Positions 1-64,000 of a DNA stretch of 64,000 nt are shown piece after piece. How positions within the stretch are numbered: the stretch's first letter is position 1; the number at the start of each line of letters is the position of its first letter. Source of the stretch: Deltaproteobacteria bacterium (lineage in GTDB: Bacteria; Desulfobacterota; Syntrophia; Syntrophales; UBA6807); assembly GCA_016935565.1 (NCBI GenBank), contig JAFGQS010000110.1, forward strand, positions 27,532 through 91,531, written 5' to 3'. Made by a program: the position numbers and the translations under genes. The notes under the pieces are model-generated. The model was not told where the DNA came from, did no database searches, and was given only the letters and a program-made list of their open reading frames with translations.

Positions 1-48
1 ACCCCTATTATATTTCTGATCATATGCCCTCGTGATACTGTCATTTCC

Positions 49-831
49 TTACCTCTTGAGGTTATTGATCATCTGCAGCATGTTATCTGCCGTTTGAATT
101 GCCTTGGAATTAATTTCATATGCTCTCTGGCCCACAATCATCTTGACCATTTCGTCGACGACTTTCACGTTTGACATCTCGAGGAAATGCTGTGAGATGG
201 TACCCATGCCTTCCTCGCCGGGATTCCCCGTTATGGCTTCACCGGATCCTTCCGTCGCATCAAACATATTTCTCCCGATGCTGCTCAGACCTGCGGGATT
301 AACAAACTTTGCCAGTTCAATCCGACCACTCGACAGGGTAGTACCGGTTCCGTCAGCAGCTGTCCATGTTCCTCCACTGTCGATGGTAAAGTGAACCGTC
401 TCCTGAGGAAGAGTTACTTCGGGCGTTAATTTATATCCTTCGGCAGTGCAGAGGTTGCCATCCTTGTCGATCTTGAAACTGCCAGCTCGAGTAAATACTG
501 TGCGATCATCGTAGGTAATTTGAAAGAAACCATCTCCTTCGATGGCCCAGTCCAGATCATTTTCAGTCTGTTGATAGTCTCCCTGGGAAAACAGTTTTTG
601 AGTGGCCACCGGTTTCACCCCCATACCGATTTCAGTGCCGATGGGCAGTTGATTCCCTTCTGTTGTCTCCGCACCCGCTTTCGTGAACACCTGGTACATG
701 AGATCCTGGAAATCAGCTCGCGATTTTTTGAATCCAACCGTATTTATATTAGCCAGATTATTGGCAATAACATCCTGATTGAGTTGCTGTGCCTCCATTC
801 CGGTAGCCGCTGTCCATAACGCTCTTATCAT
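49..831 (-). CDS. flgG: Flagellar distal rod protein FlgG
   Basis: 260 aa. N-terminus MIRALWTAATGMEAQQLNQDVIANNLANINTVGFKK and C-terminus QRAYEINSKAIQTADNMLQ are the canonical rod/hook family termini. Length is typical of FlgG. Confidence 0.95.
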   Translation of the reverse strand: MIRALWTAATGMEAQQLNQDVIANNLANINTVGFKKSRADFQDLMYQVFTKAGAETTEGNQLPIGTEIGMGVKPVATQKLFSQGDYQQTENDLDWAIEGDGFFQITYDDRTVFTRAGSFKIDKDGNLCTAEGYKLTPEVTLPQETVHFTIDSGGTWTAADGTGTTLSSGRIELAKFVNPAGLSSIGRNMFDATEGSGEAITGNPGEEGMGTISQHFLEMSNVKVVDEMVKMIVGQRAYEINSKAIQTADNMLQMINNLKR

Positions 832-869
832 CGTATTCCTCCCTCGTGACTTTGCTTTTTCTTCGGTAT

Positions 870-1589
870 TTATAACTTGCCGATACGATTCGTTGACAGT
901 TTATCCTGTTCCTGTAGCGTTTGCATCACCTTCTGATACAACTCAAAGGAACGGTTGACGTTAATCATGTCAACCATTTCTTCCACAGCTTTCACATTGG
1001 AAAGTTCGAGATATCCTGATTGAATTTCATAGTCTTTCCCCATTTGCAGTTGAGCTGCATCTTCGGGATTGCGAAAAAGGCCTTTTCCCTGTTTGACAAG
1101 TTCGCTCGGTTTGCCGAAGTCGACGATCTTCAACACGCCTATTTCACTCCCGTCAACTTTGATCGAACCATTCTCGTCGATTTCAATTTCAACATTATCC
1201 CCCGGAATCGTGATCACACCCGATGTGCCGAGAACATAATCTCCTTCCCCGGTCACCAGGTTTTTGTCCGTGTCGAGAGTAAATTTCCCGTCCCGAGTAT
1301 AGGCTTCACCTTCTTTTGTCTGAACGGCAAAAAATCCCTTTCCATCGATAGCCAGATCCAATGTATTGCTTGTTTTTTGAATAACTCCCTGAGAATAATC
1401 TATCGTTCGTATCGCACTCTCCAGAGGTCGTTCAGCATTGTAGAGATCATCGGGATCCTTTTCCAAAAAAAAGGCTCTTTCCGCCTTGAAACCGCTTGTA
1501 TTAACATTTGCGATATTATTGGTTATAGAATCGAGTCTATTGATCTGCCGTATACATTCTCTCGACATCGCGTTCAGTGCCCTAATCAT
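870..1589 (-). CDS. flgF: Flagellar proximal rod protein, FlgF type
   Basis: Rod-family N-terminus (ITNNIANVNTSGFK) and C-terminus (NRSFELYQKVMQT), about 240 aa, directly upstream of flgG. The ORF track starts at 1598. I prefer the ATG at 1589 (MIRALNAM...) because GGTGGA lies 8 nt upstream. Confidence 0.85.
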   Translation of the reverse strand: MIRALNAMSRECIRQINRLDSITNNIANVNTSGFKAERAFFLEKDPDDLYNAERPLESAIRTIDYSQGVIQKTSNTLDLAIDGKGFFAVQTKEGEAYTRDGKFTLDTDKNLVTGEGDYVLGTSGVITIPGDNVEIEIDENGSIKVDGSEIGVLKIVDFGKPSELVKQGKGLFRNPEDAAQLQMGKDYEIQSGYLELSNVKAVEEMVDMINVNRSFELYQKVMQTLQEQDKLSTNRIGKL

Positions 1590-1624
1590 GTGTTCCATCC
1601 ACCACGTTTTTTATCCTAAAGATA

Positions 1625-1640
1625 AGCAAGTTACATGCCA
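1625..1640 (-). promoter_or_regulatory. Sigma54 (-24/-12) promoter candidate for flgF-flgG
   Basis: The reverse complement reads TGGCATGTAACTTGCT. The consensus is TGGCACG-N4-TTGCW. GG and GC are at the exact 10-nt spacing, about 25-35 nt upstream of the flgF start. Confidence 0.6.
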
Positions 1641-1968
1641 GGATTAAAGGTTTAATGATATAGTCTCAAGGCCAAAAACTGAAGCTAGGTTTATAGTTCC
1701 TTAAAAAGTTATAAAACGCTCTCTCAAGCAAGGTACGATGGCAAGGATAATTCTGAATGCTAGGTTATTCTAATTAGTTACGTCCTTTCCTTTTGTTCCT
1801 TCCTGCTGGTGGAGAGAACTCTCAACACTATACGGAACCATCAATTATCTAAATTAGCACTTTACCATTATTGATTGGTGGGGAAATGTGATCCAGGGTT
1901 TTTCTTTTTTCCAAAAGGAGCAGATTTATGGGTAGGCAGTTTTTGTTCACGGGGAAAAATTTTCCCGA

Positions 1969-2268
1969 TCAGCTGACCGATTGTCTTTCCCGGTATCGCT
2001 CATTGAGTGAATAAATAAAGGCAAGGATCTCAGCAACAGCCTTATATAACTCCGGTGGAATCTGTTCATCAATATTAAGCCGGCTTAAAATCTGAACAAG
2101 GGCGGGGTCTTTTTTTACCGGTACACCGTGTTTCGCTGCAAGATCGAGGATTTTTTGGGCAATGATACCTCTCCCCTTAGCAGTAACTCTGGGAGCCGCA
2201 TCCTTTTGACTATTATACTCTATGGCGGCAGCAACGGTAGCCTCTTTTTTTTCTTTGGTTTTGTTCAT
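1969..2268 (-). CDS. Stand-alone FlhB C-terminal domain protein (YlqH-like EscU/YscU/HrcU-family fragment)
   Basis: 99 aa that align colinearly with the post-cleavage C-terminal domain of the resident FlhB. Shared blocks include AKGRG, NVP/GVP and LYKAVAE[VI]LAF[VI]Y. There is no transmembrane region and no NPTH motif. Confidence 0.8.
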   Translation of the reverse strand: MNKTKEKKEATVAAAIEYNSQKDAAPRVTAKGRGIIAQKILDLAAKHGVPVKKDPALVQILSRLNIDEQIPPELYKAVAEILAFIYSLNERYRERQSVS

Positions 2269-2317
2269 ATGAACACCTCACCATCAAAAAGGGGGCATTA
2301 GAAACATGTTGTCAATG

Positions 2318-3460
2318 TTAGACAACAACATCCACTCCCTCCCGATCATACAAGGTATCAACTCTTTCATGCTCAATCTTCTTTATCATGGAAATATCTG
2401 TTTCCGTAACACACGTCAGATGATCAACATCATATCCTAATGCCACCAGTTTCTCCTCAAGTTCCTGAAGAAAGGGAACAACAAACGCGCGAATTTCTTC
2501 CCGACTGCACCTGACAACACATCCCATCTTGTTCATATCAATCGTTGCCTCAACAACGATGTCACCAAGGGCATCCATGTTCAACAGGAACAGGACTCTT
2601 TGTTGTTTTTTCCGTTCTCCCCTGTTCGAATCCGTATTATCAAATTTTACATAAATTTCAGCCAAACCCAACTGTTCCGGAAATAATACGGGAATCTGGA
2701 ACATATACTCATTCTCACTCTCCCGAAGAAGCACGTTGACAACCTGGTGGGCTTCGATGGTTTTGAGCGATGAATTGATAAACTGTGAAAGCCTCTCCGC
2801 TCCGGGATGTCCGGCATTCATCGACAACATCTTTACCTTGTCAGATATTTTGGTGAGAATACCCTTTATGTTGTCGGAAGCACGCGCTACGTTGTTAGCC
2901 CTGCCAAACTTCTTTTCGAGCGCTTCAGCCAATTCCTTTTCCATCAGATATCCAAGGTTATATATATAATTTTTAAAAAATCCGTCGTTTAAACTCCCTT
3001 TGGACATTGTCATCGTTTGGATGAGTTTCTGTAGAGTCTCAATATCTTCTTTTCCCAGAAGTGTCGTAAGTTCTGCGAGATTTTCCGGACTGAATCGTCC
3101 GCGCCCTTCCACAAACATATCCAGGAGTGCCTTTGGATTAGTATTGATATATTTCACAAAATCTTTGAATTTTACACTTTCCGATTTCTCATTCTGTAGA
3201 ACACGAAGAATGACACGGGGAGATAACTGCTCGACACGGAGTGATCTTTTTTCACCGATTCGAAGGGGTATTTCGGAATCCGCCGAGATACTCCTGTTTT
3301 TGAAGGAAATCAAAAAAGTTCTCTCGCCTTGCCTTTCTACAATCTCAGCTTCTACGATTTCTCCGACACTGAGAGGCGGCAACGAGTCTATTTTCTTTTG
3401 AAGATGTAAGAAATGATTTATATTTCGAGACACTGAGGAAGGGGTTATTAACGAAGACAT
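2318..3460 (-). CDS. Hypothetical protein with a FliK-C-terminal-like (hook-length-control-like) region
   Basis: 380 aa. The C-terminal third (LGLAEIYVKFDN...VLFLLNMDALGDIVVEATID...EEIRAFVVPFLQELEEKLVALGY) follows the beta-rich pattern of Flg_hook domains. It overlaps the upstream gene by 1 nt and sits next to the FlhB-C-only gene. The family call is from pattern recognition only. Confidence 0.45.
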   Translation of the reverse strand: MSSLITPSSVSRNINHFLHLQKKIDSLPPLSVGEIVEAEIVERQGERTFLISFKNRSISADSEIPLRIGEKRSLRVEQLSPRVILRVLQNEKSESVKFKDFVKYINTNPKALLDMFVEGRGRFSPENLAELTTLLGKEDIETLQKLIQTMTMSKGSLNDGFFKNYIYNLGYLMEKELAEALEKKFGRANNVARASDNIKGILTKISDKVKMLSMNAGHPGAERLSQFINSSLKTIEAHQVVNVLLRESENEYMFQIPVLFPEQLGLAEIYVKFDNTDSNRGERKKQQRVLFLLNMDALGDIVVEATIDMNKMGCVVRCSREEIRAFVVPFLQELEEKLVALGYDVDHLTCVTETDISMIKKIEHERVDTLYDREGVDVVV

Positions 3461-3936
3461 CAGCTGTTCTCATTCTTCTTGCGATTGAGTCCTATGATAA
3501 GATTAATCTCTCCCTCTGTTATGTTTAACGCGTGCGCAATATCTTTTGTCTCAACGCCCCGCTCGGCCATTGTTATAACCTGTTCATATTCTTTCCAACG
3601 ACCGTCATTATTGTCCGTCATCGACTCATAAGAGCTCATCTTTGGGAAATTGCCGGGTGAATCTTCCGTGACGAGCTTCAGTCTTTTTTCCTTTTCGTCC
3701 AACGCATACGCGACTTCTTTAAGAGATCTCCTACCTTCGTCTAACGTTTGTAACAGATAATCGGCGGAGCGCCTTGATTCCTCAATCAATGATTTAAATT
3801 CGTCCAGTGCTGCTGGATCTACACCACTGTTTCTCTTTTTTATTTCTTTGGTTACTATAACAAGAAGAAATACAATAGCAATGCACAATATTACATCGGC
3901 AACGATTTGAATGCCTAACATCAACTCTAAGTTCAT
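3460..3936 (-). CDS. Membrane-anchored hypothetical protein with a C-terminal HTH-like motif (DUF2802-like)
   Basis: 158 aa. N-terminal transmembrane helix (IVADVILCIAIVFLLVIV), a coiled-coil middle, and a C-terminus MAERGVETKDIAHALNITEGEINLIIGL that resembles the short HTH tail of flagellar-cluster DUF2802 proteins. Confidence 0.35.
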   Translation of the reverse strand: MNLELMLGIQIVADVILCIAIVFLLVIVTKEIKKRNSGVDPAALDEFKSLIEESRRSADYLLQTLDEGRRSLKEVAYALDEKEKRLKLVTEDSPGNFPKMSSYESMTDNNDGRWKEYEQVITMAERGVETKDIAHALNITEGEINLIIGLNRKKNENS

Positions 3937-3937
3937 T

Positions 3938-4258
3938 TTATACCTTTATATCTACCTTTCCACCAAGTTCATCAACTGATCGCTCACTGTCACCATCATC
4001 AGTGCCTTGAACATCACTACCGGTTGTTCGTTTTCCGTGCTTTTCCTCTCTTTTACCGCGCCGTTCCTCCTCTCTAATCAAGACATACTCGAGTTCTTCC
4101 GATTGTTGAACTTTTTCTTTTACTTCCTTTTTTTCCTTACTTAACTGATCTTCAAAATATCGCTGCTGGACATCAGGATGCTGTTGTTGAACCTGTTGAA
4201 CACGTTCAATCGAATTCAGCTGCAGTAAAACCTGTTGTATATCGACCGACCTGACCAT
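3938..4258 (-). CDS. Hypothetical Gln/Glu/Lys-rich protein, first gene of the accessory operon
   Basis: 106-aa ORF. It is tightly packed with the next gene (1-nt gap) and preceded by a sigma28-like promoter. I recognise no family. Confidence 0.4.
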   Translation of the reverse strand: MVRSVDIQQVLLQLNSIERVQQVQQQHPDVQQRYFEDQLSKEKKEVKEKVQQSEELEYVLIREEERRGKREEKHGKRTTGSDVQGTDDGDSERSVDELGGKVDIKV

Positions 4259-4339
4259 AACTTTTGATCCCCTTTACAATAATAAAACAGGGGCAAACGA
4301 ATAGCACTCGTTGCTGTATAACAGCGATCTTTCTCTATG

Positions 4340-4368
4340 TTATCGTCACAACTCCTTATGATCTTTAA
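4340..4368 (-). promoter_or_regulatory. Sigma28 (FliA)-type promoter candidate
   Basis: The reverse complement reads TTAAAGATCATAAGGAGTTGTGACGATAA. This is TAAA-N16-GACGATAA against the consensus TAAA-N15-GCCGATAA. It lies about 70-80 nt upstream of the ATG at 4258. Confidence 0.5.
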
Positions 4369-4420
4369 TATATCAAATCTCCGGTTGAATAGTCGGTCAA
4401 TTTCATTTTCCATTTATCAC

Positions 4421-5239
4421 TCAATAAGGTATCCGCGCTGAAATAACATTAAATCCCGCTCCTTCTTCACACTGAAAGTGAACATTATACTTTTTCAAAA
4501 GAGATACGGCATTGAATAAATCCCTGTCCACGTTTGTTTCATCATATGATTTACCGAAATTATCCCAGTTTTGTATTAATTCTTTCTCGTCATCATTGAG
4601 TGAATGCACACTGGTATTTTCAATTCTGACACATACATGAGTTGCATCTGATGTTGTTGAAACGATTAACACCTTTATCTCGCTATCTCTCATAGAATTC
4701 ATAGCATGCCTGATGAGTGTCGATAATGCGATTGAATAATCTGCAGGCGATCCCGTTACCTCTGGGATTCCATCGTCCAACAAAATATTCTTCTTTACCT
4801 GATGTTTAAAATCCAGATAAAAATCAAAGAACGCTAGTTCAGTCTTAATAAGTTCCGACAGGTTAATTTTTCGTACCGTTGTGTCACTGAGCCGGTAAAA
4901 TTTCCCAGCAACATCATTGAATAAATTAAAAAGTCTATCCGTTTCATTCGCTATCAGAACAACATCATCAATGATTTTCTTACAGTCTCGCAACATTTCT
5001 TCATTTAACTCAACGTATTCGCTTATGTTCTCAAGGTTTTTTGTCGCCCGTCGTTGGAGTAGTCTGGAACGGCCCATAATCCCGTTTAATGGATTGGCGA
5101 AGTTATGGAGAATGCCCGGTATAAGTTCTGTGGCAAAGCTAGCTTCAAATTCCTTCATCATTTCTTTAAAAGTATCTCGTTCTTCCGTGCCCCCCTGTCC
5201 TGACATGACCCAACTCCCCTCTTTTGCTATCCATTGCAA
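4421..5239 (-). CDS. Orphan cytoplasmic histidine-kinase-like protein with a degenerate ATP-binding G1 box
   Basis: 272 aa. H-box-like ILHNFANPLNGIMGRSRLL and N-box-like LIRHAMNSM are present. Where DxGxG is expected the sequence is VRIENTSV. A G2-like EEGAGFNV is present. No transmembrane, PAS or receiver domain is visible. Confidence 0.6.
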   Translation of the reverse strand: MQWIAKEGSWVMSGQGGTEERDTFKEMMKEFEASFATELIPGILHNFANPLNGIMGRSRLLQRRATKNLENISEYVELNEEMLRDCKKIIDDVVLIANETDRLFNLFNDVAGKFYRLSDTTVRKINLSELIKTELAFFDFYLDFKHQVKKNILLDDGIPEVTGSPADYSIALSTLIRHAMNSMRDSEIKVLIVSTTSDATHVCVRIENTSVHSLNDDEKELIQNWDNFGKSYDETNVDRDLFNAVSLLKKYNVHFQCEEGAGFNVISARIPY

Positions 5240-5244
5240 TGCGA

Positions 5245-5550
5245 CTATTGTCTTGTATCAATAATGATATTCTCCAACATCTTCCATGCCCGCTTTACGT
5301 TTTCATCTTCAGTACCATCCGATTTATTATCAAGCGATGAAACGTCTGTTGAATAAATAATATGCTCATTTCCTTCATCATCTTTGATCTTGCGAGGAAA
5401 TTTCTTTTCCTGTTTTAACATAATTTGAATGGTCTCATCACTGACTCCTGCTTTCTTCAGTTGAATAATCTGTTCCGCCGTCAAGGCAAAACTTGAAGAT
5501 ACGAAACAAAACACGAAAGCAACGATATAGATAAAACAGATTTTCTTCAT
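5245..5550 (-). CDS. Small secreted hypothetical protein
   Basis: Start moved to the ATG at 5550 (MKKICFIYIVAFVFCFVSSSFA signal peptide), which is preceded by AAAGGGGGGAAA. The ORF track starts at 5592. Confidence 0.5.
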   Translation of the reverse strand: MKKICFIYIVAFVFCFVSSSFALTAEQIIQLKKAGVSDETIQIMLKQEKKFPRKIKDDEGNEHIIYSTDVSSLDNKSDGTEDENVKRAWKMLENIIIDTRQ

Positions 5551-5652
5551 TTTCCCCCCTTTCAAAACAGAAAATACAGGGCGGTATAACAATATTGATT
5601 CTCTTCTTCCGATACCGATACCATGGCATCCATTACATATCCCGCATCGGTA

Positions 5653-6177
5653 CTATAATAAAATAAATTTTGTAATATACACATCGGTTATGACGTCGTT
5701 TCCCATAAATCTATTCAGTTTCTCTTTAATTTCTTTTTTTAATCGCTCTCTGGCATTAAGTAAAGAGGAGAAATGTATTCTCAGTTCCTTTGATATTCTA
5801 TATATGATTTTTCGTAATTCGAACCTGTCCTGTGTCAACTTCGTCCCTGGCCTCAGCTCCAAGACAACGTTGCAGACAAGAACACCACTGCTCGTATCAT
5901 CTTTGACATAAATAATAAATTCCTTAAAATACTCGAATGAGGCTTGCGGTAACGTCACTTTCTGCACATGAATGTGCTCTTGCCTTGCTTTCCCTGATAT
6001 GAGATCCTCTGTACCCGAACGTACATCCCTATCCTCGCCGATGTCTGCACTACCAACGGTTGTTTTACCGAGACAACCAAAACCCACTAATATCATAATC
6101 ATCAGACACATCGGCATGACTCGTCCTGTGATATGAAAAACTGCTGTCGGTGAAAATCCAAAATGTCTTGACTTCAT
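5653..6177 (-). CDS. FliL-like paralogue, probable lipoprotein or membrane-anchored
   Basis: The C-terminal half (FKEFIIYVKDD...VVLELRPG...RERLKKEIKEKLNRFMGNDVITDVYITKFILL) parallels the bona fide FliL in this window (...LRDEIAMRVNSYLTKGRIKYVYFTEFVIQ). The N-terminus carries a hydrophobic segment ending in GFGC. Confidence 0.55.
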   Translation of the reverse strand: MKSRHFGFSPTAVFHITGRVMPMCLMIMILVGFGCLGKTTVGSADIGEDRDVRSGTEDLISGKARQEHIHVQKVTLPQASFEYFKEFIIYVKDDTSSGVLVCNVVLELRPGTKLTQDRFELRKIIYRISKELRIHFSSLLNARERLKKEIKEKLNRFMGNDVITDVYITKFILL

Positions 6178-6210
6178 GCGCTACCTCTGGATTCGCTAAA
6201 ATCGCTGCTC

Positions 6211-6948
6211 TTATGATAAATCTCCGTTGTGATGTAAGTCTTTTAAAATACCCCTCAGTTTCAGAACTGCCTGAGAATGGATCTGACATATTCTTGACTC
6301 CGTCAATTCCAGGACCATACCGATTTCTCTGAGCGTTAGCTCTTCATAATAGTATAATGACAGGACCATTCTTTCTTTCTCAGGTAAAGCATCGATAGCA
6401 TTCTTGAGTTCCCTTTTTAATTCATTACTGGTTATAAGGGAAAATGGATCATTCTCATCAATCTTTTTCAGTACATCATAGTGGCCATACTTTTCACAAT
6501 AATTTGGTGGAAGATCATCACTGCTGAGAATGGAAATACTCTTTGCATCATCAAGCATTTTATAATAATCATCAAGCGATATACCAAGATAGTCGGAAAT
6601 CTCTTCAACCGTTGGCTGTCGTCCCAATTCTTTCTGTAATGATGTCAACGTATTCACCAGTTTCGCATCCTTGTTCCGAGCAGATCGGGACAGATTATCC
6701 CGCGATCTCAGTTCATCCAGTATAGCTCCACGAATTCTGAACCTGGCATACGTTTCAAATTTAACATTCCTCTCTTTATCGAACCGCTCCAATGCTGAAA
6801 TCAACCCTATGATACCCACATTAATCAGGTCTTCCTTATCAATGTGATCGGGTAATCTCATGGCAAACCTCTCCACAATATTCTTAACGAGAGGTGCATA
6901 CTTCATTATCTGTTGGTCGCGTTTTCGTTTATTTACCATCTCGATCAA
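6211..6948 (-). CDS. fliA: RNA polymerase sigma factor FliA (sigma28)
   Basis: 245 aa. Sigma70-family regions 2, 3 and 4 are recognisable (LINVGIIGLISALERFD, RERMVLSLYYYEELTLREIG). Position immediately after flhF-flhG. Confidence 0.9.
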   Translation of the reverse strand: MIEMVNKRKRDQQIMKYAPLVKNIVERFAMRLPDHIDKEDLINVGIIGLISALERFDKERNVKFETYARFRIRGAILDELRSRDNLSRSARNKDAKLVNTLTSLQKELGRQPTVEEISDYLGISLDDYYKMLDDAKSISILSSDDLPPNYCEKYGHYDVLKKIDENDPFSLITSNELKRELKNAIDALPEKERMVLSLYYYEELTLREIGMVLELTESRICQIHSQAVLKLRGILKDLHHNGDLS

Positions 6949-7828
6949 CGATTGCCTTGCTGAAAAATTTCATCGTTCCGCTTTCGTATGGCCCGGGCCG
7001 TTCCTGACACAGTTTTTTAGCAATTGAAAAGAGGCATCTGGTTGCTTTGGAAGAAGGAAAAATATCGGCCAGCAGGTGTTGCTTTTTCACTGCTTCCGGA
7101 ACGCCATTATCACATGGAACATGTCCTAAATATTCAACGGAAAGATTCAGGAAATGATCTGTCGCATTGCTCAGTTTCCTGAAAACACTTCGCGCCTCAT
7201 TGGAAGTCTTCACCATGTTAACAAGTATCATAAAACGCTTCTCGGAATAGCCTTGATAAAGAATTTTAATCAAGGCATACGCATCTGTCAGGGATGTCGG
7301 CTCAGATGAGACGACAACGATAATTTCTTTCGCAGCCATATTAAAATACATGACATTCCCTGCTATGCCGGCACCGGTGTCAATAAAAACAAAATCCAGG
7401 CGTTCATTCAAATCATTGAGCGCATCCAGCAAGGTAAGCTTTTGTCCCTTTGATAATTCTGCCATTTGCTGAATTCCCGATGCAGACGGCAGAATTTTTA
7501 TACCTCCCGGACCTTGGATAATAACTTCCGACAATGTTTTCTCACCATGGAGAACATGACACAGATTGTACTCAGGTGTGATTCCCAGAAGCACATCTAT
7601 GTTGGCTAAACCGGTGTCTGCGTCAATAAGCAAAATTCTTTTCCCCATCATGGATAAAATATATGAAAAGTTAGCCGCTATGTTTGTTTTACCAACTCCT
7701 CCCTTACCGCTGGTAATAGCAATAACCCGGGTATCCTCATTGCACCCCTTTTGTTCCGGTAAGGGGTTAATCTTAGAAATTTTGTCTTCCATCTTTTTCA
7801 TTTCCCTCAGTACTCCGGCCTGATCCAC
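6929..7828 (-). CDS. flhG: MinD-like ATPase FlhG (FleN/YlxH)
   Basis: Deviant Walker A SGKGGVGKT. N-terminal MDQAGVLR matches the DQAxxLR FlhF-activating motif. Located downstream of flhF. Confidence 0.9.
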   Translation of the reverse strand: MDQAGVLREMKKMEDKISKINPLPEQKGCNEDTRVIAITSGKGGVGKTNIAANFSYILSMMGKRILLIDADTGLANIDVLLGITPEYNLCHVLHGEKTLSEVIIQGPGGIKILPSASGIQQMAELSKGQKLTLLDALNDLNERLDFVFIDTGAGIAGNVMYFNMAAKEIIVVVSSEPTSLTDAYALIKILYQGYSEKRFMILVNMVKTSNEARSVFRKLSNATDHFLNLSVEYLGHVPCDNGVPEAVKKQHLLADIFPSSKATRCLFSIAKKLCQERPGPYESGTMKFFSKAIVDRDGK

Positions 7829-7843
7829 GAAACCACCTCTGCC

Positions 7844-9010
7844 TTAGTTTGATAGAGCGGATAAATTCTTATTTACCCTGTTATTAACGATCAATTGTGC
7901 AAGCTCACCAGGATTAACTCTTTGTATATCTTCGGGGACTCCCTGTCCGTCGGTTATATACCACACAGGTTTCTTCACCCGATCAATGATATTGTACATG
8001 AACCCGAATTTGGTGGAATCATCCAGCTTTGTAAATATAATATTGTCGTAGTCCATAATATTAAATCTCGTCACTGCATCAACCATATTCTCCTTGCTCG
8101 ACGTCATGCTTAAAACAAGATTCGTTTCCACTGGAAGATCCGTTTTCAAATAATTCCTTAATTGAGCCAGATGACCTTCGTCGTTGCGACTCCTCCCGGG
8201 TGTATCAACGAGAATAATGTCTCTGTCGGCAAGTTTGTTTACAATCCTTTTGAACTCTTTGTTGTCGGAAGCAACTTTCATGGGAACATCCATGATACGT
8301 GCATATGTTTTCAGTTGCTCTGCGGCACCGATGCGATAGGTATCCATCGTAATGATACCCACATTCAACTTCTCTTTGAACAAATAATGGGCGGCAAGCT
8401 TTGCCAGCGTTGTCGTTTTCCCTTCACCGGTAGGACCTATAAATGCAGAAATCCTTTTATCATCTGCGGCATGATAAGAAGAAGCAATCGATTTTGATAT
8501 CATACTCTCAAGGATGTTGAGGATGTGATCAAAATCTTTCAGATCTTCAGCCGGATTGCATTTCTTCAATTCTTCAAGGAGCGCACAGGCCTTCCGCTTT
8601 GATATGCCCGTTGAAACCAGATAATAGTAAGCCTGTGAAAGGGGAGAAGAGATTTTTCCGTTTTTACGGATGCCCAAAACATCAAGTAAGCCCCCTACCG
8701 TTTCTTTCAATTCTGTAAGTTCGGTATAAACATCCCTCTCTCTTTTGAAATCTTTGAAGAGAGACCGCAATTCGTTTACATCCGATTTAATAACGGACAA
8801 CATATTGACGGTATCATTCTCCTGCCTCTTATATTCTTGCCCGTCGGGAATTATATAATTATCATCCCTGGCAGCGAGTACCTCAATAAGAGCACTTTTT
8901 TCACCTGTCAATCGCTTTGTAGAAAGTACAATGGCATTTGACCCAAGTTCACTTTTAATTTTAATCATTGCTTCACTAATACTTCTTGCTTCGTATCGTT
9001 TAAGCTGCAT
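7844..9010 (-). CDS. flhF: SRP-type GTPase FlhF
   Basis: 388 aa with GPTGEGKTTT (G1), DTPGR (G3) and TKLD (G4). Located between flhA and flhG. Confidence 0.9.
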   Translation of the reverse strand: MQLKRYEARSISEAMIKIKSELGSNAIVLSTKRLTGEKSALIEVLAARDDNYIIPDGQEYKRQENDTVNMLSVIKSDVNELRSLFKDFKRERDVYTELTELKETVGGLLDVLGIRKNGKISSPLSQAYYYLVSTGISKRKACALLEELKKCNPAEDLKDFDHILNILESMISKSIASSYHAADDKRISAFIGPTGEGKTTTLAKLAAHYLFKEKLNVGIITMDTYRIGAAEQLKTYARIMDVPMKVASDNKEFKRIVNKLADRDIILVDTPGRSRNDEGHLAQLRNYLKTDLPVETNLVLSMTSSKENMVDAVTRFNIMDYDNIIFTKLDDSTKFGFMYNIIDRVKKPVWYITDGQGVPEDIQRVNPGELAQLIVNNRVNKNLSALSN

Positions 9011-11087
9011 TTTTCAACCCCAGTACCCCTAAAGATCTGATGTTAACATCGTGAGTGATCTCGTTATGAGATAACACGGCAATGTGAGGGAAAAACTTCT
9101 CCAGTATCTTCCTTACATGTATTCTCGTATGAGGCGAACACAGAACAATCGGTTGTAATCCCCTTGCAGTAAATGTCTTGATGAAATTCTGAAGGTTGCT
9201 GACAATATTTTGAATCAGATTGGGATCGGCCGCTACGAATGATTCATATTCAGTATGTTGAATAGCCTTATCAATGTTCTCCTCAAAGCCGGGGGAAACC
9301 ATAACAACAGAAATGTTACCATCGCCATCCTGATATTGCCTCGTAATGGTCCTTGCTAATGACTGTCGTACATATCCTGTTAATATATCAGCATTTTTTG
9401 TCATAACAGCATAGTCTGCCAGTGTTTCCAGAATGGTGAGAAGATCACGAATAGAAACTTTCTCACGTAAGAGCCTCTGCAGTACCTTATGGAGTGTACC
9501 AAGAGGTACTATATTCGGAACGAGTTCCGCCACGACCTTGGGATGGGTAACTGATAAAGTATCGAGCAGTGATTGAACATCCTGCCTGCCCAGCAACTCG
9601 TCAGCATGTGTTTTCACAATTTCCGTTATATGGGTCGTGATGACGGTGGCAGGATCGACAACCACAATACCCTGTGCCTGAGCTCCTTCCTTTTCTTTCT
9701 TATCGATCCATTTAGCCGGCAGGCCGAACGCAGGCTCTTCGGTATCGATACCCTTTAATTTCATTTTGCTGTCCTCGGGCATTATGGCGAGATAATGACC
9801 CATCATCAGATCCCCTTTCGCCACATGAGATCCTTTAAGTTTAAGGACATATTCATTGGGTTGTAACTGAAGGTTATCCCTGATGTGAATAGCCGGTATG
9901 ATAAAACCCATTTCAACGGCAAGCTGTTTCCTCAAAGCTCTCACTCTCTGAAGTAATTCTCCTCCCTGACTTGCATCAACGAGGGGAATCAGACTATATC
10001 CTACTTCAAGTTCCAGGATATCAAGAGGCAGGAGGGTTTCCACCGACTCTGTTGGTGTTTCTATTGGTGGTTCTTCTTCCGCCATCTCTTTCTCTTTTTT
10101 TGATGACTGCATCACCACATAGGCAACGACTGACACGGCAAATGCTATGAGCATAAACGATATTTTTGGCATGCCGGGAATCAGACCAAACAGAAACAGC
10201 ATACCAGCGGCGGTTGCAATTGCCTTCGGCTGAGCGAAGAGTTGAATTTTTACTTCATTACTTAAATCAGAAGATGCCGTGGAACGTGTAATAAGCATTC
10301 CGGCAGCGGTCGATACGATCAAGGCCGGAATCTGAGTTACCAGACCATCACCCACGGTGAGAAGAGTATACGTGTGAGCGGCTTCAACAACAGGCATACC
10401 TTGTTGGAGGACACCGATGATTAAACCACCAAGAATATTGATAATGGTAATTATGATTCCTGCGATGGCATCTCCTCTGACAAATTTACTGGCTCCGTCC
10501 ATGGCACCGTAGAAATCAGATTCCCGCGCAACATCTCCCCGTCTTTTTCTCGCTTCGGCATCTGTTATCAGACCCGCATTGAGATCTGCGTCAATGCTCA
10601 TCTGCTTACCTGGCATAGCATCAAGGGTAAACCGTGCAGCTACTTCTGCAATCCTCGTTGCACCTTTCGTTATGACAATAAAATTGATCAGAACAAGCAC
10701 CAGAAATACGATGAGTCCAACCAAGAAATTACCCCCGACGACAAAGGTACCGAAGGCCTTGATAACCTGTCCCGCTGCCGACGTACCCTCGCTACCATGG
10801 AGAAGGATAAGACGGGTAGAAGCTACATTGAGGGACAAACGAAGCAATGTGGCAGTTAAGAGGACAGAAGGGAACACCGAAAAATCGAGCGGTCTCAACA
10901 CATATACAGCAACCAGCAAGATAATCAAAGCAAATGTAATATTAAAAGAAAGGAGGATATCGAGTACAAACGGAGGCAGAGGAATCATCATAACCAGCAG
11001 TATTCCGGTTATCCCGAGAGCCATGACCGTACTGCTGCTTCTTAACCAACCTGTTAAATTTTTTCTTTCAGCGTAAGAACCTGTCAT
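9000..11087 (-). CDS. flhA: Flagellar export gate protein FlhA
   Basis: 695 aa. Conserved FHIPEP region (FPSVLLTATLLRLSLNVASTRLIL, MPGKQMSIDADL) plus the large cytoplasmic domain. Confidence 0.97.
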   Translation of the reverse strand: MTGSYAERKNLTGWLRSSSTVMALGITGILLVMMIPLPPFVLDILLSFNITFALIILLVAVYVLRPLDFSVFPSVLLTATLLRLSLNVASTRLILLHGSEGTSAAGQVIKAFGTFVVGGNFLVGLIVFLVLVLINFIVITKGATRIAEVAARFTLDAMPGKQMSIDADLNAGLITDAEARKRRGDVARESDFYGAMDGASKFVRGDAIAGIIITIINILGGLIIGVLQQGMPVVEAAHTYTLLTVGDGLVTQIPALIVSTAAGMLITRSTASSDLSNEVKIQLFAQPKAIATAAGMLFLFGLIPGMPKISFMLIAFAVSVVAYVVMQSSKKEKEMAEEEPPIETPTESVETLLPLDILELEVGYSLIPLVDASQGGELLQRVRALRKQLAVEMGFIIPAIHIRDNLQLQPNEYVLKLKGSHVAKGDLMMGHYLAIMPEDSKMKLKGIDTEEPAFGLPAKWIDKKEKEGAQAQGIVVVDPATVITTHITEIVKTHADELLGRQDVQSLLDTLSVTHPKVVAELVPNIVPLGTLHKVLQRLLREKVSIRDLLTILETLADYAVMTKNADILTGYVRQSLARTITRQYQDGDGNISVVMVSPGFEENIDKAIQHTEYESFVAADPNLIQNIVSNLQNFIKTFTARGLQPIVLCSPHTRIHVRKILEKFFPHIAVLSHNEITHDVNIRSLGVLGLKNAA

Positions 11088-12175
11088 TGTCGTGAGTATC
11101 CCGATGATCGTTTCATTTTCATACGGTAGACGAATGCGAGCACTTCGGCAACCGCCTTATACAAATTAGTCGGTATCATGTGATCAATGTCCACTATCTT
11201 ATACAATACTTGTGCCAGGGGTTTGTTTTCGACGATGGGAACATTGTTTTTCTCTGCAATCTCTTTAATCTTAGCGGCAATATACCCCCTTCCCTTGGCA
11301 ATAACCTTTGGCGCTGACATATTTGACTGATCATATTCAAGAGCCACCGCAATGTGTGTGGGGTTTGTGATGACAACATCAGCCTTGGGAACCTGGGTCA
11401 TCATTCTTTTTCTTGCCGCTTCTCTCTGGAGATTCCTTATACGTGCCTTTATAAGGGGATCACCTTCTGTTTGCTTATATTCATCCTTCAGTTCCTGCTT
11501 TGACATCTTGAGATTCTTTTCAAAGTCCCACCGCTGAAAGATATAATCGAGTACTGCCAGGACAATGAGCACCCAGCAGGATCTGAACATAACCTTGAAA
11601 GCAGCCTTCCCGATGCAATTCAATACACCCCATATACTCTGATCCCCCAGAGGAATAAGATTTTTAATTTCTCCGACAACGGTTATATAAGCAACAAAAC
11701 CGATAAGCAGAATTTTAAAGATATTTTTTATTAACTCTACAAAGGACCTGGCAGAAAAGAGTCTCTTAAATCCCTTAATCGGATCAATCTTCGACAGTTT
11801 CGGTTGTATCGATTCCGAGGAAAAGATAAAGCCGATCTGGAAAACATTGGCAATAAACGCCACACAAACAACGGTCAGCATCAGAGGGGCAAGGAGGCCA
11901 AACGTCTTATATATCAGGGTGAGTATAAGAAGATGGATTGTATCGCCATTGATTACAAAGTGCCCCGATTCATGAAGTGTCCATCTCATGAGACCCATCA
12001 TCTTTTCGACCATTATGGCTGAACTAAAGTAGAAAAGTGTCAGGCAGGCCATCAGTATTGCCACCGAGGTAATCTCCTGGCTCTTCGCTACCTGTCCCTT
12101 TTCCCGCGCTTGTTCTCTCCGTCGCGAAGTAGGTTGTTCAGTTTTTTCCTGATCCTTATTTTGTTCATCGGACAT
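11084..12175 (-). CDS. flhB: Flagellar export switch protein FlhB
   Basis: 363 aa. N-terminus EKTEQPTSRRREQAREKGQVAKS, four transmembrane segments, and the autocleavage motif NPTH in VVITNPTHIAVAL. Confidence 0.95.
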   Translation of the reverse strand: MSDEQNKDQEKTEQPTSRRREQAREKGQVAKSQEITSVAILMACLTLFYFSSAIMVEKMMGLMRWTLHESGHFVINGDTIHLLILTLIYKTFGLLAPLMLTVVCVAFIANVFQIGFIFSSESIQPKLSKIDPIKGFKRLFSARSFVELIKNIFKILLIGFVAYITVVGEIKNLIPLGDQSIWGVLNCIGKAAFKVMFRSCWVLIVLAVLDYIFQRWDFEKNLKMSKQELKDEYKQTEGDPLIKARIRNLQREAARKRMMTQVPKADVVITNPTHIAVALEYDQSNMSAPKVIAKGRGYIAAKIKEIAEKNNVPIVENKPLAQVLYKIVDIDHMIPTNLYKAVAEVLAFVYRMKMKRSSGYSRQ

Positions 12176-12343
12176 AGTCGAAATCCTAACGATCCTGTGA
12201 CGCTTGCGTCAAAAAACTATACAGATTTGAGGCTCAAGGCAAAGGGCAAAAGGCTTAAGGAGTAATAAAATATCCAGCTATACTTACGATACCACACCAT
12301 CATAGATTTCCCTTGGCCCATAGTCTTTCACCTTTTGCCCTGT

Positions 12344-13114
12344 TCACATAAGTTGCATAAGCAGTCTGATCTTTCCTTCAAACGTCACAAAGATTGTGCC
12401 TACGATCCTTACGAATATGGGCAGTGTCAGCCCGATACCGATGAGACCGATTCCTATCTTTAATGGAAAGCCGACAATAAATATATTGATCTGGGGAACG
12501 GTTCGTGCGATCAACCCCAGGCCAACGCTCGTCAATAATAATATTGTCATAATCGGCGCTCCTGTTTTGACTGCCACGATGAAAATATCTCTCGATAATG
12601 ATAGCAGTGATTCCATTAACGGTCCCGAAAAATGAAAATCGAGGGGAGGAATAATGTTGTAGCTCTCTGCAATAGCGTATAAAAAAACGTGATGTCCGTT
12701 CACTGCAAAAAATATCAATGCGGCAATGAGATACTGAAACTGAGCGACGATCGAAACCTGCGAACTGGAGACGGGATCGACTACATTGACAATGGCAAAT
12801 CCCATCTGAAAACCGACAAGTTGTCCTGCCAGTTGTATTCCCGCAAAGATCAATCTGCCCGTCAGACCTATAATGATTCCGATCAGAACTTCACCCGCCA
12901 TCTTCAAAACCAGGGGAATGATCTCGTATGAGGCCGCAGGATAGTGAACAAAGGGGAAAATCAAGAATGCGATAATAACCGACAGTCCACCTTTCACCCT
13001 CAGGGGAACCGTTGTGTTTCCCAGAATGGGAATAACGATGATAATTGCACTCACTCTCAAAAAAATGAGTACGAACGTTTCTATTTGTTCGGCTGTTATG
13101 GGTGGCATACTCAT
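12344..13114 (-). CDS. fliR: Flagellar export protein FliR
   Basis: 256-aa polytopic membrane protein in the fliPQR position. Confidence 0.9.
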   Translation of the reverse strand: MSMPPITAEQIETFVLIFLRVSAIIIVIPILGNTTVPLRVKGGLSVIIAFLIFPFVHYPAASYEIIPLVLKMAGEVLIGIIIGLTGRLIFAGIQLAGQLVGFQMGFAIVNVVDPVSSSQVSIVAQFQYLIAALIFFAVNGHHVFLYAIAESYNIIPPLDFHFSGPLMESLLSLSRDIFIVAVKTGAPIMTILLLTSVGLGLIARTVPQINIFIVGFPLKIGIGLIGIGLTLPIFVRIVGTIFVTFEGKIRLLMQLM

Positions 13115-13140
13115 AGTAACGTAACCGTTTAACCTTCACC

Positions 13141-13410
13141 CTACCGAATATACAGCGGGATGGAGTTAAAAAGGTTCTGGGTATACGTGATGATAACATT
13201 GATCATCCAGGGAAGAGCAATGATGAGTGCCACCATAACACCAATAATCTTGGGGACAAATGTTAACGTCATTTCCTGAACCTGCGTTACAGCCTGAAAA
13301 ATACTGATAACAAGACCGATAATGAGGCCCACGATAAGCATGGGAGCCGAAAGGAGAAGCGTAACTTTTACGGCTTCATTTGCTATGGACATTACAAAAT
13401 CGATAGACAT
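13141..13410 (-). CDS. fliQ: Flagellar export protein FliQ
   Basis: 89 aa with two transmembrane helices. Contains the QAVTQVQEMTLTFVPK motif. Confidence 0.9.
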   Translation of the reverse strand: MSIDFVMSIANEAVKVTLLLSAPMLIVGLIIGLVISIFQAVTQVQEMTLTFVPKIIGVMVALIIALPWMINVIITYTQNLFNSIPLYIR

Positions 13411-13431
13411 ATATCATTCTCCGTGTCGCTT

Positions 13432-14211
13432 TTAGCCAAAGCTCTGTACCAGCGAACCCACAATCAAATACCACCCGTCAACCAAGACAAATAACAGCAG
13501 CTTAAAGGGCAAGCTGACCATGATTGGAGGAAGCATCAACATTCCCATGGACAAGAGTACACTGGCAATAACCATATCAATGATCAGAAACGGGAGATAA
13601 ATCATAAACCCGATCTGAAATGCCGTTTTTAATTCACTGATTACAAATGCGGGGATCAGGACAGGAAGCCTGATATTTTCGGGTGTTTTCGGTCTTTCTC
13701 CCCTGGCAATCTTCACAAAGAGTGCCACATCCTTTTCTCTTGTTTGTTTTAACATAAACGTTCTGAGAGCCTGGGTTGTCACGGTGAGAGCTTTTTCAGA
13801 CGATATCTCATCATTAACATACGGCTGGAGCGCCTGGTTGTTTACCGTATTCCAGACAGGAGTCATAATGAAAAACGTCAGAAATAGAGCTAATCCGATG
13901 ATGATCTGGTTTGCCGGTATCTGCTGAGTGCCGAGGGCGTGCCTCAAGAGAGAAAGGACCACGACAATCCTGGTAAATGATGTCAGCATGATCAGTATGG
14001 CCGGAGCAAGTGACAAAATGGTGAGCATAAACAGCAACTGCAGAACAATCGCTACCTTGCCCGGTTCACTGTTACCATCTGAGAAATTCACGTTGATTGA
14101 AGGAATGGGAAAGGGTTTGCCCCATAACGGACTGACAAAAAGAAAAATTCCCAGAACTATAACAATGCTTATAAAGCATAATCGCCATTTCTTGGCTGAA
14201 CATTTATGCAT
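13432..14211 (-). CDS. fliP: Flagellar export protein FliP
   Basis: 259 aa. Signal peptide plus the conserved SFTRIVVVLSLLRHALGTQQIP and FKTAFQIGF blocks. Confidence 0.95.
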   Translation of the reverse strand: MHKCSAKKWRLCFISIVIVLGIFLFVSPLWGKPFPIPSINVNFSDGNSEPGKVAIVLQLLFMLTILSLAPAILIMLTSFTRIVVVLSLLRHALGTQQIPANQIIIGLALFLTFFIMTPVWNTVNNQALQPYVNDEISSEKALTVTTQALRTFMLKQTREKDVALFVKIARGERPKTPENIRLPVLIPAFVISELKTAFQIGFMIYLPFLIIDMVIASVLLSMGMLMLPPIMVSLPFKLLLFVLVDGWYLIVGSLVQSFG

Positions 14212-14611
14212 TTCCTCTATTATCCTTTACCGCGAAACTACAGAGGGAAAGCAATCTCGACTTGCAGAGTGCCAATTGATCAGAAAAAGAAGAGGCATTA
14301 TGTTCCTGCTGTTGCATGCCTCTTAATTGTTCGAAGACCTCTTGATCTTCAATCCGAGTCAGGAGTGATATCTGATGATTCGAGAGGCTGATAACCATCA
14401 GATTTCCTGAGACTTCAAGGAGCATTATTTTACTCTTGGGTCCCAGGTATTTCGTCGATATAATTTTTATCAATTCCCCATCATTAAAGTGCCCTCCCGT
14501 CTTTTTCATAATCCTTTTGATACAATATACCGTAAGAATCATTATACCAAGAACAACGGCGAGTGCCGAAAGGATTGTCAAAAAAGAGGGTAATAAATCC
14601 AATGAATTCAT
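14204..14611 (-). CDS. fliO: Flagellar protein FliO/FliZ
   Basis: 135 aa, single N-terminal transmembrane helix, position between fliN and fliP. The family is weakly conserved. Confidence 0.7.
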   Translation of the reverse strand: MNSLDLLPSFLTILSALAVVLGIMILTVYCIKRIMKKTGGHFNDGELIKIISTKYLGPKSKIMLLEVSGNLMVISLSNHQISLLTRIEDQEVFEQLRGMQQQEHNASSFSDQLALCKSRLLSLCSFAVKDNRGNA

Positions 14612-14633
14612 TATAATCTCTGTCTTTCTCAGG

Positions 14634-15170
14634 CTATTTCAGCTTATTGATCCTCTCCACATGAGAGACAACATCAGTCAACCGAACTCCGAACTTTTCA
14701 TTAACAACGACCACCTCACCTCTTGCAATCAATCTGTTGTTAACGAAAACGTCCATGGGCTCACCAGCAAGTTTGGTCAATTCAAGAACCGAACCCTGAC
14801 CTAAGTGAAGAAGGTCGTTAATCAACATTTTGCACCTGCCCAGTTCAACGGTCATTTCCAGGGGTATATCCAGGAGGAAATCTAATTCCAGTGAGTTGCC
14901 TCTCCGTTCACTACCTTGTACCTCTTCGAATTGAACGGTACTTACTTCTCTTTCCGAAACCGGATTTGCTGATCCGTTCAGCCCTTCCTGAACGTCATCC
15001 CAGCTAATGTCCTCGTCCTTCTCCGTAGAATCATCTGCTTTGTCTGCCTCAACCGCCTTCGCCGATGCTTTCATTTCTTCCTGGACATCATCCCAACCGA
15101 TGTCTTCGTCTGATGCCGCAGCCTTATCTTTTGTTACTTCATGTCGTTCACTCTGTTCCATAGCAACCAC
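14634..15170 (-). CDS. fliN: Flagellar C-ring protein FliN
   Basis: The C-terminal SpoA domain (LDIPLEMTVELGRCKMLINDLLHLGQGSVLELTKLAGEPMDVFVNNRLIARGEVVVVNEKFGVRLTDV) follows an acidic N-terminal extension. Confidence 0.9.
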   Translation of the reverse strand: MVAMEQSERHEVTKDKAAASDEDIGWDDVQEEMKASAKAVEADKADDSTEKDEDISWDDVQEGLNGSANPVSEREVSTVQFEEVQGSERRGNSLELDFLLDIPLEMTVELGRCKMLINDLLHLGQGSVLELTKLAGEPMDVFVNNRLIARGEVVVVNEKFGVRLTDVVSHVERINKLK

Positions 15171-15171
15171 C

Positions 15172-16146
15172 TCAGTCTTCCATAATGACCTGTGATATTT
15201 GTAATGCCTGGTTTCCCTTATATACTCCTGGTTGGCCTTTGAATTTCAAGAAACCCTCCACATAGACATCCAGATCATCACTATAATAACGATCAAGGAG
15301 AATAACGTCTCCCTTCTTCAAATTTGCAATTTCTCGCCCCTTAAGTTCCGTCTTGCCTAACAATACCTCCATATTTACGCTTGATAATCTGACTTCCGAT
15401 TCCAAGCTTTCTTTCCACTCGTCACTTACTTCCAGGTTGTCAACCTGATAGCCAGACCGCATTTTTTCCTTAATCGGTTCTATCGTCGAATAGGGAATAC
15501 ATAAAGTAATATTGCCCGAAGAAAAATCCATTTCTATCTCGAACACGGTCACAATCACGACTTCTGACGGTAAGACAATCTGGACGAACTGAGGATTAAC
15601 CTCCGATCTCTGGTACACTATATTGAGATTGATAAGCGGTTTCCATACCTTTTCAAGATCATTGAGTGCACTTAAAACAACCTTGCGTATAAGTCCGTTT
15701 TCGATCGCAGTAAAATCTCTCCCCTCAACTTTGAATGAATCCCGTCCCGTTCCACCGAAGAGTATGTCAACCAAGGTAAAAATAATTTTTGATTCAAATA
15801 CAAAAAGAGAGTTCCCCTTTAACGGATCCATTTTAAAGACATGCATACTCGTCGGTAATGGAACCGTTCTCATGAATTCCCCGTATTTCATCATTTTTAA
15901 TGATACGATATTGACACTTACAACCTTTCGCAACAATGAAGACATGGTCGTTCTGAACATCCGGGCAAACTGTTCTGTAAGCATTTCCAGGGTCGGCATT
16001 CTATCCCGTACGATTTTGTCCTGACTGGTCAAATCGTACGGGTGAGATATCGATTCGTCGATCGCCTCCGGCTCAGTTTCAATCTCACCCCCCGATATAC
16101 CCTTTAAGAGGGCATCCACCTCATCTTGCGATAGTATCTGAGACAT
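15172..16146 (-). CDS. fliM: Flagellar C-ring protein FliM
   Basis: 324 aa. The N-terminus ILSQDEVDALL is the CheY-P binding motif LSQxEIDALL. Confidence 0.95.
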   Translation of the reverse strand: MSQILSQDEVDALLKGISGGEIETEPEAIDESISHPYDLTSQDKIVRDRMPTLEMLTEQFARMFRTTMSSLLRKVVSVNIVSLKMMKYGEFMRTVPLPTSMHVFKMDPLKGNSLFVFESKIIFTLVDILFGGTGRDSFKVEGRDFTAIENGLIRKVVLSALNDLEKVWKPLINLNIVYQRSEVNPQFVQIVLPSEVVIVTVFEIEMDFSSGNITLCIPYSTIEPIKEKMRSGYQVDNLEVSDEWKESLESEVRLSSVNMEVLLGKTELKGREIANLKKGDVILLDRYYSDDLDVYVEGFLKFKGQPGVYKGNQALQISQVIMED

Positions 16147-16196
16147 AAATACCTTATCCCCCTGCTAATAAATATTATACAAATACCACTGACCCT

Positions 16197-16697
16197 TTAT
16201 TGAATGACAAATTCGGTAAAATAGACGTATTTGATTCTCCCTTTTGTCAAATAGCTATTAACACGCATGGCAATTTCATCTCTCAGCTGCTGTTTTCCGC
16301 CGTATCCTACGATTTCCTTGTATTTCTTCGATGAAAGGAGGTCCAAGACATTGTCCACTATCTTTGGTTTCAACACGTCTAATTCCGTTATACAATCCTG
16401 GCTCGATAATTCCACCTGAACAACCGCTTTCAGGTATCGTTCGCCATTGCCATCCATCAGGTTTACAATCATAGTACCCATAGGCCAGACGGCACCTATT
16501 AAAGGCTTTTGTTCTTCGACCTTCTTTTGCGAATTTGCCATGTGGGATTGATAATATTTCCACCCTCCAAAACCGGTGGCTGTCAAGATCAAAAGCACAA
16601 AAACAATGACAATCCATTTAATAATTGAGCCTTTACCTTTCTTCTTTTTTGAATCTTCATTTTCTTCAAGATTCTCATTTTTTTCTTCGTCAGCCAT
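16197..16697 (-). CDS. fliL: Flagellar basal-body-associated protein FliL
   Basis: 166 aa, one transmembrane helix, and the typical C-terminus ...YVYFTEFVIQ. Confidence 0.85.
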   Translation of the reverse strand: MADEEKNENLEENEDSKKKKGKGSIIKWIVIVFVLLILTATGFGGWKYYQSHMANSQKKVEEQKPLIGAVWPMGTMIVNLMDGNGERYLKAVVQVELSSQDCITELDVLKPKIVDNVLDLLSSKKYKEIVGYGGKQQLRDEIAMRVNSYLTKGRIKYVYFTEFVIQ

Positions 16698-16706
16698 CTC
16701 TCCTCC

Positions 16707-17390
16707 TTACTCTTTCAATGTTAAAATAATCTCCACTCTCCTGTTGAAAGCCCTGTTTGAGTCGCTTATATTCGCGAAACGGGGCCGCGCATCAGCATAA
16801 CCTGCCGCAGAAAGTCTTTCCGGAGAAATACCGCCGTCATGAATGAAATATTTAATAAGAGCGACAGCCCGTGCCGTCGAAAGCTCCCAGTTTGATGCAA
16901 AGTATTCATTACTGATGGGAACATTGTCCGTATGTCCTTCCACTCGTATTTGACAATCAGCATTTTTGAGAATAGGACTAAGCTTCTCAAGAACTGTCTG
17001 GTCCTTCTTTCCAAAGTCGGCTTTCGCTGTTTCAAATAACACCTTTTCTCCCATAATAATGGACACGCCATTCTCTGTCACTGTCGCATCAATTCCCGTT
17101 ATCTCGTTTAAATGATCGGCCAACGCTTCCTTCTTTTTTTCATATGTGAGTATTTGATTACCCCTGGGGGAAATGAAAGGGGTAAAAGCCCTTACACCGC
17201 TTAACTCTCCCCACTGCAACATCCCGAAGGCATCCTGGACGGAGCGACACATTTCCTTAACCTTGCCTGAATCCGTATCTGCCATGGAAAGAACCAAAAC
17301 AAAGAATGTAAGGAGCAGGGTAACCATATCGTTGAAGGTTGTAAGCCATTTTCCGCCCCCTTCTTCCTTATTTTTTGCTTTTTTCTTCAC
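16707..17390 (-). CDS. motB: Stator protein MotB (canonical, Asp-containing)
   Basis: 227 aa. The transmembrane segment KWLTTFNDMVTLLLTFFVLVL contains the conserved proton-channel Asp. OmpA-like C-terminus (SNWELSTARAVALIKYF, NRRVEI). Confidence 0.85.
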   Translation of the reverse strand: MKKKAKNKEEGGGKWLTTFNDMVTLLLTFFVLVLSMADTDSGKVKEMCRSVQDAFGMLQWGELSGVRAFTPFISPRGNQILTYEKKKEALADHLNEITGIDATVTENGVSIIMGEKVLFETAKADFGKKDQTVLEKLSPILKNADCQIRVEGHTDNVPISNEYFASNWELSTARAVALIKYFIHDGGISPERLSAAGYADARPRFANISDSNRAFNRRVEIILTLKE

Positions 17391-17412
17391 GTGCTATCTC
17401 TCTATGCAAGCG

Positions 17413-18183
17413 TTATTCTTCCCCTCGATATATCTCGAAATAAAATTCAACCCTCCGGTTTGTTTGTCTCTCTTTCGTTGTATCGTTCGATGCTATGGGA
17501 TGATACTCGCTAAATCCAACAGCGGCCAATCTCATCGGAGGGATTTTCCCCTTATCGAGAAAATACCGGAGGACGTTGACCGCTCGTGCCGTCGACAATT
17601 CCCAATTTGACGGAAATTGTTCAGTTTGTATGGGAACGTTATCCGTATGTCCCTCAATCCGTACGGAAAATTTGTTTTTTTTCATTACGGCAATCATTTT
17701 ATCGAGGTATGGAATCGCATTTTTGTTAATGGTTGCGACACCCGACGGAAACATAACACTGCTTCCGAATGTCGCCTTAAACCCCGTGTCCGTCCGTTCC
17801 ACATGAGCAACATTACCTATTCCCGCATTTTCGATAAATTCTGTCAGTGACGACATCCCCATGACAACCGATTTTTTATCACTTCCGATCATATCAGGTG
17901 TATTGCGTAAGATGGTACCGCCACCACCGGTCTTGCGTCCCGCCGTATAGGCCATGAATTTTCTCAAAGCGGATGATGATGACAGTCCGTCCATCATTGT
18001 CTTTTCCGAAGAAACCGAAAAACCCCGAATGAAGTTTGTCATCTTATTCTCTTCAACGGTTGAATAGGATACGAGCATGGCAAAAAAAGCGACTAGAATA
18101 AGAGCAAGAGAGCAATAGATCACCTCCCAACTGGCTACCGGTGCCCCACCTCCACCTTTATCCTTTTTATATTCCTCATTCAT
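17413..18183 (-). CDS. MotB-like OmpA-domain protein lacking the conserved channel Asp
   Basis: 256 aa. The transmembrane segment SWEVIYCSLALILVAFFAML aligns residue-for-residue with W-x3-Y-x-D-x8-FF of MotB, but has Ser at the Asp position. The OmpA-like C-terminus is intact (SNWELSTARAVNVLRYF, NRRVEF). Confidence 0.7.
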   Translation of the reverse strand: MNEEYKKDKGGGGAPVASWEVIYCSLALILVAFFAMLVSYSTVEENKMTNFIRGFSVSSEKTMMDGLSSSSALRKFMAYTAGRKTGGGGTILRNTPDMIGSDKKSVVMGMSSLTEFIENAGIGNVAHVERTDTGFKATFGSSVMFPSGVATINKNAIPYLDKMIAVMKKNKFSVRIEGHTDNVPIQTEQFPSNWELSTARAVNVLRYFLDKGKIPPMRLAAVGFSEYHPIASNDTTKERQTNRRVEFYFEIYRGEE

Positions 18184-18945
18184 TTAGAACACCGACTTTC
18201 TCTCATTGGGCGATATAAATGAATGAAGTTTTTGTTCTAATATTCTCGGATTATCCCCCGACTGAACTGATAAAATTCCACTAATCAACAATTGCTTCAT
18301 CATGAGTTCATCGGCACTTCGCGTTTTCAGCTTGCCTGCGATGGGCAGAAAGATCAGATTTGCCAGAATAACACCGTAAAAGGTGGTAATAAGAGCGACC
18401 GCCATGGCAGGCCCGATGGAACTGGGATCATCCATTTGCATCAGCATCTTTACCAATCCGATTAATGTTCCCATCATACCCATGGCAGGTGCAAAATTCC
18501 CCATAGTTGTGAATATCTCCGCTCCCAGTCTGTGCCTCTCCTCAACGAACTCAAGTTCCGTATAGAGTATCTTGGAAAGAGCTGCCGGCTCGATGCCGTC
18601 TATCATCAATCTGATACCTTTCGAAAAAAAGGCATCATCAACATTATCTACTTGTTTCTCCAGTGCCAGTATCCCCTCACGCCGCGCTGTCTTCGACATT
18701 TCGACCAGCATCTCTATTGCTTCACCAACTTTCAGTTCTTTATGAAACAGTACATTCTTCGCTATTCTAATCATACCGAGCATATCTGAGATCGGATAGT
18801 TGATAAGCACGGCACCAAACGTTCCGCCTACGACAATAAATACTGAAGGAATATTGATAAACCATGAGAGGCCGCCTCCCATACTCATTGCACCGATTAC
18901 GAGACCGAACCCGCTTAATATTCCTGCAATTGTAGCCAGATCCAT
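18184..18945 (-). CDS. motA: Stator protein MotA
   Basis: MDLATIAGILSGFGLVIGA... is a typical MotA/TolQ/ExbB channel protein. The ORF track starts at GTG 18957. I prefer ATG 18945, which is preceded by GGGGTGGTGGA. Confidence 0.9.
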   Translation of the reverse strand: MDLATIAGILSGFGLVIGAMSMGGGLSWFINIPSVFIVVGGTFGAVLINYPISDMLGMIRIAKNVLFHKELKVGEAIEMLVEMSKTARREGILALEKQVDNVDDAFFSKGIRLMIDGIEPAALSKILYTELEFVEERHRLGAEIFTTMGNFAPAMGMMGTLIGLVKMLMQMDDPSSIGPAMAVALITTFYGVILANLIFLPIAGKLKTRSADELMMKQLLISGILSVQSGDNPRILEQKLHSFISPNERKSVF

Positions 18946-18993
18946 TGAATCCACCACCCCGTCGTTGTTTTAAAGATTGTCATTTCTCAAATG

Positions 18994-19009
18994 AGCAAAT
19001 ACCGTACCA
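18994..19009 (-). promoter_or_regulatory. Sigma54 promoter candidate for the motA operon
   Basis: The reverse complement reads TGGTACGGTATTTGCT, with exact GG-N10-GC spacing. It lies about 40-50 nt upstream of the motA start. Confidence 0.55.
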
Positions 19010-19292
19010 GAAGCATCACAGATAAAATATCAGACATTTACATGTGATATCGGTCAGTTAAGAGAATGAAGGAAAACTGTTTCCTTTGAAGAAAGGGATT
19101 TTTTGACAAATCGTCATTAATTTGACGTCCGTTCGACCTGCTTGTCGGGGTTATGTCTGGTCCTGCTGTATCAAGGACGTTTCGATAACTACATGCAGTA
19201 AAGTCCGGACTAAAGAACTGCCGTGCTTCAGTCAGAAGATAAACATAGGATGATCCAGAATCCGCACAAACGTTGAGCGGTAAAGACTAATG

Positions 19293-19337
19293 ACAAAAGT
19301 ATAAGGCTGGACACCTGAGAAGACTCAGTGTCCAGCC
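19293..19337 (-). terminator. Rho-independent terminator candidate downstream of flgE
   Basis: Hairpin GGCTGGACACCTGAG / CTCAG-TGTCCAGCC: 14 bp with one bulge and a 4-nt loop. On the minus strand it is followed by TTATACTTTTG. Confidence 0.5.
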
Positions 19338-19404
19338 TTCATGATCAATAAATATTTTCCATGTTAATCTAACGGTTGACGGCCGAAAGCTGATCGCTCT
19401 CCGA

Positions 19405-20940
19405 CTATCGCTTAATATTCATCAGTTCGGCCATCATCGTATCGGTCGTCGTAACAACCTTGGCACTGGCCTGATATGCCCGCTGGGCGGTAATCATGTT
19501 GATGAACTCCGTGGCGATATCCGTGTTGGACATCTCGAGGGAGTTCGGATTGATATCACCCATACCGGCAGAACCGGGTTTATTCTGGACTGCAGCTCCT
19601 GATGTAACCGTTTCACCAAACAGATTGTTGCCCATTCTCTTCAGTCCCCAGGGATTGGAAAAATCGGCAAGAACGATCTGTCCGATATCCGCTGTCTGAC
19701 CGTTCGTGAAGAAACCGCTGAGGATGCCCTCCGCTGTTACGGAAAGGCTTTTCAAAACACCAGAGGCATATCCGTCATGAGTTAACGCTTTGACCACTGA
19801 TGTACTGGCATACCCTGTCAGTGATTGTGCCGTCGTACCGGCAAGATCCCACGTTACAACATTGCTGCTTCCGATGGTTGCTCCATTCGCTAACGCTCCA
19901 AACGTAAGGGAAACATCTGCTGGATTCACTTCAGTCTGATTAATTGCAATCTCAATCGTATCGGTGTTTCCCCATACGTTCGCAAGAGCAAAGGTCAAAT
20001 CAGCACCGCCCGCACCATCCAGGTCGATGGCTATCTCATCATCGGTCCCAACGGCACCGAGGGTGAATGACATATTTGTATAACCACCGTCATCCGTTAT
20101 TGTCCACGTGTTGGCATCGGCACCTCTTGTCAGTACGATATTAGGTGCTGCATCCAGATACATCTGTCCTTGATTGTTTACCGTCATTACGGCTGTACCG
20201 GTACCGGCAGTCGTTACTGTTGGCGTTGCCGTAGCGTTGTATATGCTGCTCAGCTCCCCGTTGGAATCAAATACAAGCCCATAGGAAGTCTGTGCTGTCG
20301 CTTCACCGTTGTCCAGATAGGACTGACAGCTCCAGTAGCCGTTTCCCTCCGTCTTTTGAAATTTCATCTTCAGCGTATGCGTTTCACCCTGCGAATCATA
20401 GACTGTCTGGGCCGCGTTGAAAACATCTCCTGTTGCAGTTGCTGAATCGAGGTTTGCTCCGACGGAAACGGTTGTTGTTGCCACCGGAGCCGACTGTACG
20501 TCGCTGAGAGAGATATCGGTTACCGTGTTGGGATCACCGGAAAGAAGATTGTACCCCTGGACCTTATAACCATTGACATCCACCAGATACCCGTCACTAT
20601 CGACATGAAATGCACCTGCCCTTGTGTAGTACAATCCCCCGTCGGCGTCTTCGACGATAAAGAAGCCGTCTCCATCGATGGAAAGATCGGTGGCATTTGC
20701 CGTTGTTTCAAATGATCCCGGAGAAAACTGCGTCGATACATCGCTGATGGCGACACCACGGCCGACCTGCATGAAGGTTGACGATCCGCCGGTAATACTC
20801 TGACTCAGAATGTCGGCAAATTGAATCTTTCCGGCCCGAAAACCGATGGTATTAACATTGGCAATATTATTACCGATGACATCCATCTGTTTGGAACTGG
20901 CCGTTAATCCTGAAATACCAGCATATAATGAACTACCCAT
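19405..20940 (-). CDS. flgE: Flagellar hook protein FlgE
   Basis: 511 aa. N-terminus GISGLTASSKQMDVIGNNIANVNTIGF, C-terminus ITAQRAYQASAKVVTTTDTMMAEL, and a large variable central domain. Confidence 0.95.
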   Translation of the reverse strand: MGSSLYAGISGLTASSKQMDVIGNNIANVNTIGFRAGKIQFADILSQSITGGSSTFMQVGRGVAISDVSTQFSPGSFETTANATDLSIDGDGFFIVEDADGGLYYTRAGAFHVDSDGYLVDVNGYKVQGYNLLSGDPNTVTDISLSDVQSAPVATTTVSVGANLDSATATGDVFNAAQTVYDSQGETHTLKMKFQKTEGNGYWSCQSYLDNGEATAQTSYGLVFDSNGELSSIYNATATPTVTTAGTGTAVMTVNNQGQMYLDAAPNIVLTRGADANTWTITDDGGYTNMSFTLGAVGTDDEIAIDLDGAGGADLTFALANVWGNTDTIEIAINQTEVNPADVSLTFGALANGATIGSSNVVTWDLAGTTAQSLTGYASTSVVKALTHDGYASGVLKSLSVTAEGILSGFFTNGQTADIGQIVLADFSNPWGLKRMGNNLFGETVTSGAAVQNKPGSAGMGDINPNSLEMSNTDIATEFINMITAQRAYQASAKVVTTTDTMMAELMNIKR

Positions 20941-20989
20941 GTCTCACTAACCTCCTGATCTTTTTTTTACATTCAGTTTTTGTCTTAAT

Positions 20990-21643
20990 TTAATTATCTT
21001 CATTGTTTTTTACATACAGTACATTATCGAAAGGAATCTTTATGTCACCTACCAGAACATATGACGTTTCACCGGAGAAGCTTACCCCCGTTGCCTGGCC
21101 AGTAAACAACGCATCCACAGTTACCGTATCTCCTTCACTGTTTTGAGCTGTCACTTCATACGTATAAACACCATCTGCAACACCCTGACAGTCCCATTCA
21201 ACCGAGTTTTTGCCTGCTTCCTGATTATTAAAGGTTATTGTCTTCACCAAGCCCCCATCAAGTCCGTAAATGTTGACAGATCCCGTTGTAACGTCCTCGG
21301 TCAGATTATAGGAAATCGTTACCGGTGCGCCTTCAACCTGGATTGTATTTCCCAGTGTTGTAATTTCTTTTCCGATAAGGTTCACAGCACTGACCCTGTT
21401 TGATATCACCTGATTTTTATAAAGATTTTCGAGATTGGTGTTCATGTCCGTCAATTGTTCAAGGCTGGAAAACTGCGCCAGTTGAGCAGTGAAATCGGTA
21501 CCATCCAAGGGGTTGAGCGGGTCTTGGTACTGGAGCTGAGCGATCAACATTTTTAAAAATTCGTCTTTACCCACTTCATCGTTTTGTTTATCATTCGATG
21601 TAGGATATATATAACTTGAACTCAAAGCTTCGATGTAATCCAT
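20990..21643 (-). CDS. flgD: Hook assembly/cap protein FlgD
   Basis: 217 aa. FLKMLIAQLQYQDPLNPLD motif plus a FlgD Ig-like C-terminal part. Confidence 0.9.
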   Translation of the reverse strand: MDYIEALSSSYIYPTSNDKQNDEVGKDEFLKMLIAQLQYQDPLNPLDGTDFTAQLAQFSSLEQLTDMNTNLENLYKNQVISNRVSAVNLIGKEITTLGNTIQVEGAPVTISYNLTEDVTTGSVNIYGLDGGLVKTITFNNQEAGKNSVEWDCQGVADGVYTYEVTAQNSEGDTVTVDALFTGQATGVSFSGETSYVLVGDIKIPFDNVLYVKNNEDN

Positions 21644-21674
21644 TGTTATACCTCCTCAAGAGATCTTCTCTTTA

Positions 21675-23393
21675 TCATGCGAACAAACTGATCCGCCCAT
21701 CAAGGCCTACGGTTGACTCACCTTCCGGCGATATTGACGAACTGTCTGTCATGGAATTACGGAACCCTGTTTGATTGTCCCTGTCATTCCTCCGGTCGTT
21801 CATTTCCTGGTACGGTGCTCCATTCTGACCGTATTCGTAATGATTCCCATCCGGTTTTTCCTGAACGTAGACAGTGATTGTATCGGCAGTCAATCCCTGG
21901 GTATGGAGCGATGTCTTCAGTTGCTCCATGTTTGATTGCAGGAGCTGTTTCACATTATAATTCTCTGTCTGTAAAACCACGTGAACCTTGCTGTCACGAA
22001 CGAGGACATCCATATCCACCGTACCCAGGTGAGGTGGGTTCAGCTCGATTCGAATCCTTCCAAATCCTTTTGTCAATTTTTCTCCCGTTGCATCGATCAC
22101 CTGGTTGATCACAACCCGGGGGTTCATGGCAACAGTACCCCTGTTTTCAGTGGTATTTGCTGACGGCATTGACCCGTGAGAAACCGTCACATGATTTCCG
22201 TCTCCCGAGCGATGCACCAACCGACCTTCTTGATGAAACTCTTCCACTGGAGTTATTACAACATCTTTTGGTCCATTCTCATTTGCAAATTTTGTGTTTC
22301 CTTCCTTTTCGCCTTGTCCCTGCGTGTTCACTGTCTTTAAATGCCGTGCCGTATCATTCGTAACCGTTGAATCCTTCCCTGAAAGAAGATTCCCTCTTTT
22401 TCCGATGTCATCGGTATTGTCCCTAGCCGTTGCATTCAAAGCCGTTATTGCCGTTCGTAGCCCTGCTTTCGGCACCGTGGCGTTTTGCTTCATTTCCGTA
22501 TTTATCGTTTCGGTTTTGTTTTTCTCACTGCCGTTGCTTTTCATAGCTGTTACATTTTTCTTCACGCCATCCGATTCTTCACCGGCTGCCGACGACAATG
22601 CGCTTACATTTTGGGGTTGTGATTCACGAAATTCCTTTACGATCTCTTTAACGGCGGCCGATAATTCCCCGGTCTTTACATCGTATAATTTCTTCCCTGT
22701 ATCTCTACCGATGTCAGATTCTTTCATCACGGCAATTTCATTCTGTTCTTTCTCATTCTTGCCGACAGACAGAAGCCCTTCGATTTCTTTCTCATTGAAA
22801 CCGAACCCTTTCAAAATATCGACTATCTCCTGTTTTGCTTTCCCGGGAACGAATCCCGATTCACTACCGGAGCGAATCCTCTCAAATCCTTTCATTATGT
22901 GGTTGATTAAATTTTTCACATCCTGAGGCGATATTTCTCGGCCGTTTCTTCCATCAAAGATCGCCTTAGCAGCATCACCCTTTTGTAAGCCATGATATGG
23001 AATGAGCTTTGACGGATTTTCCTTGATTCCATCCCCCGTTGAGAAAACGGTGCCCCCGCCTTTGTCAAATCGATTCTGAGCCAATCCTGCAAGGGCAGAG
23101 AACAATACTTTCAGGTCCTCTTTTTTGAGACTCTGAATACTCTTTCCTGTGTTCTCCTCTTTGAGATCGGCTCCTTCTTGTTCCGTCAGAAAACACTTTC
23201 CCATTACAGGAATTTTATTTTTTGAATTGGATGACAACCTTTCTTTCAACATCTGAAGGAACGGAATCTCATCGCTTCCTGATCCGTTCGTAGATTGTCC
23301 TTTCCCGATTCCACCTTCAAGCAAACCCTTTTCCGCTCCCGAAAGATCGGAAAAACAGTTCATCAAAATTTCCATGTTGCCTGCTGTATTCAT
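21675..23393 (-). CDS. fliK: Hook-length control protein FliK
   Basis: C-terminal Flg_hook-like block IRIELNPPHLGTVDMDVLVRDSKVHVVLQTENYNVKQLLQSNMEQLKTSLHTQGL. Position is fliJ-ylxF-fliK-flgD-flgE. The ORF track start (23510) lies inside a sigma54 promoter, so I use the ATG at 23393 (MNTAGNMEIL...). The exact start is uncertain. Confidence 0.8.
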   Translation of the reverse strand: MNTAGNMEILMNCFSDLSGAEKGLLEGGIGKGQSTNGSGSDEIPFLQMLKERLSSNSKNKIPVMGKCFLTEQEGADLKEENTGKSIQSLKKEDLKVLFSALAGLAQNRFDKGGGTVFSTGDGIKENPSKLIPYHGLQKGDAAKAIFDGRNGREISPQDVKNLINHIMKGFERIRSGSESGFVPGKAKQEIVDILKGFGFNEKEIEGLLSVGKNEKEQNEIAVMKESDIGRDTGKKLYDVKTGELSAAVKEIVKEFRESQPQNVSALSSAAGEESDGVKKNVTAMKSNGSEKNKTETINTEMKQNATVPKAGLRTAITALNATARDNTDDIGKRGNLLSGKDSTVTNDTARHLKTVNTQGQGEKEGNTKFANENGPKDVVITPVEEFHQEGRLVHRSGDGNHVTVSHGSMPSANTTENRGTVAMNPRVVINQVIDATGEKLTKGFGRIRIELNPPHLGTVDMDVLVRDSKVHVVLQTENYNVKQLLQSNMEQLKTSLHTQGLTADTITVYVQEKPDGNHYEYGQNGAPYQEMNDRRNDRDNQTGFRNSMTDSSSISPEGESTVGLDGRISLFA

Positions 23394-23491
23394 TGAAACA
23401 TCAACTTTCTGGATTAGCGGATGCACCAAATCCGTTTCCTCGGCAAGAAGAGAGGAAACATAGTATCGAAAATGTCTTTGTTGGGAAGGGG

Positions 23492-23507
23492 AGCAAGAGA
23501 TGTGCCA
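23492..23507 (-). promoter_or_regulatory. Sigma54 promoter candidate for fliK-flgD-flgE
   Basis: The reverse complement reads TGGCACATCTCTTGCT, the best match to TGGCAC-N5-TTGCW in the window. Confidence 0.65.
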
Positions 23508-23715
23508 CACAAGCGCAGCATAATATTATGTATTATATCAATTGGTTACAAAAATTAATCGCCCAGAATATTTGAAAAGGGGCAAATATTGCCTACAGGT
23601 TTCAGGGGACATGAAAAAAAATTCCGATCTCAAGGAGCTGTTGCAAAAGTGCCGATATGAGGTTAAAAAACGGGAAATGGAAATTTGAAAATCGGGAACG
23701 GGAAAACGTATATTA

Positions 23716-23900
23716 AAATCCGAATGTCAAATCACGAAATCCGAAACAATACGAAATGACAAAAATCCAAATATCAAAACGATATATGATTTGTGCTTCT
23801 TGACCAAACCTGAGGCACTGCCCTTATGTTTTGAACATTATGTCATTGAATATTAGAATTTGTTTCGAGCTTCGTGCTTTGAATTTTAAATCGATTTTCG
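23716..23900. repeat. Long imperfect inverted repeat (arms about 65-73 nt, spacer about 47 nt) rich in CGAAA/TTTCG units
   Basis: The left arm is 23716-23780 and the right arm is 23828-23900. The best block matches 19 of 24: GTCAAATCACGAAATCCGAAACAA against the reverse complement of the right arm, TTCAAAGCACGAAGCTCGAAACAA. AATGACA and TCAAAAC are also shared. Confidence 0.6.
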
Positions 23901-23916
23901 TTTGCACGGGAATCTG

Positions 23917-24588
23917 TCAGCGATGAGTGCTTTCTCCCGATGAAATCTTCAGGTTGGTTATCTCTTTCGTTATCTCGATTGCCTTGCTCGGACTAATATG
24001 CCCCCATATTTCTCCGGCCTTTTTACTCTTCATATTCATGATAATGGCCGCGGCTGTCTTTTTATCCATTTTTTCAAGCATAGCACTTGCCTGAGACGGG
24101 GGGGACGACTCATAAACCCTCGCAAGATCCTGGTATTTCTTGTCATCAACCTCTTTAATGGCCTCGACAACTACTGTTAATCTCTTCTCTATCTCAAGAA
24201 GTTCGTCAATTTTTGAAAGTATCTCTGTCTTCAATAAACGTATCTGTTTCTCTCTCGATTGCAGAAGGGCTTCTCGATCCTGAAGCTGTTTTTGACTTTC
24301 CAATAATGAGGCCATAAGTTTTTTTTCCGTCACTAAAGGGTCTTCACTTACATCTTTGACTTTAACGGGATACGTGTGATTGCTCTCGGAGGTAGATTCC
24401 GCACGTGCCTGATTAACAGTCAGAACAGGGCTTAAGGAATCGGCACTCTTTACGATTCCTCCGACCATGACTATCTTTACGAGAAATACAAACAGTATAA
24501 AAATTTCACAGATAATTATCAGTTTCTTCAATTTCTTTACCTCTTCCGGACCGGGAAACCCCAAATTCATCCAACTCTTTGCGTTCAT
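23917..24588 (-). CDS. MotE/YlxF-like flagellar protein (MgtE_N-like C-terminus)
   Basis: N-terminal transmembrane helix, coiled coil, and C-terminus SAMLEKMDKKTAAAIIMNMKSKKAGEIWGHISPSKAIEIT, which matches the MgtE-N/MotE pattern. It occupies the same slot as B. subtilis ylxF, between fliJ and fliK. The start is uncertain: ATG 24588, ATG 24570, or TTG 24531 with GGAAGAGG upstream. It overlaps the fliJ 3' end. Confidence 0.6.
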   Translation of the reverse strand: MNAKSWMNLGFPGPEEVKKLKKLIIICEIFILFVFLVKIVMVGGIVKSADSLSPVLTVNQARAESTSESNHTYPVKVKDVSEDPLVTEKKLMASLLESQKQLQDREALLQSREKQIRLLKTEILSKIDELLEIEKRLTVVVEAIKEVDDKKYQDLARVYESSPPSQASAMLEKMDKKTAAAIIMNMKSKKAGEIWGHISPSKAIEITKEITNLKISSGESTHR

Positions 24589-24970
24589 TAAGAATGAGAT
24601 TTGTCCTGTATTCTTCGGTTTTCTTTTCCTTTATAACTTCCAGGATCTTTCTCTTTTTTATCGCATCGAGAAGCTTGATTCTTTTGTCTTCCAGCTCCCT
24701 ATCCAACTTTAACACAACCTCATGCTGGCACTTCTCGTCATCACGTATCCGCTCTAAATATGACCGACACAGAGAAATATCGGCAATAGTGATGTCGCCT
24801 TCACTCATAGATTCCAGTTGAGCAATTAAAGCCTTTTTTTTGTTCTCCAATAGTTCTAATCGTTCCTTTTCGTAATTGAGGCGCCGTTTTGCATCTGCAA
24901 ATTCTGACAGAAGCTGTTCTTCTATCTGTTTTCTGTAATCGAGAACGGGCTGCAGTTTAAAATGAAACAT
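24506..24970 (-). CDS. fliJ: Flagellar export chaperone/stalk protein FliJ
   Basis: 154-aa all-coiled-coil protein. N-terminus FKLQPVLDYRKQIEEQL is typical of FliJ. It sits directly after fliI. Confidence 0.75.
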   Translation of the reverse strand: MFHFKLQPVLDYRKQIEEQLLSEFADAKRRLNYEKERLELLENKKKALIAQLESMSEGDITIADISLCRSYLERIRDDEKCQHEVVLKLDRELEDKRIKLLDAIKKRKILEVIKEKKTEEYRTNLILNERKELDEFGVSRSGRGKEIEETDNYL

Positions 24971-24979
24971 ATTCCACCT

Positions 24980-26293
24980 TTACTTCAAAAGAGAGATTAA
25001 CTGCTCAGCACTTTCTTTAAAACTGACCTTCTCATCAAAGTCTTGCCTGAGATATGAATTTACTCTGTCTATCATTTGTATTGCATAATCGATTTCAGGA
25101 TTGCTTCCGTTCACATAGGCTCCTATATTGATCAGATCTTCTGCTTTTTTATACGTTGCCACGATATTCAGAATATCATTGGCCTTTTTCCTGTGACTAC
25201 TATCAACAATATCCATCATTACCCTGCTGATGCTATTGAGTACATCCACAGCCGGATAGTGATTTTTTGCCGCCAGATCCCGGGACAGGCTCGCGTGTCC
25301 ATCAAGTATTGAACGAGCGGCATCAGCAATAGGCTCGTTAAAATCATCTCCTTCTACAAGCACGGTATATAGTCCCGTAATGCTCCCACCATCTTCAATA
25401 TTTCCCGTTCTTTCCAGCAATTTCGGCATGAGGCTGAAAACCGATGGCGTATAACCTTTTGTCGTTGGCGGTTCTCCGAGGAAAAGACCCACTTCCCTCT
25501 GTGCCATGGCAAATCTCGTGAGAGAGTCGATCATAAGGAGAACATCCCTCCCCTTATCCCTGAAATATTCGGAAACGGATGTCGCTACATATGCCGCCCT
25601 CATCCGTATCAGGGGATGACTATCGGATGTTGCAACCACAACCACTGATCGTGCCAACCCTTCCTCACCAAGATTATTTTCAATGAATTCACGAACCTCT
25701 CTCCCCCGTTCACCAATAAGACCGATAACGTTCACATCAGCTCGCGTATTTCGTGCCATCATACCTAGAAGACAGCTCTTGCCAACTCCTGACCCTGAGA
25801 AAATTCCCATCCGCTGCCCTTTTCCACAGCTGAACAATCCGTTTATCACTCTTACCCCCAGATCTATGGGTTCCGTTATTCGTGCCCTTTTAAGGGGATT
25901 GAGGGGTTCTGCATAAATCGGGTATTCTTCCTGCCACTCGATAGGGCCCTTATCATCGATGGGATTTCCCAACCCATCGATAACTCTCCCTAATAGTTGA
26001 GAACCAACTTTCGCATCAGCCTTTTTCCCCAGGGGAAGAATTTTACACCCCGGCCCGATGCCCTGAAGACTTTCAATGGGCATCAGGAGGACCTTTCCTT
26101 TCCTGAAACCAACAACCTCCGAACTGATCGGTGAGGCATTGCCATTTGAATAGATGTGACACATTTCACCGATTGAAGTTCCCGGATCATACCCCTCAAC
26201 CAGGAGGCCGACTACATCATTCACCTTACCATAAACCCTGACCGGATTTATCCCTTCAACTATTTTGTGGTATTGTGCAAAATTTACATTCAT
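24980..26293 (-). CDS. fliI: Flagellum-specific ATPase FliI
   Basis: 437 aa. Walker A GSGVGKS, Walker B VLLMIDSLTR, F1/V1-like fold signature. Confidence 0.97.
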   Translation of the reverse strand: MNVNFAQYHKIVEGINPVRVYGKVNDVVGLLVEGYDPGTSIGEMCHIYSNGNASPISSEVVGFRKGKVLLMPIESLQGIGPGCKILPLGKKADAKVGSQLLGRVIDGLGNPIDDKGPIEWQEEYPIYAEPLNPLKRARITEPIDLGVRVINGLFSCGKGQRMGIFSGSGVGKSCLLGMMARNTRADVNVIGLIGERGREVREFIENNLGEEGLARSVVVVATSDSHPLIRMRAAYVATSVSEYFRDKGRDVLLMIDSLTRFAMAQREVGLFLGEPPTTKGYTPSVFSLMPKLLERTGNIEDGGSITGLYTVLVEGDDFNEPIADAARSILDGHASLSRDLAAKNHYPAVDVLNSISRVMMDIVDSSHRKKANDILNIVATYKKAEDLINIGAYVNGSNPEIDYAIQMIDRVNSYLRQDFDEKVSFKESAEQLISLLK

Positions 26294-26306
26294 AGAAAAA
26301 TCAACA

Positions 26307-26996
26307 CTATCGTAACGGCAACGATTCCTTTATTCTCTGTAACTGATGATCAAGCTGTGCATCCATTTCTCCAAAATTCGTCTCAACAACAGCTCCTCCC
26401 CGTTGAATCCGTACATCCACTTCAAATCTTACATTGTTCATATCGGGGTTGTTATTGAGAAACTCCGGTTTAATCTCTGTTATGTATTTATAATCGTCGG
26501 GGTTCAGCCTGATCCTCAAGCCCTCTTTATCTCTGACGTTCCGTATGGTGTCATTCAATACGGCCACAATGACATCTCTATTTATTGATACCTCCTTATG
26601 AATGACCTTTTCGGCAATTGCCATGCTGAGGCTGAGAATGTCTCCTTCAAATCGCTTCAAAAGTTCTGTTTCCAATGATTTTAACGTCTTGATGAGTTTC
26701 TCAACAGAAGCCAATGATAGAGAGAGTTCTTGCTTCTCTCTGGTTCTCCCCTCATGTATCCCCTCTGAATACCCCTTGTTGTAAGCCTCATCTGCTGTAT
26801 TCTTTATTCTTTTTTCTATCGCTGCAGCACTCGTCACACCATTGTCATAACGCTTGTCGGCATTGTTTGTACCGTTCCCTGTCATATCGACGTGAACGAA
26901 CTTTGCAGCTACTTTTTTCTTTGAACCGATTATTTTTGTGTTTTCCGCCTTGATAACTTTGTTAGATAAACTCATCTTCTTCTGCTCCGCGTGCAA
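26307..26996 (-). CDS. fliH: Flagellar export protein FliH
   Basis: 229 aa between fliG and fliI. FliH/YscL-like C-terminus (IRLNPDDYKYI...GGAVVETNFGEMDAQLDHQL). Confidence 0.8.
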   Translation of the reverse strand: MHAEQKKMSLSNKVIKAENTKIIGSKKKVAAKFVHVDMTGNGTNNADKRYDNGVTSAAAIEKRIKNTADEAYNKGYSEGIHEGRTREKQELSLSLASVEKLIKTLKSLETELLKRFEGDILSLSMAIAEKVIHKEVSINRDVIVAVLNDTIRNVRDKEGLRIRLNPDDYKYITEIKPEFLNNNPDMNNVRFEVDVRIQRGGAVVETNFGEMDAQLDHQLQRIKESLPLR

Positions 26997-27969
26997 TTAC
27001 TATTCGACCTTCAGAAGCTAATCGCTTCGCAACTTCAATGATAGTTCTCTGACTCATCTCTATCTCAGATACACGTGTGGGTGGCATAAGCTCGATATCC
27101 TCCATAAGCATCTCTGCCGCACGCTTCGACATATTTTTCAAGATCTTCTCCCGCAGCGTCGGTTCGAGCATCTTAATGGCACGGGCCAGATCTTCACCAC
27201 TGACTTCCTGTAATATCTCCCTCATACTCTTATCATCTAACTTCAGTACATCATCAAACGTAAACATGAGATTCCTGATTTCGTTTGCCAGTTCAGGAGT
27301 AGTATTATCGAGCGCTTCAAGAATTGAGCTCTCCGCATTTCTGCTCATTTGGTTCAATACTTCTGCTGCCAGGTTAACGCCACCAAAATACTGCTCGCTA
27401 ATTCCACCACCAACAACAATCTCAGATTCGAGGGCCCTGGTCATTTCATCAATAAACTCCCGGGGAACACTTTTCAGTGTTGCCATTCTCTTCAAGATTT
27501 CAGCCTGTTGTTCGGGAGACAGATTCTCAAGTATATCAGCTGCCTGTGGAGGTTTCAGATGTGCCAATATGAGTGCGATGGTCTGGGGATGCTCCATTTT
27601 TGTAAATTCCACCAGAACTTTGGGATCAATATCTTTCAACTTGTCAATGAGGGGATTCTCCTGTATTTTGAAAGTGTCCTTCTCAATTGCTTCGAGGAGT
27701 TTCTCAGCCCGATCTGCCCCGAGGGCTTTTATAATGATATTTCGAATAACGTCGTCCTGTACTGATACTATACGTTTCCCCTTTTCTTGAGCTAATGAGC
27801 AAAATTCTTTGGCGACAAACTCCATATCGGCATTTGATATTTTCGATAGGCGGTTCATGGATGTACCTAACCGCTTGATTTCATCGGGCCTCAAATTTTT
27901 TATAACACGTGCTGCAAGATTCTCTTCCAGACTCAAGATCAATATCGCTGCCTTCTCATCGTTTGTCAT
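26962..27969 (-). CDS. fliG: Flagellar rotor protein FliG
   Basis: 335 aa. EKAAILILSLEE..., the MFTFDD motif and the torque-helix region are all present. Confidence 0.95.
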   Translation of the reverse strand: MTNDEKAAILILSLEENLAARVIKNLRPDEIKRLGTSMNRLSKISNADMEFVAKEFCSLAQEKGKRIVSVQDDVIRNIIIKALGADRAEKLLEAIEKDTFKIQENPLIDKLKDIDPKVLVEFTKMEHPQTIALILAHLKPPQAADILENLSPEQQAEILKRMATLKSVPREFIDEMTRALESEIVVGGGISEQYFGGVNLAAEVLNQMSRNAESSILEALDNTTPELANEIRNLMFTFDDVLKLDDKSMREILQEVSGEDLARAIKMLEPTLREKILKNMSKRAAEMLMEDIELMPPTRVSEIEMSQRTIIEVAKRLASEGRIVIARGAEEDEFI

Positions 27970-28006
27970 AAATCACAATCCCCTAACTAACACGCTTTTC
28001 GGAACC

Positions 28007-29581
28007 TTATTTCAACCAATTTCTAACCAATTCTGCAAAATCCTGGGAATCTCTCGTGGCCATCTGCCGCACCAGTTCAACCTCTTGTGGAATTTGTTTT
28101 GTTGAGTCATCTAACTTCATGAGATTGCCTTCCATATCCAGTTTACCGTCTGCAACATATCTGTCACTCATCCTGACTCCTCCTTCCTTGCCCTTCGCTA
28201 TAAGAAATGCCACTAAAGGACGGAGAATAATAAACACCAACAACAAGAGAGCTATTAGAGAAACGACGAATTTAATCGCCGGGATCAAAGAGATCAGGAT
28301 ATTCTTCCACGAACCATCCTCGCTCATGGCCACATCCATGTGAACCTTTTTAAACGGAGCGCTTGATATGACTACCGTATCTCCCCGCCTGGCATCAAAA
28401 CCAACTGATTTTTTTACAAGATTTTCTAAGACAGCCAAGTCTTCCTTGGATCGTGGCTGAAACGTCTCTACCCCTTTATCATCTTTCACATAATTTCCAT
28501 CCACGAGAACTGCGACTGACAGTCTCTTAATCTCTCCTACGGGCATCACCGTTTTACTGACAACCCGCGTAATTTCATAATTAATGACCTCATCACTTTT
28601 TTCTCGACTCGTACGATAGACATCGCCACCCTGTCTCTCCGTAGGACTTACCGTGCTTTGTCCTTTTCCTGAAAAAGGTGTTCCCGATTTTTCAATCTTG
28701 CGATGAACACTCCTGACAACCGGTTCCTCAGGATCATACACTTCTTCCGTTTTTTCAGTAACCTGAAAATCATGTGTGGCAGACACTTTGGCAACAACCT
28801 TGCCCTGACCGACAACCTTTTCCAGCATGGATTGAATTCTGGTGGAAAGTTCTTTTTCCACATTTTTCTGATATCCTATCTGTGAATTAGTCATCTGTGA
28901 GAATTCAGAGTCCGGTACCGTCTTTGATAAGACGTTCCCGTTGCTATCAACGACCATCACCTCATTCGGGTTCAGGCCTTCTACACTGCTGGCTACCAAT
29001 CGGATGATCCCGTCCACTTGGGATGATTGCAGTTTTCTTCCCGAATTCAGTTTTAAAAATACGGATGCGGTTGGTTTCGCCTGCTGCTCGATGAAAAGTG
29101 ACTTTTGGGGTATGACAATGTGAACTCTGCTCTTTTGGATTTCATCAAGGCTGCTAATCGTTCGTGCCAATTCTCCCTGTAATGCCCTTTGGTAATTGAG
29201 TTGTTGAACAAATTCAGTAACCCCGAAATTTTTATTATCAAATATTTCAAATCCCACCGCCCCGCCTTGCGGCAATCCTGACGATGCTAAATCAAGCCTC
29301 AACTCTGAGACTTTTTGCGATGGGACCCTGATGGAATCCCCTGTCGGAGATAGTTTGTAGGAAATCTTTTTTTCCTCGAGCTTGGCAATAATTTTTCCCG
29401 CATCATCATTGGAGAGATTTGAAAAGAGCACCCTGTATTCTTGTTGGTTCACAAAAAAGACCAACGACCAGATACTCAACAGACTGACGGCCGCTGCTAT
29501 TACGACAACCATCTTTTTTGACGGCGTCAGTGCGTTGAAACCTTTTAATACCTGACTCACGAATTGAAATATCGAATCCAT
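28007..29581 (-). CDS. fliF: MS-ring protein FliF
   Basis: 524 aa, two transmembrane segments, conserved LNYQRALQGELARTI block. Confidence 0.95.
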   Translation of the reverse strand: MDSIFQFVSQVLKGFNALTPSKKMVVVIAAAVSLLSIWSLVFFVNQQEYRVLFSNLSNDDAGKIIAKLEEKKISYKLSPTGDSIRVPSQKVSELRLDLASSGLPQGGAVGFEIFDNKNFGVTEFVQQLNYQRALQGELARTISSLDEIQKSRVHIVIPQKSLFIEQQAKPTASVFLKLNSGRKLQSSQVDGIIRLVASSVEGLNPNEVMVVDSNGNVLSKTVPDSEFSQMTNSQIGYQKNVEKELSTRIQSMLEKVVGQGKVVAKVSATHDFQVTEKTEEVYDPEEPVVRSVHRKIEKSGTPFSGKGQSTVSPTERQGGDVYRTSREKSDEVINYEITRVVSKTVMPVGEIKRLSVAVLVDGNYVKDDKGVETFQPRSKEDLAVLENLVKKSVGFDARRGDTVVISSAPFKKVHMDVAMSEDGSWKNILISLIPAIKFVVSLIALLLLVFIILRPLVAFLIAKGKEGGVRMSDRYVADGKLDMEGNLMKLDDSTKQIPQEVELVRQMATRDSQDFAELVRNWLK

Positions 29582-29631
29582 ATTCCCTTATGCCCTTTTT
29601 TCTCCATGTATATTTTTTACACTATCCACAT

Positions 29632-29934
29632 TTAGACTTGCATTCTCATGATTTCCTGATAGGCATCCAGAATCTTATTCCTCACCGTCATCATTACCCT
29701 GAAGGAAATGTTCGCCTTTTCCAGGGCTATCATGGCTTCGTGTATACTGCCTGAATCTTCCAATTCTACCTTTGTGATAGCCTTGTCGGCATCTACCTGG
29801 AGTTCGTTGATTTCGCTGATCGTGTTTTTTAATACGTCGCTAAAAGATGTTTTGATATTTTTACCGGCAACATTTTCCCCCTGGTTGTTCGAGATATGTT
29901 GTGTAAGATTACCGCGGATGGATACATTATTCAT
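29632..29934 (-). CDS. fliE: Flagellar hook-basal body protein FliE
   Basis: 100 aa. SFSDVLKNTISEINELQ... and C-terminus VRNKILDAYQEIMRMQV. Confidence 0.9.
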   Translation of the reverse strand: MNNVSIRGNLTQHISNNQGENVAGKNIKTSFSDVLKNTISEINELQVDADKAITKVELEDSGSIHEAMIALEKANISFRVMMTVRNKILDAYQEIMRMQV

Positions 29935-30051
29935 GATACTGACCCCCTGCTGTCTGAGAACGCAGATTTTGTTAAAAGATCTTGATAATCTGCGTGTATT
30001 ACTGTTCCATTAAAGACAGAATGCTCGGACTCTGCCGTTACAACGCAGCTG

Positions 30052-30477
30052 CTATTTCCCAATATCCAATGTCTTGAGTGCCATATTCTTCGTTGCATCG
30101 AATACGGTGACACACGCTTCATATGCTCTATGGGCCGCAATCATATCTGACATTTCTATAATCGAATTAATGTTTGGCCTGGAGACAAATCCACTCTCAT
30201 CAGCATCGGGATGGTGCGGGTCATAGGCCGTTTTTACACTTTTTTCGTCTTCAACTATGTCGTCGACTCGCACCGCTTGCAAAGATGCATCCAGAACATT
30301 GTCAAAACTTCCGTTCACGGGTTCAGCCGAAAAAACAACTACCTTCCTCTTGTACGGCCCACCTTCAGGTGTACGTGTCGTGTTAACATTCGCAAGGTTT
30401 GTAACAATAACATCCATTTTTGCCCGCTGGGCCGCGAATCCCGATGCACAGACCTTAAATGTATCAGCAAAATCCAT
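30052..30477 (-). CDS. flgC: Proximal rod protein FlgC
   Basis: 141 aa. VIVTNLANVNTTRTPEGGPYKRK and AHRAYEACVTV motifs. Confidence 0.95.
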   Translation of the reverse strand: MDFADTFKVCASGFAAQRAKMDVIVTNLANVNTTRTPEGGPYKRKVVVFSAEPVNGSFDNVLDASLQAVRVDDIVEDEKSVKTAYDPHHPDADESGFVSRPNINSIIEMSDMIAAHRAYEACVTVFDATKNMALKTLDIGK

Positions 30478-30478
30478 A

Positions 30479-30853
30479 TTACTTCACCTCCTTGAGTACC
30501 GTTGTCAGGCTTCTGAACTTTCTTGCTAACAACTCTACTGAAAGATTGTACATTAAATTGTTTTCTGCCAATCTTGTCATCTCCTTATCAATGTTTACCT
30601 TATTACCTTCATTAACCATTTCATATTCATCACAACCCTTTGAGGATAAGTGCCCGGGATTCGTTTTATGTATCGCAACACTTTTTTCACTGCACATCAT
30701 TCCATCCAGCTCTTTTTTAAAGACAATATCTTTGGGTATATACCCCGGGGTATCGATATTCGCGATATTTGCGGCTATCAGTTTATGTCTCTTCGACTGA
30801 TATTCCATCATGGTTGATAACACGTCGACTGTTTTGCCGAATAACTTTTCCAT
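30479..30853 (-). CDS. flgB: Proximal rod protein FlgB
   Basis: 124 aa. IAANIANIDTPGYIPKD motif. First gene of flgBC-fliE. Confidence 0.9.
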   Translation of the reverse strand: MEKLFGKTVDVLSTMMEYQSKRHKLIAANIANIDTPGYIPKDIVFKKELDGMMCSEKSVAIHKTNPGHLSSKGCDEYEMVNEGNKVNIDKEMTRLAENNLMYNLSVELLARKFRSLTTVLKEVK

Positions 30854-30877
30854 ATGAGTACCTCTCAGGAATCAAGA

Positions 30878-30893
30878 TGCAATGCCCGTACCA
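30878..30893 (-). promoter_or_regulatory. Sigma54 promoter candidate for flgB-...-fliJ
   Basis: The reverse complement reads TGGTACGGGCATTGCA with exact spacing. It lies 25-40 nt upstream of the flgB ATG, and a GAGAGG RBS falls between them. Confidence 0.6.
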
Positions 30894-30932
30894 AAATGCA
30901 ACACAAGCAAACTATTACTCCGTACTCACCTC

Positions 30933-32333
30933 TCACCTGTTATCGATCATAGATTCATCGTTCTTATACTCATTGAGTTTATTTCTCATGGTTCGAACAC
31001 TGATACCTAATATTTTTGACGCCCGTGTCTTATTCCCACCAACTTTTTCTAATGTGTCGAATATAAGCCCCTTCTCATAATCCCGTAACGTTAATCCCTG
31101 AGACGTATCAGCCTGCTCACCGCCGGCTATTTGATGTGTATTTTCTGTGTGTTCCGTGTTCCCGCAGTCTCCATCCATATAAAGATGTTCGGGCAGGATT
31201 ATGTCGTCTCTACAGATTAAGACCGACCGTTCGATAACATTTTCCAGTTCTCTCACATTACCCGGCCAATCATGTTCTTCCAATATTACTTTGACGTCTT
31301 TTGAGACCTTACAATTTTTTCTTCCATTACGTTTGTTAAATTTTTTTAAAAAATAGTCAGTCAGGACACCAATGTCATCTCTTCGTTCCCTCAGCGGCGG
31401 AATCTTGACGGGAATGACATTCAGGCGATAGTAGAGATCGTCTCTGAATTTCTTTTCAGAAACACGTTTTTTCAGATCCGCATTTGTCGTCGCTATTATT
31501 CTCACATCGACTGGTACAGGACCCTTACCACCCAATCTGTCCACTTCGGATTCCTGAATAACTCTGAGAAGTTTTGCCTGAAGCTGGAGGTCCATCTCGC
31601 TAATCTCATCCAGCAACAGCGTTCCACCATGTGCCAATTCAAACTTTCCCAATCTCTTTATGGCTGCACCGGTAAACGCACCTTTTTCATAACCGAACAT
31701 CTCACTCTCAAGCAGATTATGCGGTATAGCAGAACAATTAACTGCTACGAATGGCATACGTGACCTGTCGCTACAATGGTGTATATAACGGGCTATCAAT
31801 TCTTTACCGGTCCCGCTCTCTCCCTGTATAAGAACACTCGAGTTGCTCCTGGCTATGCCTTTCAGTAAATCCAGGAGGGACAGCATCCTATCGTCTCTCG
31901 TTACGATTGTTTTCTTTGAGGAGAGGTGCTCTCGCTTCGTATATCCTGACGTGCTTTCATCCTGTTCATTCTTTGACACGACGTTTTTTACCACCAACTC
32001 CAGATGCTCCAACGAGAAGGGTTTCATGATAAAGTCCGAAGCACCTTCCTTCATGGCTTCCACGGCCGTATTGACGGTTCCATAAGCCGTAATGACAATA
32101 ACGGGAGTTTCATGGGACGTTTCTTTAATACGACGGAGGACCTCCATTCCTCCCTTTTTTGGCATCCTTACATCCGTGATGACAAGATCATACAGACCCT
32201 CCTGGAACTTGTTCAATGCGTCATCACCATTGTTTGCAGTAATGACTTCATATCCACAGCTCTCAAGAGACTCTGAAAGGGCCATTCTCATTGAAGGTTC
32301 ATCGTCTACGACTAAAATCGATTTTGTTTCCAT
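30933..32333 (-). CDS. Sigma54-dependent response regulator (NtrC family, FlrC/FleR/FlgR-like by context)
   Basis: REC domain (ILVVDDEPSMR...VITDVRMP), AAA+ domain ([23 protein letters not shown]) and a Fis-type HTH. Adjacent to an HK and to flgB. Confidence 0.9.
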   Translation of the reverse strand: METKSILVVDDEPSMRMALSESLESCGYEVITANNGDDALNKFQEGLYDLVITDVRMPKKGGMEVLRRIKETSHETPVIVITAYGTVNTAVEAMKEGASDFIMKPFSLEHLELVVKNVVSKNEQDESTSGYTKREHLSSKKTIVTRDDRMLSLLDLLKGIARSNSSVLIQGESGTGKELIARYIHHCSDRSRMPFVAVNCSAIPHNLLESEMFGYEKGAFTGAAIKRLGKFELAHGGTLLLDEISEMDLQLQAKLLRVIQESEVDRLGGKGPVPVDVRIIATTNADLKKRVSEKKFRDDLYYRLNVIPVKIPPLRERRDDIGVLTDYFLKKFNKRNGRKNCKVSKDVKVILEEHDWPGNVRELENVIERSVLICRDDIILPEHLYMDGDCGNTEHTENTHQIAGGEQADTSQGLTLRDYEKGLIFDTLEKVGGNKTRASKILGISVRTMRNKLNEYKNDESMIDNR

Positions 32334-32342
32334 TATTTACAA

Positions 32343-33092
32343 CTATCCAACTTTAATATTTCTACTCAATCCGGTATCGTATTCCCTCATCAGTGGAAAG
32401 GTTACGTGGAAAACGGTTCCGCCGGTCTTTCCGCTCTCTACGTCTATAGTACCTCCGTGAACATCGACTATGTTATGAACGATTGCAAGACCGATCCCTG
32501 CTCCCTTTTCCCTGGTCGTAAAGAAGGGGTTAAATATTCTCTGAATGTTTTCCGGAGGAATTCCTGTACCCGTATCAACAAAGCTGACATCAGCATATGA
32601 TTGTTGGCTTTTCCCCTCCTCGCCTCTTCGTTCAGACCTCTTCGTTTCAATATGAAGATGTCCGCCATCGGGCATCGCCTGATACGCATTCAGTACCAGA
32701 TTTAAAAAGACCTGTTTCAACAACTCTGTGTCACCCTCAACGTACAGATCCACATCCGCATATGATACTGAAAATGAGATGTTTTCCTTCTCTATAATGT
32801 CCTGGGCAAAAGCCACAATCTCTCTGAGAACACCGAGAAGGTTAACTCGTTTCATGACCGGATTGAGCTCTCTGGCAAATAAAAGAAGATTGGATAACGT
32901 CGTATCCACATTCCTTACAGACCGAATGATCTGAGACGCTCTGTTCCGGACCTTCTCATCCCTGCCTTCCTTCATTATAAGGGATGCGAAGAGTTCTATA
33001 CTTCCCAGGGGATTCCTGATCTCATGAGCAATGTTTGCGGCCAAATCGCCTATAGCAGTAAGTGTTTCTGCCCGTTTGTTCATCTCTTCCAA
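32343..33092 (-). CDS. Sensor-less histidine kinase (DHp + HATPase only), partner of the flagellar sigma54 RR
   Basis: H-box AHEIRNPLGSI only about 20 aa from the start, N box LNLVLNAYQAM, G1 DTGTGI, G2 GAGIGLAIV. The ORF begins at a TTG (33092), and the first ATG is at 33083. Confidence 0.85.
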   Translation of the reverse strand: MEEMNKRAETLTAIGDLAANIAHEIRNPLGSIELFASLIMKEGRDEKVRNRASQIIRSVRNVDTTLSNLLLFARELNPVMKRVNLLGVLREIVAFAQDIIEKENISFSVSYADVDLYVEGDTELLKQVFLNLVLNAYQAMPDGGHLHIETKRSERRGEEGKSQQSYADVSFVDTGTGIPPENIQRIFNPFFTTREKGAGIGLAIVHNIVDVHGGTIDVESGKTGGTVFHVTFPLMREYDTGLSRNIKVG

Positions 33093-33365
33093 TTTCTCAA
33101 TCCTCGCAATATTCCGAACAGTAAATCACCCCGCCTACAAGGTGGAGCATCTGAGGAAATCAATATTTTATAGCTACTTATGGCGGGTAAACGTTTCTTC
33201 ACCGTTTACAAAACGGTGTATTCACGTTTCTGATTTCATAAAAATTCTCACCTCGCTGCCCGGTCCGTCGGGGTCCTGGATAACCACGATGCTAAACATG
33301 ACGAGTGGTCCGGATACTCCTGAAACTTCCAAAGTCCCCCCTCGTATCACGACCTTTGTTCAAAA

Positions 33366-33665
33366 TCATCCCCGTGTTTTCCCTACCAAAACTGTTTCTC
33401 CGATCACATACGGTGAGCTATCGTTTGACAACACACAAATATGTTTCCCTTTGCCACCCTGTAGCAGCAGTTTTTCCGGATAATCACCACAGGCCTTCGG
33501 CGAAAACAATTCTAACTGACTCTTAATCACCATGAAACGGGATCCGTAACCACCTCTTTTGAAGGAGTCGTTTGCCCCGTCTTTTCTCATAGCAATATTA
33601 CGTAAACATATCCGACGATCGTTATACTTTACTTTATTGCAAAACGTTCTGATTTCCTTTTTCAC
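33366..33665 (-). CDS. Hypothetical 99-aa ORF, possibly a remnant (see findings)
   Basis: This is an ORF only. No family is recognised. It ends in TGA-TTT-TGA and lies in the same frame as the downstream HK. Confidence 0.3.
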   Translation of the reverse strand: MKKEIRTFCNKVKYNDRRICLRNIAMRKDGANDSFKRGGYGSRFMVIKSQLELFSPKACGDYPEKLLLQGGKGKHICVLSNDSSPYVIGETVLVGKTRG

Positions 33666-33671
33666 GGGGGT

Positions 33672-36308
33672 TTAATTCAGTGCCAGGTACTCGCCGTATT
33701 TTTCCGACCAGATTCTATCTTCTCGATAATAATCAACGACGCGTGCCCAAAATTCTTCCCGGCTTTTTTCTGTCAGAGATTTGAAGGCCATATCGGCTGA
33801 AATTTCGTCATTTAAATTCATGTATCCACGCCCAATTTCATAGAGTGTCCAGAAATTTTGTTCGTTTTCAGGGACATAAGCCAAAGACTGTTTATACATA
33901 GAAATGCCTTTTTGATATTGTCCCGCTTTATAGAAACAATCACCGAGGCCTTCGTAAGCACCGGTAACGATCGGTTTGCAGTATGCCGAATTCATATTTT
34001 TGCATATACTGATGGCCTTTTTATAATTAATGAGTGCAGAAGGAGAAAATCCCATTTCCTTCAAAGAATCGGCATATCTCTTATACACGACATCGATCCT
34101 GTCACAATCTTTCCCGGAACCGAGCACATCAGCATAGAAACCTGCCGCCTTTTTAAAGAGTCTCTCCCGATAGTAAATGTCCCCCAATAATTTTTTTGTA
34201 TTAACGAGGACTGTCTCATCCGTTAGCGGCTGTTTCTTCAGTATATTCATGGCAATCTTCTTCGCACTGTCAAATCGACCCTGATCATAGTCAATCTCTG
34301 CCAGGGCAAGCGAAATCCTCACCGTGTTACTGTTATTTTTAGACATGTCTTTCATTTCTTCGAATACCGATGTTGCAAGGGTTGCCAAACCGGTGTTCTT
34401 CAAGCTGATCCCAACTTTGAATAGCGTTTCAAAGTCGCATTTCTCGGATAGACCGTTTTTTATTGCCTTAAAATATATATCCGAAACAGCTATATAGTCT
34501 TTCTTTGAAAAATTTTGATTAACCAGGTAACCGGCACAGACGATAAGATTTTCCTTGACTGCATCGTTGTATTTCCCCCATTGAAATCGATTCAGTAACA
34601 CAGTAAAGGTGTCAAATGCCTGCAGGTATTGTTGTTTGTGAAAAAAGGCATCCCCTTTTTGATACAGTATTTCTTCTTTCATCTCAGGCTGAGAAACTTT
34701 GTTCATCATAAATTCGTATGTATCTATGGGATTATGGTAATGCTCCAGGCCGCTCAGGATATAACCAGGTACGTTCAGACCGGGAGTTTTAATTCCCATA
34801 TTTGCCATCATAACCGCACTTTCCTGTGCTTCTTTGCTTTCCGGGTATCTTTCTATCACCAGTGTGAACACTTTAAGGCCGAGTGATAATCGGTCCATAC
34901 CGATATATGATCGGGCAAGTTTGTAAAGCACATCAGAACACTCTTTGTCTTCAGGAAACAGATTCATATAAACAAAGAATATTTCGAGGGCATCGTCATA
35001 TTTGCCGACTCGAAAATAATTTGATCCTACTTTCATGAGTACATCTCTGGGGACATCTTCCAAGTGGTGCCACTTTCTTATAGCTTTCTCATACCAGTAA
35101 TCAGCCATATCAAACTTGTGCAACTGGGTATAGCAATCACCTATCTGTAAATATGCATCCGTGACATATTGCCCGTTGGGATATGTTTCCACGTACTTTT
35201 TAAATTCTTCAACAGCTCCATCGTATTTTCTCGTGATAAATAACATCTTGCCGACCATAAAGAGTGATTCCGCCGCGTACACCGACGTAGGATATTTTGT
35301 ATAAAGATTTTGATATTCTTTTATTCCCTGATAATAAAGATTCAGGATATGGTAACTCCTGGCCAGACGATACATGACCAACTCATTTTTCTCATGCGAA
35401 TCAGGATAGAACTGGATAATGTATCGATAGTGATCAACGGCCTTTAAATAGTTATTTTTATCACTGTCTTTCTCCCCAAGCATGTAATAACAATCCGCCA
35501 GACACCGTAACACCGTTTCCTTCTGCTTCACGTTCGCAGGATTACCTTCGATAATTTCAGTCAGTTTTTTCACGGCATCCTCATACCGCCCCGACTGAAA
35601 ATCGAGCAGGGCCCTGTCATAGAGTGAGACGTTCTCTTTCGCTTTTTCTGTCAGGGAAACAGGAGTTTCTTTGGGAGGAACATTGACTTTATAAGCTGCC
35701 TGCTCTTTATCAATTCCTTCCTCTTTTGTGTCCGATATTATCTTTTTTTGAATTGCAACGCCTCGATCAGCACGCGGCTTGACCGGTTCTTCTTGTTGAA
35801 TTTTTGTTTCAACAAAAGTACTTTTCTCTCCTGATTTGTTGACTGGCACACTTGTTTTCTGGGGATTAGTAACAGGCACACTTCTCTGGGTGGTGGTTTT
35901 GCTTTTCTTTGTAACAGCCATACCTTTCGAGGGGAGGGCTTTGGCTGCTTTTTCAAGTTCATGAATGAAGACTTTTTTAATTAGCCCCTGTCTCTTGAGC
36001 CGTTCTCCGGCTTGCAAGGCCTCATTTCTGCTGTCATATTTACCTACCAATAACCGATACCATCTGCCACTGCCCGGAATATCGATAGTCTTATAGAAAG
36101 GCTTCCAGCCTTTTCTCTTTAACGATTCAACTGCATCATAAGAACTCTTTATATCTTTATATGAGGCGATCTGAATCGTGTAACAGAGACTGTGTGATTG
36201 TTGGCCGTAAACCTGAGAACATAATAGAAACAAACAGAGCGCTGAGGAAATAAGAAAAAACGGAACGCTCTGTTTTGTATTACAGATTCTGAAAAGAGAA
36301 AAAGTCAT
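33672..36308 (-). CDS. Secreted SPOR-domain plus multi-TPR protein
   Basis: Signal peptide after M69 of the ORF (MTFSLF...LLCSQVYG). SPOR-like block YTIQIASYKDIKSSYDAVESLKRKGWKPFYKTIDIPGSGRWYRLLVGKYDSRNEALQAGERLKRQG. A Lys/Pro/Thr-rich linker is followed by about 600 aa of TPR-like repeats. The start is set at ATG 36308 (the ORF track uses 36512), supported by an upstream -24/-12 element and an AGGA RBS. Confidence 0.8.
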   Translation of the reverse strand: MTFSLFRICNTKQSVPFFLISSALCLFLLCSQVYGQQSHSLCYTIQIASYKDIKSSYDAVESLKRKGWKPFYKTIDIPGSGRWYRLLVGKYDSRNEALQAGERLKRQGLIKKVFIHELEKAAKALPSKGMAVTKKSKTTTQRSVPVTNPQKTSVPVNKSGEKSTFVETKIQQEEPVKPRADRGVAIQKKIISDTKEEGIDKEQAAYKVNVPPKETPVSLTEKAKENVSLYDRALLDFQSGRYEDAVKKLTEIIEGNPANVKQKETVLRCLADCYYMLGEKDSDKNNYLKAVDHYRYIIQFYPDSHEKNELVMYRLARSYHILNLYYQGIKEYQNLYTKYPTSVYAAESLFMVGKMLFITRKYDGAVEEFKKYVETYPNGQYVTDAYLQIGDCYTQLHKFDMADYWYEKAIRKWHHLEDVPRDVLMKVGSNYFRVGKYDDALEIFFVYMNLFPEDKECSDVLYKLARSYIGMDRLSLGLKVFTLVIERYPESKEAQESAVMMANMGIKTPGLNVPGYILSGLEHYHNPIDTYEFMMNKVSQPEMKEEILYQKGDAFFHKQQYLQAFDTFTVLLNRFQWGKYNDAVKENLIVCAGYLVNQNFSKKDYIAVSDIYFKAIKNGLSEKCDFETLFKVGISLKNTGLATLATSVFEEMKDMSKNNSNTVRISLALAEIDYDQGRFDSAKKIAMNILKKQPLTDETVLVNTKKLLGDIYYRERLFKKAAGFYADVLGSGKDCDRIDVVYKRYADSLKEMGFSPSALINYKKAISICKNMNSAYCKPIVTGAYEGLGDCFYKAGQYQKGISMYKQSLAYVPENEQNFWTLYEIGRGYMNLNDEISADMAFKSLTEKSREEFWARVVDYYREDRIWSEKYGEYLALN

Positions 36309-36349
36309 GTTTGAATCCTGCAGAAATATTGTTTCTTTCCACGTATCAA

Positions 36350-36365
36350 AGCAATTTATATACCA
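36350..36365 (-). promoter_or_regulatory. Sigma54 promoter candidate for the SPOR-TPR gene
   Basis: The reverse complement reads TGGTATATAAATTGCT with correct GG-N10-GC spacing. It is AT-rich, so a chance match is more likely than at the other sites. Confidence 0.4.
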
Positions 36366-36906
36366 TTTAGCATCAGACCCGGTTTCTATGGTAGATACGG
36401 CGCGGCAAAATAATGCAAGATTCCTATGAGCACACGGTTGACATGTTTGTGTAATACAGATGATGTTTAGATTTGGCGGATATTCAATCGGGAAGGGTTG
36501 TTTCGTTACCATTGTAACATTGATGTCTTTTGAATTCTCAATTCAAAATTCTTTTCTTCTTATCCAATCGGATTTACAAACAACAGGCAGCGGAAAAATC
36601 GTTGTCGACGTCAAACACCCCAACATCAAGGCCAAATATTTGACGACATCTCTAATTCTTCAGGACATGATGGGTGGTATTGCTTCACTGAATAATGACA
36701 CATTGCGAAGGAGCATAGCATACTGTTGACATACTACCTCTTTTTCTGGTAACGGAGGGGACGATCTTTTCCACGTTTGATAAATGAAATATAGTGATAT
36801 CCATATGTTTTTAAATTCCGAGCCACTGTCGGTATGAAAAAAAGGAAAGGGGACAACCATAGCAGAAAGGACTCCCTAACATCCTAAACAATTGATCAGG
36901 TAGGGT

Positions 36907-38241
36907 ATGAAGCAATCAAAGCTGGAATATTTCATTATTATAGGTTGTACGTTGGGGCTCCTTATCCTTTTCCCCTCTCTCTCTTCCGTGACAACGACGA
37001 CACCCTCTCAGTCCATTACACAATCCTTCGTTCCCGAAGCTCTCGTTTCTCTTTCAACAGATTACGCAATTATTGTAGACAAAACCATGCAAAAGGTATT
37101 CGTATTTCATTTCTCTGAAGGAATGTTTGACGTGGTGTATGAAGCCGATTGTTCGACAGGCAAGAATAAAGGAATGAAAATTGTATCGGGAGATGGAAGA
37201 ACACCGGAAGGTATATACTTTGCAATAAAATTCTATGATGATGCCGATCTGTCGTCAACCTATGGATCAATGGCCTTCGATCTTGATTACCCGAACGTGA
37301 TCGACAAAAAAGAGGGTAAGGATGGAAACAATATATGGATGCATGGAACGAATAAACCGCTGCGGGCACATCAGTCAAATGGATGTGTTACCTTAGCGAA
37401 CAGCGATATTGATACGATCTCCCGGTATGTGACATTGTATAAAACGCCGGTGATCATTCAGGATTATATACGTTGGGTGCCACAGAAAGTTCTAACCTCG
37501 CTGAAAAAAGAAATGGAACGTGCTTTGAATTTCTGGATCAAAGCATGTATACAAGGAAATTTGGAAGGAATAAAGGCCCTGTATAATAATGAAGCTTCCA
37601 TGGACGTACGGAGTCTTAACGCTCTCATGAAATATGTCAATAGATGGACGGCAATCGGTATGGCCGTCTCTTCATATCCGACAGATGTCTCGATATTGAA
37701 ACATGATCATTACACCCTCGTCACGTTTGATCATGTGATTTCACTCAATAATGATAAGAACGGCAGATGCGGTTATCGAAATCTTTATCTGAAAAAAAAC
37801 AAGAACAAATGGTTCATCGTGGGTGATACATTGCAATCAACGACCGGGGAAACGCACTTTATCGCTCGTTTAGATGCCCTTGATCAGGCTGTTTCCTGTG
37901 ACGACAGTATTAAACAGGTTATAAATAACTGGGTACAGGCATGGGAATCGGGGAATATGGAGCGATATGGTACATTTTATTCCTCTGATTTCAGAACAAC
38001 GGGCATGAATCTGAATGGCTGGATATCGCATAAGACAATGCTCAGCCAACGTAACAAAGATCTCCGAATCACTTTTGAAGATATCACAATCTCATTACAC
38101 CCGAACAGGGTTGTTGCAACTTTTAAACAAACCTATCGTTCATCACAACATAGCGACGTGGGCTTTAAAAAACTCTATTTCAAAAAAGAAAATGATGAAT
38201 GGAAAATATACAGAGAATCATGGCGGTCTTTAGCCCGGTAA
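36907..38241 (+). CDS. YkuD-fold (L,D-transpeptidase/carboxypeptidase) protein with two NTF2/SnoaL-like domains (Csd6/Pgp2-like architecture)
   Basis: Signal/anchor sequence. Catalytic-domain motifs GDGRTPEGIY...YPN...IWMHGT...HQSNGCVTLAN (His/Cys of the YkuD fold). Two NTF2-like segments follow (ALNFWIKACIQGNLEGIKALY... and VINNWVQAWESGNMERYGTFYSSDF...). Confidence 0.75.
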   Translation: MKQSKLEYFIIIGCTLGLLILFPSLSSVTTTTPSQSITQSFVPEALVSLSTDYAIIVDKTMQKVFVFHFSEGMFDVVYEADCSTGKNKGMKIVSGDGRTPEGIYFAIKFYDDADLSSTYGSMAFDLDYPNVIDKKEGKDGNNIWMHGTNKPLRAHQSNGCVTLANSDIDTISRYVTLYKTPVIIQDYIRWVPQKVLTSLKKEMERALNFWIKACIQGNLEGIKALYNNEASMDVRSLNALMKYVNRWTAIGMAVSSYPTDVSILKHDHYTLVTFDHVISLNNDKNGRCGYRNLYLKKNKNKWFIVGDTLQSTTGETHFIARLDALDQAVSCDDSIKQVINNWVQAWESGNMERYGTFYSSDFRTTGMNLNGWISHKTMLSQRNKDLRITFEDITISLHPNRVVATFKQTYRSSQHSDVGFKKLYFKKENDEWKIYRESWRSLAR

Positions 38242-38263
38242 TACCATAGCCGATAATAATGAT

Positions 38264-38995
38264 ATGAAAATTGAAAAAAACAAAAAAAGCTGGTCGATAT
38301 TCATCATCGGAGACAAAAGACAGCACAGTTCTTTTGAAATCACAAAAAAATTCCTCGTATCATTTGTTGTCATGGTTGGGGCTCTTACCGTGCTTATCCC
38401 CGCTCTTTTCTGGTTTCACAACAGATCACTCATAACTGTTCAAAAAGAGCTGGTCGATAAAATAACCGAAACTCAGAATTTACTGACTTGCTCCCTTCAA
38501 ACAAATGCGGAGCTCTCCAGGAAAAACGAAGAGCTTGAAGAAGCACTGTCGTCTACTTTCAAAAACACATCAATCGCAAAATCAGAATCCCCTGTAGGCC
38601 CCATAGACGATTTCAATCACATGACGGTGGAAAACTTACAAATGAGCATCGATAAAGCCACCGATATGTTGTATTGTACTTTTTTATTACGAAGCAATAA
38701 GAGAGATAATGTTCCCATCTCCGGATATATCTTCGTCATTCTCAAGCCCGACTACCTGAATTCAATGTCCTGGAAAGGCTATCCTCAAAGGATATTGAAG
38801 GAAGGCATACTGCAGGATTTCACAAAAGGTGAACGTTTCACTATTGCCAGATTCAAAACAATTCGGAGCAAACTCAGAAATATCTCGGAACAGAGCGGCT
38901 CCGCATTCATTTCAATATTGGTGTTTTCAGGTGACGGCAAACTCATCCTTATAAAAGATTTTTACATTAAAACGTTTGGGTCCGAAGATACATGA
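38264..38995 (+). CDS. Hypothetical membrane-anchored coiled-coil protein
   Basis: 243 aa. The N-terminus KSWSIFIIGDKRQHSSFEITKKFL plus a transmembrane helix and coiled coil resembles the N-terminal architecture seen in many membrane-bound M23 peptidases. No LytM motifs (HxxxD/HxH) follow. It overlaps the next gene by 4 nt (ATGA). Confidence 0.5.
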   Translation: MKIEKNKKSWSIFIIGDKRQHSSFEITKKFLVSFVVMVGALTVLIPALFWFHNRSLITVQKELVDKITETQNLLTCSLQTNAELSRKNEELEEALSSTFKNTSIAKSESPVGPIDDFNHMTVENLQMSIDKATDMLYCTFLLRSNKRDNVPISGYIFVILKPDYLNSMSWKGYPQRILKEGILQDFTKGERFTIARFKTIRSKLRNISEQSGSAFISILVFSGDGKLILIKDFYIKTFGSEDT

Positions 38996-40824
38996 TTCAG
39001 TCAAAACTTATAATGAAACAAAGAACTCGCCGTAGCACCAACGCTATAATGTTACTCATTCTCGGTGTTATTTTCTTTTCCATGATAACGTGGAATTCAG
39101 CCTGGTGTAAAAATACGTATGAAACGTTCTTTTCAGGAACGGATTATGAACTGAACGTTTACAGGATTAAAGGTAAGTTACCGGGTAAAACGATCCTCAT
39201 TATCGGCGGAATCCAGGGGGACGAACCGGGGGGATTCCTTTCTGCCGATCTTTATGCCGATATGAAGTTAGCCCAGGGTAACCTGATTGTCGTCCCGAGA
39301 GCGAATTTCTACTCTATTGTTATGAATCGCCGTCAAATCAATGAAGATATGAACAGAAAGTTCACGGAACCGTCAAAACGTAATTACGAAGCCCAGGTTG
39401 TCGCTATATTAAAACAATTGATCGAAGAGAGTGATTGTCTCTTGAATCTTCATGATGGATCGGGGTTTTATTGTGATACGTGGCAGAGTGAGACGAGAAA
39501 TCCCATGCGATTTGGTCAATCCATTATCGTTGACTGTGAAACGTATAACAATCCGAGGACCAATAAGGTTCTCAAATTAGGAGACATGTCCAGGCATGTT
39601 ATCAACGAAATTAATCGACATATTGAAAAACCGGATTTTTATTTCCACCTCAATAATCACCGTACCAATGATCAAAACACTCTTCATCCTGAGCAGAGAA
39701 AATCAGCCACCTATTATGCCCTCTTCAAATGCGGAATTCCGTCTTTCGGCATTGAAACCAGCAAAGCGATATCCCTTGAAACAAGAATCTATCACCATAA
39801 TCTGGCAATCAATGAGTTTATGCGTCTGTTTGATATACGACACGAGGTACCCGGCATATTCATGGACCACCCGACCACAAAATACGTTGTTATAAAAGTC
39901 AACGACAAACCGCCCGTCGTGGTGGCGGACCAGGAAACACTGAACATATCCCGAGGAGACATTCTAAAGATCATTCATGTCGAATCAAACTATGAACGGG
40001 GACTCAGTGCCGACATTGAGGGATACGGATCAATCAACGATCTGAATAAAGCCTTTGTGATTAATCATCCCACCACGGTCGTTATTCGGAAAGATCATGA
40101 GCAGTGTGGAAATATACATATTGCCCTGAATGAAGACAATAACACTGTTCATACAATAACCAAAAATCCCCGGGTTGTTTATTTCAGAGTCAGGATTAAC
40201 GGCGAAGAACGATATTTTCCCAATGGCACACACGTGGATGTTATTAAGGGAGATTACATTGAACTGATCGATGCAGGAACAACTCCGGAGTCTTATCCCG
40301 GTATTGTTGTTAATTTCAAGGGATTTGTGGGAAATCGAACGGTTAACACCGGAGAAGACAGAGGTTGTATTATCCATACCGACCGGGATCTATGGAAGCG
40401 ATATTCTCTTTATAAAAAAGGTCGTATTTATCAGGTCGTTGTGGAAAGAGGAATCTCAATTATCGGAAGATTATTTGTGGATTTAAAGGAACCTTCGTTT
40501 CATTACATCGTGCTTCAGATAAACGGCAGGGAAAAACGTTGTTTCTGTCAGAATGAATCCATCGCCATTAATCGCGATGACACCATCAAACTCATCGATA
40601 TCAAAACGAATGTTCCCCATAATGTTAATATAAGAAGTGTCCTACATGGAAACGACATTCCCATACCTCTCCGGGTGGGAAGCTCTGTCACTGCCAACCA
40701 TTTAAACAGACATAAGAGTTTTTATACAATAACGGTCCACAGAGGAGATATGAAAATTGGTTCTATTCCTCTTACGGTCTTGGATAACAAAATGGCTTGT
40801 CGAGATAAGAAACAACTGCAATGA
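38992..40824 (+). CDS. M14-family carboxypeptidase-like protein with Gln-x-x-Glu...His ligand pattern (Csd4/Pgp1-like) plus three C-terminal beta-rich repeats
   Basis: GGIQGDEPGG (Q75, E78), NLHDGSG (H154) and GIETSK (E255) have spacing like that of the H. pylori Csd4 Zn ligands and catalytic Glu. N-terminal signal/anchor. Amino acids 297-598 form three repeats of about 100 aa. Confidence 0.7.
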   Translation: MIQSKLIMKQRTRRSTNAIMLLILGVIFFSMITWNSAWCKNTYETFFSGTDYELNVYRIKGKLPGKTILIIGGIQGDEPGGFLSADLYADMKLAQGNLIVVPRANFYSIVMNRRQINEDMNRKFTEPSKRNYEAQVVAILKQLIEESDCLLNLHDGSGFYCDTWQSETRNPMRFGQSIIVDCETYNNPRTNKVLKLGDMSRHVINEINRHIEKPDFYFHLNNHRTNDQNTLHPEQRKSATYYALFKCGIPSFGIETSKAISLETRIYHHNLAINEFMRLFDIRHEVPGIFMDHPTTKYVVIKVNDKPPVVVADQETLNISRGDILKIIHVESNYERGLSADIEGYGSINDLNKAFVINHPTTVVIRKDHEQCGNIHIALNEDNNTVHTITKNPRVVYFRVRINGEERYFPNGTHVDVIKGDYIELIDAGTTPESYPGIVVNFKGFVGNRTVNTGEDRGCIIHTDRDLWKRYSLYKKGRIYQVVVERGISIIGRLFVDLKEPSFHYIVLQINGREKRCFCQNESIAINRDDTIKLIDIKTNVPHNVNIRSVLHGNDIPIPLRVGSSVTANHLNRHKSFYTITVHRGDMKIGSIPLTVLDNKMACRDKKQLQ

Positions 40825-40859
40825 TATTGAATCAATCGGTCTGAACGAGGAGATATGAA

Positions 40860-41186
40860 GTGAAAGCAAATCAAAAAAACATTTCTATTATTAATAAAGA
40901 TTGTAAACTTGAAGGGAATTTGGATTTTAAGGGATACTTGATTGTGGCGGGATCCATTGATGGCATAGTAAATGCCGAAACGATAATCACCGAAGAAGAT
41001 AGTCATATAAAAGCAAAAGTTAAAGCTGCATTCCTGACAATTGCCGGTTCTTTTGAAGGTGAAATCAAGGTGGTCGAAACCCTTACACTGCTGAAAACTT
41101 CAACAGTTAATGCATGTATCCAATGTGGCAATCTCATCATCGAAGATGGTTGCACATTTAACGGTAAAATTATTGGTTTAGTCTGA
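40860..41186 (+). CDS. Bactofilin (CcmA-like)
   Basis: 108 aa. Repetitive beta-helix pattern (CKLEGNLDFKGYLIVAGSIDGIVNAE...IKAKVKAAFLTIAGSFEGEIKVVETLTLLKTSTVNACIQCGNLIIEDGCTFNGKI). GTG start with GAGGAG 8 nt upstream. Confidence 0.85.
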   Translation: MKANQKNISIINKDCKLEGNLDFKGYLIVAGSIDGIVNAETIITEEDSHIKAKVKAAFLTIAGSFEGEIKVVETLTLLKTSTVNACIQCGNLIIEDGCTFNGKIIGLV

Positions 41187-41324
41187 TTATTTCTCGGAAG
41201 AATGAGTCGTTACTACCTCTTTTTACAATCGAGGCATATAGAGACATTATGTCTGGCACTCTCCGCTCTCGTGATTGTTACTCATTGTTGCGGATTATTT
41301 GTTAGTGCACTGATACGATGCTCC

Positions 41325-42707
41325 TTACTCTGAAATACTATATCGTTTCAGCTTTTCGACGAAGGTTGTTCTATTCAAATGAAGTAATTTTGCTGCCCTG
41401 TTTTTGACACCTCCTGATTTCCTGAGTGCCTTCTGAAGGATATCTTTTTCAAATTCATTGACCATTTCATTAAGATTCAAGCCCTCATCCGGAAGGTCAA
41501 CGCTACCGATCACATGGTTGGCTCTCGAGGGGCTCAACTTGATTTTTTCGGGAAGAGCTTCAACATTTATAGACCCTTCTCCTTTCATAACAACAAGCAT
41601 TTCAATCAAATTCTGTAACTCTCGCACATTACCGGGCCAGTGATACTTCATCATGTAATCCATGGCTTCCGGAGTCAATCCCTCAATATTTTTCTTCTTT
41701 GATTTATTAAATACTCTTATAAAATGGTTAATCAAGATAGGAATGTCTACCATTCTTTCCCTGAGTGGTGGAAGATGAATTGGTATGACATTTATGCGAT
41801 AAAATAGATCTTCCCTGAATTTTTTTTCTTCCACGGCTTTTTCTAAATTCTGGTGTGTTGCGGCAATAATTCTCACGTCTGCATCTATTGTCTTTACTCC
41901 CCCAATACGCTCAAACTGCCGTTCCTGTATTACTCTCAACACTTTTACTTGAAGAGACGGGCTCATATCACCTATCTCATCGAGAAAAATCGAACCACTC
42001 TGTGCCAATTCAAACCGACCGGTCCTGCTTCTGATGGCTCCTGTGAACGCTCCCTTTTCATGGCCGAACAATTCACTCTCAAGCAGCTCTTCCGGTATGG
42101 CCCCGCAATTGACCGTGACAAGCGGATTCGCTTGTCTGTCGCTGTTAAAATGAATGGCCCGCGCTACCAGTTCCTTGCCCGTTCCACTTTCTCCGTATAT
42201 GATAACAGTACTGTCCGAAGAAGAAACCTTTTCAATCGTGCTGAAAATCTTCTTCATGCTGTCACTATAGCCAATCATTTTGCCAAAGTCATACTTCTTT
42301 CTTAAATGATCCTTCAGTGCAATGTTTTCATCTTTTAGCTTTGCAAATGAGAGGGCACGTTCGATCGTCATTTCGACACGGTCATCTTTTAATGGTTTCG
42401 TTATGTAATCGAAAGCTCCCAACTTCATTGCATCAACAGCACTCTTGACGGTGGCATAACCTGTAACGACGACGACGACATTGTCAGGATTTATATCTTT
42501 GACGAACCTGAGGAGTTGCAAACCATCGACATGGGGCATTTTTAAATCCGTAATGACAAGATCATATTTATCAGTCGGAAATGCCTCCATTGCCTCCTTA
42601 CCATTACTTACGGCCATAACATCATAACCACTCTCGGACAACAATTCCGTCAGATTTTGTCTGTTCAGATCATCGTCTTCCGCAATCAATATCTTAGCTC
42701 TTTTCAT
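41325..42707 (-). CDS. Orphan sigma54-dependent response regulator (NtrC family)
   Basis: REC domain ([11 protein letters not shown]...VITDLKMP), AAA+ domain ([14 protein letters not shown]) and a C-terminal HTH. No kinase gene is adjacent. Confidence 0.9.
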
Positions 42708-42887
42708 AGTGCTCTTTCTTTATCTTGTTCCTTCGGTGAAATAGCCAGTTCTGCATCCTATGAAGCACTCATCTTTATGCCGTTATTTTTACTAAAAAAA
42801 TGAAACATTAGTCAACATGAAATATCCATTGATTCGATAGTACTCCCGATTTTGAGCAAAAAAGGGCATCTATTTCCAAAATCCTCC

Positions 42888-42915
42888 TAAAGTTTTTAGT
42901 CTTCTTTACCGATTT
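42888..42915 (+). promoter_or_regulatory. Sigma28-type promoter candidate
   Basis: TAAAGTTTTTAGTCTTCTTTACCGATTT. The extended -35 TAAAGTTT is perfect. The -10 is ACCGATTT (5 of 8, core CCGAT) with the same N16 spacing as the candidate at 4340-4368. Confidence 0.45.
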
Positions 42916-42965
42916 AACAATCAAACACAAAAAAAATCATCATTATATGTGACGTGAGGTGCGCC

Positions 42966-43175
42966 ATGACAATATCGCCTTATCAGGTAGAAAGTGTTCT
43001 CAAGGCGTATAATAAACAAAGTGAAACAAGGAAGTCCGTTCCCCAGAGCAATGACAAACCCGTGGTATACACCGATGTGGTAACATTATCCTCGGAAAAC
43101 AATAAAGAAGAGGCATTTGAAAAAATTTCATACGGCCTGTTAGAAATTATTCTGCAAAACAAAAAGCCTGAATAA
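42966..43175 (+). CDS. Small protein, possible short FlgM-like anti-sigma28 factor
   Basis: 69 aa from ATG 42966, with GTGAGGTG upstream. SPYQVESVLKAYNKQ and TDVVTLSSENNKE resemble, from memory, the NPYQKNYDKQ and DKIEISSQAKE blocks of Bacillus-type FlgM. The usual C-terminal helix is short or absent. Confidence 0.35.
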   Translation: MTISPYQVESVLKAYNKQSETRKSVPQSNDKPVVYTDVVTLSSENNKEEAFEKISYGLLEIILQNKKPE

Positions 43176-43264
43176 GGGAATGTCCTGTTTCTAAATCAGA
43201 GTTATCGTACACATTGTATACACTAAACATTTGTTTTCCGTTTTTTATTTTCAAAGACCTGTCT

Positions 43265-44728
43265 ATGATACCACATTACAATACAGATCAAAAATCAATC
43301 CTGATAGTCGACGACGATATCACCACAAGATCTCTTATAGCCGATGCCTTCGAGGAAACGGGTGATTTTATAACGAAAGAGGTCGAAAACGGTATTGCTG
43401 CACTGGAACTTTTTCAAAAAGAACCGTACGATCTCGTTATAAGCGACATCAATATGCCCGGCATGAGTGGCATTGAATTGTTAAACAAAATAAGGTCAAT
43501 AGATCCTTCAACCTATGTAATTATGATAACAGGTTTTCCTTCGATAGAAATTTCTGTTTCTGCCATGAAGGATGGGGCCGTCGACTTCATTACAAAGCCT
43601 TTTAAAATTGATGATCTGATTCATAAGACACAACTCTATTTACGGCAGAAAACTGCGATTTCTGAAGCGGACATGAAACTCAAGGTTGATTATGCCCGGC
43701 TGAATGATAAAATCAAGGAATTATCAACCGTGAATTATATATACGATATTATAGAAAAGATGGGTGGTGATAACGATCATATATTCGAAGAAATCGTTTC
43801 ACTTGCATCAAAGGTGGCAGGGGGAGAAAGCTGCTCGTTATTACTCTTTGACGAAGCGAAAGATGAGTTTTATCCCAAAATAGTCTCGCACTCAGGCAAT
43901 GGCGATCATTGTGAAATTTCCCGTGTGCTGACACCGATATTCAGAGAAGTAGCACGGAAGAAAGAACCTCTCATGATAAACTCCAGTACCAATCCCGAGC
44001 TCTATAAATCCCTCATGTGTGTGCCGTTAACAATCAGAAATAACGTATTCGGACTGTTGAATCTTATTACAAAACAATATGAAAAAGAGTTTTCTGAAAA
44101 GGATCTGAACTACATTGTTAATCTGTCTACCCGGGCCGCCCTAAATATAGAAAACAAGATGCTCTATGAAAGTATATATGTGAGTATACTGGACACCTTT
44201 ACATCCCTCGTCCAATCAATTCAGGTTCGAGACCATTACACGGAAGTCCATTCAAGAAATGTGACTGCACTGTCTGTTAAGATTGCGGAGGCAATGAAAT
44301 GCTCGTCTCACGAAATTGAATCTCTCAAAATTGCAGCGATGTTACATGACATCGGGAAAATTGCCATACCTGATCAGGTACTGTTAAAACCGGGGCGCCT
44401 GACGGACGAAGAATATACCATCATTAAAAATCATCCGGTTATCGGTGAAAATATCCTTAAGTCCATTACACTGTTTGACAAGGAAAGAGAAATTATCCGT
44501 CATCATCATGAACGATGGGATGGTAGAGGTTACCCAGACGGACTTTCCACAACAGACATTCCGAAACTTTCGAGAATCATCAGCGTCGCCGATTCATTCG
44601 ACGCCATGACAAGCGACCGCCCATACAGGAAAGGATTGAAAATCGAACAAGCAATCGAAGAACTCATCCGTAACTGCAACCTCCAATTCGATACAGAGGC
44701 AGTGGACGCCTTTATGTCGACGCTATAG
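43265..44728 (+). CDS. Response regulator with GAF and HD-GYP domains (c-di-GMP phosphodiesterase, RpfG family)
   Basis: REC domain (ILIVDDDITTR...VISDINMPG), a central GAF-like region, and HD-GYP motifs HDIGKIAIPD and HHERWDGRGYPDG. The start is moved to ATG 43265 (the ORF track uses TTG 43214). Confidence 0.9.
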   Translation: MIPHYNTDQKSILIVDDDITTRSLIADAFEETGDFITKEVENGIAALELFQKEPYDLVISDINMPGMSGIELLNKIRSIDPSTYVIMITGFPSIEISVSAMKDGAVDFITKPFKIDDLIHKTQLYLRQKTAISEADMKLKVDYARLNDKIKELSTVNYIYDIIEKMGGDNDHIFEEIVSLASKVAGGESCSLLLFDEAKDEFYPKIVSHSGNGDHCEISRVLTPIFREVARKKEPLMINSSTNPELYKSLMCVPLTIRNNVFGLLNLITKQYEKEFSEKDLNYIVNLSTRAALNIENKMLYESIYVSILDTFTSLVQSIQVRDHYTEVHSRNVTALSVKIAEAMKCSSHEIESLKIAAMLHDIGKIAIPDQVLLKPGRLTDEEYTIIKNHPVIGENILKSITLFDKEREIIRHHHERWDGRGYPDGLSTTDIPKLSRIISVADSFDAMTSDRPYRKGLKIEQAIEELIRNCNLQFDTEAVDAFMSTL

Positions 44729-44814
44729 GAATCATTATTCTCTACAAACTCTTCCCGAGATAACGGGAACCGTTCGATCCTCTTTCACACCTCCCTCCCA
44801 TTAAATCCCAAATC

Positions 44815-44830
44815 TGGCACAGATACTGCA
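44815..44830 (+). promoter_or_regulatory. Sigma54 promoter candidate for the PilZ gene
   Basis: TGGCACAGATACTGCA has correct spacing, with CTGC in place of TTGC at -12. It lies 55-70 nt upstream of ATG 44885. Confidence 0.5.
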
Positions 44831-44884
44831 CATCTTATTAAGTAAATTATCCGGAAGACCGCATCTTATGAAAAGGAACAAACT

Positions 44885-45649
44885 ATGAGCAACGAAATCA
44901 AATCGGGCGCCACACTGGATTTTATTGCCTCCCATGGGAACAGAACAATCGAAGCCAGAGGCCTTGTGAAAGATATTTCCGAGCAAAGCTTGCTTATCCT
45001 GCTTGACATAACCGACAAAAATATGACGCTTCCTGTCGGTACCGATCTCTATATTGCGGGAGAAGGTATTATCTACAATATTATCGAATCGTCAAACTTC
45101 CCCGAAGTAAGAATCCACAAAGTAGACGGAAGAAACTATACACGGGTTGATGATGTCCTGAGTGTCAACCACAAAACGATATCACATGACGAGTACAATC
45201 AATTCAGCAATACACCGTCAATGATCTTTCAGAATATATTCGGGGAGTCTTTCAAAATTCCTGAATTTGAAGATGTTTCCTTGAAGATGCTCTATGATCT
45301 CATGTATCGGGTCAGCCTGAAAATGGATCGTATATTGAGTGCGTTAGAGAGTACACGTTTGGGAAAGTATGAATCCTCTGACAATACACTTGTCAACATA
45401 AGCGGTGCCGGTATGCGTTTTATTACAGACCCTATTTATGCCGTTGGCGATTTAATTGCTCTGCAGTTCATGCTCCCCCTGGTAAATCAGCCCATTATCA
45501 ATGTCCTGGGTGAGGTCGTCAAGGTAACCGAGTCGGAACAAGAAGGTAAATGCAATACATCGGTCAAATTCGTTGATCTATCCGAAGACGATCGGGAAGT
45601 AATCATCAAGTATGTCTTTAAGAGACAGAGAGAGCTTCTAAGAGGATAA
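44885..45649 (+). CDS. YcgR-like PilZ-domain protein (putative c-di-GMP receptor / flagellar brake)
   Basis: An N-terminal PilZN-like beta domain is followed by the PilZ motifs RNYTR (RxxxR) and NISGAGMRF (D/NxSxxG). The two motifs are separated by an unusually long insert of about 83 aa. Confidence 0.75.
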   Translation: MSNEIKSGATLDFIASHGNRTIEARGLVKDISEQSLLILLDITDKNMTLPVGTDLYIAGEGIIYNIIESSNFPEVRIHKVDGRNYTRVDDVLSVNHKTISHDEYNQFSNTPSMIFQNIFGESFKIPEFEDVSLKMLYDLMYRVSLKMDRILSALESTRLGKYESSDNTLVNISGAGMRFITDPIYAVGDLIALQFMLPLVNQPIINVLGEVVKVTESEQEGKCNTSVKFVDLSEDDREVIIKYVFKRQRELLRG

Positions 45650-45691
45650 AATAAAAAAACTGCTTACAGTGTCACTCCCCATTCCTTCACA

Positions 45692-45744
45692 TTAAACCCG
45701 GAATTTGCAGTCACCTCCTTCTGCAATCTCCGGGTTTAATTTTC
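45692..45744 (+). terminator. Rho-independent terminator candidate after the PilZ gene
   Basis: TTAAACCCGGA...TCCGGGTTTAA forms an 11-bp outer stem, with an inner TTGCAG/CTGCAA stem. It is followed by TTTTC. Confidence 0.6.
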
Positions 45745-45843
45745 AATCCCTATCATGGCCCTCATTGCCGGTATTATTCCTCCGGTCATGACTTCAGGCA
45801 ACATGAACTTTTTATCATCACAATTGACAGGCATGGGCACCGC

Positions 45844-45877
45844 ATAAAAAAGGGCCTGTACCCACTGGACAGACCCT
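45844..45877 (-). terminator. Terminator candidate after the tRNA pair
   Basis: The minus strand reads AGGGTCTGTCCAGTGGGTACAGGCCCTTTTTTATG: a 9-bp stem with one mismatch, followed by T6. Confidence 0.5.
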
Positions 45878-45886
45878 CTATTATTC

Positions 45887-45962
45887 TGGAGGCGGCAACC
45901 GGATTCGAACCGGTGAATAACGGTTTTGCAGACCGCTGCCTTAGCCACTTGGCTATGCCGCC
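45887..45962 (-). tRNA. tRNA-Cys (GCA)
   Basis: The reverse complement is GGCGGCATAGCCAAGTGGCTAAGGCAGCGGTCTGCAAAACCGTTATTCACCGGTTCGAATCCGGTTGCCGCCTCCA. It folds as a cloverleaf with acceptor GGCGGCA/TGCCGCC, anticodon loop CTGCAAA, T-loop TTCGAAT and an encoded CCA. Confidence 0.9.
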
Positions 45963-45968
45963 TTTTTT

Positions 45969-46043
45969 TGGAGCGGGCGATGGGATTTGAACCCACGACG
46001 TCCACCTTGGCAAGGTGGCACTCTACCACTGAGTTACGCCCGC
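45969..46043 (-). tRNA. tRNA-Gly (GCC)
   Basis: The reverse complement is GCGGGCGTAACTCAGTGGTAGAGTGCCACCTTGCCAAGGTGGACGTCGTGGGTTCAAATCCCATCGCCCGCTCCA. Anticodon stem CCACC/GGTGG, loop TTGCCAA, encoded CCA. Confidence 0.9.
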
Positions 46044-46143
46044 ATCTTGTGTTTCTTCTCAATAATAAAATAGGCTTTTAATGTCAATAGAAAATTATCA
46101 TGGGATGAATAAATCTAACCGGAAAGATAATTTATTCTATTAA

Positions 46144-46743
46144 TTACTTTATTGCTACTCGGTAAAACCTCATAAAATAATCGCCGCCGGACCAGAGTGT
46201 CAGAACGAGGGCAAGATACAACACCGCCATTCCGACGGCATGTGCATCAGCACCGAAGAGCGGATAATGAATCAGCAATGCGGAAACGGCAAAAATCTGA
46301 CACAATGTCTTCTGTTTCCCCAGCTTGCTGGCGTAAATAACAAAATCATCCGTTGAGGCAATGCCTCTCAGTCCGTCGACAGCAAGATCCCTCATGATGA
46401 TTACTGCAACGATCCACGCAGGTATTCTCCCGATGGGGATCATCATAATCATAGCCGTATTCACAATGAGTTTATCCGCCAGGGGATCAAGATATTTCCC
46501 TATTTTTGTTACAATGTTATACTTTCTCGCTATATACCCGTCCAGCAAATCCGTCACCGCTGCAATAATGAATAATATGGCGATAATCAGACTCAGCATC
46601 TTGCCCGGGTTGAGAAGCAGCAGAAACAGTACCGGTATCACTCCTATTCTGATCAATGTTATACTGTTGGGAAGATTGAACACTTCCTTTTGATCGCTGG
46701 ATATGGGTAGTTTATCAAATGAATTTTTCAGAAAATCTATCAT
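46144..46743 (-). CDS. pgsA: CDP-diacylglycerol--glycerol-3-phosphate 3-phosphatidyltransferase
   Basis: CDP-alcohol phosphotransferase motif DLLDGYIARK...GKYLDPLADK. 199-aa polytopic membrane protein. Confidence 0.9.
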   Translation of the reverse strand: MIDFLKNSFDKLPISSDQKEVFNLPNSITLIRIGVIPVLFLLLLNPGKMLSLIIAILFIIAAVTDLLDGYIARKYNIVTKIGKYLDPLADKLIVNTAMIMMIPIGRIPAWIVAVIIMRDLAVDGLRGIASTDDFVIYASKLGKQKTLCQIFAVSALLIHYPLFGADAHAVGMAVLYLALVLTLWSGGDYFMRFYRVAIK

Positions 46744-46744
46744 G

Positions 46745-47392
46745 TTACCTTTTAGGAACCTTTTCCCAATCAGCTAAAAATTTATCGACCCCTATGTCCG
46801 TCAGCGGATGCTTGGCCAGCTGCATTAAAACCTTAAAAGGCACGGTGGCGATATCGGCACCCATCATGGCCGCTTCAAGAACATGAATCGGATGTCTCAC
46901 ACTGGCGACCAAGACTTCGCAGTCAAAGTCATAGTTGCTGAAAATGGTTATAATCTGCTCGACTATATCCATTCCAAAATGGGAGATATCGTCAAGCCTT
47001 CCGACGAAAGGACTCACGTAAGCAGCACCTGCCTTGGCAGCCATTAATGCTTGAACGGAAGAGAAGATCAATGTTTGATTTACTCGAATGCCTTCGCCTG
47101 ATAATATTTTTGTAGCCTTCAAACCCTCGGGCAGCATCGGCACTTTGACAACAACATTATCGGCCAACTTTGCCAACTTTCTTCCTTCCTTCACCATGCC
47201 GTCGGCATCGAGACTGACGACTTCCAAACTTACCGGACCCTTAACGATTTCTAAAATTTCCTTCACAACGGTATCGAAATCTTTGTTTTCTTTCGAAACA
47301 AGGGTCGGGTTGGTGGTCACCCCGTCAACCATTCCCAGTCTGAGGCCCTCTTTTATCTCTTCAATGTTACCCGTATCAATAAAAAACTTCAT
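46745..47392 (-). CDS. tal: Short-form transaldolase / fructose-6-phosphate aldolase
   Basis: 215 aa. [13 protein letters not shown]...GVTTNPTL...VVKVP are signatures of the Tal/Fsa subfamily. Confidence 0.9.
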
Positions 47393-47517
47393 ACAACCTC
47401 CCGCCAGTAATTCAATTAAAAATGAAGAGTGAAACGTTATCCGGCTCGATTAAACAATAATCTGAACGATGCAAACAAAACAGTATGTTTTTCTTTTTCA
47501 CTTTTCATTCTCAACCT

Positions 47518-47796
47518 TTAATTCTTTCTTTTCTCGGTCTTATATTTTTCAAAACACTCCTGAGAGCAGAAGTAACATATTTTTCCATCAATCGATGCCT
47601 TGTATGCATCGCTCAATGGAATATACGTATTGCAGTAAGGGTCCTGCACCATGTCCTCGCCATCTATCGGTGTTGGCTCCCCGGGGAAATGTTCCTGTCT
47701 TTCATCTGACGGTAGAAAAATCGCCTTTGCCAGACGGTATACCAGATATACAATAACGATAGCAACTATTAAACGAAGCATGGCACCCAACATCAC
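47518..47796 (-). CDS. Membrane-anchored YHS/TRASH-like zinc-ribbon protein
   Basis: 92 aa. N-terminal transmembrane helix, C-terminus DPYCNTYIP...GKICYFCSQECFEKY (Cys-rich YHS/TRASH pattern). Confidence 0.5.
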   Translation of the reverse strand: MMLGAMLRLIVAIVIVYLVYRLAKAIFLPSDERQEHFPGEPTPIDGEDMVQDPYCNTYIPLSDAYKASIDGKICYFCSQECFEKYKTEKRKN

Positions 47797-47837
47797 AGTC
47801 TGTCGCTCGTTTTATGATAAAATACGGATCTGATCGA

Positions 47838-48362
47838 TTATTGTTCACGACGACGGATCAGATCAACCGCACTTGTATCCTTAAGGCGATTCAATAGTCC
47901 TTTCATTGAAATACCGAAAGAGGGGTGGATAACATATGACGCGATCTCATTCATGGGAACAAGGACAAAACGTCTTGTATGCAACTCAGGGTGCGGTATT
48001 GAAAGGTTTTCCTCTCGTATAATCTCCTGTCCATAAAAAAGAATGTCGAGATCAATGATTCTCGGTCCCCAACGCTCCTCTCGCGTCCTTCCCATTGCGC
48101 TCTCTATGTTCTGAAGCATGCTCAGGAGGGTGGAAGCTTTCTGACTTGTCTCTATTTCAAGAACACAGTTGATAAACCACGCTTGATTCTGTACCCCAAC
48201 AGGTTCCGTTCTATAGAGGGATGACTTTCTCGAAATCTTCACATGTTCTAACGCCGAAATCAGCTCAATTGATTTCAGACAATTCAAAACAGGATCTTCT
48301 CTGTTTGAACCTATTCCGATGTAACAGACAATTGTACGACCGTCCTCTCTCACGTTTGCCAC
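47838..48362 (-). CDS. folK: 2-amino-4-hydroxy-6-hydroxymethyldihydropteridine pyrophosphokinase
   Basis: YIGIGSNREDP, WGPRIIDLDILFY and PHPELHTRRFVLVP are HPPK signatures. Confidence 0.9.
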   Translation of the reverse strand: MANVREDGRTIVCYIGIGSNREDPVLNCLKSIELISALEHVKISRKSSLYRTEPVGVQNQAWFINCVLEIETSQKASTLLSMLQNIESAMGRTREERWGPRIIDLDILFYGQEIIREENLSIPHPELHTRRFVLVPMNEIASYVIHPSFGISMKGLLNRLKDTSAVDLIRRREQ

Positions 48363-48564
48363 TGTCCCTGTTTTTCTTTGACCTGCCGTCCCAACGTTTC
48401 ACTTCGTAAGGGTTGATTTTCTTTAACAACCGGGTAGGGGACACCCCCGGTTCTGCACCCAACTCCCTTATCGCCGTCAGGACAATCATTGACGATGCTG
48501 TTCGTATGGTTCATCACCGGGATGACAACAATCGAGGCCCGATTCGACAACTATCCAAAGCCAC

Positions 48565-49374
48565 CTAAGATTCCCGCAAACCCAGAACATCCTGCATGTC
48601 GTACAAACCGTTGTTCTGATTCACGATCCATTTTGCGGCACGGATTGCCCCTTTTGCAAAATTGTCTCGACTGTGCGCTCGATGGATAAATTCCAGGCGC
48701 TCTCCGATACCACCGAAAATGACGGTATGTTCACCAACAATATCACCGGCCCTGACGGTTTGAATACCGATTTCCTCTTTGCGCCTCTCACCAATAACGC
48801 CTTTTCGCCCATACACGCCATACGTATCAAGATCACGTTCCAGTTGATCGGCTATGATCTGAGCCATTTTCACGGCTGTCCCGCTTGGGGCATCTTTTTT
48901 CAAATTATGGTGTGCTTCCACGATCTCAACGTCAAAGTCGTCTCCCAGTATACCGGCCACATAGTCGAGGACTTTAAACATGACATTAACGCCGACGCTC
49001 ATGTTCGGAGCCAAGATACAACGGGTCTTCTCTGCCAGTTTCTTGATGCTTTCCATCTCGTCGGCCGTGAGACCGGTAGTTCCGATCACCATTGCCTTCT
49101 TATTTTCGACGGCAGTCTTCAAATGATCGACGACAACATCGTGATGGGTAAAATCTATAATCACATCTCCCTTCTCGACACATTTTGAAAGGTCATCGTC
49201 TATTGTAACGCCGAGGGTACCGAGTCCCAGATTTTGACCCACATCCGTACCGATCAGAGGATGTCCCTTTCGCTCGACCGCGCCGACTACCTCAATACCG
49301 TCAGTGGAACTGATGAGCGTTATAATACGACCGCCCATCCTGCCGGCACCACCCATTACAATTGCTTTTATCAT
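48565..49374 (-). CDS. dapB: 4-hydroxy-tetrahydrodipicolinate reductase
   Basis: MIKAIVMGGAGRMGG NAD-binding N-terminus, EAHHNLKKDAPSGTA motif, 269 aa. Confidence 0.95.
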   Translation of the reverse strand: MIKAIVMGGAGRMGGRIITLISSTDGIEVVGAVERKGHPLIGTDVGQNLGLGTLGVTIDDDLSKCVEKGDVIIDFTHHDVVVDHLKTAVENKKAMVIGTTGLTADEMESIKKLAEKTRCILAPNMSVGVNVMFKVLDYVAGILGDDFDVEIVEAHHNLKKDAPSGTAVKMAQIIADQLERDLDTYGVYGRKGVIGERRKEEIGIQTVRAGDIVGEHTVIFGGIGERLEFIHRAHSRDNFAKGAIRAAKWIVNQNNGLYDMQDVLGLRES

Positions 49375-49437
49375 TGTTCAGCCCCCCAGCCCTATCCTAT
49401 TATGTGTTCTCAGGCGCTCAATATTTAATAACACTAT

Positions 49438-50313
49438 CTATGTAATCAGCCCGTAATCCCGCACCACTTTTTTGAGTCTCTCAAAATTAACATCAGACAT
49501 CTTGCATAACGGGAGTCGTACTTCATATTCTATTTTTCCCATCAGGTAGAGAGCGGCTTTGCTGGGAATGGGATTCGTTTCAAAAAAGAGGGCATCCATC
49601 AAAGGACGCATCTTGTAATGCAGCTCCCTTGCTTTTGTCTTATCACCAGCGTTATAAGCATCAATCATCCCTGCCATATCGGCAGGAGCAACGTTCGATA
49701 TAACGGAAATGACACCTTTTCCGCCGACTTCAAGGATCGGCAAAACGGTGAAATCATCACCCGACAGGACAATAAAATCATCGCGACACAGATCTATCAC
49801 CTTGCTTATCTGTTTCAGGTCTCCCGTGGCCTCCTTGACACCGACGATGTTACTGATCTCTGATAGACGTGCGAGGGTCTCCGGCAACATATTCGTTCCT
49901 GTCCTGCTTGGCACATTATAGGGAAAAATAGGAATCGGTACTTCCTCGGCCACCGCTTTGTAATGCTGATACTGCCCTTCCGGAGTCGGCCTGTTATAGT
50001 ACGGAGTTACCATCAACGCAGCATCTGCTCCTGCTTCGTAAGCATGCTTCGTCAAACGGATAGCCTCTCTTGTACTGTTTGATCCCGTACCGGCAATGAC
50101 AGGCACTCTTTTCTTGACAGCATCAATACAGATTTCTACCACTCTATCGTGCTCTTCATGCGACAATGTTGCCGATTCACCCGTTGTTCCGCAGGGAACG
50201 ATTCCATCGGTTCCGTTTTCTATCTGGAATTCGATGAGCTCCCTATACCTCTCCTCATCTACCTCTCCGTTTTTGAAAGGTGTGACGATCGCCACAATGG
50301 CTCCATTAAACAT
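49438..50313 (-). CDS. dapA: 4-hydroxy-tetrahydrodipicolinate synthase
   Basis: GAIVAIVTPF, GTTGESATLS and the active-site Lys context VGVKEATG. 291 aa. Confidence 0.95.
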   Translation of the reverse strand: MFNGAIVAIVTPFKNGEVDEERYRELIEFQIENGTDGIVPCGTTGESATLSHEEHDRVVEICIDAVKKRVPVIAGTGSNSTREAIRLTKHAYEAGADAALMVTPYYNRPTPEGQYQHYKAVAEEVPIPIFPYNVPSRTGTNMLPETLARLSEISNIVGVKEATGDLKQISKVIDLCRDDFIVLSGDDFTVLPILEVGGKGVISVISNVAPADMAGMIDAYNAGDKTKARELHYKMRPLMDALFFETNPIPSKAALYLMGKIEYEVRLPLCKMSDVNFERLKKVVRDYGLIT

Positions 50314-50373
50314 AATCTCATCCCCCTTTGGATGTTACTTTTTATTCGTTTTCTTGCTGACTTATAACCCTTT

Positions 50374-51639
50374 TTATTCTTTTTCCTTTAAAAATTCCGG
50401 TATCTCCTCCCCTCTGATTATATCTTCATAGGTTTCCCTTTTTCTTATCACATAGTACCGGTCGTCCTGAATGAGAACCTCTGCAACTCTCGGCCTTGAA
50501 TTATAGTTTGAAGCCATGGTAAAGCCATACGCACCGGCACTCATCACTGCAAGAAGATCTCCCCTTTTGAGTTGAGGCATTGATCTTTTCTTTGCAATGA
50601 AATCTCCCGATTCGCAGATAGGACCGACGACATCTGCTGTAATAACCGGGCTTTCATTTTGTATAACCGGCTGAACCTGATGATATGATTCATAGAGACT
50701 GGGGCGTATCAAATCGTTCATGCCCGCATCGACGACAATAAAATTTTTGCCGTCACTATCTTTTGTATACAGAACTTGAGACACAAGTATGCCGGCATTT
50801 CCGATGATTACGCGTCCCGGCTCTAATATGAATGTACAATCGATATTCCCCGCTCTCTTAATAAGAGCCGTGGCATATTCTGTCGGATGTGGGGGTGTCT
50901 CTTCATCATAAGTAATACCGAGACCGCCGCCAAGATCTAGATAGCTGATATTAATATTCTCTTCTCTCAACAAATCGATCAGTTTTTTCAATCGATCCAG
51001 GGCATCCAGAAAGGGAGATATTTCGGTAATCTGAGAACCGATGTGGCAATCGACACCGATAATATCTATGTTATCAAGTTGTTGTGCTCGACGATATTCA
51101 TCGAGTGATCTGTTGATATCTATCCCGAACTTATTTTCTTTCAGTCCCGTTGATATATGGGGATGTGTCATGGGATCGACATCAGGATTTACTCTGAGCG
51201 CTATTCTGGCCTTTTTACCCACCTGACCGGCACAGGCATTGATAACCTCGATTTCCTGAGATGATTCCACATTAAACATCAATATCTCTTTTTCAATGGC
51301 AAATTTTATTTCATCCTCTCTTTTTCCCACACCGGAATAGACAACCTTGTGAGGATCCACTCCCGCCTGCAATGCCCGGTACAGTTCTCCGCCTGAAACA
51401 ATGTCTACCCCGCCGCCCTGCCGTATGAGAACTTTCAGTATTGCTATGTTTGAATTGGATTTTGATGAAAAGCAGATCATATGAGGAACATCTGCAAAAG
51501 CCTGATCGAATACATTGAAATGCCGTTCGATAGTCCGGCAACTATAGAGATAAAACGGCGTCCCTACATCTCCGGCGATTTTTGTTACAGGAACATCCTC
51601 GCACCATAGTTCGTTGTCAACATAACGAAAATAATCCAT
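50374..51639 (-). CDS. lysA: Diaminopimelate decarboxylase
   Basis: 421 aa. PLP-fold-III signatures (FSSKSNSN, GGGLGI, CESGD). Confidence 0.95.
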   Translation of the reverse strand: MDYFRYVDNELWCEDVPVTKIAGDVGTPFYLYSCRTIERHFNVFDQAFADVPHMICFSSKSNSNIAILKVLIRQGGGVDIVSGGELYRALQAGVDPHKVVYSGVGKREDEIKFAIEKEILMFNVESSQEIEVINACAGQVGKKARIALRVNPDVDPMTHPHISTGLKENKFGIDINRSLDEYRRAQQLDNIDIIGVDCHIGSQITEISPFLDALDRLKKLIDLLREENINISYLDLGGGLGITYDEETPPHPTEYATALIKRAGNIDCTFILEPGRVIIGNAGILVSQVLYTKDSDGKNFIVVDAGMNDLIRPSLYESYHQVQPVIQNESPVITADVVGPICESGDFIAKKRSMPQLKRGDLLAVMSAGAYGFTMASNYNSRPRVAEVLIQDDRYYVIRKRETYEDIIRGEEIPEFLKEKE

Positions 51640-51695
51640 CCTACAATCTCTCTTGGCAAAAACTTATTTCTACGACCATGACAACATTTTACCCG

Positions 51696-52172
51696 TCATG
51701 GAAATTTAATCTCGGCACGATTTGATTCCTCGCTGCACGTTCCTGACGGACCGCACAACAATACCTTATACGAATAAAGATGTCCAGCCTTTACATTGCT
51801 ATCTCGATAGGCGACACTCTGTCGTCTACGCCATATCAGCTTTGAATCCTGAAAAGAAATTTCCACTAATCGGCTATAGTGTCGAGGACATTCGGGGCAG
51901 TCATTACCCTCTATTTCCAACTCACTCCTGACAATCCGGAAGATCGAATTATCCTCCTTGCCCCCACTTATAGTCCAGCTGAGTTCAACGGTGTTCTCTT
52001 TAATAGCGACACCGAGATCGGATACTGCTGCCGGTTTTATGTTTGCGGGACAACGGGGGTCTGCTTTTTTTCCGCAGCCCGTAAAAACCCCCCCGGACAC
52101 AACGATTGTCACAATAACAATACATATACCGAACGGAACTCTCTTAGTTCTTTTTCTCCTCAATCTCAACAA
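51696..52172 (-). CDS. Hypothetical lipoprotein
   Basis: Signal peptide with lipobox VFTGC followed by a beta-rich domain. It sits between argH and lysA and overlaps the argH 3' end by 29 nt. Confidence 0.5.
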
Positions 52173-53538
52173 TCCTTCTCAAGACCATTTCTTTTGACGT
52201 ACCACCGGGAATGTTTCTGGCGTTAATCGAAGATTCCACGGTCAAACGGTCGTAAACGTCCTCCCGGAAACCTTCGTAAAAGTGCCTGAATTCTTCCATG
52301 GTCAACGACGGCAATGCTTTATCCTTCTCAATACAATATCTGACAAGACGTCCCACTATTTCATGGGCATCCCGGAAGGAAACACCATGCATGACTAGAT
52401 ATTCAGCAACGTCGGTGGCGGTAGAAAATCCTTTGGCCGCCTCTTCTGACATTCTCAGTTTGTTAAAGCACAGGTTTTTTGTCATTTCCGACAGGATATG
52501 AACGCTTCCCTGTACGGTATCGATCGTATCGAAAAGGGGTTCCTTATCTTCCTGAAGATCCCGGTCATACGCCATAGGAAGACCTTTCAGGACAGTCAGG
52601 ATTGCAACAAGATTGCCATAAACGCGGCCCGTTTTGCCCCTGATTAATTCTGCAACATCGGGATTTTTCTTCTGGGGCATAATGCTGCTCCCCGTCGTAA
52701 AGGCATCCGATATTTCGACAAAACCGTATTCTTCACTGGTCCAGATAATGAGATCCTCACAGAACCGGCTCATATGCATCATTAAGAGACTTGCATCGAA
52801 GATAAACTCTGCAACAAAGTCTCTATCGGAGACCGCATCCATACTGTTTTTTGTCATTGATGGGAATGCAAGGCATTCGGAAACATAGTCCCGATCTATG
52901 GACAAACCGGTACCGGCAAGCGCAGCAGAACCCAGGGGCATGATGTTGGTTCTCTGATAACATTCTGTGAGTCGACTGTGATCACGATTGAACATTTCCC
53001 AGTATGCAAGGAGATAATGAGAGAGAAGTACCGGTTGAGCCCTTTGCAGATGTGTATATCCCGGCATGACCGTATCGATCTCGTTCTTTGCCAGGCTCAC
53101 GAGTGAAGATTTCAGGGTTTTCACCAGATCGATTGTCCGCAGAATTTCATCTCTCATGTAAAGCCGCATATCAAGAGAAACCTGATCATTTCTGCTTCGC
53201 CCCGTATGAAGTTTTCCTCCCACGTCCCCGATACGGCCCATGAGAGATCGTTCAACCGCCATATGGATATCCTCACAATCAATGGAATAGTCAAAATTTC
53301 CCATTTCCATATCTTCAAGAATATCCTTAAGGCCGGACACGATCTTGTTCTCCTCTTCTTTCGATATGATTCCCTGTCTGGCGAGCATCCTGCAGTGGGC
53401 AATACTGCCGTCAATATCATACCGGTATAATCGCTTATCAAAATCGATCGAGGCGGTAAACTCTTCTACCTGTCTGTCCGTGGGTTCCGTAAATCGCCCA
53501 CCCCAGGGCTTCTTATCTTTCGTCATAGGCTTTTCCAA
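52144..53538 (-). CDS. argH: Argininosuccinate lyase
   Basis: 464 aa. WGGRF N-terminus and the fumarate-lyase signature [12 protein letters not shown]. Confidence 0.95.
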
Positions 53539-53586
53539 CGGTACACTGTAATGTTACCGCACATGTCCAGCAAGGAGCAACAAATA

Positions 53587-54792
53587 CTACTTGTTGAGCA
53601 GCGCGCGAATTCTCATTCTCAAGGCATTTAACTTTATAAAGCCCGTGGCATCTTTCTGATCGTAAACTTCATCTTTATCAAAGGTAGCAAAATCCTCGCT
53701 GTAGAGAGACTGGGGAGATTTTCGCCCTACGACGATACAATTCCCTTTGTATAATTTAATACGTGCCGTTCCGTTCACATTTTTCTGCGTTTCATCGATC
53801 AGCTTCTGCATAACCTCCATTTCCGGCGAATACCAGAATCCGTTGTAAACAAGCTGGGAATATTTCGGAATGAGGGAATCTCTCATCAACATTACCTCCC
53901 GATCCATGGTAATAGACTCTACCGCCCGATGAGCAGCCCAGAGTATCGTTCCGCCCGGTGTTTCGTAAACCCCCCGGGATTTCATTCCGACGAAACGATT
54001 TTCAACCATATCTACTCTGCCGATGCCATTGGCACCGGCAAGTTCATTCATCGTATCCAGAAGAACGGCCGGGCTCAGCATGTTGCCATTCACAGCCACA
54101 GGATTCCCCTCTACAAAATCAATCTCTACATAGGTGGGGATATCGGGGGCCTGTTCCGGTGACACTGTCAGAACGAATATATTTTCCGGCGGTTCCGCCC
54201 AGGGATCCTCAAGAATTCCTCCCTCGTGTGAAATGTGGAGAATATTCCTGTCTTCACTGTACGGTTTTTCTTTTGTCATGGTAATGGGGATGTTATGCTG
54301 GTTTGCATAGTCGATCATTGCATCCCGCGATGTCAACGTCCAGCGATCATCTTTCCAGGGTGATATGATTTTGATATTGGGTTCGAGGGCCAGGTAGGTT
54401 ATCTCAAACCGGACCTGATCATTCCCTTTGCCCGTTGATCCGTGGCAGACCGCATCGGCACTCTCTTGCCGGGCAATTTCAATCTGCCTCTTGGCAATGA
54501 GCGGCCGTGCCAGCGAGGTCCCCATGAGATAGGTTCCCTCGTAAATTGCATTTGCCCTCAGAGCGGGAAAAACGAACTCCCTTACGAATTCTTCCGTTAA
54601 ATCTTCAATATAGATTTTGCTGGCCCCGGTATTGATAGCCTTTTCTTCAAGGCCTTCCAGTTCTTCTTTCTGGCCCAGGTCGGCAGCAAAAGCTATTACT
54701 TCACAATCAAATGTCTCAATTAACCATCGAACGATGACAGAGGTATCTAACCCCCCCGAATATGCCAGTACGACTTTCTTTACATCACTCAT
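53587..54792 (-). CDS. argG: Argininosuccinate synthase
   Basis: AYSGGLDTS and [13 protein letters not shown] motifs. 401 aa. Confidence 0.97.
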
Positions 54793-55717
54793 CCTTATTA
54801 TATTGTCCTCCTATAAGTATCTCCATAAGTGCTTTTTGCACGTGGAGGCGATTTTCCGCCTGATCGACGACGACAGAATGAGACCCATCCAGTACGTCAT
54901 CGGTTATCTCCTCACCTCTGTGCGCAGGCAAACAATGCATGACGATCGCATCTTGCCTGCCATACGTGAGCAAGTGCTCATTCACCTGGTAATCCATAAA
55001 AACAGGCGCTCTCTCTTCCCGCTCATCTTCCTGCCCCATACTCGCCCATACATCGGTATATATGACATCAGCGTCAGTAACCGCATCAAAAGGTGCGCGG
55101 AAGAGCCTGATTCCGCCTGGCGATTCCGCAACACCTCGTTGCAAAATGGTATCGTCGGGATCATATCCTTCCGGGCACGCGAGGTGCAGTGTAAACGGAA
55201 GTCTCGCTGCTGCATTAATCCAGGAATTTGCTACATTGTTACCGTCTCCTACGTATGCCACTTTCAGCCCTTCATATGTACCCTTTTCTTCTATTATCGT
55301 GAAGATATCGCTCAATATCTGACAGGGATGGAGAAGGTCCGTCAACCCATTGATAACCGGTATTGATGCATGCAGAGCAAATTCTTCAACCCATTTCTGG
55401 TCAAATGTCCTGATCACAATTCCATCAAGATATCTGGACATAACCCGGGCCGTATCGGGTATGGTCTCGCCCCTTCCAAGCTGTATGTCTCGACGGCTCA
55501 GAAAGGTTGCCATCCCTCCCAGTTGATAGATCCCCACTTCAAATGAAAGCCTCGTTCTTGTCGATGACTTGTCGAATATCATACCCAGAGTCTTTCCCAC
55601 TAAAGGGGTATATGATATTTCATCCTTGTTCATTTTTTTAAGCGCTTCCGATCTCCGGAAGATCATCTCAAAATCGGCACGACCTAATTCGTAAAGGTTT
55701 AAAAGATCTTTTTTCAT
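54785..55717 (-). CDS. argF: Ornithine carbamoyltransferase
   Basis: STRTR, HPCQ and HCLP motifs. 310 aa. Confidence 0.93.
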
Positions 55718-56904
55718 GAACTCCCTAATACCTCATCTAATACGGTAATGACGCGATCGACATCCTCGCGATCGACAATTAACGGAGGAACGAATCTCAG
55801 TACATTTCCATTGGTGCAGTTGATAAATATACCCTTTACCATGATGTTTTTTACAATATCATCTCCGGGAATAGAAAGTTCCATGCCAAGCATCAAACCT
55901 TTTCCACGCACATCGACAATTACAGCATGTCGCTCCTTCAGGTTATGCAATCTCTTAAGAAAATACGAACCGATTTCTTTACAATTGTCCAGAACACCGT
56001 CGTCGAGCATCGTATCAATGACGGCTATTCCCGCAGCCATTCCCAGAGGATTACCGCCAAAGGTGGAAGCATGATTCCCCGGAACAAATGCCGATGCCAC
56101 CTTATCAGTTGCCAGCATGGCCCCGAGGGGATACCCGTTTCCAAGGGCCTTGGCCAGAGTCATGATGTCAGGTTGAGTTCCACTGTGTTCGTACGCAAAG
56201 AGAGTACCCGTTCGCCCCATACCAGACTGGATTTCATCAAAGATCAAAAGGATACCCTTATCGTCACATAACTTCCTCAACTGCGGCAGATAATCATCTG
56301 CAGGAATCCTTATGCCACTTTCCCCCTGGATGGGCTCCACCATAACGGCACACGTCGATTCAGTAATAGCTTTCTCAATGGCAGAAATATTATTAAATGG
56401 AACGTAGGTAAAACCTTCAGGAAGCGGATCGAACCCGACCTGGAATTTTTTCTGACCCGTTGCGGTCACCGTTGCCAACGTACGTCCATGGAAGGAATTC
56501 TCCATCGTGATAATTTGATATTTATCTCCTTCCATGTTTTCGTGAGCATATTTTCTGGCAAGCTTGATCGCGGCTTCATTGGCTTCAGCACCACTATTAC
56601 AGAAAAAGACCTTATCGGCAAAGGAATGTTTCACGAGACGACTGGCCAGAATGATCTGCGGTTCGATATAATACAGATTTGAAACATGGGTAAGAATTTC
56701 AACCTGTCTGCTGATTGCGTTTATCACCGCCGGATGGGAATGACCGAGACTGCAAACGGCTATACCGGCTACAAAATCGAGATATTCTTTACCGTCGGAG
56801 TCCCACACCCTGGCTCCATCACCCCTCACCAGGACGATAGGAAAACGCCGGTATGTGTTCATAATGCACTTATCAGATAGTGCGATGAGTTCTTCCGTTT
56901 TCAT
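55714..56904 (-). CDS. argD: Acetylornithine aminotransferase
   Basis: Class-III aminotransferase (FCNSGAEANE, DEIQSGMGRTG, TLAKALG). Located in the arg cluster. Confidence 0.9.
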   Translation of the reverse strand: MKTEELIALSDKCIMNTYRRFPIVLVRGDGARVWDSDGKEYLDFVAGIAVCSLGHSHPAVINAISRQVEILTHVSNLYYIEPQIILASRLVKHSFADKVFFCNSGAEANEAAIKLARKYAHENMEGDKYQIITMENSFHGRTLATVTATGQKKFQVGFDPLPEGFTYVPFNNISAIEKAITESTCAVMVEPIQGESGIRIPADDYLPQLRKLCDDKGILLIFDEIQSGMGRTGTLFAYEHSGTQPDIMTLAKALGNGYPLGAMLATDKVASAFVPGNHASTFGGNPLGMAAGIAVIDTMLDDGVLDNCKEIGSYFLKRLHNLKERHAVIVDVRGKGLMLGMELSIPGDDIVKNIMVKGIFINCTNGNVLRFVPPLIVDREDVDRVITVLDEVLGSS

Positions 56905-56929
56905 AATGTTTTCCTTTAGACATGAGTTC

Positions 56930-57829
56930 TTACGTAATCACCACTTCTGTCCCGATTCCCTCATCGGTAAATATTTCAAGAAGTACGGCATGGTTTAAAC
57001 GTCCGTCAATGATATGGGTTTTGTTCACTCCGCTTCTTAAAGCCTTGAGACAACACTTTACCTTTGGAAACATACCGCCTTCTATTATACCCCGGTCAAT
57101 CAGGTCATTAGCTTTCTCATAATTCATGGAGTTTATCAATTGACCATTTTCATCAAGAACACCCTCTACATCTGTTAACAACACAAGTTTCTCGGCCCGG
57201 AGCGCTGCCGCCAATTCACCCGCCACAATATCGGCATTGATATTATAGGTTTCACCATTTTCTCCTACACCAATCGGTGCAATGATAGGAATAAATCCAT
57301 CCTTTACCAATGACATGATGAGTTCTGTATGTAACTCCTTGACTTTGCCCACCAGGCCGAGATCTATAATCTCGGGCGGTGTATTTTTCGCTTTCTCTGC
57401 ACTGAGATAATATTTTTCCGCAAGAATAAGATTACCGTCTTTGCCGGTCAGACCGACGGCCTTACCACCGTGTTGACTGATGAGGCCGACGATTTCCTTA
57501 TTGACTTTACCCGCCAGCACCATTTCCACGATGCTCATGGTTTCTTCATCGGTCACTCTCATACCTTGTATAAATGTAGAGTCTTTCCCCAGTTGCTTTA
57601 AATGACGGCCAATCTGCGGCCCTCCCCCATGAACAATGACAGGGTTCATTCCAATATACTTCATCATGACCACATCCATGGCGAACATTTTTTTCAACGC
57701 ATCGTCGACCATGGCATGACCGCCATACTTGATCACAATAGTTTTATTATAAAATCGTCGTATATAAGGCAAAGCCTCCAAAAGGATATCTGCCCGTTCC
57801 ATCGATTTTTTCACTGTATCGCTATGCAC
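56930..57829 (-). CDS. argB: Acetylglutamate kinase
   Basis: [17 protein letters not shown] and [12 protein letters not shown] motifs. 299 aa. Confidence 0.95.
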
Positions 57830-57899
57830 CGTATGTTTCTCCGTTCAATCTGAGCTTCATATCGAAGCCGTGAGCCTTTAACCTTGATCCCACGACCCT

Positions 57900-59282
57900 T
57901 TATAAAACATATCTGCTGAGATCTTCATCTTCTACAATATCTTCCAGCTTTTCCTTCACGTAATCAGCATCAATGATCACCTTTTTCTCCGTCATATCGG
58001 GTGCATCAAATGAAATATCTTCCAGGAATGATTCCATCACTGTATAAAGGCGTCGCGCCCCGATATTTTCCATTCTATCATTTACTATGGCAGCAACCTC
58101 TGCGATTTCAGCTATTGCATCATCTCTGAAAACAAGTTCCAGGCCTTCAGTTGCCAGCATCTCCTCATACTGCTTCACCAGCGCATTGTGCGGTTCCGTC
58201 AAAATTCGAATAAAATCTTCTTTTGTCAACGGATCCAGTTCCACCCTGATGGGAAATCTCCCCTGCAACTCGGGGATGAGATCGGACGGTTTGGTAGCGC
58301 TAAAAGCACCGGCAGCAATAAAGAGTATATGATCTGTTCTCACCATGCCGTATTTCGTGTTCACCGTCGATCCCTCGACTATAGGGAGGAGATCTCTCTG
58401 AACCCCTTCTCGCGACACATCGGGACCGTGGGACGAATCACTGCCGACGATTTTGTCGATCTCATCGAGAAAAATAATACCTGACTGTTCGACCCGTTCT
58501 ACCGCTGTTCTTGTGACTTTGTCCATGTCCACCAGTCTCTGCGCTTCTTCCTCGGCAAGAATTTCCATGGCTTCAGAAACTTTAACCTTTCGCCTTTTCG
58601 TTCTCTTCGGGAAGATATTTCCGAACATTTCTTTGATATTCAAGCCCATATCCTCGACACCGGACGAGGAAAAAATCTCAATCATCGGACCGGTCTGGCT
58701 TTCTGCCACTTCCAGATCAACAATCCGCTCATCCAATTTTCCCTCTCTCAGAAGTCGACGGAGTTTCTCTCGGGTTCCGTCCTGCGTAATGATCTCATCG
58801 TTCTTTGAGAGATCTATCACATCATCGCCCGATGACTCTTCCGGTTTCGGTTCAGTCCGTCGCTTCGGAAGAAGAACATCCAAGATCCTCTCTTCGGCCA
58901 TGTCCATCGCTTTAATCCTGACATTTTCCTGTTCCTCCGATTTCACCATGTTCACGGACAGTTCAACAAGATCTCGAATCATTGATTCCACATCTCTTCC
59001 CACGTAGCCCACCTCTGTAAATTTAGAGGCTTCAATTTTCAAAAAAGGAGAATTGTCAAGTTTTGCCAGTCTTCGTGCGATTTCTGTTTTACCGACGCCT
59101 GTAGGGCCGATCATAATAATATTTTTGGGTGCTATCTCTTCCCTCAATTCCTCGGATACTTTTTGACGTCTCCACCTGTTTCTCAGGGCAATAGCAACGG
59201 CTCTTTTTGCATCGTCTTGACCTATTATATATTTATTTAGCTCCGATACGATTTCTCTTGGTGTCAAGTTTTTCGGTGACAT
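57900..59282 (-). CDS. hslU: ATP-dependent protease ATPase subunit HslU
   Basis: [32 protein letters not shown] and IIFLDEIDK motifs. 460 aa. Confidence 0.97.
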
Positions 59283-59455
59283 AAAAACCTCATTTTTTTA
59301 TCATTGCAAGCACACAAAATTAACCAAAGGACTCAAAATCTAAAAACACTCCCTCTATCAAAACCCTCAAACGGTACATCAGGAGTTTTGAGGTTTATGT
59401 TGAAATTTATCGGGAAGTTAGATCAAAAGTATTAATGGTCTGAATCGAATGAATT

Positions 59456-60040
59456 TCAGCGTTTTTTCTTGTTTATTTTTTTATTGGTACTTTCTTCTTC
59501 ACCGGTTGTGTCAATTTCTTCGATCGTTATTTGATCGTTTGTATAGATATCGATAGTGGCTGCTATTTTCATTGCTTCTCTCGCAATATCAGATGCACTC
59601 AAATCGGAATGTTTAATCAGCGCTCGAGCTGCCGCCAACGCATATGGTCCACCCGAACCAACGGCCATAACTTCGTCGTCCGGTTCAACTACATCACCAT
59701 TACCGGATATAATGAGAGATTTTTCATGACTGACGGCAATCATCAGGGCTTCCAAATGCCGTAATACCCTGTCCGTCCTCCAATCTTTGGCCAGTTCAAC
59801 GGCAGCCCTTAAAAGATTGCCGTTATACTGTTCCAGTTTTTGATCGAACCTCTCAAAAAGGGTAAACGCGTCAGCAGTTGCCCCGGCAAAACCGACTACC
59901 ACGTTATTGTGATATAATCTCCGAACTTTTCTGGCTCCATGTTTTAATATGGAAACATCAAGTGTCACCTGCCCGTCTCCGGCCACTGATACTTTTCCCT
60001 TGTGCCTTACAGCAAGTATGGTCGTTCCTCTGATTTTCAT
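59456..60040 (-). CDS. hslV: ATP-dependent protease subunit HslV
   Basis: [11 protein letters not shown] (N-terminal Thr after Met processing) and [14 protein letters not shown]. It carries an extra charged C-terminal tail of about 18 aa. Confidence 0.95.
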
Positions 60041-60046
60041 GTACGA

Positions 60047-60976
60047 TTACCCGCCTCCTTTTGCCTTGGGGTGTGCCCTGTCATAGATTTCCAATAGTTT
60101 GCCGACACTCACAGATGTATATTTCTGTGTAGTTGAAAGACTCTCATGACCCAGAAGTTCCTGTATAACACGCAAATCAGCTCCCCCATCCATGAGATGA
60201 GTGGCAAAGGTGTGCCGAAGAGCATGAGGTCCGATCTTCTTGTTTATCCCGCTTGAAAGAACATACTTGTCAAGTAACCGTCCCACGCTTCTGGTGGACA
60301 TTCTTGTCCCGAATCTATTGAGAAAAAGAGCATCATCGTCTTCATTATTTCTCTTTTTTTTGAACAATTCGTCTCGTTTGCCCATATATTTTTTTAGAGC
60401 CTCTTCTGCCGGGCCACCCATGGGAACGATTCGTTCTTTCTTACCCTTCCCTCTTATTTTAATCAAGCCGGAACCCCAATCAATATCATCTATATTCAAG
60501 CCGGTCAGTTCTCCTACACGAACACCCGAGGAATAAAACAGTTCAATCATTGCCTTATCCCTCAGTCCGAAAATATCAGACTTAAATGTCGTACCAACAA
60601 GAGAAAATACCTCATCCACTGACAAAAAAGTGGGCAGGTATTTGTCAATCTTAGGAACCTGAATCAATTCAGCGGGGTTATTCTTCACGCTCCCTTCACG
60701 GAGAAGATACTTAAAAAAAGCTCTCAGGCTTGCAATCTTTCTCGATATCGTTACTTTTTTTATTTTTTTGCGATACAGAAAAGCAAGAAACGCCCGTATC
60801 GTCATCTGATCGACATCAATATGTTTATCATTTCCCCCTTTTCTCACCGAAATCCCATTCCCCAGAAGAAATTGTTGAAACTGTTTTACATCATTCACGT
60901 AACTCCGCTTTGTATGAGGTGAAAGATTTCTTTCAATTTCAATATGATTACTAAAAGCCCTGATAGCATTTTCCAC
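60047..60976 (-). CDS. xerC: Tyrosine recombinase XerC/XerD family
   Basis: 309 aa. SAM-like N-domain and catalytic R...HxLRHTFATHL...GH...Y residues (ELLGHESLSTTQKYT). Conserved xerC-hslV-hslU gene order. Confidence 0.85.
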   Translation of the reverse strand: MENAIRAFSNHIEIERNLSPHTKRSYVNDVKQFQQFLLGNGISVRKGGNDKHIDVDQMTIRAFLAFLYRKKIKKVTISRKIASLRAFFKYLLREGSVKNNPAELIQVPKIDKYLPTFLSVDEVFSLVGTTFKSDIFGLRDKAMIELFYSSGVRVGELTGLNIDDIDWGSGLIKIRGKGKKERIVPMGGPAEEALKKYMGKRDELFKKKRNNEDDDALFLNRFGTRMSTRSVGRLLDKYVLSSGINKKIGPHALRHTFATHLMDGGADLRVIQELLGHESLSTTQKYTSVSVGKLLEIYDRAHPKAKGGG

Positions 60977-61002
60977 GTCATTTCACCTCTCATACGCCCT
61001 TC

Positions 61003-61030
61003 AGATTGATGAGAGCTGTATCATCAATCT
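61003..61030. repeat. 28-bp palindrome, readable as 10-8-10 perfect or as 11-6-11 with one mismatch
   Basis: AGATTGATGA GAGCTGTA TCATCAATCT. It lies 27 nt upstream of the xerC start codon. Confidence 0.7.
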
Positions 61031-61058
61031 TTCTTTCCGGAAGAGGAATCGGATCAGA

Positions 61059-61289
61059 TTAAACAGAGCACCTCCTGATGCCGGCATGGTAGCAACAACA
61101 GGAATTGGCAAAATTGTTGTCAAAAACCCGTGTGTAACCATCTCTAAAAGCTATTCTAACGTAAGACATTCCACCTAATATATTTGAATTCCGCTCCTCT
61201 ACCACGACACCAAATCCCCATTCCGGATATCGGAGATGAACAACTTGGTCACCTGTCTTGAGATATAGTCGCCGGATTTCTTCTTTCAT
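61059..61289 (-). CDS. Small DUF3553-like protein
   Basis: 76 aa. GDQVVHLRYPEWGFGVVVEE resembles the G-x-V-x-H...WG-x-G-x-V core of DUF3553. Recognised from memory only. Confidence 0.5.
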   Translation of the reverse strand: MKEEIRRLYLKTGDQVVHLRYPEWGFGVVVEERNSNILGGMSYVRIAFRDGYTRVFDNNFANSCCCYHAGIRRCSV

Positions 61290-61312
61290 AACGAATTGTT
61301 AACAATTCACGT

Positions 61313-61819
61313 TTACATCTTATACTTGCCAAAATCCTCGGGAGAAAGGTTTTCCAAAAATTCTTTCAATTTTTCCTTTGTGTATTTACTGAGATCTGAT
61401 TTCTTTTTCCCGAAATCCAGGTTCATTGATTTCTCGATAACCTTTTCATCCACAAAGATGTTAGCATTTGCCCTCAGAGCAAGAGCAATTGCGTCACTCG
61501 GTCGTGAATCAACTTCAATGCACTGTCCGGCTCTTACCATTTTGATGACTGCAAAAAACGTATTATTCTTCAGATCATTGATGACGATACTTATAATTTT
61601 TACATCCAGTATCTTGAGCATTTCATTCACAAGATCATGGGTCATCGGACGCGAAAAACTTATTTTCTCGAGTTCGGTTGCTATAGCGCTTGCCTCAAAG
61701 AGACCGATCCAAATGGGAATAACCTTCTTTTCTTCCAGGTCTTTTAAAATCACAATGGGGGTATTTGTTGTTGGATCAATAGCTAAACCAAATACTTTCA
61801 TTTCTACTAACATTGCCAA
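61313..61819 (-). CDS. Bifunctional nuclease family (BFN/DUF151) protein
   Basis: MKVFGLAIDPTTNTPIVILKD...IPIWIGLFEASAIA...RPMTHDL...SRPSDAIALALR is the BFN-domain pattern. The start is uncertain and overlaps the miaB 3' end. Confidence 0.75.
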   Translation of the reverse strand: MAMLVEMKVFGLAIDPTTNTPIVILKDLEEKKVIPIWIGLFEASAIATELEKISFSRPMTHDLVNEMLKILDVKIISIVINDLKNNTFFAVIKMVRAGQCIEVDSRPSDAIALALRANANIFVDEKVIEKSMNLDFGKKKSDLSKYTKEKLKEFLENLSPEDFGKYKM

Positions 61820-63161
61820 TTCCTCTCCTCTTTGCTATCAACTTACCTCTCAGAGAATTTATATACGCCTTTGTTATCTTGACCCGTACAATTGTTCCGA
61901 TTATATCTCCGCTCGCTTTAAAATTGACGATTTTATTGGTCCCCGTTCTACCCACAACATCAGTTCGCTTATTTTTGCTGTATCCTTCTACCAGAATATC
62001 CTCTACTCTTCCTTCCAGGGCTCTGTTGCTTTCCAGGGTATGTCTTTTCTGTAACGACTGTACAACTTCAAGCCTTTTGCTTTTAACGCTTTCGGGCACC
62101 TTGTCATCGTACCTCTCCGCCGCGGTTCCACTCCGAACAGAATATTTAAACGAAAAAGTATTATCAAACCTTACTTTTTCCATAAGGTCAATAGTTTTTT
62201 GAAAATCATTGTCCTTCTCACCGGGAAAACCAACAATGATATCCGAGGTAATGCTAATATTCGAGCACACATCTCTTAATTTCTCCACCTTTTTCAGGTA
62301 CTCCTTCGATGTATAGTGTCTATTCATGCGTTGCAGAATGTAATCTGATCCCGACTGTACGGGTAGATGAATGTGCTTGCACAAGGAATCTACCTCGGCA
62401 AAACAGGCAATAAGGTCGTCCGATAAATCCTTGGGATGCGATGTTGTGAACCGGATTCTTTCTATTCCTGCTTCATCTCCTATCTTCTTCAATAAGGAAG
62501 GGAAGTTTGAACTATTATGCAACGTTTTCCCGTATGAGTTTACATTCTGGCCGAGCAGTGTAATCTCTCGAATACCATGATCGGCCAAAAATTTAATTTC
62601 ATTAATGATGTCACTGCTGTCCCGACTTTCCTCTCGTCCTCGCAGGTATGGGACAACGCAAAAAGAGCAGAAATTGTTACAACCTTGCATGATAGTGACA
62701 TACGAACGCACACGTCCATGTCTCGGCAGCGTTTGTATGCCCAGAGATTTGACCGATTCATGAAATGATGTTTCTACGGCCCGGTTTCCATTTTTCTGAA
62801 CATATTGTAGCATTGCCGGCAGTCGGTGTATATTATGGGTCCCAAATACCAGATCAAGATACGGGGCTTTTTTTATAAGGTCGGCTCCCATCTGTTGCGC
62901 AACACATCCGCCGATCCCGATTATCAATCCGGGATTGATTTCTTTTAACTTTCTGAATCTTCCGAGCAGGCTGTACGCTTTTTGTTCGGCCTTCTCCCTG
63001 ATACTACAGGTATTTATAATAATAAGATCGGCATTTTTCTCATTGTCCGTCCTCCGGTAGCCTTTCTCCTTGAGTAATTCCTCGATCTGTTCCGAATCGT
63101 GGACATTCATCTGACAACCAAATGTTCGAATATAAAGATTCTTATGACCTGCCATAAACAA
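61776..63161 (-). CDS. miaB: tRNA-i6A37 methylthiotransferase MiaB
   Basis: UPF0004 domain (YIRTFGCQMN), radical-SAM CNNFCSFCVVP, and a C-terminal TRAM domain. Confidence 0.95.
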   Translation of the reverse strand: MFMAGHKNLYIRTFGCQMNVHDSEQIEELLKEKGYRRTDNEKNADLIIINTCSIREKAEQKAYSLLGRFRKLKEINPGLIIGIGGCVAQQMGADLIKKAPYLDLVFGTHNIHRLPAMLQYVQKNGNRAVETSFHESVKSLGIQTLPRHGRVRSYVTIMQGCNNFCSFCVVPYLRGREESRDSSDIINEIKFLADHGIREITLLGQNVNSYGKTLHNSSNFPSLLKKIGDEAGIERIRFTTSHPKDLSDDLIACFAEVDSLCKHIHLPVQSGSDYILQRMNRHYTSKEYLKKVEKLRDVCSNISITSDIIVGFPGEKDNDFQKTIDLMEKVRFDNTFSFKYSVRSGTAAERYDDKVPESVKSKRLEVVQSLQKRHTLESNRALEGRVEDILVEGYSKNKRTDVVGRTGTNKIVNFKASGDIIGTIVRVKITKAYINSLRGKLIAKRRGIGNVSRNESIWFSY

Positions 63162-63309
63162 TGTAACCCTATTGTAGTAAAGAATTCATACTATTATAAC
63201 CCTTAATATAAGGCACTTTATCAGTCAACACAATTCTACCGTACCAGAGACAACAGAAGACATCACCGACGCCTCGGACAGGGAGAGGAAAGATGACACA
63301 CATACTATA

Positions 63310-64000
63310 TCAGGTTTCATAATGCAGCTGGAGTTGTGAATCAGGATCAACCCGGAACTTGAATCCTTTTTCTTTAAAAAGTTTCAAGCAAATATCCACT
63401 ACTTCCGAATCGTATAGGATGCCCTTGTATTTTGATAATTCCCCTAATGCCGCTTCTGTACCAAGGGCTGGCCTGTAAGGTCGATGTGATGCCATTGCTT
63501 CAAAGACATCAGCTACAGCCAGAATTTTTGCTTCGATCAGAATATCGTCACCTTTAAGACCGTCAGGATATCCCGATCCGTCAATTCTCTCGTGATGCTG
63601 ACGCACAATCTGAGCTACGGGCCACGGAAATTCTATTGTTTTTAAGATATCGTAACCAACATCGGGATGGACTCTCATCATTAATGTTTCAATATCAGTT
63701 AATATACCAGGTTTACTTAAAATTTCTGACGGCTCATATATTTTACCTATATCGTGAAGTGTTCCTGCAACCTTGATCCCATCTATCTGATCCTTTGTTA
63801 AACTCATCTCCTCGGCTATGGCAACCGCAAGCTGAGTAACTCGCTGCGAATGACCTGCCGTATACGGATCTCTTTTCTCCGTTACGGACGCTAAAGCCTG
63901 CACCGTTTCCTCCAAGCGCCTTTGAAGTCTTTCAACCGTCTCTTTAAGTTCTTCCTGTGCTTTTCTGCGGTCGGTAATATCTTTTACATAACCCATATCA
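63310..64000 (-). CDS. HD-GYP domain protein (c-di-GMP phosphodiesterase family), 5'-truncated by the window edge
   Basis: HDIGKIYEP and HHERIDGSGYPDG motifs. The N-terminal residues GYVKDITDRRKAQEEL look like the end of a PAS domain, so the ORF continues beyond position 64000. Confidence 0.85.
   Translation of the reverse strand, partial: DMGYVKDITDRRKAQEELKETVERLQRRLEETVQALASVTEKRDPYTAGHSQRVTQLAVAIAEEMSLTKDQIDGIKVAGTLHDIGKIYEPSEILSKPGILTDIETLMMRVHPDVGYDILKTIEFPWPVAQIVRQHHERIDGSGYPDGLKGDDILIEAKILAVADVFEAMASHRPYRPALGTEAALGELSKYKGILYDSEVVDICLKLFKEKGFKFRVDPDSQLQLHYET

Follow-up and report, generated by a model that had tools for sequence, protein, structure and literature searches.

Comparative analysis of a 64,000-nt stretch of DNA (in the following, the window) shows that four adjacent genes encode a conserved set of four proteins, an accessory module for the flagellar export gate, organised as a late-class operon that is predicted to depend on sigma-28. 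By analogy, the operon is best understood as the counterpart of fipA/flrD and fliK2-flhX of Pseudomonas and Vibrio, here in a Thermodesulfobacteriota MAG. We consider the identity and the regulation of the operon, taken together, as very probable, and estimate a probability of about 0.55 for our best explanation as a whole, which comprises identity, regulation and proposed mechanism. The specific mechanism of the module is modelled on analogous systems and is put forward tentatively, as possible rather than probable.

The four minus-strand ORFs encode proteins of 106, 158, 380 and 99 aa; the second starts after a gap of 1 nt, the third overlaps the second by 1 nt, and 49 nt separate the third from the fourth. 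Coordinates and spacings are thus as given in a preliminary description of this DNA, which had proposed a tight four-gene operon. All features are listed in Table 1. The gene arrangement is kept in 27 out of 27 loci from Syntrophales and Desulfobacterales as far as the contigs extend, and distant members at ~20-32% identity also keep the four-gene cassette, partly in other contexts; at an identity of only ~22%, the four genes are still found together. Downstream, the operon is bounded by a predicted sigma-54 promoter, which each of the 17 loci examined carries 37-54 nt ahead of flgF. The palindrome GGGAAAATTTTTCCCC may form the stem of a terminator or serve as an activator site of this downstream promoter. 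The host organism is an uncultured MAG assigned to the Thermodesulfobacteriota ('Deltaproteobacteria').

Table 1. Features of the cassette and of related flagellar genes (positions refer to the window).
Feature	Position	Strand	Basis
Predicted sigma-54 promoter TGGCAT-N5-TTGCT of the next operon (flgF-flgG...)	1625..1640	-	window match and conservation
Palindrome GGGAAAATTTTTCCCC	1951..1966	-	follows the stop codon of flhX directly; many related loci have similar sequences
Gene 4, 99-aa FlhX/YlqH-type protein, FlhB-CC subdomain only	1969..2268	-	Bac_export_2, TIGR00789, FlhB alignment
Gene 3, 380-aa FliK2-type protein	2318..3460	-	AF2 model, Foldseek, profile matches
Gene 2, 158-aa FipA/FlrD-like protein	3460..3936	-	Pfam matches and motif spacing
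Gene 1, 106-aa Q/E/K-rich protein	3938..4258	-	ORF call; orthologues in 25 loci
Predicted sigma-28 (FliA)-type promoter, TAAAGATC-N12-GACGATAA	4340..4367	-	exact match and conservation in relatives
fliA, cognate sigma-28 factor	6211..6948	-	TIGR02479 FliA_WhiG, 264 bits
flhG	6929-7828		ORF
flhF, expected partner of the FipA-like protein	7844..9010	-	ORF; SRP54 (Pfam) match of the L028 orthologue; synteny
Genuine FlhB, 363 aa, NPTH at 271, LAQVLY motif	11084..12175	-	Bac_export_2, 454 bits
Genuine FliK, up to 611 aa, ends GRISLFA	21675..23510	-	Flg_hook, 67 bits; upstream of flgD-flgE

The 99-aa protein is, judged from its sequence, a paralogue of FlhB that consists of the CC subdomain only and belongs to the FlhX/YlqH type. 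It matches the Pfam model Bac_export_2 with 72 bits (cut-off 24.4), and TIGR00789 (flhB_rel) is its top NCBIfam model, although the score of 101.2 bits stays under the cut-off of 117.35. Its residues 12-88 align to residues 275-352 of the FlhB encoded in the window (49% identity), i.e., to a part that comes after the NPTH motif, and its match to chain B of 3b1s, the post-cleavage chain, begins at residue 4. This is in good agreement with the FlhB-C-only protein proposed earlier. The NPTH motif is absent from the 99-aa protein and its 16 orthologues, and the 99-aa protein has no transmembrane region or CN part. A systematic deviation was found at the tyrosine of the LARxLY motif: it is replaced by serine in the protein of the window, and FlhX orthologues carry serine in 17 out of 19 cases, alanine in one and tyrosine in one (L014). 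An exchange of this tyrosine for aspartate in FlhB, YscU and HrcU bypasses the T3S4 protein (PMC3040844).

In size (~90-100 aa), in its correspondence to FlhB-CC and in the missing membrane part and NPTH motif, the protein resembles FlhX (HP1575) of H. pylori and YlqH of Bacillus. Bacillus ylqH overlaps the end of the upstream ylqG, the product of which ends in KVDVKI and has a C-terminal domain with weak resemblance to FliK2; the ylqG-ylqH pair is located among housekeeping genes, whereas the pair of the window belongs to a flagellar cluster. For HP1575 of H. pylori, substitution for FlhB-CC at the gate and a partial replacement of FlhB function are reported (bioRxiv 10.1101/2021.08.29.457346). 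FlhX could be a mere spare part that replaces FlhB-CC once this has dissociated or been degraded after autocleavage, with FliK2 and the small protein acting as chaperone or delivery factors of FlhX and having no role in specificity switching. The start of FlhX coincides with the start of cleaved FlhB-CC, and its partial replacement function in H. pylori fits as well. FlhX would also need a partner to complete its fold, because it lacks the CN strand, and in some loci as well as in Bacillus the T3S4-like gene and flhX are translationally coupled or overlap. Yet FlhX deviates systematically from FlhB-CC at the tyrosine of LARxLY, which speaks for a state of its own, and for a structural replacement the sigma-28 timing comes late, so that we regard this explanation as rather unlikely.

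The 380-aa protein carries, on sequence and model evidence, a genuine T3S4 (FliK-C) domain, in agreement with the FliK switch domain assigned earlier to its C-terminal third. Its AF2 model (pLDDT 80 overall, 86-93 over residues 290-360) suggests an N-terminal beta-barrel at ~35-88, a helical domain at 92-249 and the T3S4/FliK-C domain at ~251-372. A Flg_hook-like fold is found when the model is compared by Foldseek with the SS domain of PscP (5cuk; probability 1.0 and rmsd 2.4 A over 70 columns) and with FliK-C (2rrl; 0.98 and 2.5 A over 67 columns). At the level of profiles, 47 out of 48 diverse family members match Flg_hook at E <= 0.01 (best 4e-12); the protein of the window itself scores 19.9 bits (E 6.5e-4) against a cut-off of 29.8. 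An hhalign comparison of the family profile with the window's own FliK gave a probability of 90% (E 1.6e-6), and a profile search with the FliK2-type family retrieved 4144 cluster representatives. The motif L298-G299-x-I301-x-V303 corresponds to V302/I304 of Salmonella FliK, which contact FlhB-C (PMC6972891). The protein ends in a FliK-type tail, GVDVVV, in common with E. coli FliK, which ends in GVDIFA.

The core fold of the T3S4 domain, the LG-phi-x-phi motif of one strand and the motif of the C-terminal tail are common to this protein and the FliK/SctP rulers, e.g., YscP and PscP. A disordered export signal at the N-terminus, a ruler and a linker are, in contrast, missing here: for residues 15-250, the model predicts folded structure, consisting of the beta-barrel and helices, at a pLDDT of about 58-93. 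A role as FliK-type secreted ruler was considered and rejected: the N-terminus is folded, and a separate FliK is encoded upstream of flgD-flgE. Since the N-terminal barrel and the helical domain are folded, we did not file the protein as FliK or ruler; the designation FliK2 was given by gene context and the description of PP_4328 and does not imply sequence homology. The best functional analogy is Xanthomonas HpaC, which is described as a T3S4 protein of the cytoplasm that binds the C-domain of the FlhB/YscU family and controls substrate choice (PMC3040844). HpaC differs in belonging to an injectisome-type system, in its N-terminal part and in having no stand-alone FlhB-CC partner. Its binding to HrcU-C requires the NPTH motif (PMC3040844), which FlhX lacks; a contact between the T3S4 protein and FlhX is therefore not a given. 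A single-chain fusion model for binding of the T3S4 protein to the FlhB C-domain was uninformative (pLDDT 44).

With a genuine FliK and a genuine FlhB also encoded in the window, the idea of a second, soluble copy of both switch partners stands. Such copies could act by titration, the decoy that the preliminary description had named first, with soluble FlhX sequestering FliK-C or late substrates and FliK2 occupying FlhB-C, so that export is damped or delayed and not locked in the late mode. The solubility of both extra copies would suit a decoy of this kind, and so would the competition of a T3S4 protein and an early substrate for one HrcU-C site in Xanthomonas (PMC3040844). For a pure decoy, however, the FipA-like membrane partner and the conserved small protein of the cassette would be superfluous, and we consider it unlikely.

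The 158-aa protein matches FipA/FlrD in sequence and is a FipA/FlrD-like, putative partner of FlhF. The preliminary description had noted a transmembrane protein with an HTH-like tail and had missed this match; the sequence shows a putative N-terminal transmembrane segment (a hydrophobic stretch is visible at about residues 5-29) and, behind a charged helical region, a probable C-terminal DUF2802/DUF6115 HTH-like domain. Of the two Pfam models, DUF2802 remains below its cut-off (25.9 versus 33.5 bits), while the related DUF6115 exceeds it (32.1 versus 27). Precomputed PF10975 matches exist for 17 out of 22 homologues, and PF19610 also occurs among the homologues. Three residues, G127, E143 and L146, do not vary among 25 sequences; they correspond to the Gly, Glu and Leu of the motif with which FipA binds FlhF. 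The spacing of 19 from G to L equals that of VpFipA (G110/L129) and PpFipA (G104/L123), and the spacing of 16 from G to E equals that of FipA G110/E126 (PMC11620751). The predicted layout, ~160 aa with a TM segment at the N-terminus, helices behind it and a DUF2802-type domain at the C-terminus, is that of VP2224, VC2058 and PP_4331 (PMC11620751), and like their genes the FipA-like gene is located downstream of flhF-flhG-fliA, in genomes with FlhF and FlhG; it is present in every cassette examined. Apart from the sub-threshold DUF2802 score, the protein differs from FipA in its occurrence outside the gammaproteobacteria, the group in which FipA was defined.

FipA binds FlhF and is required for polar flagellation and for the polar localisation of FlhF, and FlrD is mentioned as stimulating the expression of early flagellar genes in V. 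cholerae (PMC11620751). One may ask whether the operon mainly serves the FlhF/FlhG-dependent control of position and number of the next flagellum, acting via the FipA-like protein, while FliK2 and FlhX help to recruit or prime a new export gate at the pole. Both reported functions would suit this, as would the constant presence of the FipA-like gene in the cassette and of flhF and flhG in the cluster. Against it, no link connects the T3S4 domain or FlhB-CC with FlhF, and in P. putida flrD/fipA closes a class II operon while fliK2-flhX is transcribed separately (bioRxiv 10.1101/2021.08.29.457346). Placement as the main purpose of the operon is thus very unlikely in our judgement.

The 106-aa protein is, on sequence grounds, a conserved and so far undescribed member of the cassette with a FliK-type tail, both points having escaped the preliminary description. 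Its composition (13% Q, 14% E, 9% K) bears out the Q/E/K-rich character seen before, and it has no Pfam or NCBIfam matches. Conservation is found at the N-terminus, MVRSxDxQQ..Q....ERVQQxQQ..QQR[YH]F, and in the C-terminal tail GKVDIKV, which matches the FliK C-terminal motif; the orthologues in 25 loci all end in [VI][DN][VI]x[VI]. The gene also occurs in the distant cassettes L031-L033.

A sequence search of the window identified TAAAGATCATAAGGAGTTGTGACGATAA as the full promoter motif in front of the cassette. It can be read as TAAAG-N15-GACGATAA upstream of the four minus-strand genes, and the ATG at 4258 follows 81 nt downstream of the end of the -10 element. The motif spans 4340-4367 and is one base shorter than the 4340-4368 first described. 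The -10 element GACGATAA is identical to GCCGATAA at 7 of 8 positions, as had been stated, and this deviation is kept among relatives. By a chance estimate for the 64,000-nt window taken by itself, the motif lacks significance, the relaxed promoter pattern being observed twice with 0.52 expected. Among related loci, TAAAGATT-N12-GACGATAA is found upstream of the 106-aa gene in 21 out of 25, while the flanking DNA is unconserved, and it is absent from the remaining four. In a motif-anchored alignment, conservation is confined to the two elements and a GATTGT stretch preceding the -10 element, and the elements are kept across loci with only 40-55% identical proteins. In these loci, the FlgM-like gene is preceded by a promoter of the canonical form TAAAGTTT-N12-GCCGATAT with the same spacing, and the distant loci L032 and L033 also show a GACGAT -10 element. 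In L003 and L015, the cassette comes directly after the upstream gene.

This is a clear, conserved phylogenetic footprint of a sigma-28-type promoter, and a dependence on FliA is predicted. The assignment follows from the conservation and from an architecture identical to that of the flgM promoter, and it sustains the sigma28-type promoter proposed initially. The fliA gene itself is located 1.9 kb upstream of the cassette within the same gene cluster. If the motif were not a working FliA promoter, the genes would be read from the long flhA-flhF-flhG-fliA-fliL2-HK transcript. Its lack of significance in the window alone, its absence from four related loci and the abutting upstream gene in L003 and L015 are compatible with such read-through, and the coding strand shows no terminator-like site in the stretch from the kinase-like gene to the cassette. 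Transcription by read-through alone would, however, hardly leave both hexamer regions conserved and their flanks not among loci with such divergent proteins, nor a spacing shared with the flgM promoter and a GACGAT element in distant loci. We give it very little credence and retain the sigma-28-type promoter.

A FliK-C-like gene paired with flhX under FliA control has been published before, which the preliminary description had missed. In P. putida, fliK2-flhX (PP_4328-PP_4329) forms a FliA-dependent class IV operon (bioRxiv 10.1101/2021.08.29.457346). Here as there, a FliK-C-like gene is located directly upstream of an FlhB-C-only gene behind a FliA-type promoter, and the pair adjoins the flhA-flhF-fleN-fliA cluster and a DUF2802 gene. 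In our case, however, the pair shares one predicted sigma-28 operon with the DUF2802 gene and the conserved small-protein gene, while in P. putida it forms a separate operon and is unlinked in some strains (bioRxiv 10.1101/2021.08.29.457346).

For the mechanism, we propose the following sequence of events. Once the hook-basal body is complete and FlgM has left, FliA would turn the operon on. FlhX, a ready-cleaved CC subdomain without NPTH and LARxLY tyrosine, may dock on FlhB-CN at the gate, as modelled on what is described for H. pylori. FliK2 would be retained in the cytoplasm like HpaC of Xanthomonas, because a folded N-terminus replaces the secretion signal and ruler. Its T3S4 core and FliK-type tail may engage FlhB-C or FlhX, and together FliK2 and FlhX would stabilise or modulate the post-switch (late-substrate) state once the secreted FliK is gone. 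The FipA-like protein would connect the module to the FlhF-marked pole.

A more far-reaching version treats the four proteins as one machine, undescribed as a unit. FlhX, an FlhB-CC devoid of its first beta-strand, its NPTH loop and its 'switch' tyrosine, would have its fold completed by a C-terminal [VI]-D-[VI]-x-[VA] tail, supplied either by FliK2 or by the 106-aa protein. This tail resembles the FliK tail and also the ADVVIT strand that lies ahead of NPTH in FlhB-CN. Both proteins with such a tail would compete for FlhX or pass it to FlhB-CN, the hand-over taking place at gates marked by FipA-FlhF. We see tail completion and hand-over in this full form as a long shot. If true, the export-specificity state would be coupled to polar placement once sigma-28 is active.

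FlhX-type and second FliK-like proteins are widespread, and the data so far are fragmentary and stem from H. pylori and P. putida. The locus yields concrete, testable hypotheses, which do not settle the mechanism. New here is the fliK2-flhX pair within a deeply conserved four-gene cassette, together with a FipA-like gene and an undescribed small protein. Sigma-28 timing, as predicted from the promoter footprint, would be kept beyond the gammaproteobacteria, and FlhX almost always comes without the tyrosine whose mutation bypasses FliK.

A large flagellar gene cluster, delimited by ORF calls with Pfam and NCBIfam profiles, lies on the minus strand of the window and includes a four-gene cassette followed by flgF and flgG. 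The four ORFs of the cassette and their spacings are exactly those of the preliminary description; they encode a 106-aa protein, a 158-aa FipA/FlrD-like protein, a 380-aa protein with a T3S4 (FliK-C) domain, here FliK2, and the 99-aa FlhX. FliK2 is 100% identical to JXC33_08240, which is listed as hypothetical in a "Deltaproteobacteria bacterium" MAG, and its relatives occur in MAGs of Thermodesulfobacteriota, Syntrophales and Desulfobacterales.

Genes and sites of the flagellar cluster, in transcription order
Feature	Position	Strand	Remark
fliE, fliF, fliG, fliH, fliI, fliJ		(-)	before FliK
TGGCAC-N5-TTGCT match	23492-23507	(-)	within first codons of 611-aa FliK ORF (GTG start 23510)
genuine FliK	21675-23510	(-)	after fliJ; Flg_hook 67 bits
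flgD, flgE, motA, two motB paralogues, fliL, fliM, fliN, fliO, fliP, fliR		(-)	after FliK
first MotB paralogue	17413-18183	(-)	MotB_plug plus OmpA
second MotB paralogue	16707-17390	(-)	MotB_plug plus OmpA
first FliL paralogue	16197-16697	(-)
genuine FlhB	11084-12175	(-)	after fliR; Bac_export_2 454 bits
flhA, flhF, flhG		(-)	after FlhB
fliA	6211-6948	(-)	after flhG
second FliL-like gene	5653-6177	(-)	directly 3' of fliA
115-aa protein gene	5245-5592	(-)	between fliA and cassette
272-aa HisKA protein gene	4421-5239	(-)	between fliA and cassette; HisKA 31.5 bits
sigma-28-type promoter motif	4340-4367	(-)	TAAAGATCATAAGGAGTTGTGACGATAA
-10 element of this motif and the spacer bases just before it	4340-4353	(-)	GACGATAA
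65-aa ORF	4216-4413	(-)	across promoter region
106-aa gene	3938-4258	(-)	cassette
158-aa gene	3460-3936	(-)	cassette
FliK2, 380 aa	2318-3460	(-)	cassette
FlhX, 99 aa	1969-2268	(-)	cassette
perfect palindrome	1951-1966		GGGAAAATTTTTCCCC; immediately 3' of flhX stop codon
sigma-54 promoter of flgF	1625-1640	(-)	TGGCATGTAACTTGCT; 42 nt upstream of flgF
flgF, flgG		(-)	after the cassette

The two MotB genes are adjacent and follow a single MotA gene, and the extra FliL gene is kept in related loci. The 115-aa protein has a hydrophobic N-terminus and no family assignment; its gene occurs in only some related loci (L003, L009, L015 and L022), and in L003 and L015 it lies immediately 5' of the cassette. 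The 272-aa protein is soluble, and sensor, transmembrane and HATPase_c domains were not detected in it. Its gene is kept between the second fliL and the cassette in most related loci, which is reminiscent of the connection reported in V. cholerae between FlrD and the two-component system FlrBC.

The sigma-28 promoter proposed for the cassette was found as a promoter-like motif in the 162-nt gap that separates it from the HisKA gene (end at 4421). Statistics from the window alone leave the promoter unsupported: a relaxed sigma-28 pattern is observed twice against 0.52 expected per 64 kb, and the motif is unremarkable. The case is one of conservation, and here the comparative sequence evidence is decisive. 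TAAAGATT-N12-GACGATAA stands 5' of the 106-aa gene in 21 of the 25 loci with upstream sequence, in flanking DNA that is unconserved on both sides and among loci whose proteins are only 40-55% identical. About 7 kb downstream in these loci, a textbook TAAAGTTT-N12-GCCGATAT stands directly 5' of a FlgM-like and then a FlgN-like gene, the pair to which Pfam FlgM and FlgN are assigned. Since this flgM promoter also has N12, the candidate shows the lineage's own sigma-28 promoter spacing. In two distant cassettes (L032 and L033), a GACGAT -10 is correctly spaced from a -35 that reads TCAAG or TAAG. Judged by these comparisons, the cassette is a real and conserved putative sigma-28 operon, and we infer its FliA dependence. 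The 65-aa ORF across the promoter region is most likely no gene, as only the promoter elements are conserved in the DNA around it.

The -10 element retains a non-consensus A (GACGATAA, not GCCGATAA) across related loci, and a spacer GATTGT just 5' of it is also conserved, the window reading GAGTTGT; both features are missing from the flgM promoter of these genomes. This conserved deviation together with the spacer suggests promoter-specific tuning or an extra regulator. Single-sequence folds of the 5' UTR show no consistent hairpin or Shine-Dalgarno sequestration across loci, and no Rfam family was found in positions 1-12000 of the window.

No terminator-like site was detected on the coding strand of the 162-nt gap, and thus some read-through from the fliA transcript is possible. 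At the other end, a sigma-54 promoter, TGGCAT-N5-TTGC, is located 37-54 nt 5' of flgF in all 17 loci examined, which places the flgF operon under separate control and makes the rod and ring genes RpoN-dependent in this lineage. Many related loci have GGAAAA(A)TTTTCC-like counterparts of the palindrome behind flhX at the equivalent place; the palindrome might bind an enhancer-binding protein that acts on the flgF promoter, or form the stem of a terminator. As to the second sigma-54-like match, the true fliK start may lie further downstream, with its own sigma-54 promoter.

The cassette behaves as a unit. The order flhF-flhG-fliA-fliL2-(115 aa)-(HisKA)-106-158-380-99 aa-flgF-flgG holds in 27 related loci wherever the contig allows, the bracketed genes being missing in some. 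Distant FliK2 relatives (approximately 20-32% identity) are again found beside a small ORF, a DUF2802 protein and a Bac_export_2 protein of about 100 aa, and those small ORFs whose DNA could be compared prove homologous to the 106-aa protein. Two of these distant cassettes are located elsewhere, one after cheA-cheB-motA-motB and one before fliM. A tblastn search of a plasmid collection with FlhX returned mostly genuine FlhB, e.g., a Ralstonia match with NPTH and LARALY, which was rejected; the only useful record was ylqG-ylqH of Bacillus velezensis (L029, NZ_CP083716.1), in which the end of ylqG and the start of the FlhB-like ylqH overlap. The YlqG C-domain aligns weakly with the FliK2 profile (42% probability, E 2.6e-4). 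The ylqG homologue (L029 2265-4246) is annotated as "glycosyl transferase", which is probably wrong; Pfam gives it a single hit, to Tex55, which is weak and below threshold. Although filed as a plasmid, the record contains rplS, sucCD and topA.

FlhX shares 49% identity with the window's own FlhB over FlhB residues 275-352, which start just past the NPTH cleavage site (271-274), and also aligns to 3b1s_B, the post-cleavage chain of Aquifex FlhB-C. As NPTH is moreover absent from all 16 FlhX orthologues, the protein consists of FlhB-CC only, the part after the cleavage site, and is of the FlhX/YlqH type. Its best NCBIfam model is TIGR00789 (101 bits, cut-off 117). A systematic difference concerns the LARxLY motif, which reads LAQVLY in FlhB and L[AV]Q[IV]LS in FlhX. 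Among 19 pattern-matched FlhX orthologues including that of the window, the tyrosine position holds Ser in 17 and Ala and Tyr in one each; the residue is Ser or Ala in distant cassettes and Arg in Bacillus YlqH. A Y-to-D exchange at this position in FlhB, YscU and HrcU removes the need for the T3S4 protein (PMC3040844).

For FliK2, Flg_hook stays sub-threshold (19.9 bits), although 47 of 48 diverse family members match it, and the family profile aligns (90% probability) with the part of the window's own FliK assigned to Flg_hook. In the AF2 model (pLDDT 80), residues 35-88 form a beta-barrel, 92-249 a helical domain and 251-372 an alpha/beta domain; the last heptad is disordered. In Foldseek, the C-domain superposes on 5cuk, the switch domain of PscP (probability 1.0, rmsd 2.4 A), and on 2rrl, FliK-C (probability 0.98). 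Judging from the motif, the LG-I301-x-V303 strand would be the counterpart of V302/I304 of Salmonella FliK, which crosslink to FlhB-C (PMC6972891). Whereas FliK carries a disordered export signal and a ruler, the N-terminal 250 residues of FliK2 are folded, which marks it as a T3S4 protein and not a ruler; its closest analogy is HpaC, a cytoplasmic T3S4 protein (PMC3040844). The family is large: a cut-off of E <= 1e-3 gives 4144 cluster representatives and one of E <= 1e-10 gives 1106, with many full-length members of about 380 aa. A diverse-profile search returned essentially the same 59 proteins, with no named gammaproteobacterial or Bacillus relatives among them. In L033 (5001-6800), a 599-aa relative has three N-terminal beta-barrels in tandem, followed by the helical and T3S4 domains.

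The 106-aa protein belongs to no known Pfam or NCBIfam family. Conservation is strong over its N-terminal 55 residues, and the last five residues are invariant in type: all 25 sequences, including that of the window (GKVDIKV), end in [VI][DN][VI]x[VI]. FliK2 shares this tail (GVDVVV; 34 of 36 close members, 34 of 48 diverse ones), and so do E. coli FliK (GVDIFA), Bacillus YlqG (KVDVKI) and, more loosely, the window's own FliK (GRISLFA). Across the window and the loci, 1677 ORFs are 80 aa or longer; the motif occurs in 72, and by our estimate most of these 72 are FliK2 and 106-aa ORFs. Salmonella FliK lacking its last five residues has lost switching. A report on FliK ascribes control of switching activity to its C-terminal tail (PMC6972891).

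In the 158-aa protein, a hydrophobic N-terminal segment and a charged helical stretch precede a C-terminal domain. This domain, the HTH-like tail of the preliminary description, matches DUF6115 (32 bits, above cut-off) and, below cut-off, DUF2802 (25.9 bits), and HTH models give faint matches; most homologues carry both Pfam families. G127, E143 and L146 are invariant in the family alignment and spaced exactly as in the FipA proteins of V. parahaemolyticus (G110/E126/L129) and P. putida (G104/L123). FipA, V. cholerae FlrD and P. putida PP_4331 are the same protein. It has been characterised experimentally, and its Gly and Leu are needed for FlhF binding (PMC11620751).

In P. putida, PP_4328 and PP_4329 were named fliK2 and flhX and form a FliA-dependent class IV operon whose function was called uncharacterised; the same study cites that H. 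pylori FlhX partially replaces FlhB function (bioRxiv 10.1101/2021.08.29.457346). A "flhX-fliK" pair is listed for Nitratiruptor in a comparative study. With the FipA work, this makes the central idea of the preliminary description, a second FliK-C/FlhB-C pair under sigma-28 control, a rediscovery in another phylum. The literature searched contained neither the four-gene cassette as a unit, nor the small tail-bearing protein, the tyrosine loss in FlhX, or a fipA-like gene co-transcribed with fliK2-flhX from a sigma-28 promoter.

A contact between the T3S4 domain and FlhX calls for caution, since HpaC binding needs the NPTH of HrcU-C (PMC3040844), which FlhX lacks. From sequence resemblance one may speculate that the tail of FliK2 or of the small protein replaces, by strand complementation, the ADVVIT strand N-terminal to NPTH; a model of the FliK2 C-domain fused to FlhX in a single chain, built without alignment to probe this, was uninformative (mean pLDDT 44). 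The comparisons establish that promoter and cassette are conserved, and which domains the proteins carry. In the mechanism we propose, FliK2 would reside in the cytoplasm, FlhX would dock on FlhB-CN, the part before the cleavage site, and the T3S4 domain would contact FlhX or FlhB-C. Localisation may proceed via FipA-FlhF, and the cassette would stabilise or tune the late export state.

What the first reader, a model, noticed from the sequence alone, without database searches (positions are those of the whole stretch)
16707..18183. One MotA followed by two MotB-like genes, the first lacking the essential channel Asp
**Alignment to the MotB plug/transmembrane consensus W-x3-Y-x-D-x8-FF.**
- The distal gene reads KWLTTFNDMVTLLLTFF, with the Asp present.
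- The gene immediately after motA reads SWEVIYCSLALILVAFF, with Ser in place of Asp.

Both genes keep an intact OmpA-like peptidoglycan-binding domain (NWELSTARA...NRRVE).

**Interpretation.** An Asp-less MotB cannot conduct ions in the canonical mechanism. It could instead be an inactive stator subunit forming heteromers, a stator anchor or regulator (MotC/MotY-like role), or a brake.
Basis: partly seen in the sequence, partly recalled or inferred. Interest (0 to 1): 0.55.

Follow-up and report, generated by a model that had tools for sequence, protein, structure and literature searches.

The report
Ion-blind MotB paralogue inside flagellar stator operon
Between the flagellar motor genes motA and motB lies a second, strongly conserved MotB copy that has lost the whole ion-binding stripe of its membrane helix; the same three-gene set recurs across sulfate-reducing and syntrophic bacteria, so it offers a natural test of whether a stator needs two ion-binding sites.

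Summary
On the minus strand, motA (18184-18957) is followed by motB' (17413-18183) and then motB (16707-17390), fliL, fliM and fliN.

- **Sequence.** HMMER aligns MotB' Ser25 with the channel Asp of solved MotB structures. MotB keeps the Asp (D21). Both keep an intact OmpA-like peptidoglycan-binding domain.
- **Not an accident.** More than 100 MotB' homologues (42-87% identity) have a nearly invariant membrane helix and never carry Asp or Glu at that position.
- **Scale.** An exhaustive profile search found at least 42 Asp-less clusters at 50% identity. All of them also lack the Ser/Thr one helical turn above the Asp position. All keep the Phe of the MotB dimer core.
- **Gene order.** Of the 32 genome loci, 29 reach past motB' and all have motA-motB'(no Asp)-motB(Asp)-fliL. 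All six divergent metagenome loci I checked do too.
- **Origin.** In a rough tree the Asp-less proteins form essentially one clade, separate from their Asp-bearing partners. One locus has a middle copy that still carries Asp.

My best reading is that MotB' is a selected, non-conducting stator B subunit that still sits inside the MotA ring. It most likely pairs with MotB to give a stator with one ion path. The composition of the complex is untested. I found no description in the papers searched. I rate it a new variant of a known kind.

The parts
19294..19337 (-). Terminator-like hairpin with a U-rich tail after flgE. It suggests that motA starts a separate transcription unit or an attenuated one.
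   Evidence: RNA fold -27.6 kcal/mol, z = -5.3 against shuffles. Sequence read. The simple terminator scan did not list it. No ORF of 60 aa or more, and no flbD, lies between flgE and motA.
18184..18957 (-). motA: stator A subunit of the PomA/MotP-like short type. It is the only motA in the 64 kb window.
   Evidence: Pfam MotA_ExbB 1.4e-30. NCBIfam PomA 280 bits and MotP 270 bits, both below the equivalog cut-offs. PDB matches: 1.7e-63 to MotA of 8ucs, 1.9e-63 to C. sporogenes MotA (6ysf), 3e-62 to Vibrio PomA. tblastn finds no second copy in the window.
17413..18183 (-). motB': Asp-less MotB paralogue, 256 aa. Its start codon abuts the motA stop codon.
   Evidence: NCBIfam best hit is MotD at 146 bits against a cut-off of 283, so no curated family claims it. 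More than 100 homologues at 42-87% identity.
18067..18132 (-). MotB' membrane helix (residues 18-39, SWEVIYCSLALILVAFFAMLVS). Ser25 (codon 18109-18111) occupies the Asp position.
   Evidence: AF2 helix 18-39. HMMER alignment to 6ysf. Nearly every helix position is conserved in 117 homologues.
17455..17754 (-). MotB' OmpA-like peptidoglycan-binding domain, with GHTDN, NWELSTARA and NRRVE.
   Evidence: Pfam OmpA 3.5e-18, residues 144-243. D181, N193, L196, S197, R200 and N242-R244 are invariant in 47 homologues. AF2 pLDDT is mostly above 90 in this region. Best Foldseek matches are the MotS, DVU_2228, H. pylori MotB and PomB periplasmic domains.
16707..17390 (-). motB: canonical stator B subunit, 227 aa, GTG start. 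Membrane helix is KWLTTFNDMVTLLLTFF with Asp21 (codon 17328-17330).
   Evidence: Pfam MotB_plug 8.8e-17 and OmpA 7e-16. Alignment to 6ysf and PomB. W-L-x-T-F-N-D is invariant in 115 homologues.
16197..16697 (-). fliL: stator-associated protein and the next gene in the conserved block, followed by fliM and fliN.
   Evidence: Pfam FliL 9.8e-22. The same gene order is seen in 26 loci from the genome scan.

Best explanation
MotB' is a functional, selected paralogue of the flagellar stator B subunit that has lost ion binding but kept everything else.

**What the sequence shows.**
- It keeps a MotB-type membrane helix, a plug-like segment and a peptidoglycan-binding domain.
- The helix has lost the whole ion-conducting stripe: Thr at -3, the Asp, and Thr/Ser at +3.
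- The gene is retained between motA and an Asp-bearing motB across a wide set of Desulfobacterota-type lineages.
- It arose by tandem duplication of motB.

**What I infer.**
- MotB' still inserts into the centre of the MotA pentamer as one of the two axle helices and anchors the unit to the cell wall.
- The most likely complex is MotA5-MotB-MotB', a stator with one ion path instead of two.
- In such a unit the neutral Ser (or Ala or Gly) side would pass the MotA ring without needing protonation. Only every second 36-degree step would be ion-driven. The other stators geared to the same rotor would carry the ring through the passive half-steps.
- About 5 rather than 10 ions would then be used per turn of the MotA ring.
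For: **Shown.**
1. Ser25 aligns to the Asp, and the position is never D or E in 117 homologues or in 42 Asp-less cluster representatives.
2. The MotB' helix is as conserved as that of the partner MotB. Entropy is below about 0.6 bit at most of the 23 positions in both. That fits a helix buried in a protein complex, not a simple lipid anchor.
3. The Phe that forms the MotB-MotB coiled-coil core (E. coli F41) is invariant in 82 Asp-bearing and 42 Asp-less representatives.
4. The plug-like motif S-x-[IV]-E-x-x-K-x-x-x-F is conserved, and the Pfam MotB_plug hit is just above its cut-off.
5. The peptidoglycan-binding residues are invariant, and the predicted fold matches stator periplasmic domains.
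6. The gene order motA-motB'-motB-fliL holds in all 29 genome loci that reach past motB' and in six divergent types with GC 0.41-0.70. Starts and stops abut or overlap.
7. In the neighbour-joining tree, all 44 Asp-less sequences fall in one clade of 46, separate from the partner clade. One locus, L040, has a middle copy that still carries Asp.

**Inferred.** Membership of the MotA complex, the heterodimer and the stepping scheme. The scheme builds on the two-half-channel, 36-degree model summarised in PMC12890895.
Against: - No tool here could model or measure the complex. AF2 was single-chain only, and it gave low confidence for residues 41-91, which include the plug region.
- From my own recollection (Zhou et al. 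1998, not checked here), E. coli MotB Asp32 mutants are dominant-negative. That may mean stators with one Asp do not work.
- Coiled-coil core positions do not discriminate hetero- from homodimers. MotB has N-V-L-F-L and MotB' has C-V/A-V-F-V. The invariant Asn in the partner could favour Asn-Asn homodimers.
- Covariation between paired MotB' and MotB helices in 29 loci was uninformative: there is too little variation and it is confounded by phylogeny.
- All the loci found are from uncultured genomes, and no expression or phenotype data exist.
Confidence: 0.45

Rival explanations
1. MotB' forms only MotB'2 homodimers inside MotA5. These units dock at the rotor and the cell wall but conduct no ions. 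They could act as a brake or placeholder that tunes how many active stators engage. Alternatively, because the axle has no charge, they could act as free-wheeling idler units that support the rotor.
For: - It shares the same evidence for a MotB-like buried helix, plug and wall anchor.
- MotB' core residues C, V/A, V, F, V could pack as a tight homodimer.
- The invariant Asn at the core position of the partner MotB would favour MotB-MotB pairing.
- From my own recollection, the dominance of E. coli Asp32 mutants shows that Asp-less units can occupy motor sites.
Against: - A constitutive inhibitor co-translated in the same operon as its target, and kept across lineages spanning GC 0.41-0.70, is costly. 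It is also unusual compared with known brakes, which are separately regulated.
- Nothing prevents mixed dimers from forming, given the shared Phe core.
- No regulatory element separates motB' from motA or motB.
Confidence: 0.27
2. MotB' does not enter the MotA ring. It is a MotA-independent, wall-anchored scaffold comparable in role to MotY, the T-ring or PflB, or a partner of the FliL ring, that positions or stabilises the true MotA5MotB2 stators.
For: It has an intact OmpA-like domain. It sits next to fliL in every locus. Many complex motors use OmpA-domain accessory proteins (general knowledge).
Against: - The membrane helix keeps the MotB-specific features: Trp at the cytoplasmic edge, the invariant Phe of the dimer core, and the S-Y-S helix end followed by a plug-like motif. 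Its conservation equals that of the true MotB.
- As I recall, MotY has a signal peptide and no membrane helix.
- The phylogeny places MotB' inside the MotB family as a tandem duplicate, and one relative still carries Asp.
Confidence: 0.12
3. MotB' is a decaying duplicate: a pseudo-functional remnant with no role of its own.
For: It has lost the residue essential for the canonical function.
Against: - Intact ORFs occur in more than 100 homologues with 42-87% identity, and the helix and peptidoglycan-binding motif are nearly invariant.
- There are at least 42 clusters at 50% identity.
- The position between motA and motB is retained in every locus examined.
Confidence: 0.03
4. MotB' still conducts ions, using another residue (the Glu of W-E, or the Cys-Ser pair) or a different coupling ion.
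For: Glu20 lies five residues before the Asp position, and the Tyr-Cys-Ser triplet is conserved in the close family.
Against: - Glu20 is Q in 21 of 117 close homologues. Among the 42 wider representatives that position is Q 18, E 12, L 2, V 2, D 1, and several divergent types lack the W-E motif altogether.
- The Asp position itself is S, A, G, N or P.
- No D or E occurs at helix positions 2-22 in any Asp-less representative, and the T/S at +3 is lost in 42 of 42.
Confidence: 0.03

Closest known systems
Canonical flagellar stator B subunits (MotB, PomB, MotS; structures 6ysf, 6ysl, 6ykm, 8brd)
   Same: The architecture is the same: short basic N-terminus, one membrane helix with W...FF, a plug-like segment, a variable linker and an OmpA-like peptidoglycan-binding domain. 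The gene lies directly downstream of motA. Full-length E-value to 6ysf MotB is 8.6e-32. The invariant Phe of the dimer core is kept.
   Different: The invariant channel Asp is replaced by Ser, Ala, Gly, Asn or Pro, and the Thr/Ser at -3 and +3 are replaced by hydrophobic residues. It scores below every NCBIfam MotB, MotD or MotS cut-off. It is always accompanied by a second, Asp-bearing motB.
Aquifex aeolicus motA/motB1/motB2 operon (Takekawa et al. 2015, PMC4525482)
   Same: One motA is followed by two tandem motB genes in one operon. That paper calls this arrangement unusual.
   Different: In Aquifex the membrane and N-terminal regions are 97% identical, and each supports rotation in chimeras. 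The periplasmic parts differ (23% identity). Here the pattern is the reverse: the periplasmic domains are alike (41% identity over 121 aa) and the membrane helices have diverged, with the Asp lost. Locus L040 resembles the Aquifex state.
Laboratory MotB Asp32 substitutions in E. coli (from memory: Zhou et al. 1998)
   Same: A neutral residue sits at the ion-binding position of an otherwise intact MotB.
   Different: Those mutants are non-functional and dominant-negative in a system with a single motB. Here the neutral variant is natural, ancient, co-encoded with a wild-type-like partner and under purifying selection.
5:2 motors with two B-type paralogues per A subunit: Myxococcus AglR/AglQ/AglS, and exbB-exbD1-exbD2 operons
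   Same: One MotA/ExbB-type gene is followed by two MotB/ExbD-type paralogues. Whether AglQ and AglS form hetero- or homodimers is an open question (Rieu et al. 2022, PMC9389320).
   Different: Those proteins have no OmpA-like domain and are not flagellar. I did not check whether either paralogue lacks the Asp.
OmpA-domain motor accessories (MotY/T-ring; PflB-type scaffolds)
   Same: They contain or work with a wall-binding domain and support the stators.
   Different: As I recall, MotY is a secreted periplasmic protein without a MotB-type membrane helix or plug. MotB' is a clear MotB duplicate.

Membership tests
Flagellar stator B subunit (MotB/PomB/MotS) | Single N-terminal membrane helix with Trp at the cytoplasmic edge and the conserved F-F / Phe dimer core | tested here: met
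   AF2 helix at residues 18-39. W19 is nearly invariant and F34 invariant. The Phe at helix index 15 is invariant in 42 Asp-less and 82 Asp-bearing representatives.
Flagellar stator B subunit (MotB/PomB/MotS) | Invariant ion-binding Asp in the membrane helix (E. coli D32) | tested here: not met
   Ser25 aligns to the Asp of 6ysf MotB. The position is S 109, A 7, C 1 in 117 homologues. No acidic residue occurs anywhere in the helix.
Flagellar stator B subunit (MotB/PomB/MotS) | Plug segment directly after the helix (Pfam MotB_plug) | tested here: inconclusive
   Pfam MotB_plug scores 25.0 bits against a cut-off of 24. Most close homologues have no precomputed PF13677 hit. The motif S-x-[IV]-E-x-x-K-x-x-x-F is conserved. 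AF2 gives low confidence for residues 41-91.
Flagellar stator B subunit (MotB/PomB/MotS) | C-terminal OmpA-like peptidoglycan-binding domain with D...N-x-x-L-S-x-x-R-A and NRR motifs | tested here: met
   Pfam OmpA 3.5e-18. The motif residues are invariant. Foldseek best hits are the MotS, PomB and MotB periplasmic domains, E about 1e-15 to 1e-11.
Flagellar stator B subunit (MotB/PomB/MotS) | Encoded directly downstream of motA in a flagellar operon | tested here: met
   The ATG abuts the motA stop. The same arrangement holds in all 32 related genome loci and in six divergent loci.
Flagellar stator B subunit (MotB/PomB/MotS) | Assembles as the dimeric axle inside a MotA pentamer and couples ion flow to rotation | not testable with these tools
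   Only single-chain AF2 was available. This needs a multimer prediction, co-purification or cryo-EM.
Flagellar stator B subunit (MotB/PomB/MotS) | Reaches a curated NCBIfam equivalog score (MotB, MotD, MotS or PomB) | tested here: not met
   The best hit is MotD at 145.9 bits against a cut-off of 283, and all others are also below their cut-offs. The canonical partner MotB also falls below cut-offs (171.6 against 259), so this reflects lineage divergence as well.
Aquifex-type motA/motB1/motB2 dual-B stator | One motA followed by two tandem motB genes | tested here: met
   The paper is read.
Aquifex-type motA/motB1/motB2 dual-B stator | Both B subunits have near-identical, functional membrane regions | tested here: not met
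   BLASTP aligns the two window proteins only over the OmpA domain. The helices differ at most positions, and the Asp is lost in MotB'.
MotY / T-ring type OmpA-domain accessory | Secreted periplasmic protein with an N-terminal MotY-specific domain and no MotB-type membrane helix (feature recalled from memory) | tested here: not met
   MotB' has a MotB-type helix and no other domain. It is a phylogenetic sister of MotBs.

The most novel reading that the evidence does not exclude
The flagellar stators of these bacteria are obligate MotA5-MotB-MotB' heterocomplexes with a single ion-binding Asp. This would be a natural 'single-acting' 5:2 motor. It would show that the alternating two-site cycle is not required for torque generation, and it would halve the ion cost per turn of the MotA ring. 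That saving might be an adaptation of energy-limited sulfate reducers and syntrophs.
Probability: 0.35. Interest if true: 0.85.

Novelty: new variant of a known kind. Interest (0 to 1): 0.66.

Why it matters
**Mechanism.** The current model of the MotA5MotB2 stator has two Asp residues taking turns, each driving alternate 36-degree steps. A natural B subunit that has lost the Asp and the whole polar stripe, yet keeps a perfectly conserved helix, is a ready-made experiment. It is always co-encoded with motA and an Asp-bearing motB.
- If the two B subunits share one MotA ring, one ion site is enough.
- If they do not, these bacteria build a class of non-conducting stator-like units whose role (brake, idler or scaffold) is unknown.

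**Annotation and comparative work.**
- Public sources label these genes either 'MotB' or 'OmpA family protein'.
- One comparative study took the gene directly downstream of motA as the B subunit. In these lineages that rule would pick the ion-blind copy.

Tried and rejected
1. **Glu of 'SWEV' as a replacement acid.** Rejected: it is Q in 21 of 117 close homologues and mostly Q (18 of 42) in the wider family.
2. **Chance or pseudogene.** Rejected by the conservation and synteny data.
3. **Covariation between paired MotB' and MotB helices in 29 loci, to detect direct contact.** Uninformative. The only strong signals (for example MotB' W-Q with MotB W-L-L) track clades.
4. **AF2 of MotB'.** It confirms the helix and the OmpA-like domain but gives low confidence for the plug and linker. 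It cannot address the complex.
5. **Literature.** Nine full-text searches found no paper describing an Asp-less MotB paralogue. I also recalled from memory a Desulfovibrio vulgaris gene set, DVU0048-0050 (motB / OmpA-family / motA). A search for those locus tags found nothing, so this remains an untested lead.
6. **Coupling ion from MotA.** The Thr residues shared with PomA are also present in C. sporogenes MotA, so they are not diagnostic.
7. **Naming cultured hosts.** All 32 genome hits are metagenome-assembled genomes. The profile search with divergent members again returned only MAG or metagenome names.
Full report
**1. What is in the window.**

The region lies in a large flagellar locus on the minus strand. 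The gene order is fliK, flgD, flgE, motA, motB', motB, fliL, fliM, fliN, fliO/P/Q/R, flhB, flhA, flhF, flhG, fliA.
- A strong hairpin with a U-rich tail follows flgE at 19294-19337 (-27.6 kcal/mol, z = -5.3).
- motA (18184-18957) is the only motA in the 64 kb window.
- motB' (17413-18183) starts with an ATG that abuts the motA stop codon.
- motB (16707-17390) follows after 22 nt.

Pfam hits:
- MotA: MotA_ExbB.
- MotB': OmpA at 3.5e-18, with only a marginal MotB_plug hit (25.0 bits against a cut-off of 24).
- MotB: MotB_plug at 8.8e-17 and OmpA.

No NCBIfam MotB, MotD, MotS or PomB model reaches its cut-off for MotB'. The best is 146 bits against 283.

**2.

- phmmer aligns MotB' over its full length to the C. 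sporogenes MotB of the solved stator 6ysf (E = 8.6e-32). That alignment places Ser25 on the channel Asp.
- The downstream MotB has Asp21 at that position.
- The two window proteins are alignable only over the OmpA-like domain: 41% identity over 121 residues.
The correct form is D-x7-FF.

**3. It is a conserved family, not an accident.**

- A search of 5.8 billion proteins gave more than 100 homologues at 42-87% identity. Where a source names them, they come from Deltaproteobacteria, Desulfobacterales, Syntrophales or Thermodesulfobacteriota MAGs.
- In 117 of these the helix reads W-[EQ]-x-I-Y-C-S-L-x-L-I-L-V-A-[LF]-F-A-M-L-V-S-Y-S.
- The Asp position is S 109, A 7, C 1.
- Position by position, the MotB' helix is as conserved as the helix of 115 partner-type MotBs, which read W-L-x-T-F-N-D-M-V-T-L-L-L-T-F-F.
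- The polar residues T, N, D, T, T of MotB correspond to I, C, S, L, A in MotB'.

**4. The family is broad.**

An exhaustive HMMER search of 1.84 billion cluster representatives, using a 47-sequence profile, returned 5,574 proteins at E of 1e-30 or better. I classified those of the best 150 in which the helix could be aligned:
- 82 have Asp.
- 42 lack it: S 31, A 5, G 4, N 1, P 1.

The loss is coherent across the stripe:

| Helix feature | Asp-bearing (82) | Asp-less (42) |
|---|---|---|
| Thr/Ser at -3 | 79 | 6 |
| Thr/Ser at +3 | 78 | 0 |
| D or E at helix positions 2-22, apart from the channel Asp | not counted | 0 |
| Phe at the E. coli F41 position | 82 | 42 |

E. coli F41 is a core 'd' position of the MotB-MotB coiled coil, according to the coiled-coil engineering preprint read.

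**5. The three-gene arrangement is constant.**

- A scan of 185,579 species genomes with the MotB'-specific peptide LILVA[LF]FA[ML]L found 32 loci, all MAGs.
- All 29 loci that extend past motB' carry an Asp-bearing motB next to it. Twenty-six of them also reach fliN. In those that also reach upstream, the order is flgD-flgE-motA-motB'-motB-fliL-fliM-fliN.
- In each, MotB' has no Asp and MotB has F-N-D.
- Gene ends typically abut or overlap, which fits translational coupling.
- Six divergent Asp-less types from the exhaustive search (P0257, P0265, P0287, P0349, P0301, P0294) come from contigs with GC 0.41-0.70. All sit in motA-motB'-motB(Asp)-fliL-fliM.
- Two further 'F-N-D' MotBs have an OmpA-domain gene directly upstream, cut by the end of the contig.

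**6. Origin.**

I built a neighbour-joining tree of 135 sequences. It is rough: midpoint-rooted, with no support values.
- All 44 Asp-less sequences fall in one clade of 46.
- The partner MotBs form a separate clade that contains no Asp-less member.
- Of the two Asp-bearing sequences in the Asp-less clade, one (P0324) is the middle gene of a triad and still reads W-L-T-T-Y-C-D-L-M-T.
- The other (P0285) is a single motB followed by two fliL genes.

This fits a tandem duplication of motB, then loss of the ion stripe in the copy nearest motA, then long co-retention of both.

**7. Structure.**

- AF2 with the family alignment gave mean pLDDT 75.
- It predicts a membrane helix at 18-39, a low-confidence stretch at 41-91, and a confident long helix plus OmpA-like domain at 96-251.
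- The best Foldseek PDB matches are periplasmic domains of stator B subunits: B. subtilis MotS, D. vulgaris DVU_2228, H. pylori MotB and Vibrio PomB.
- The peptidoglycan-binding residues are invariant in the family.

**8. Interpretation.**

MotB' retains every MotB feature except the ability to bind an ion. A helix in which nearly every position is fixed, including the dimer-core Phe, points to a helix buried in a protein complex. The obvious complex is the MotA pentamer encoded immediately upstream.

Two compositions are possible:
- **A MotB/MotB' heterodimer (one ion path).** I favour this. MotB' is co-translated between its two putative partners. The arrangement has been stable across deep divergence. 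A neutral side chain needs no protonation to pass the MotA ring. In a motor with many stators geared to one rotor, the other units could carry a single-site stator through its unpowered half-steps.
- **A MotB'2 homodimer (no ion path).** This would be a brake, an idler or a placeholder.

All of this is inference from the published 36-degree, two-half-channel model. As I recall, Asp32 mutants are dominant-negative in E. coli, and that is a caution against the heterodimer. A MotA-independent scaffold role is less likely, and decay is excluded.

**9. Comparison with what is known.**

- The nearest precedent is the Aquifex aeolicus motA/motB1/motB2 operon. There the two membrane regions are 97% identical and both work in chimeras, while the periplasmic domains differ. 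That is the mirror image of the present case.
- Two-paralogue B subunits also occur in the Myxococcus AglRQS motor, where the stoichiometry is likewise unknown.
- Nine full-text searches found no description of an Asp-less MotB paralogue.
- A recent survey of MotAB evolution assigned B subunits by their position downstream of motA and does not mention this paralogue.
- The search covers open-access papers and preprints only, so prior description elsewhere cannot be excluded.

**10. Verdict.**

The non-conducting status is well supported by sequence, but the specific role is unresolved.
- I rate it a new variant of a known kind, of real interest to people working on the mechanism of 5:2 rotary motors.

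Noticed in passing
window 5653-6177 (-): A second FliL paralogue (Pfam FliL 2.9e-10, 174 aa) lies just downstream of the sigma factor gene fliA (6211-6948). It is additional to the fliL next to motB. Locus L041 likewise has two tandem fliL genes after its single motB.
   Followed up: partly
window 18958-19404 (-): The 447-nt gap between flgE and motA has a strong terminator-like hairpin (19294-19337). It has no flbD ORF, although the related locus L033 carries FlbD at this position. The promoter of the motA operon was not identified. The sigma-70 scan gave nothing above background.
   Followed up: partly
L040 1008-1793 (GCA_030667075.1): A triad in which the middle MotB still has the Asp and the Thr at +3 (AWLTTYCDLMTLMLAFF), yet it groups with the Asp-less clade. 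It is a likely intermediate or ancestral state, resembling the Aquifex motB1/motB2 situation.
   Followed up: partly
window 17328-17345 (-) and partner MotBs in L002-L032: The Asp-bearing partner MotBs have an invariant Asn directly before the Asp (F-N-D, 115 of 115). Other Asp-bearing MotBs mostly have G, S or A there. That position is a coiled-coil core position in E. coli MotB (A31). Its meaning for homo- versus heterodimer pairing is unexplained.
   Followed up: no
L019, L024, L028: Contigs carrying the Desulfobacterota-type triad are labelled 'Pseudomonadota bacterium' or 'Bacteroidota bacterium' in their records. This probably reflects binning or taxonomy-label artefacts rather than true hosts.
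   Followed up: no
P0265, P0271, P0291, P0308, P0323 (e.g. L035 6001-6735): A distinct Asp-less subgroup also lacks the Trp at the cytoplasmic edge (S-F-T-V-L-F-T-S-L-S-V-I-L-L-A-F-F). It branches at the base of the Asp-less clade in the rough tree. The data do not resolve whether it lost the Asp independently.
   Followed up: partly
window 4421-5239 (-): An ORF with a HisKA domain (Pfam 1.8e-07) lies at the edge of the flagellar locus. No partner gene or role was examined.
   Followed up: no
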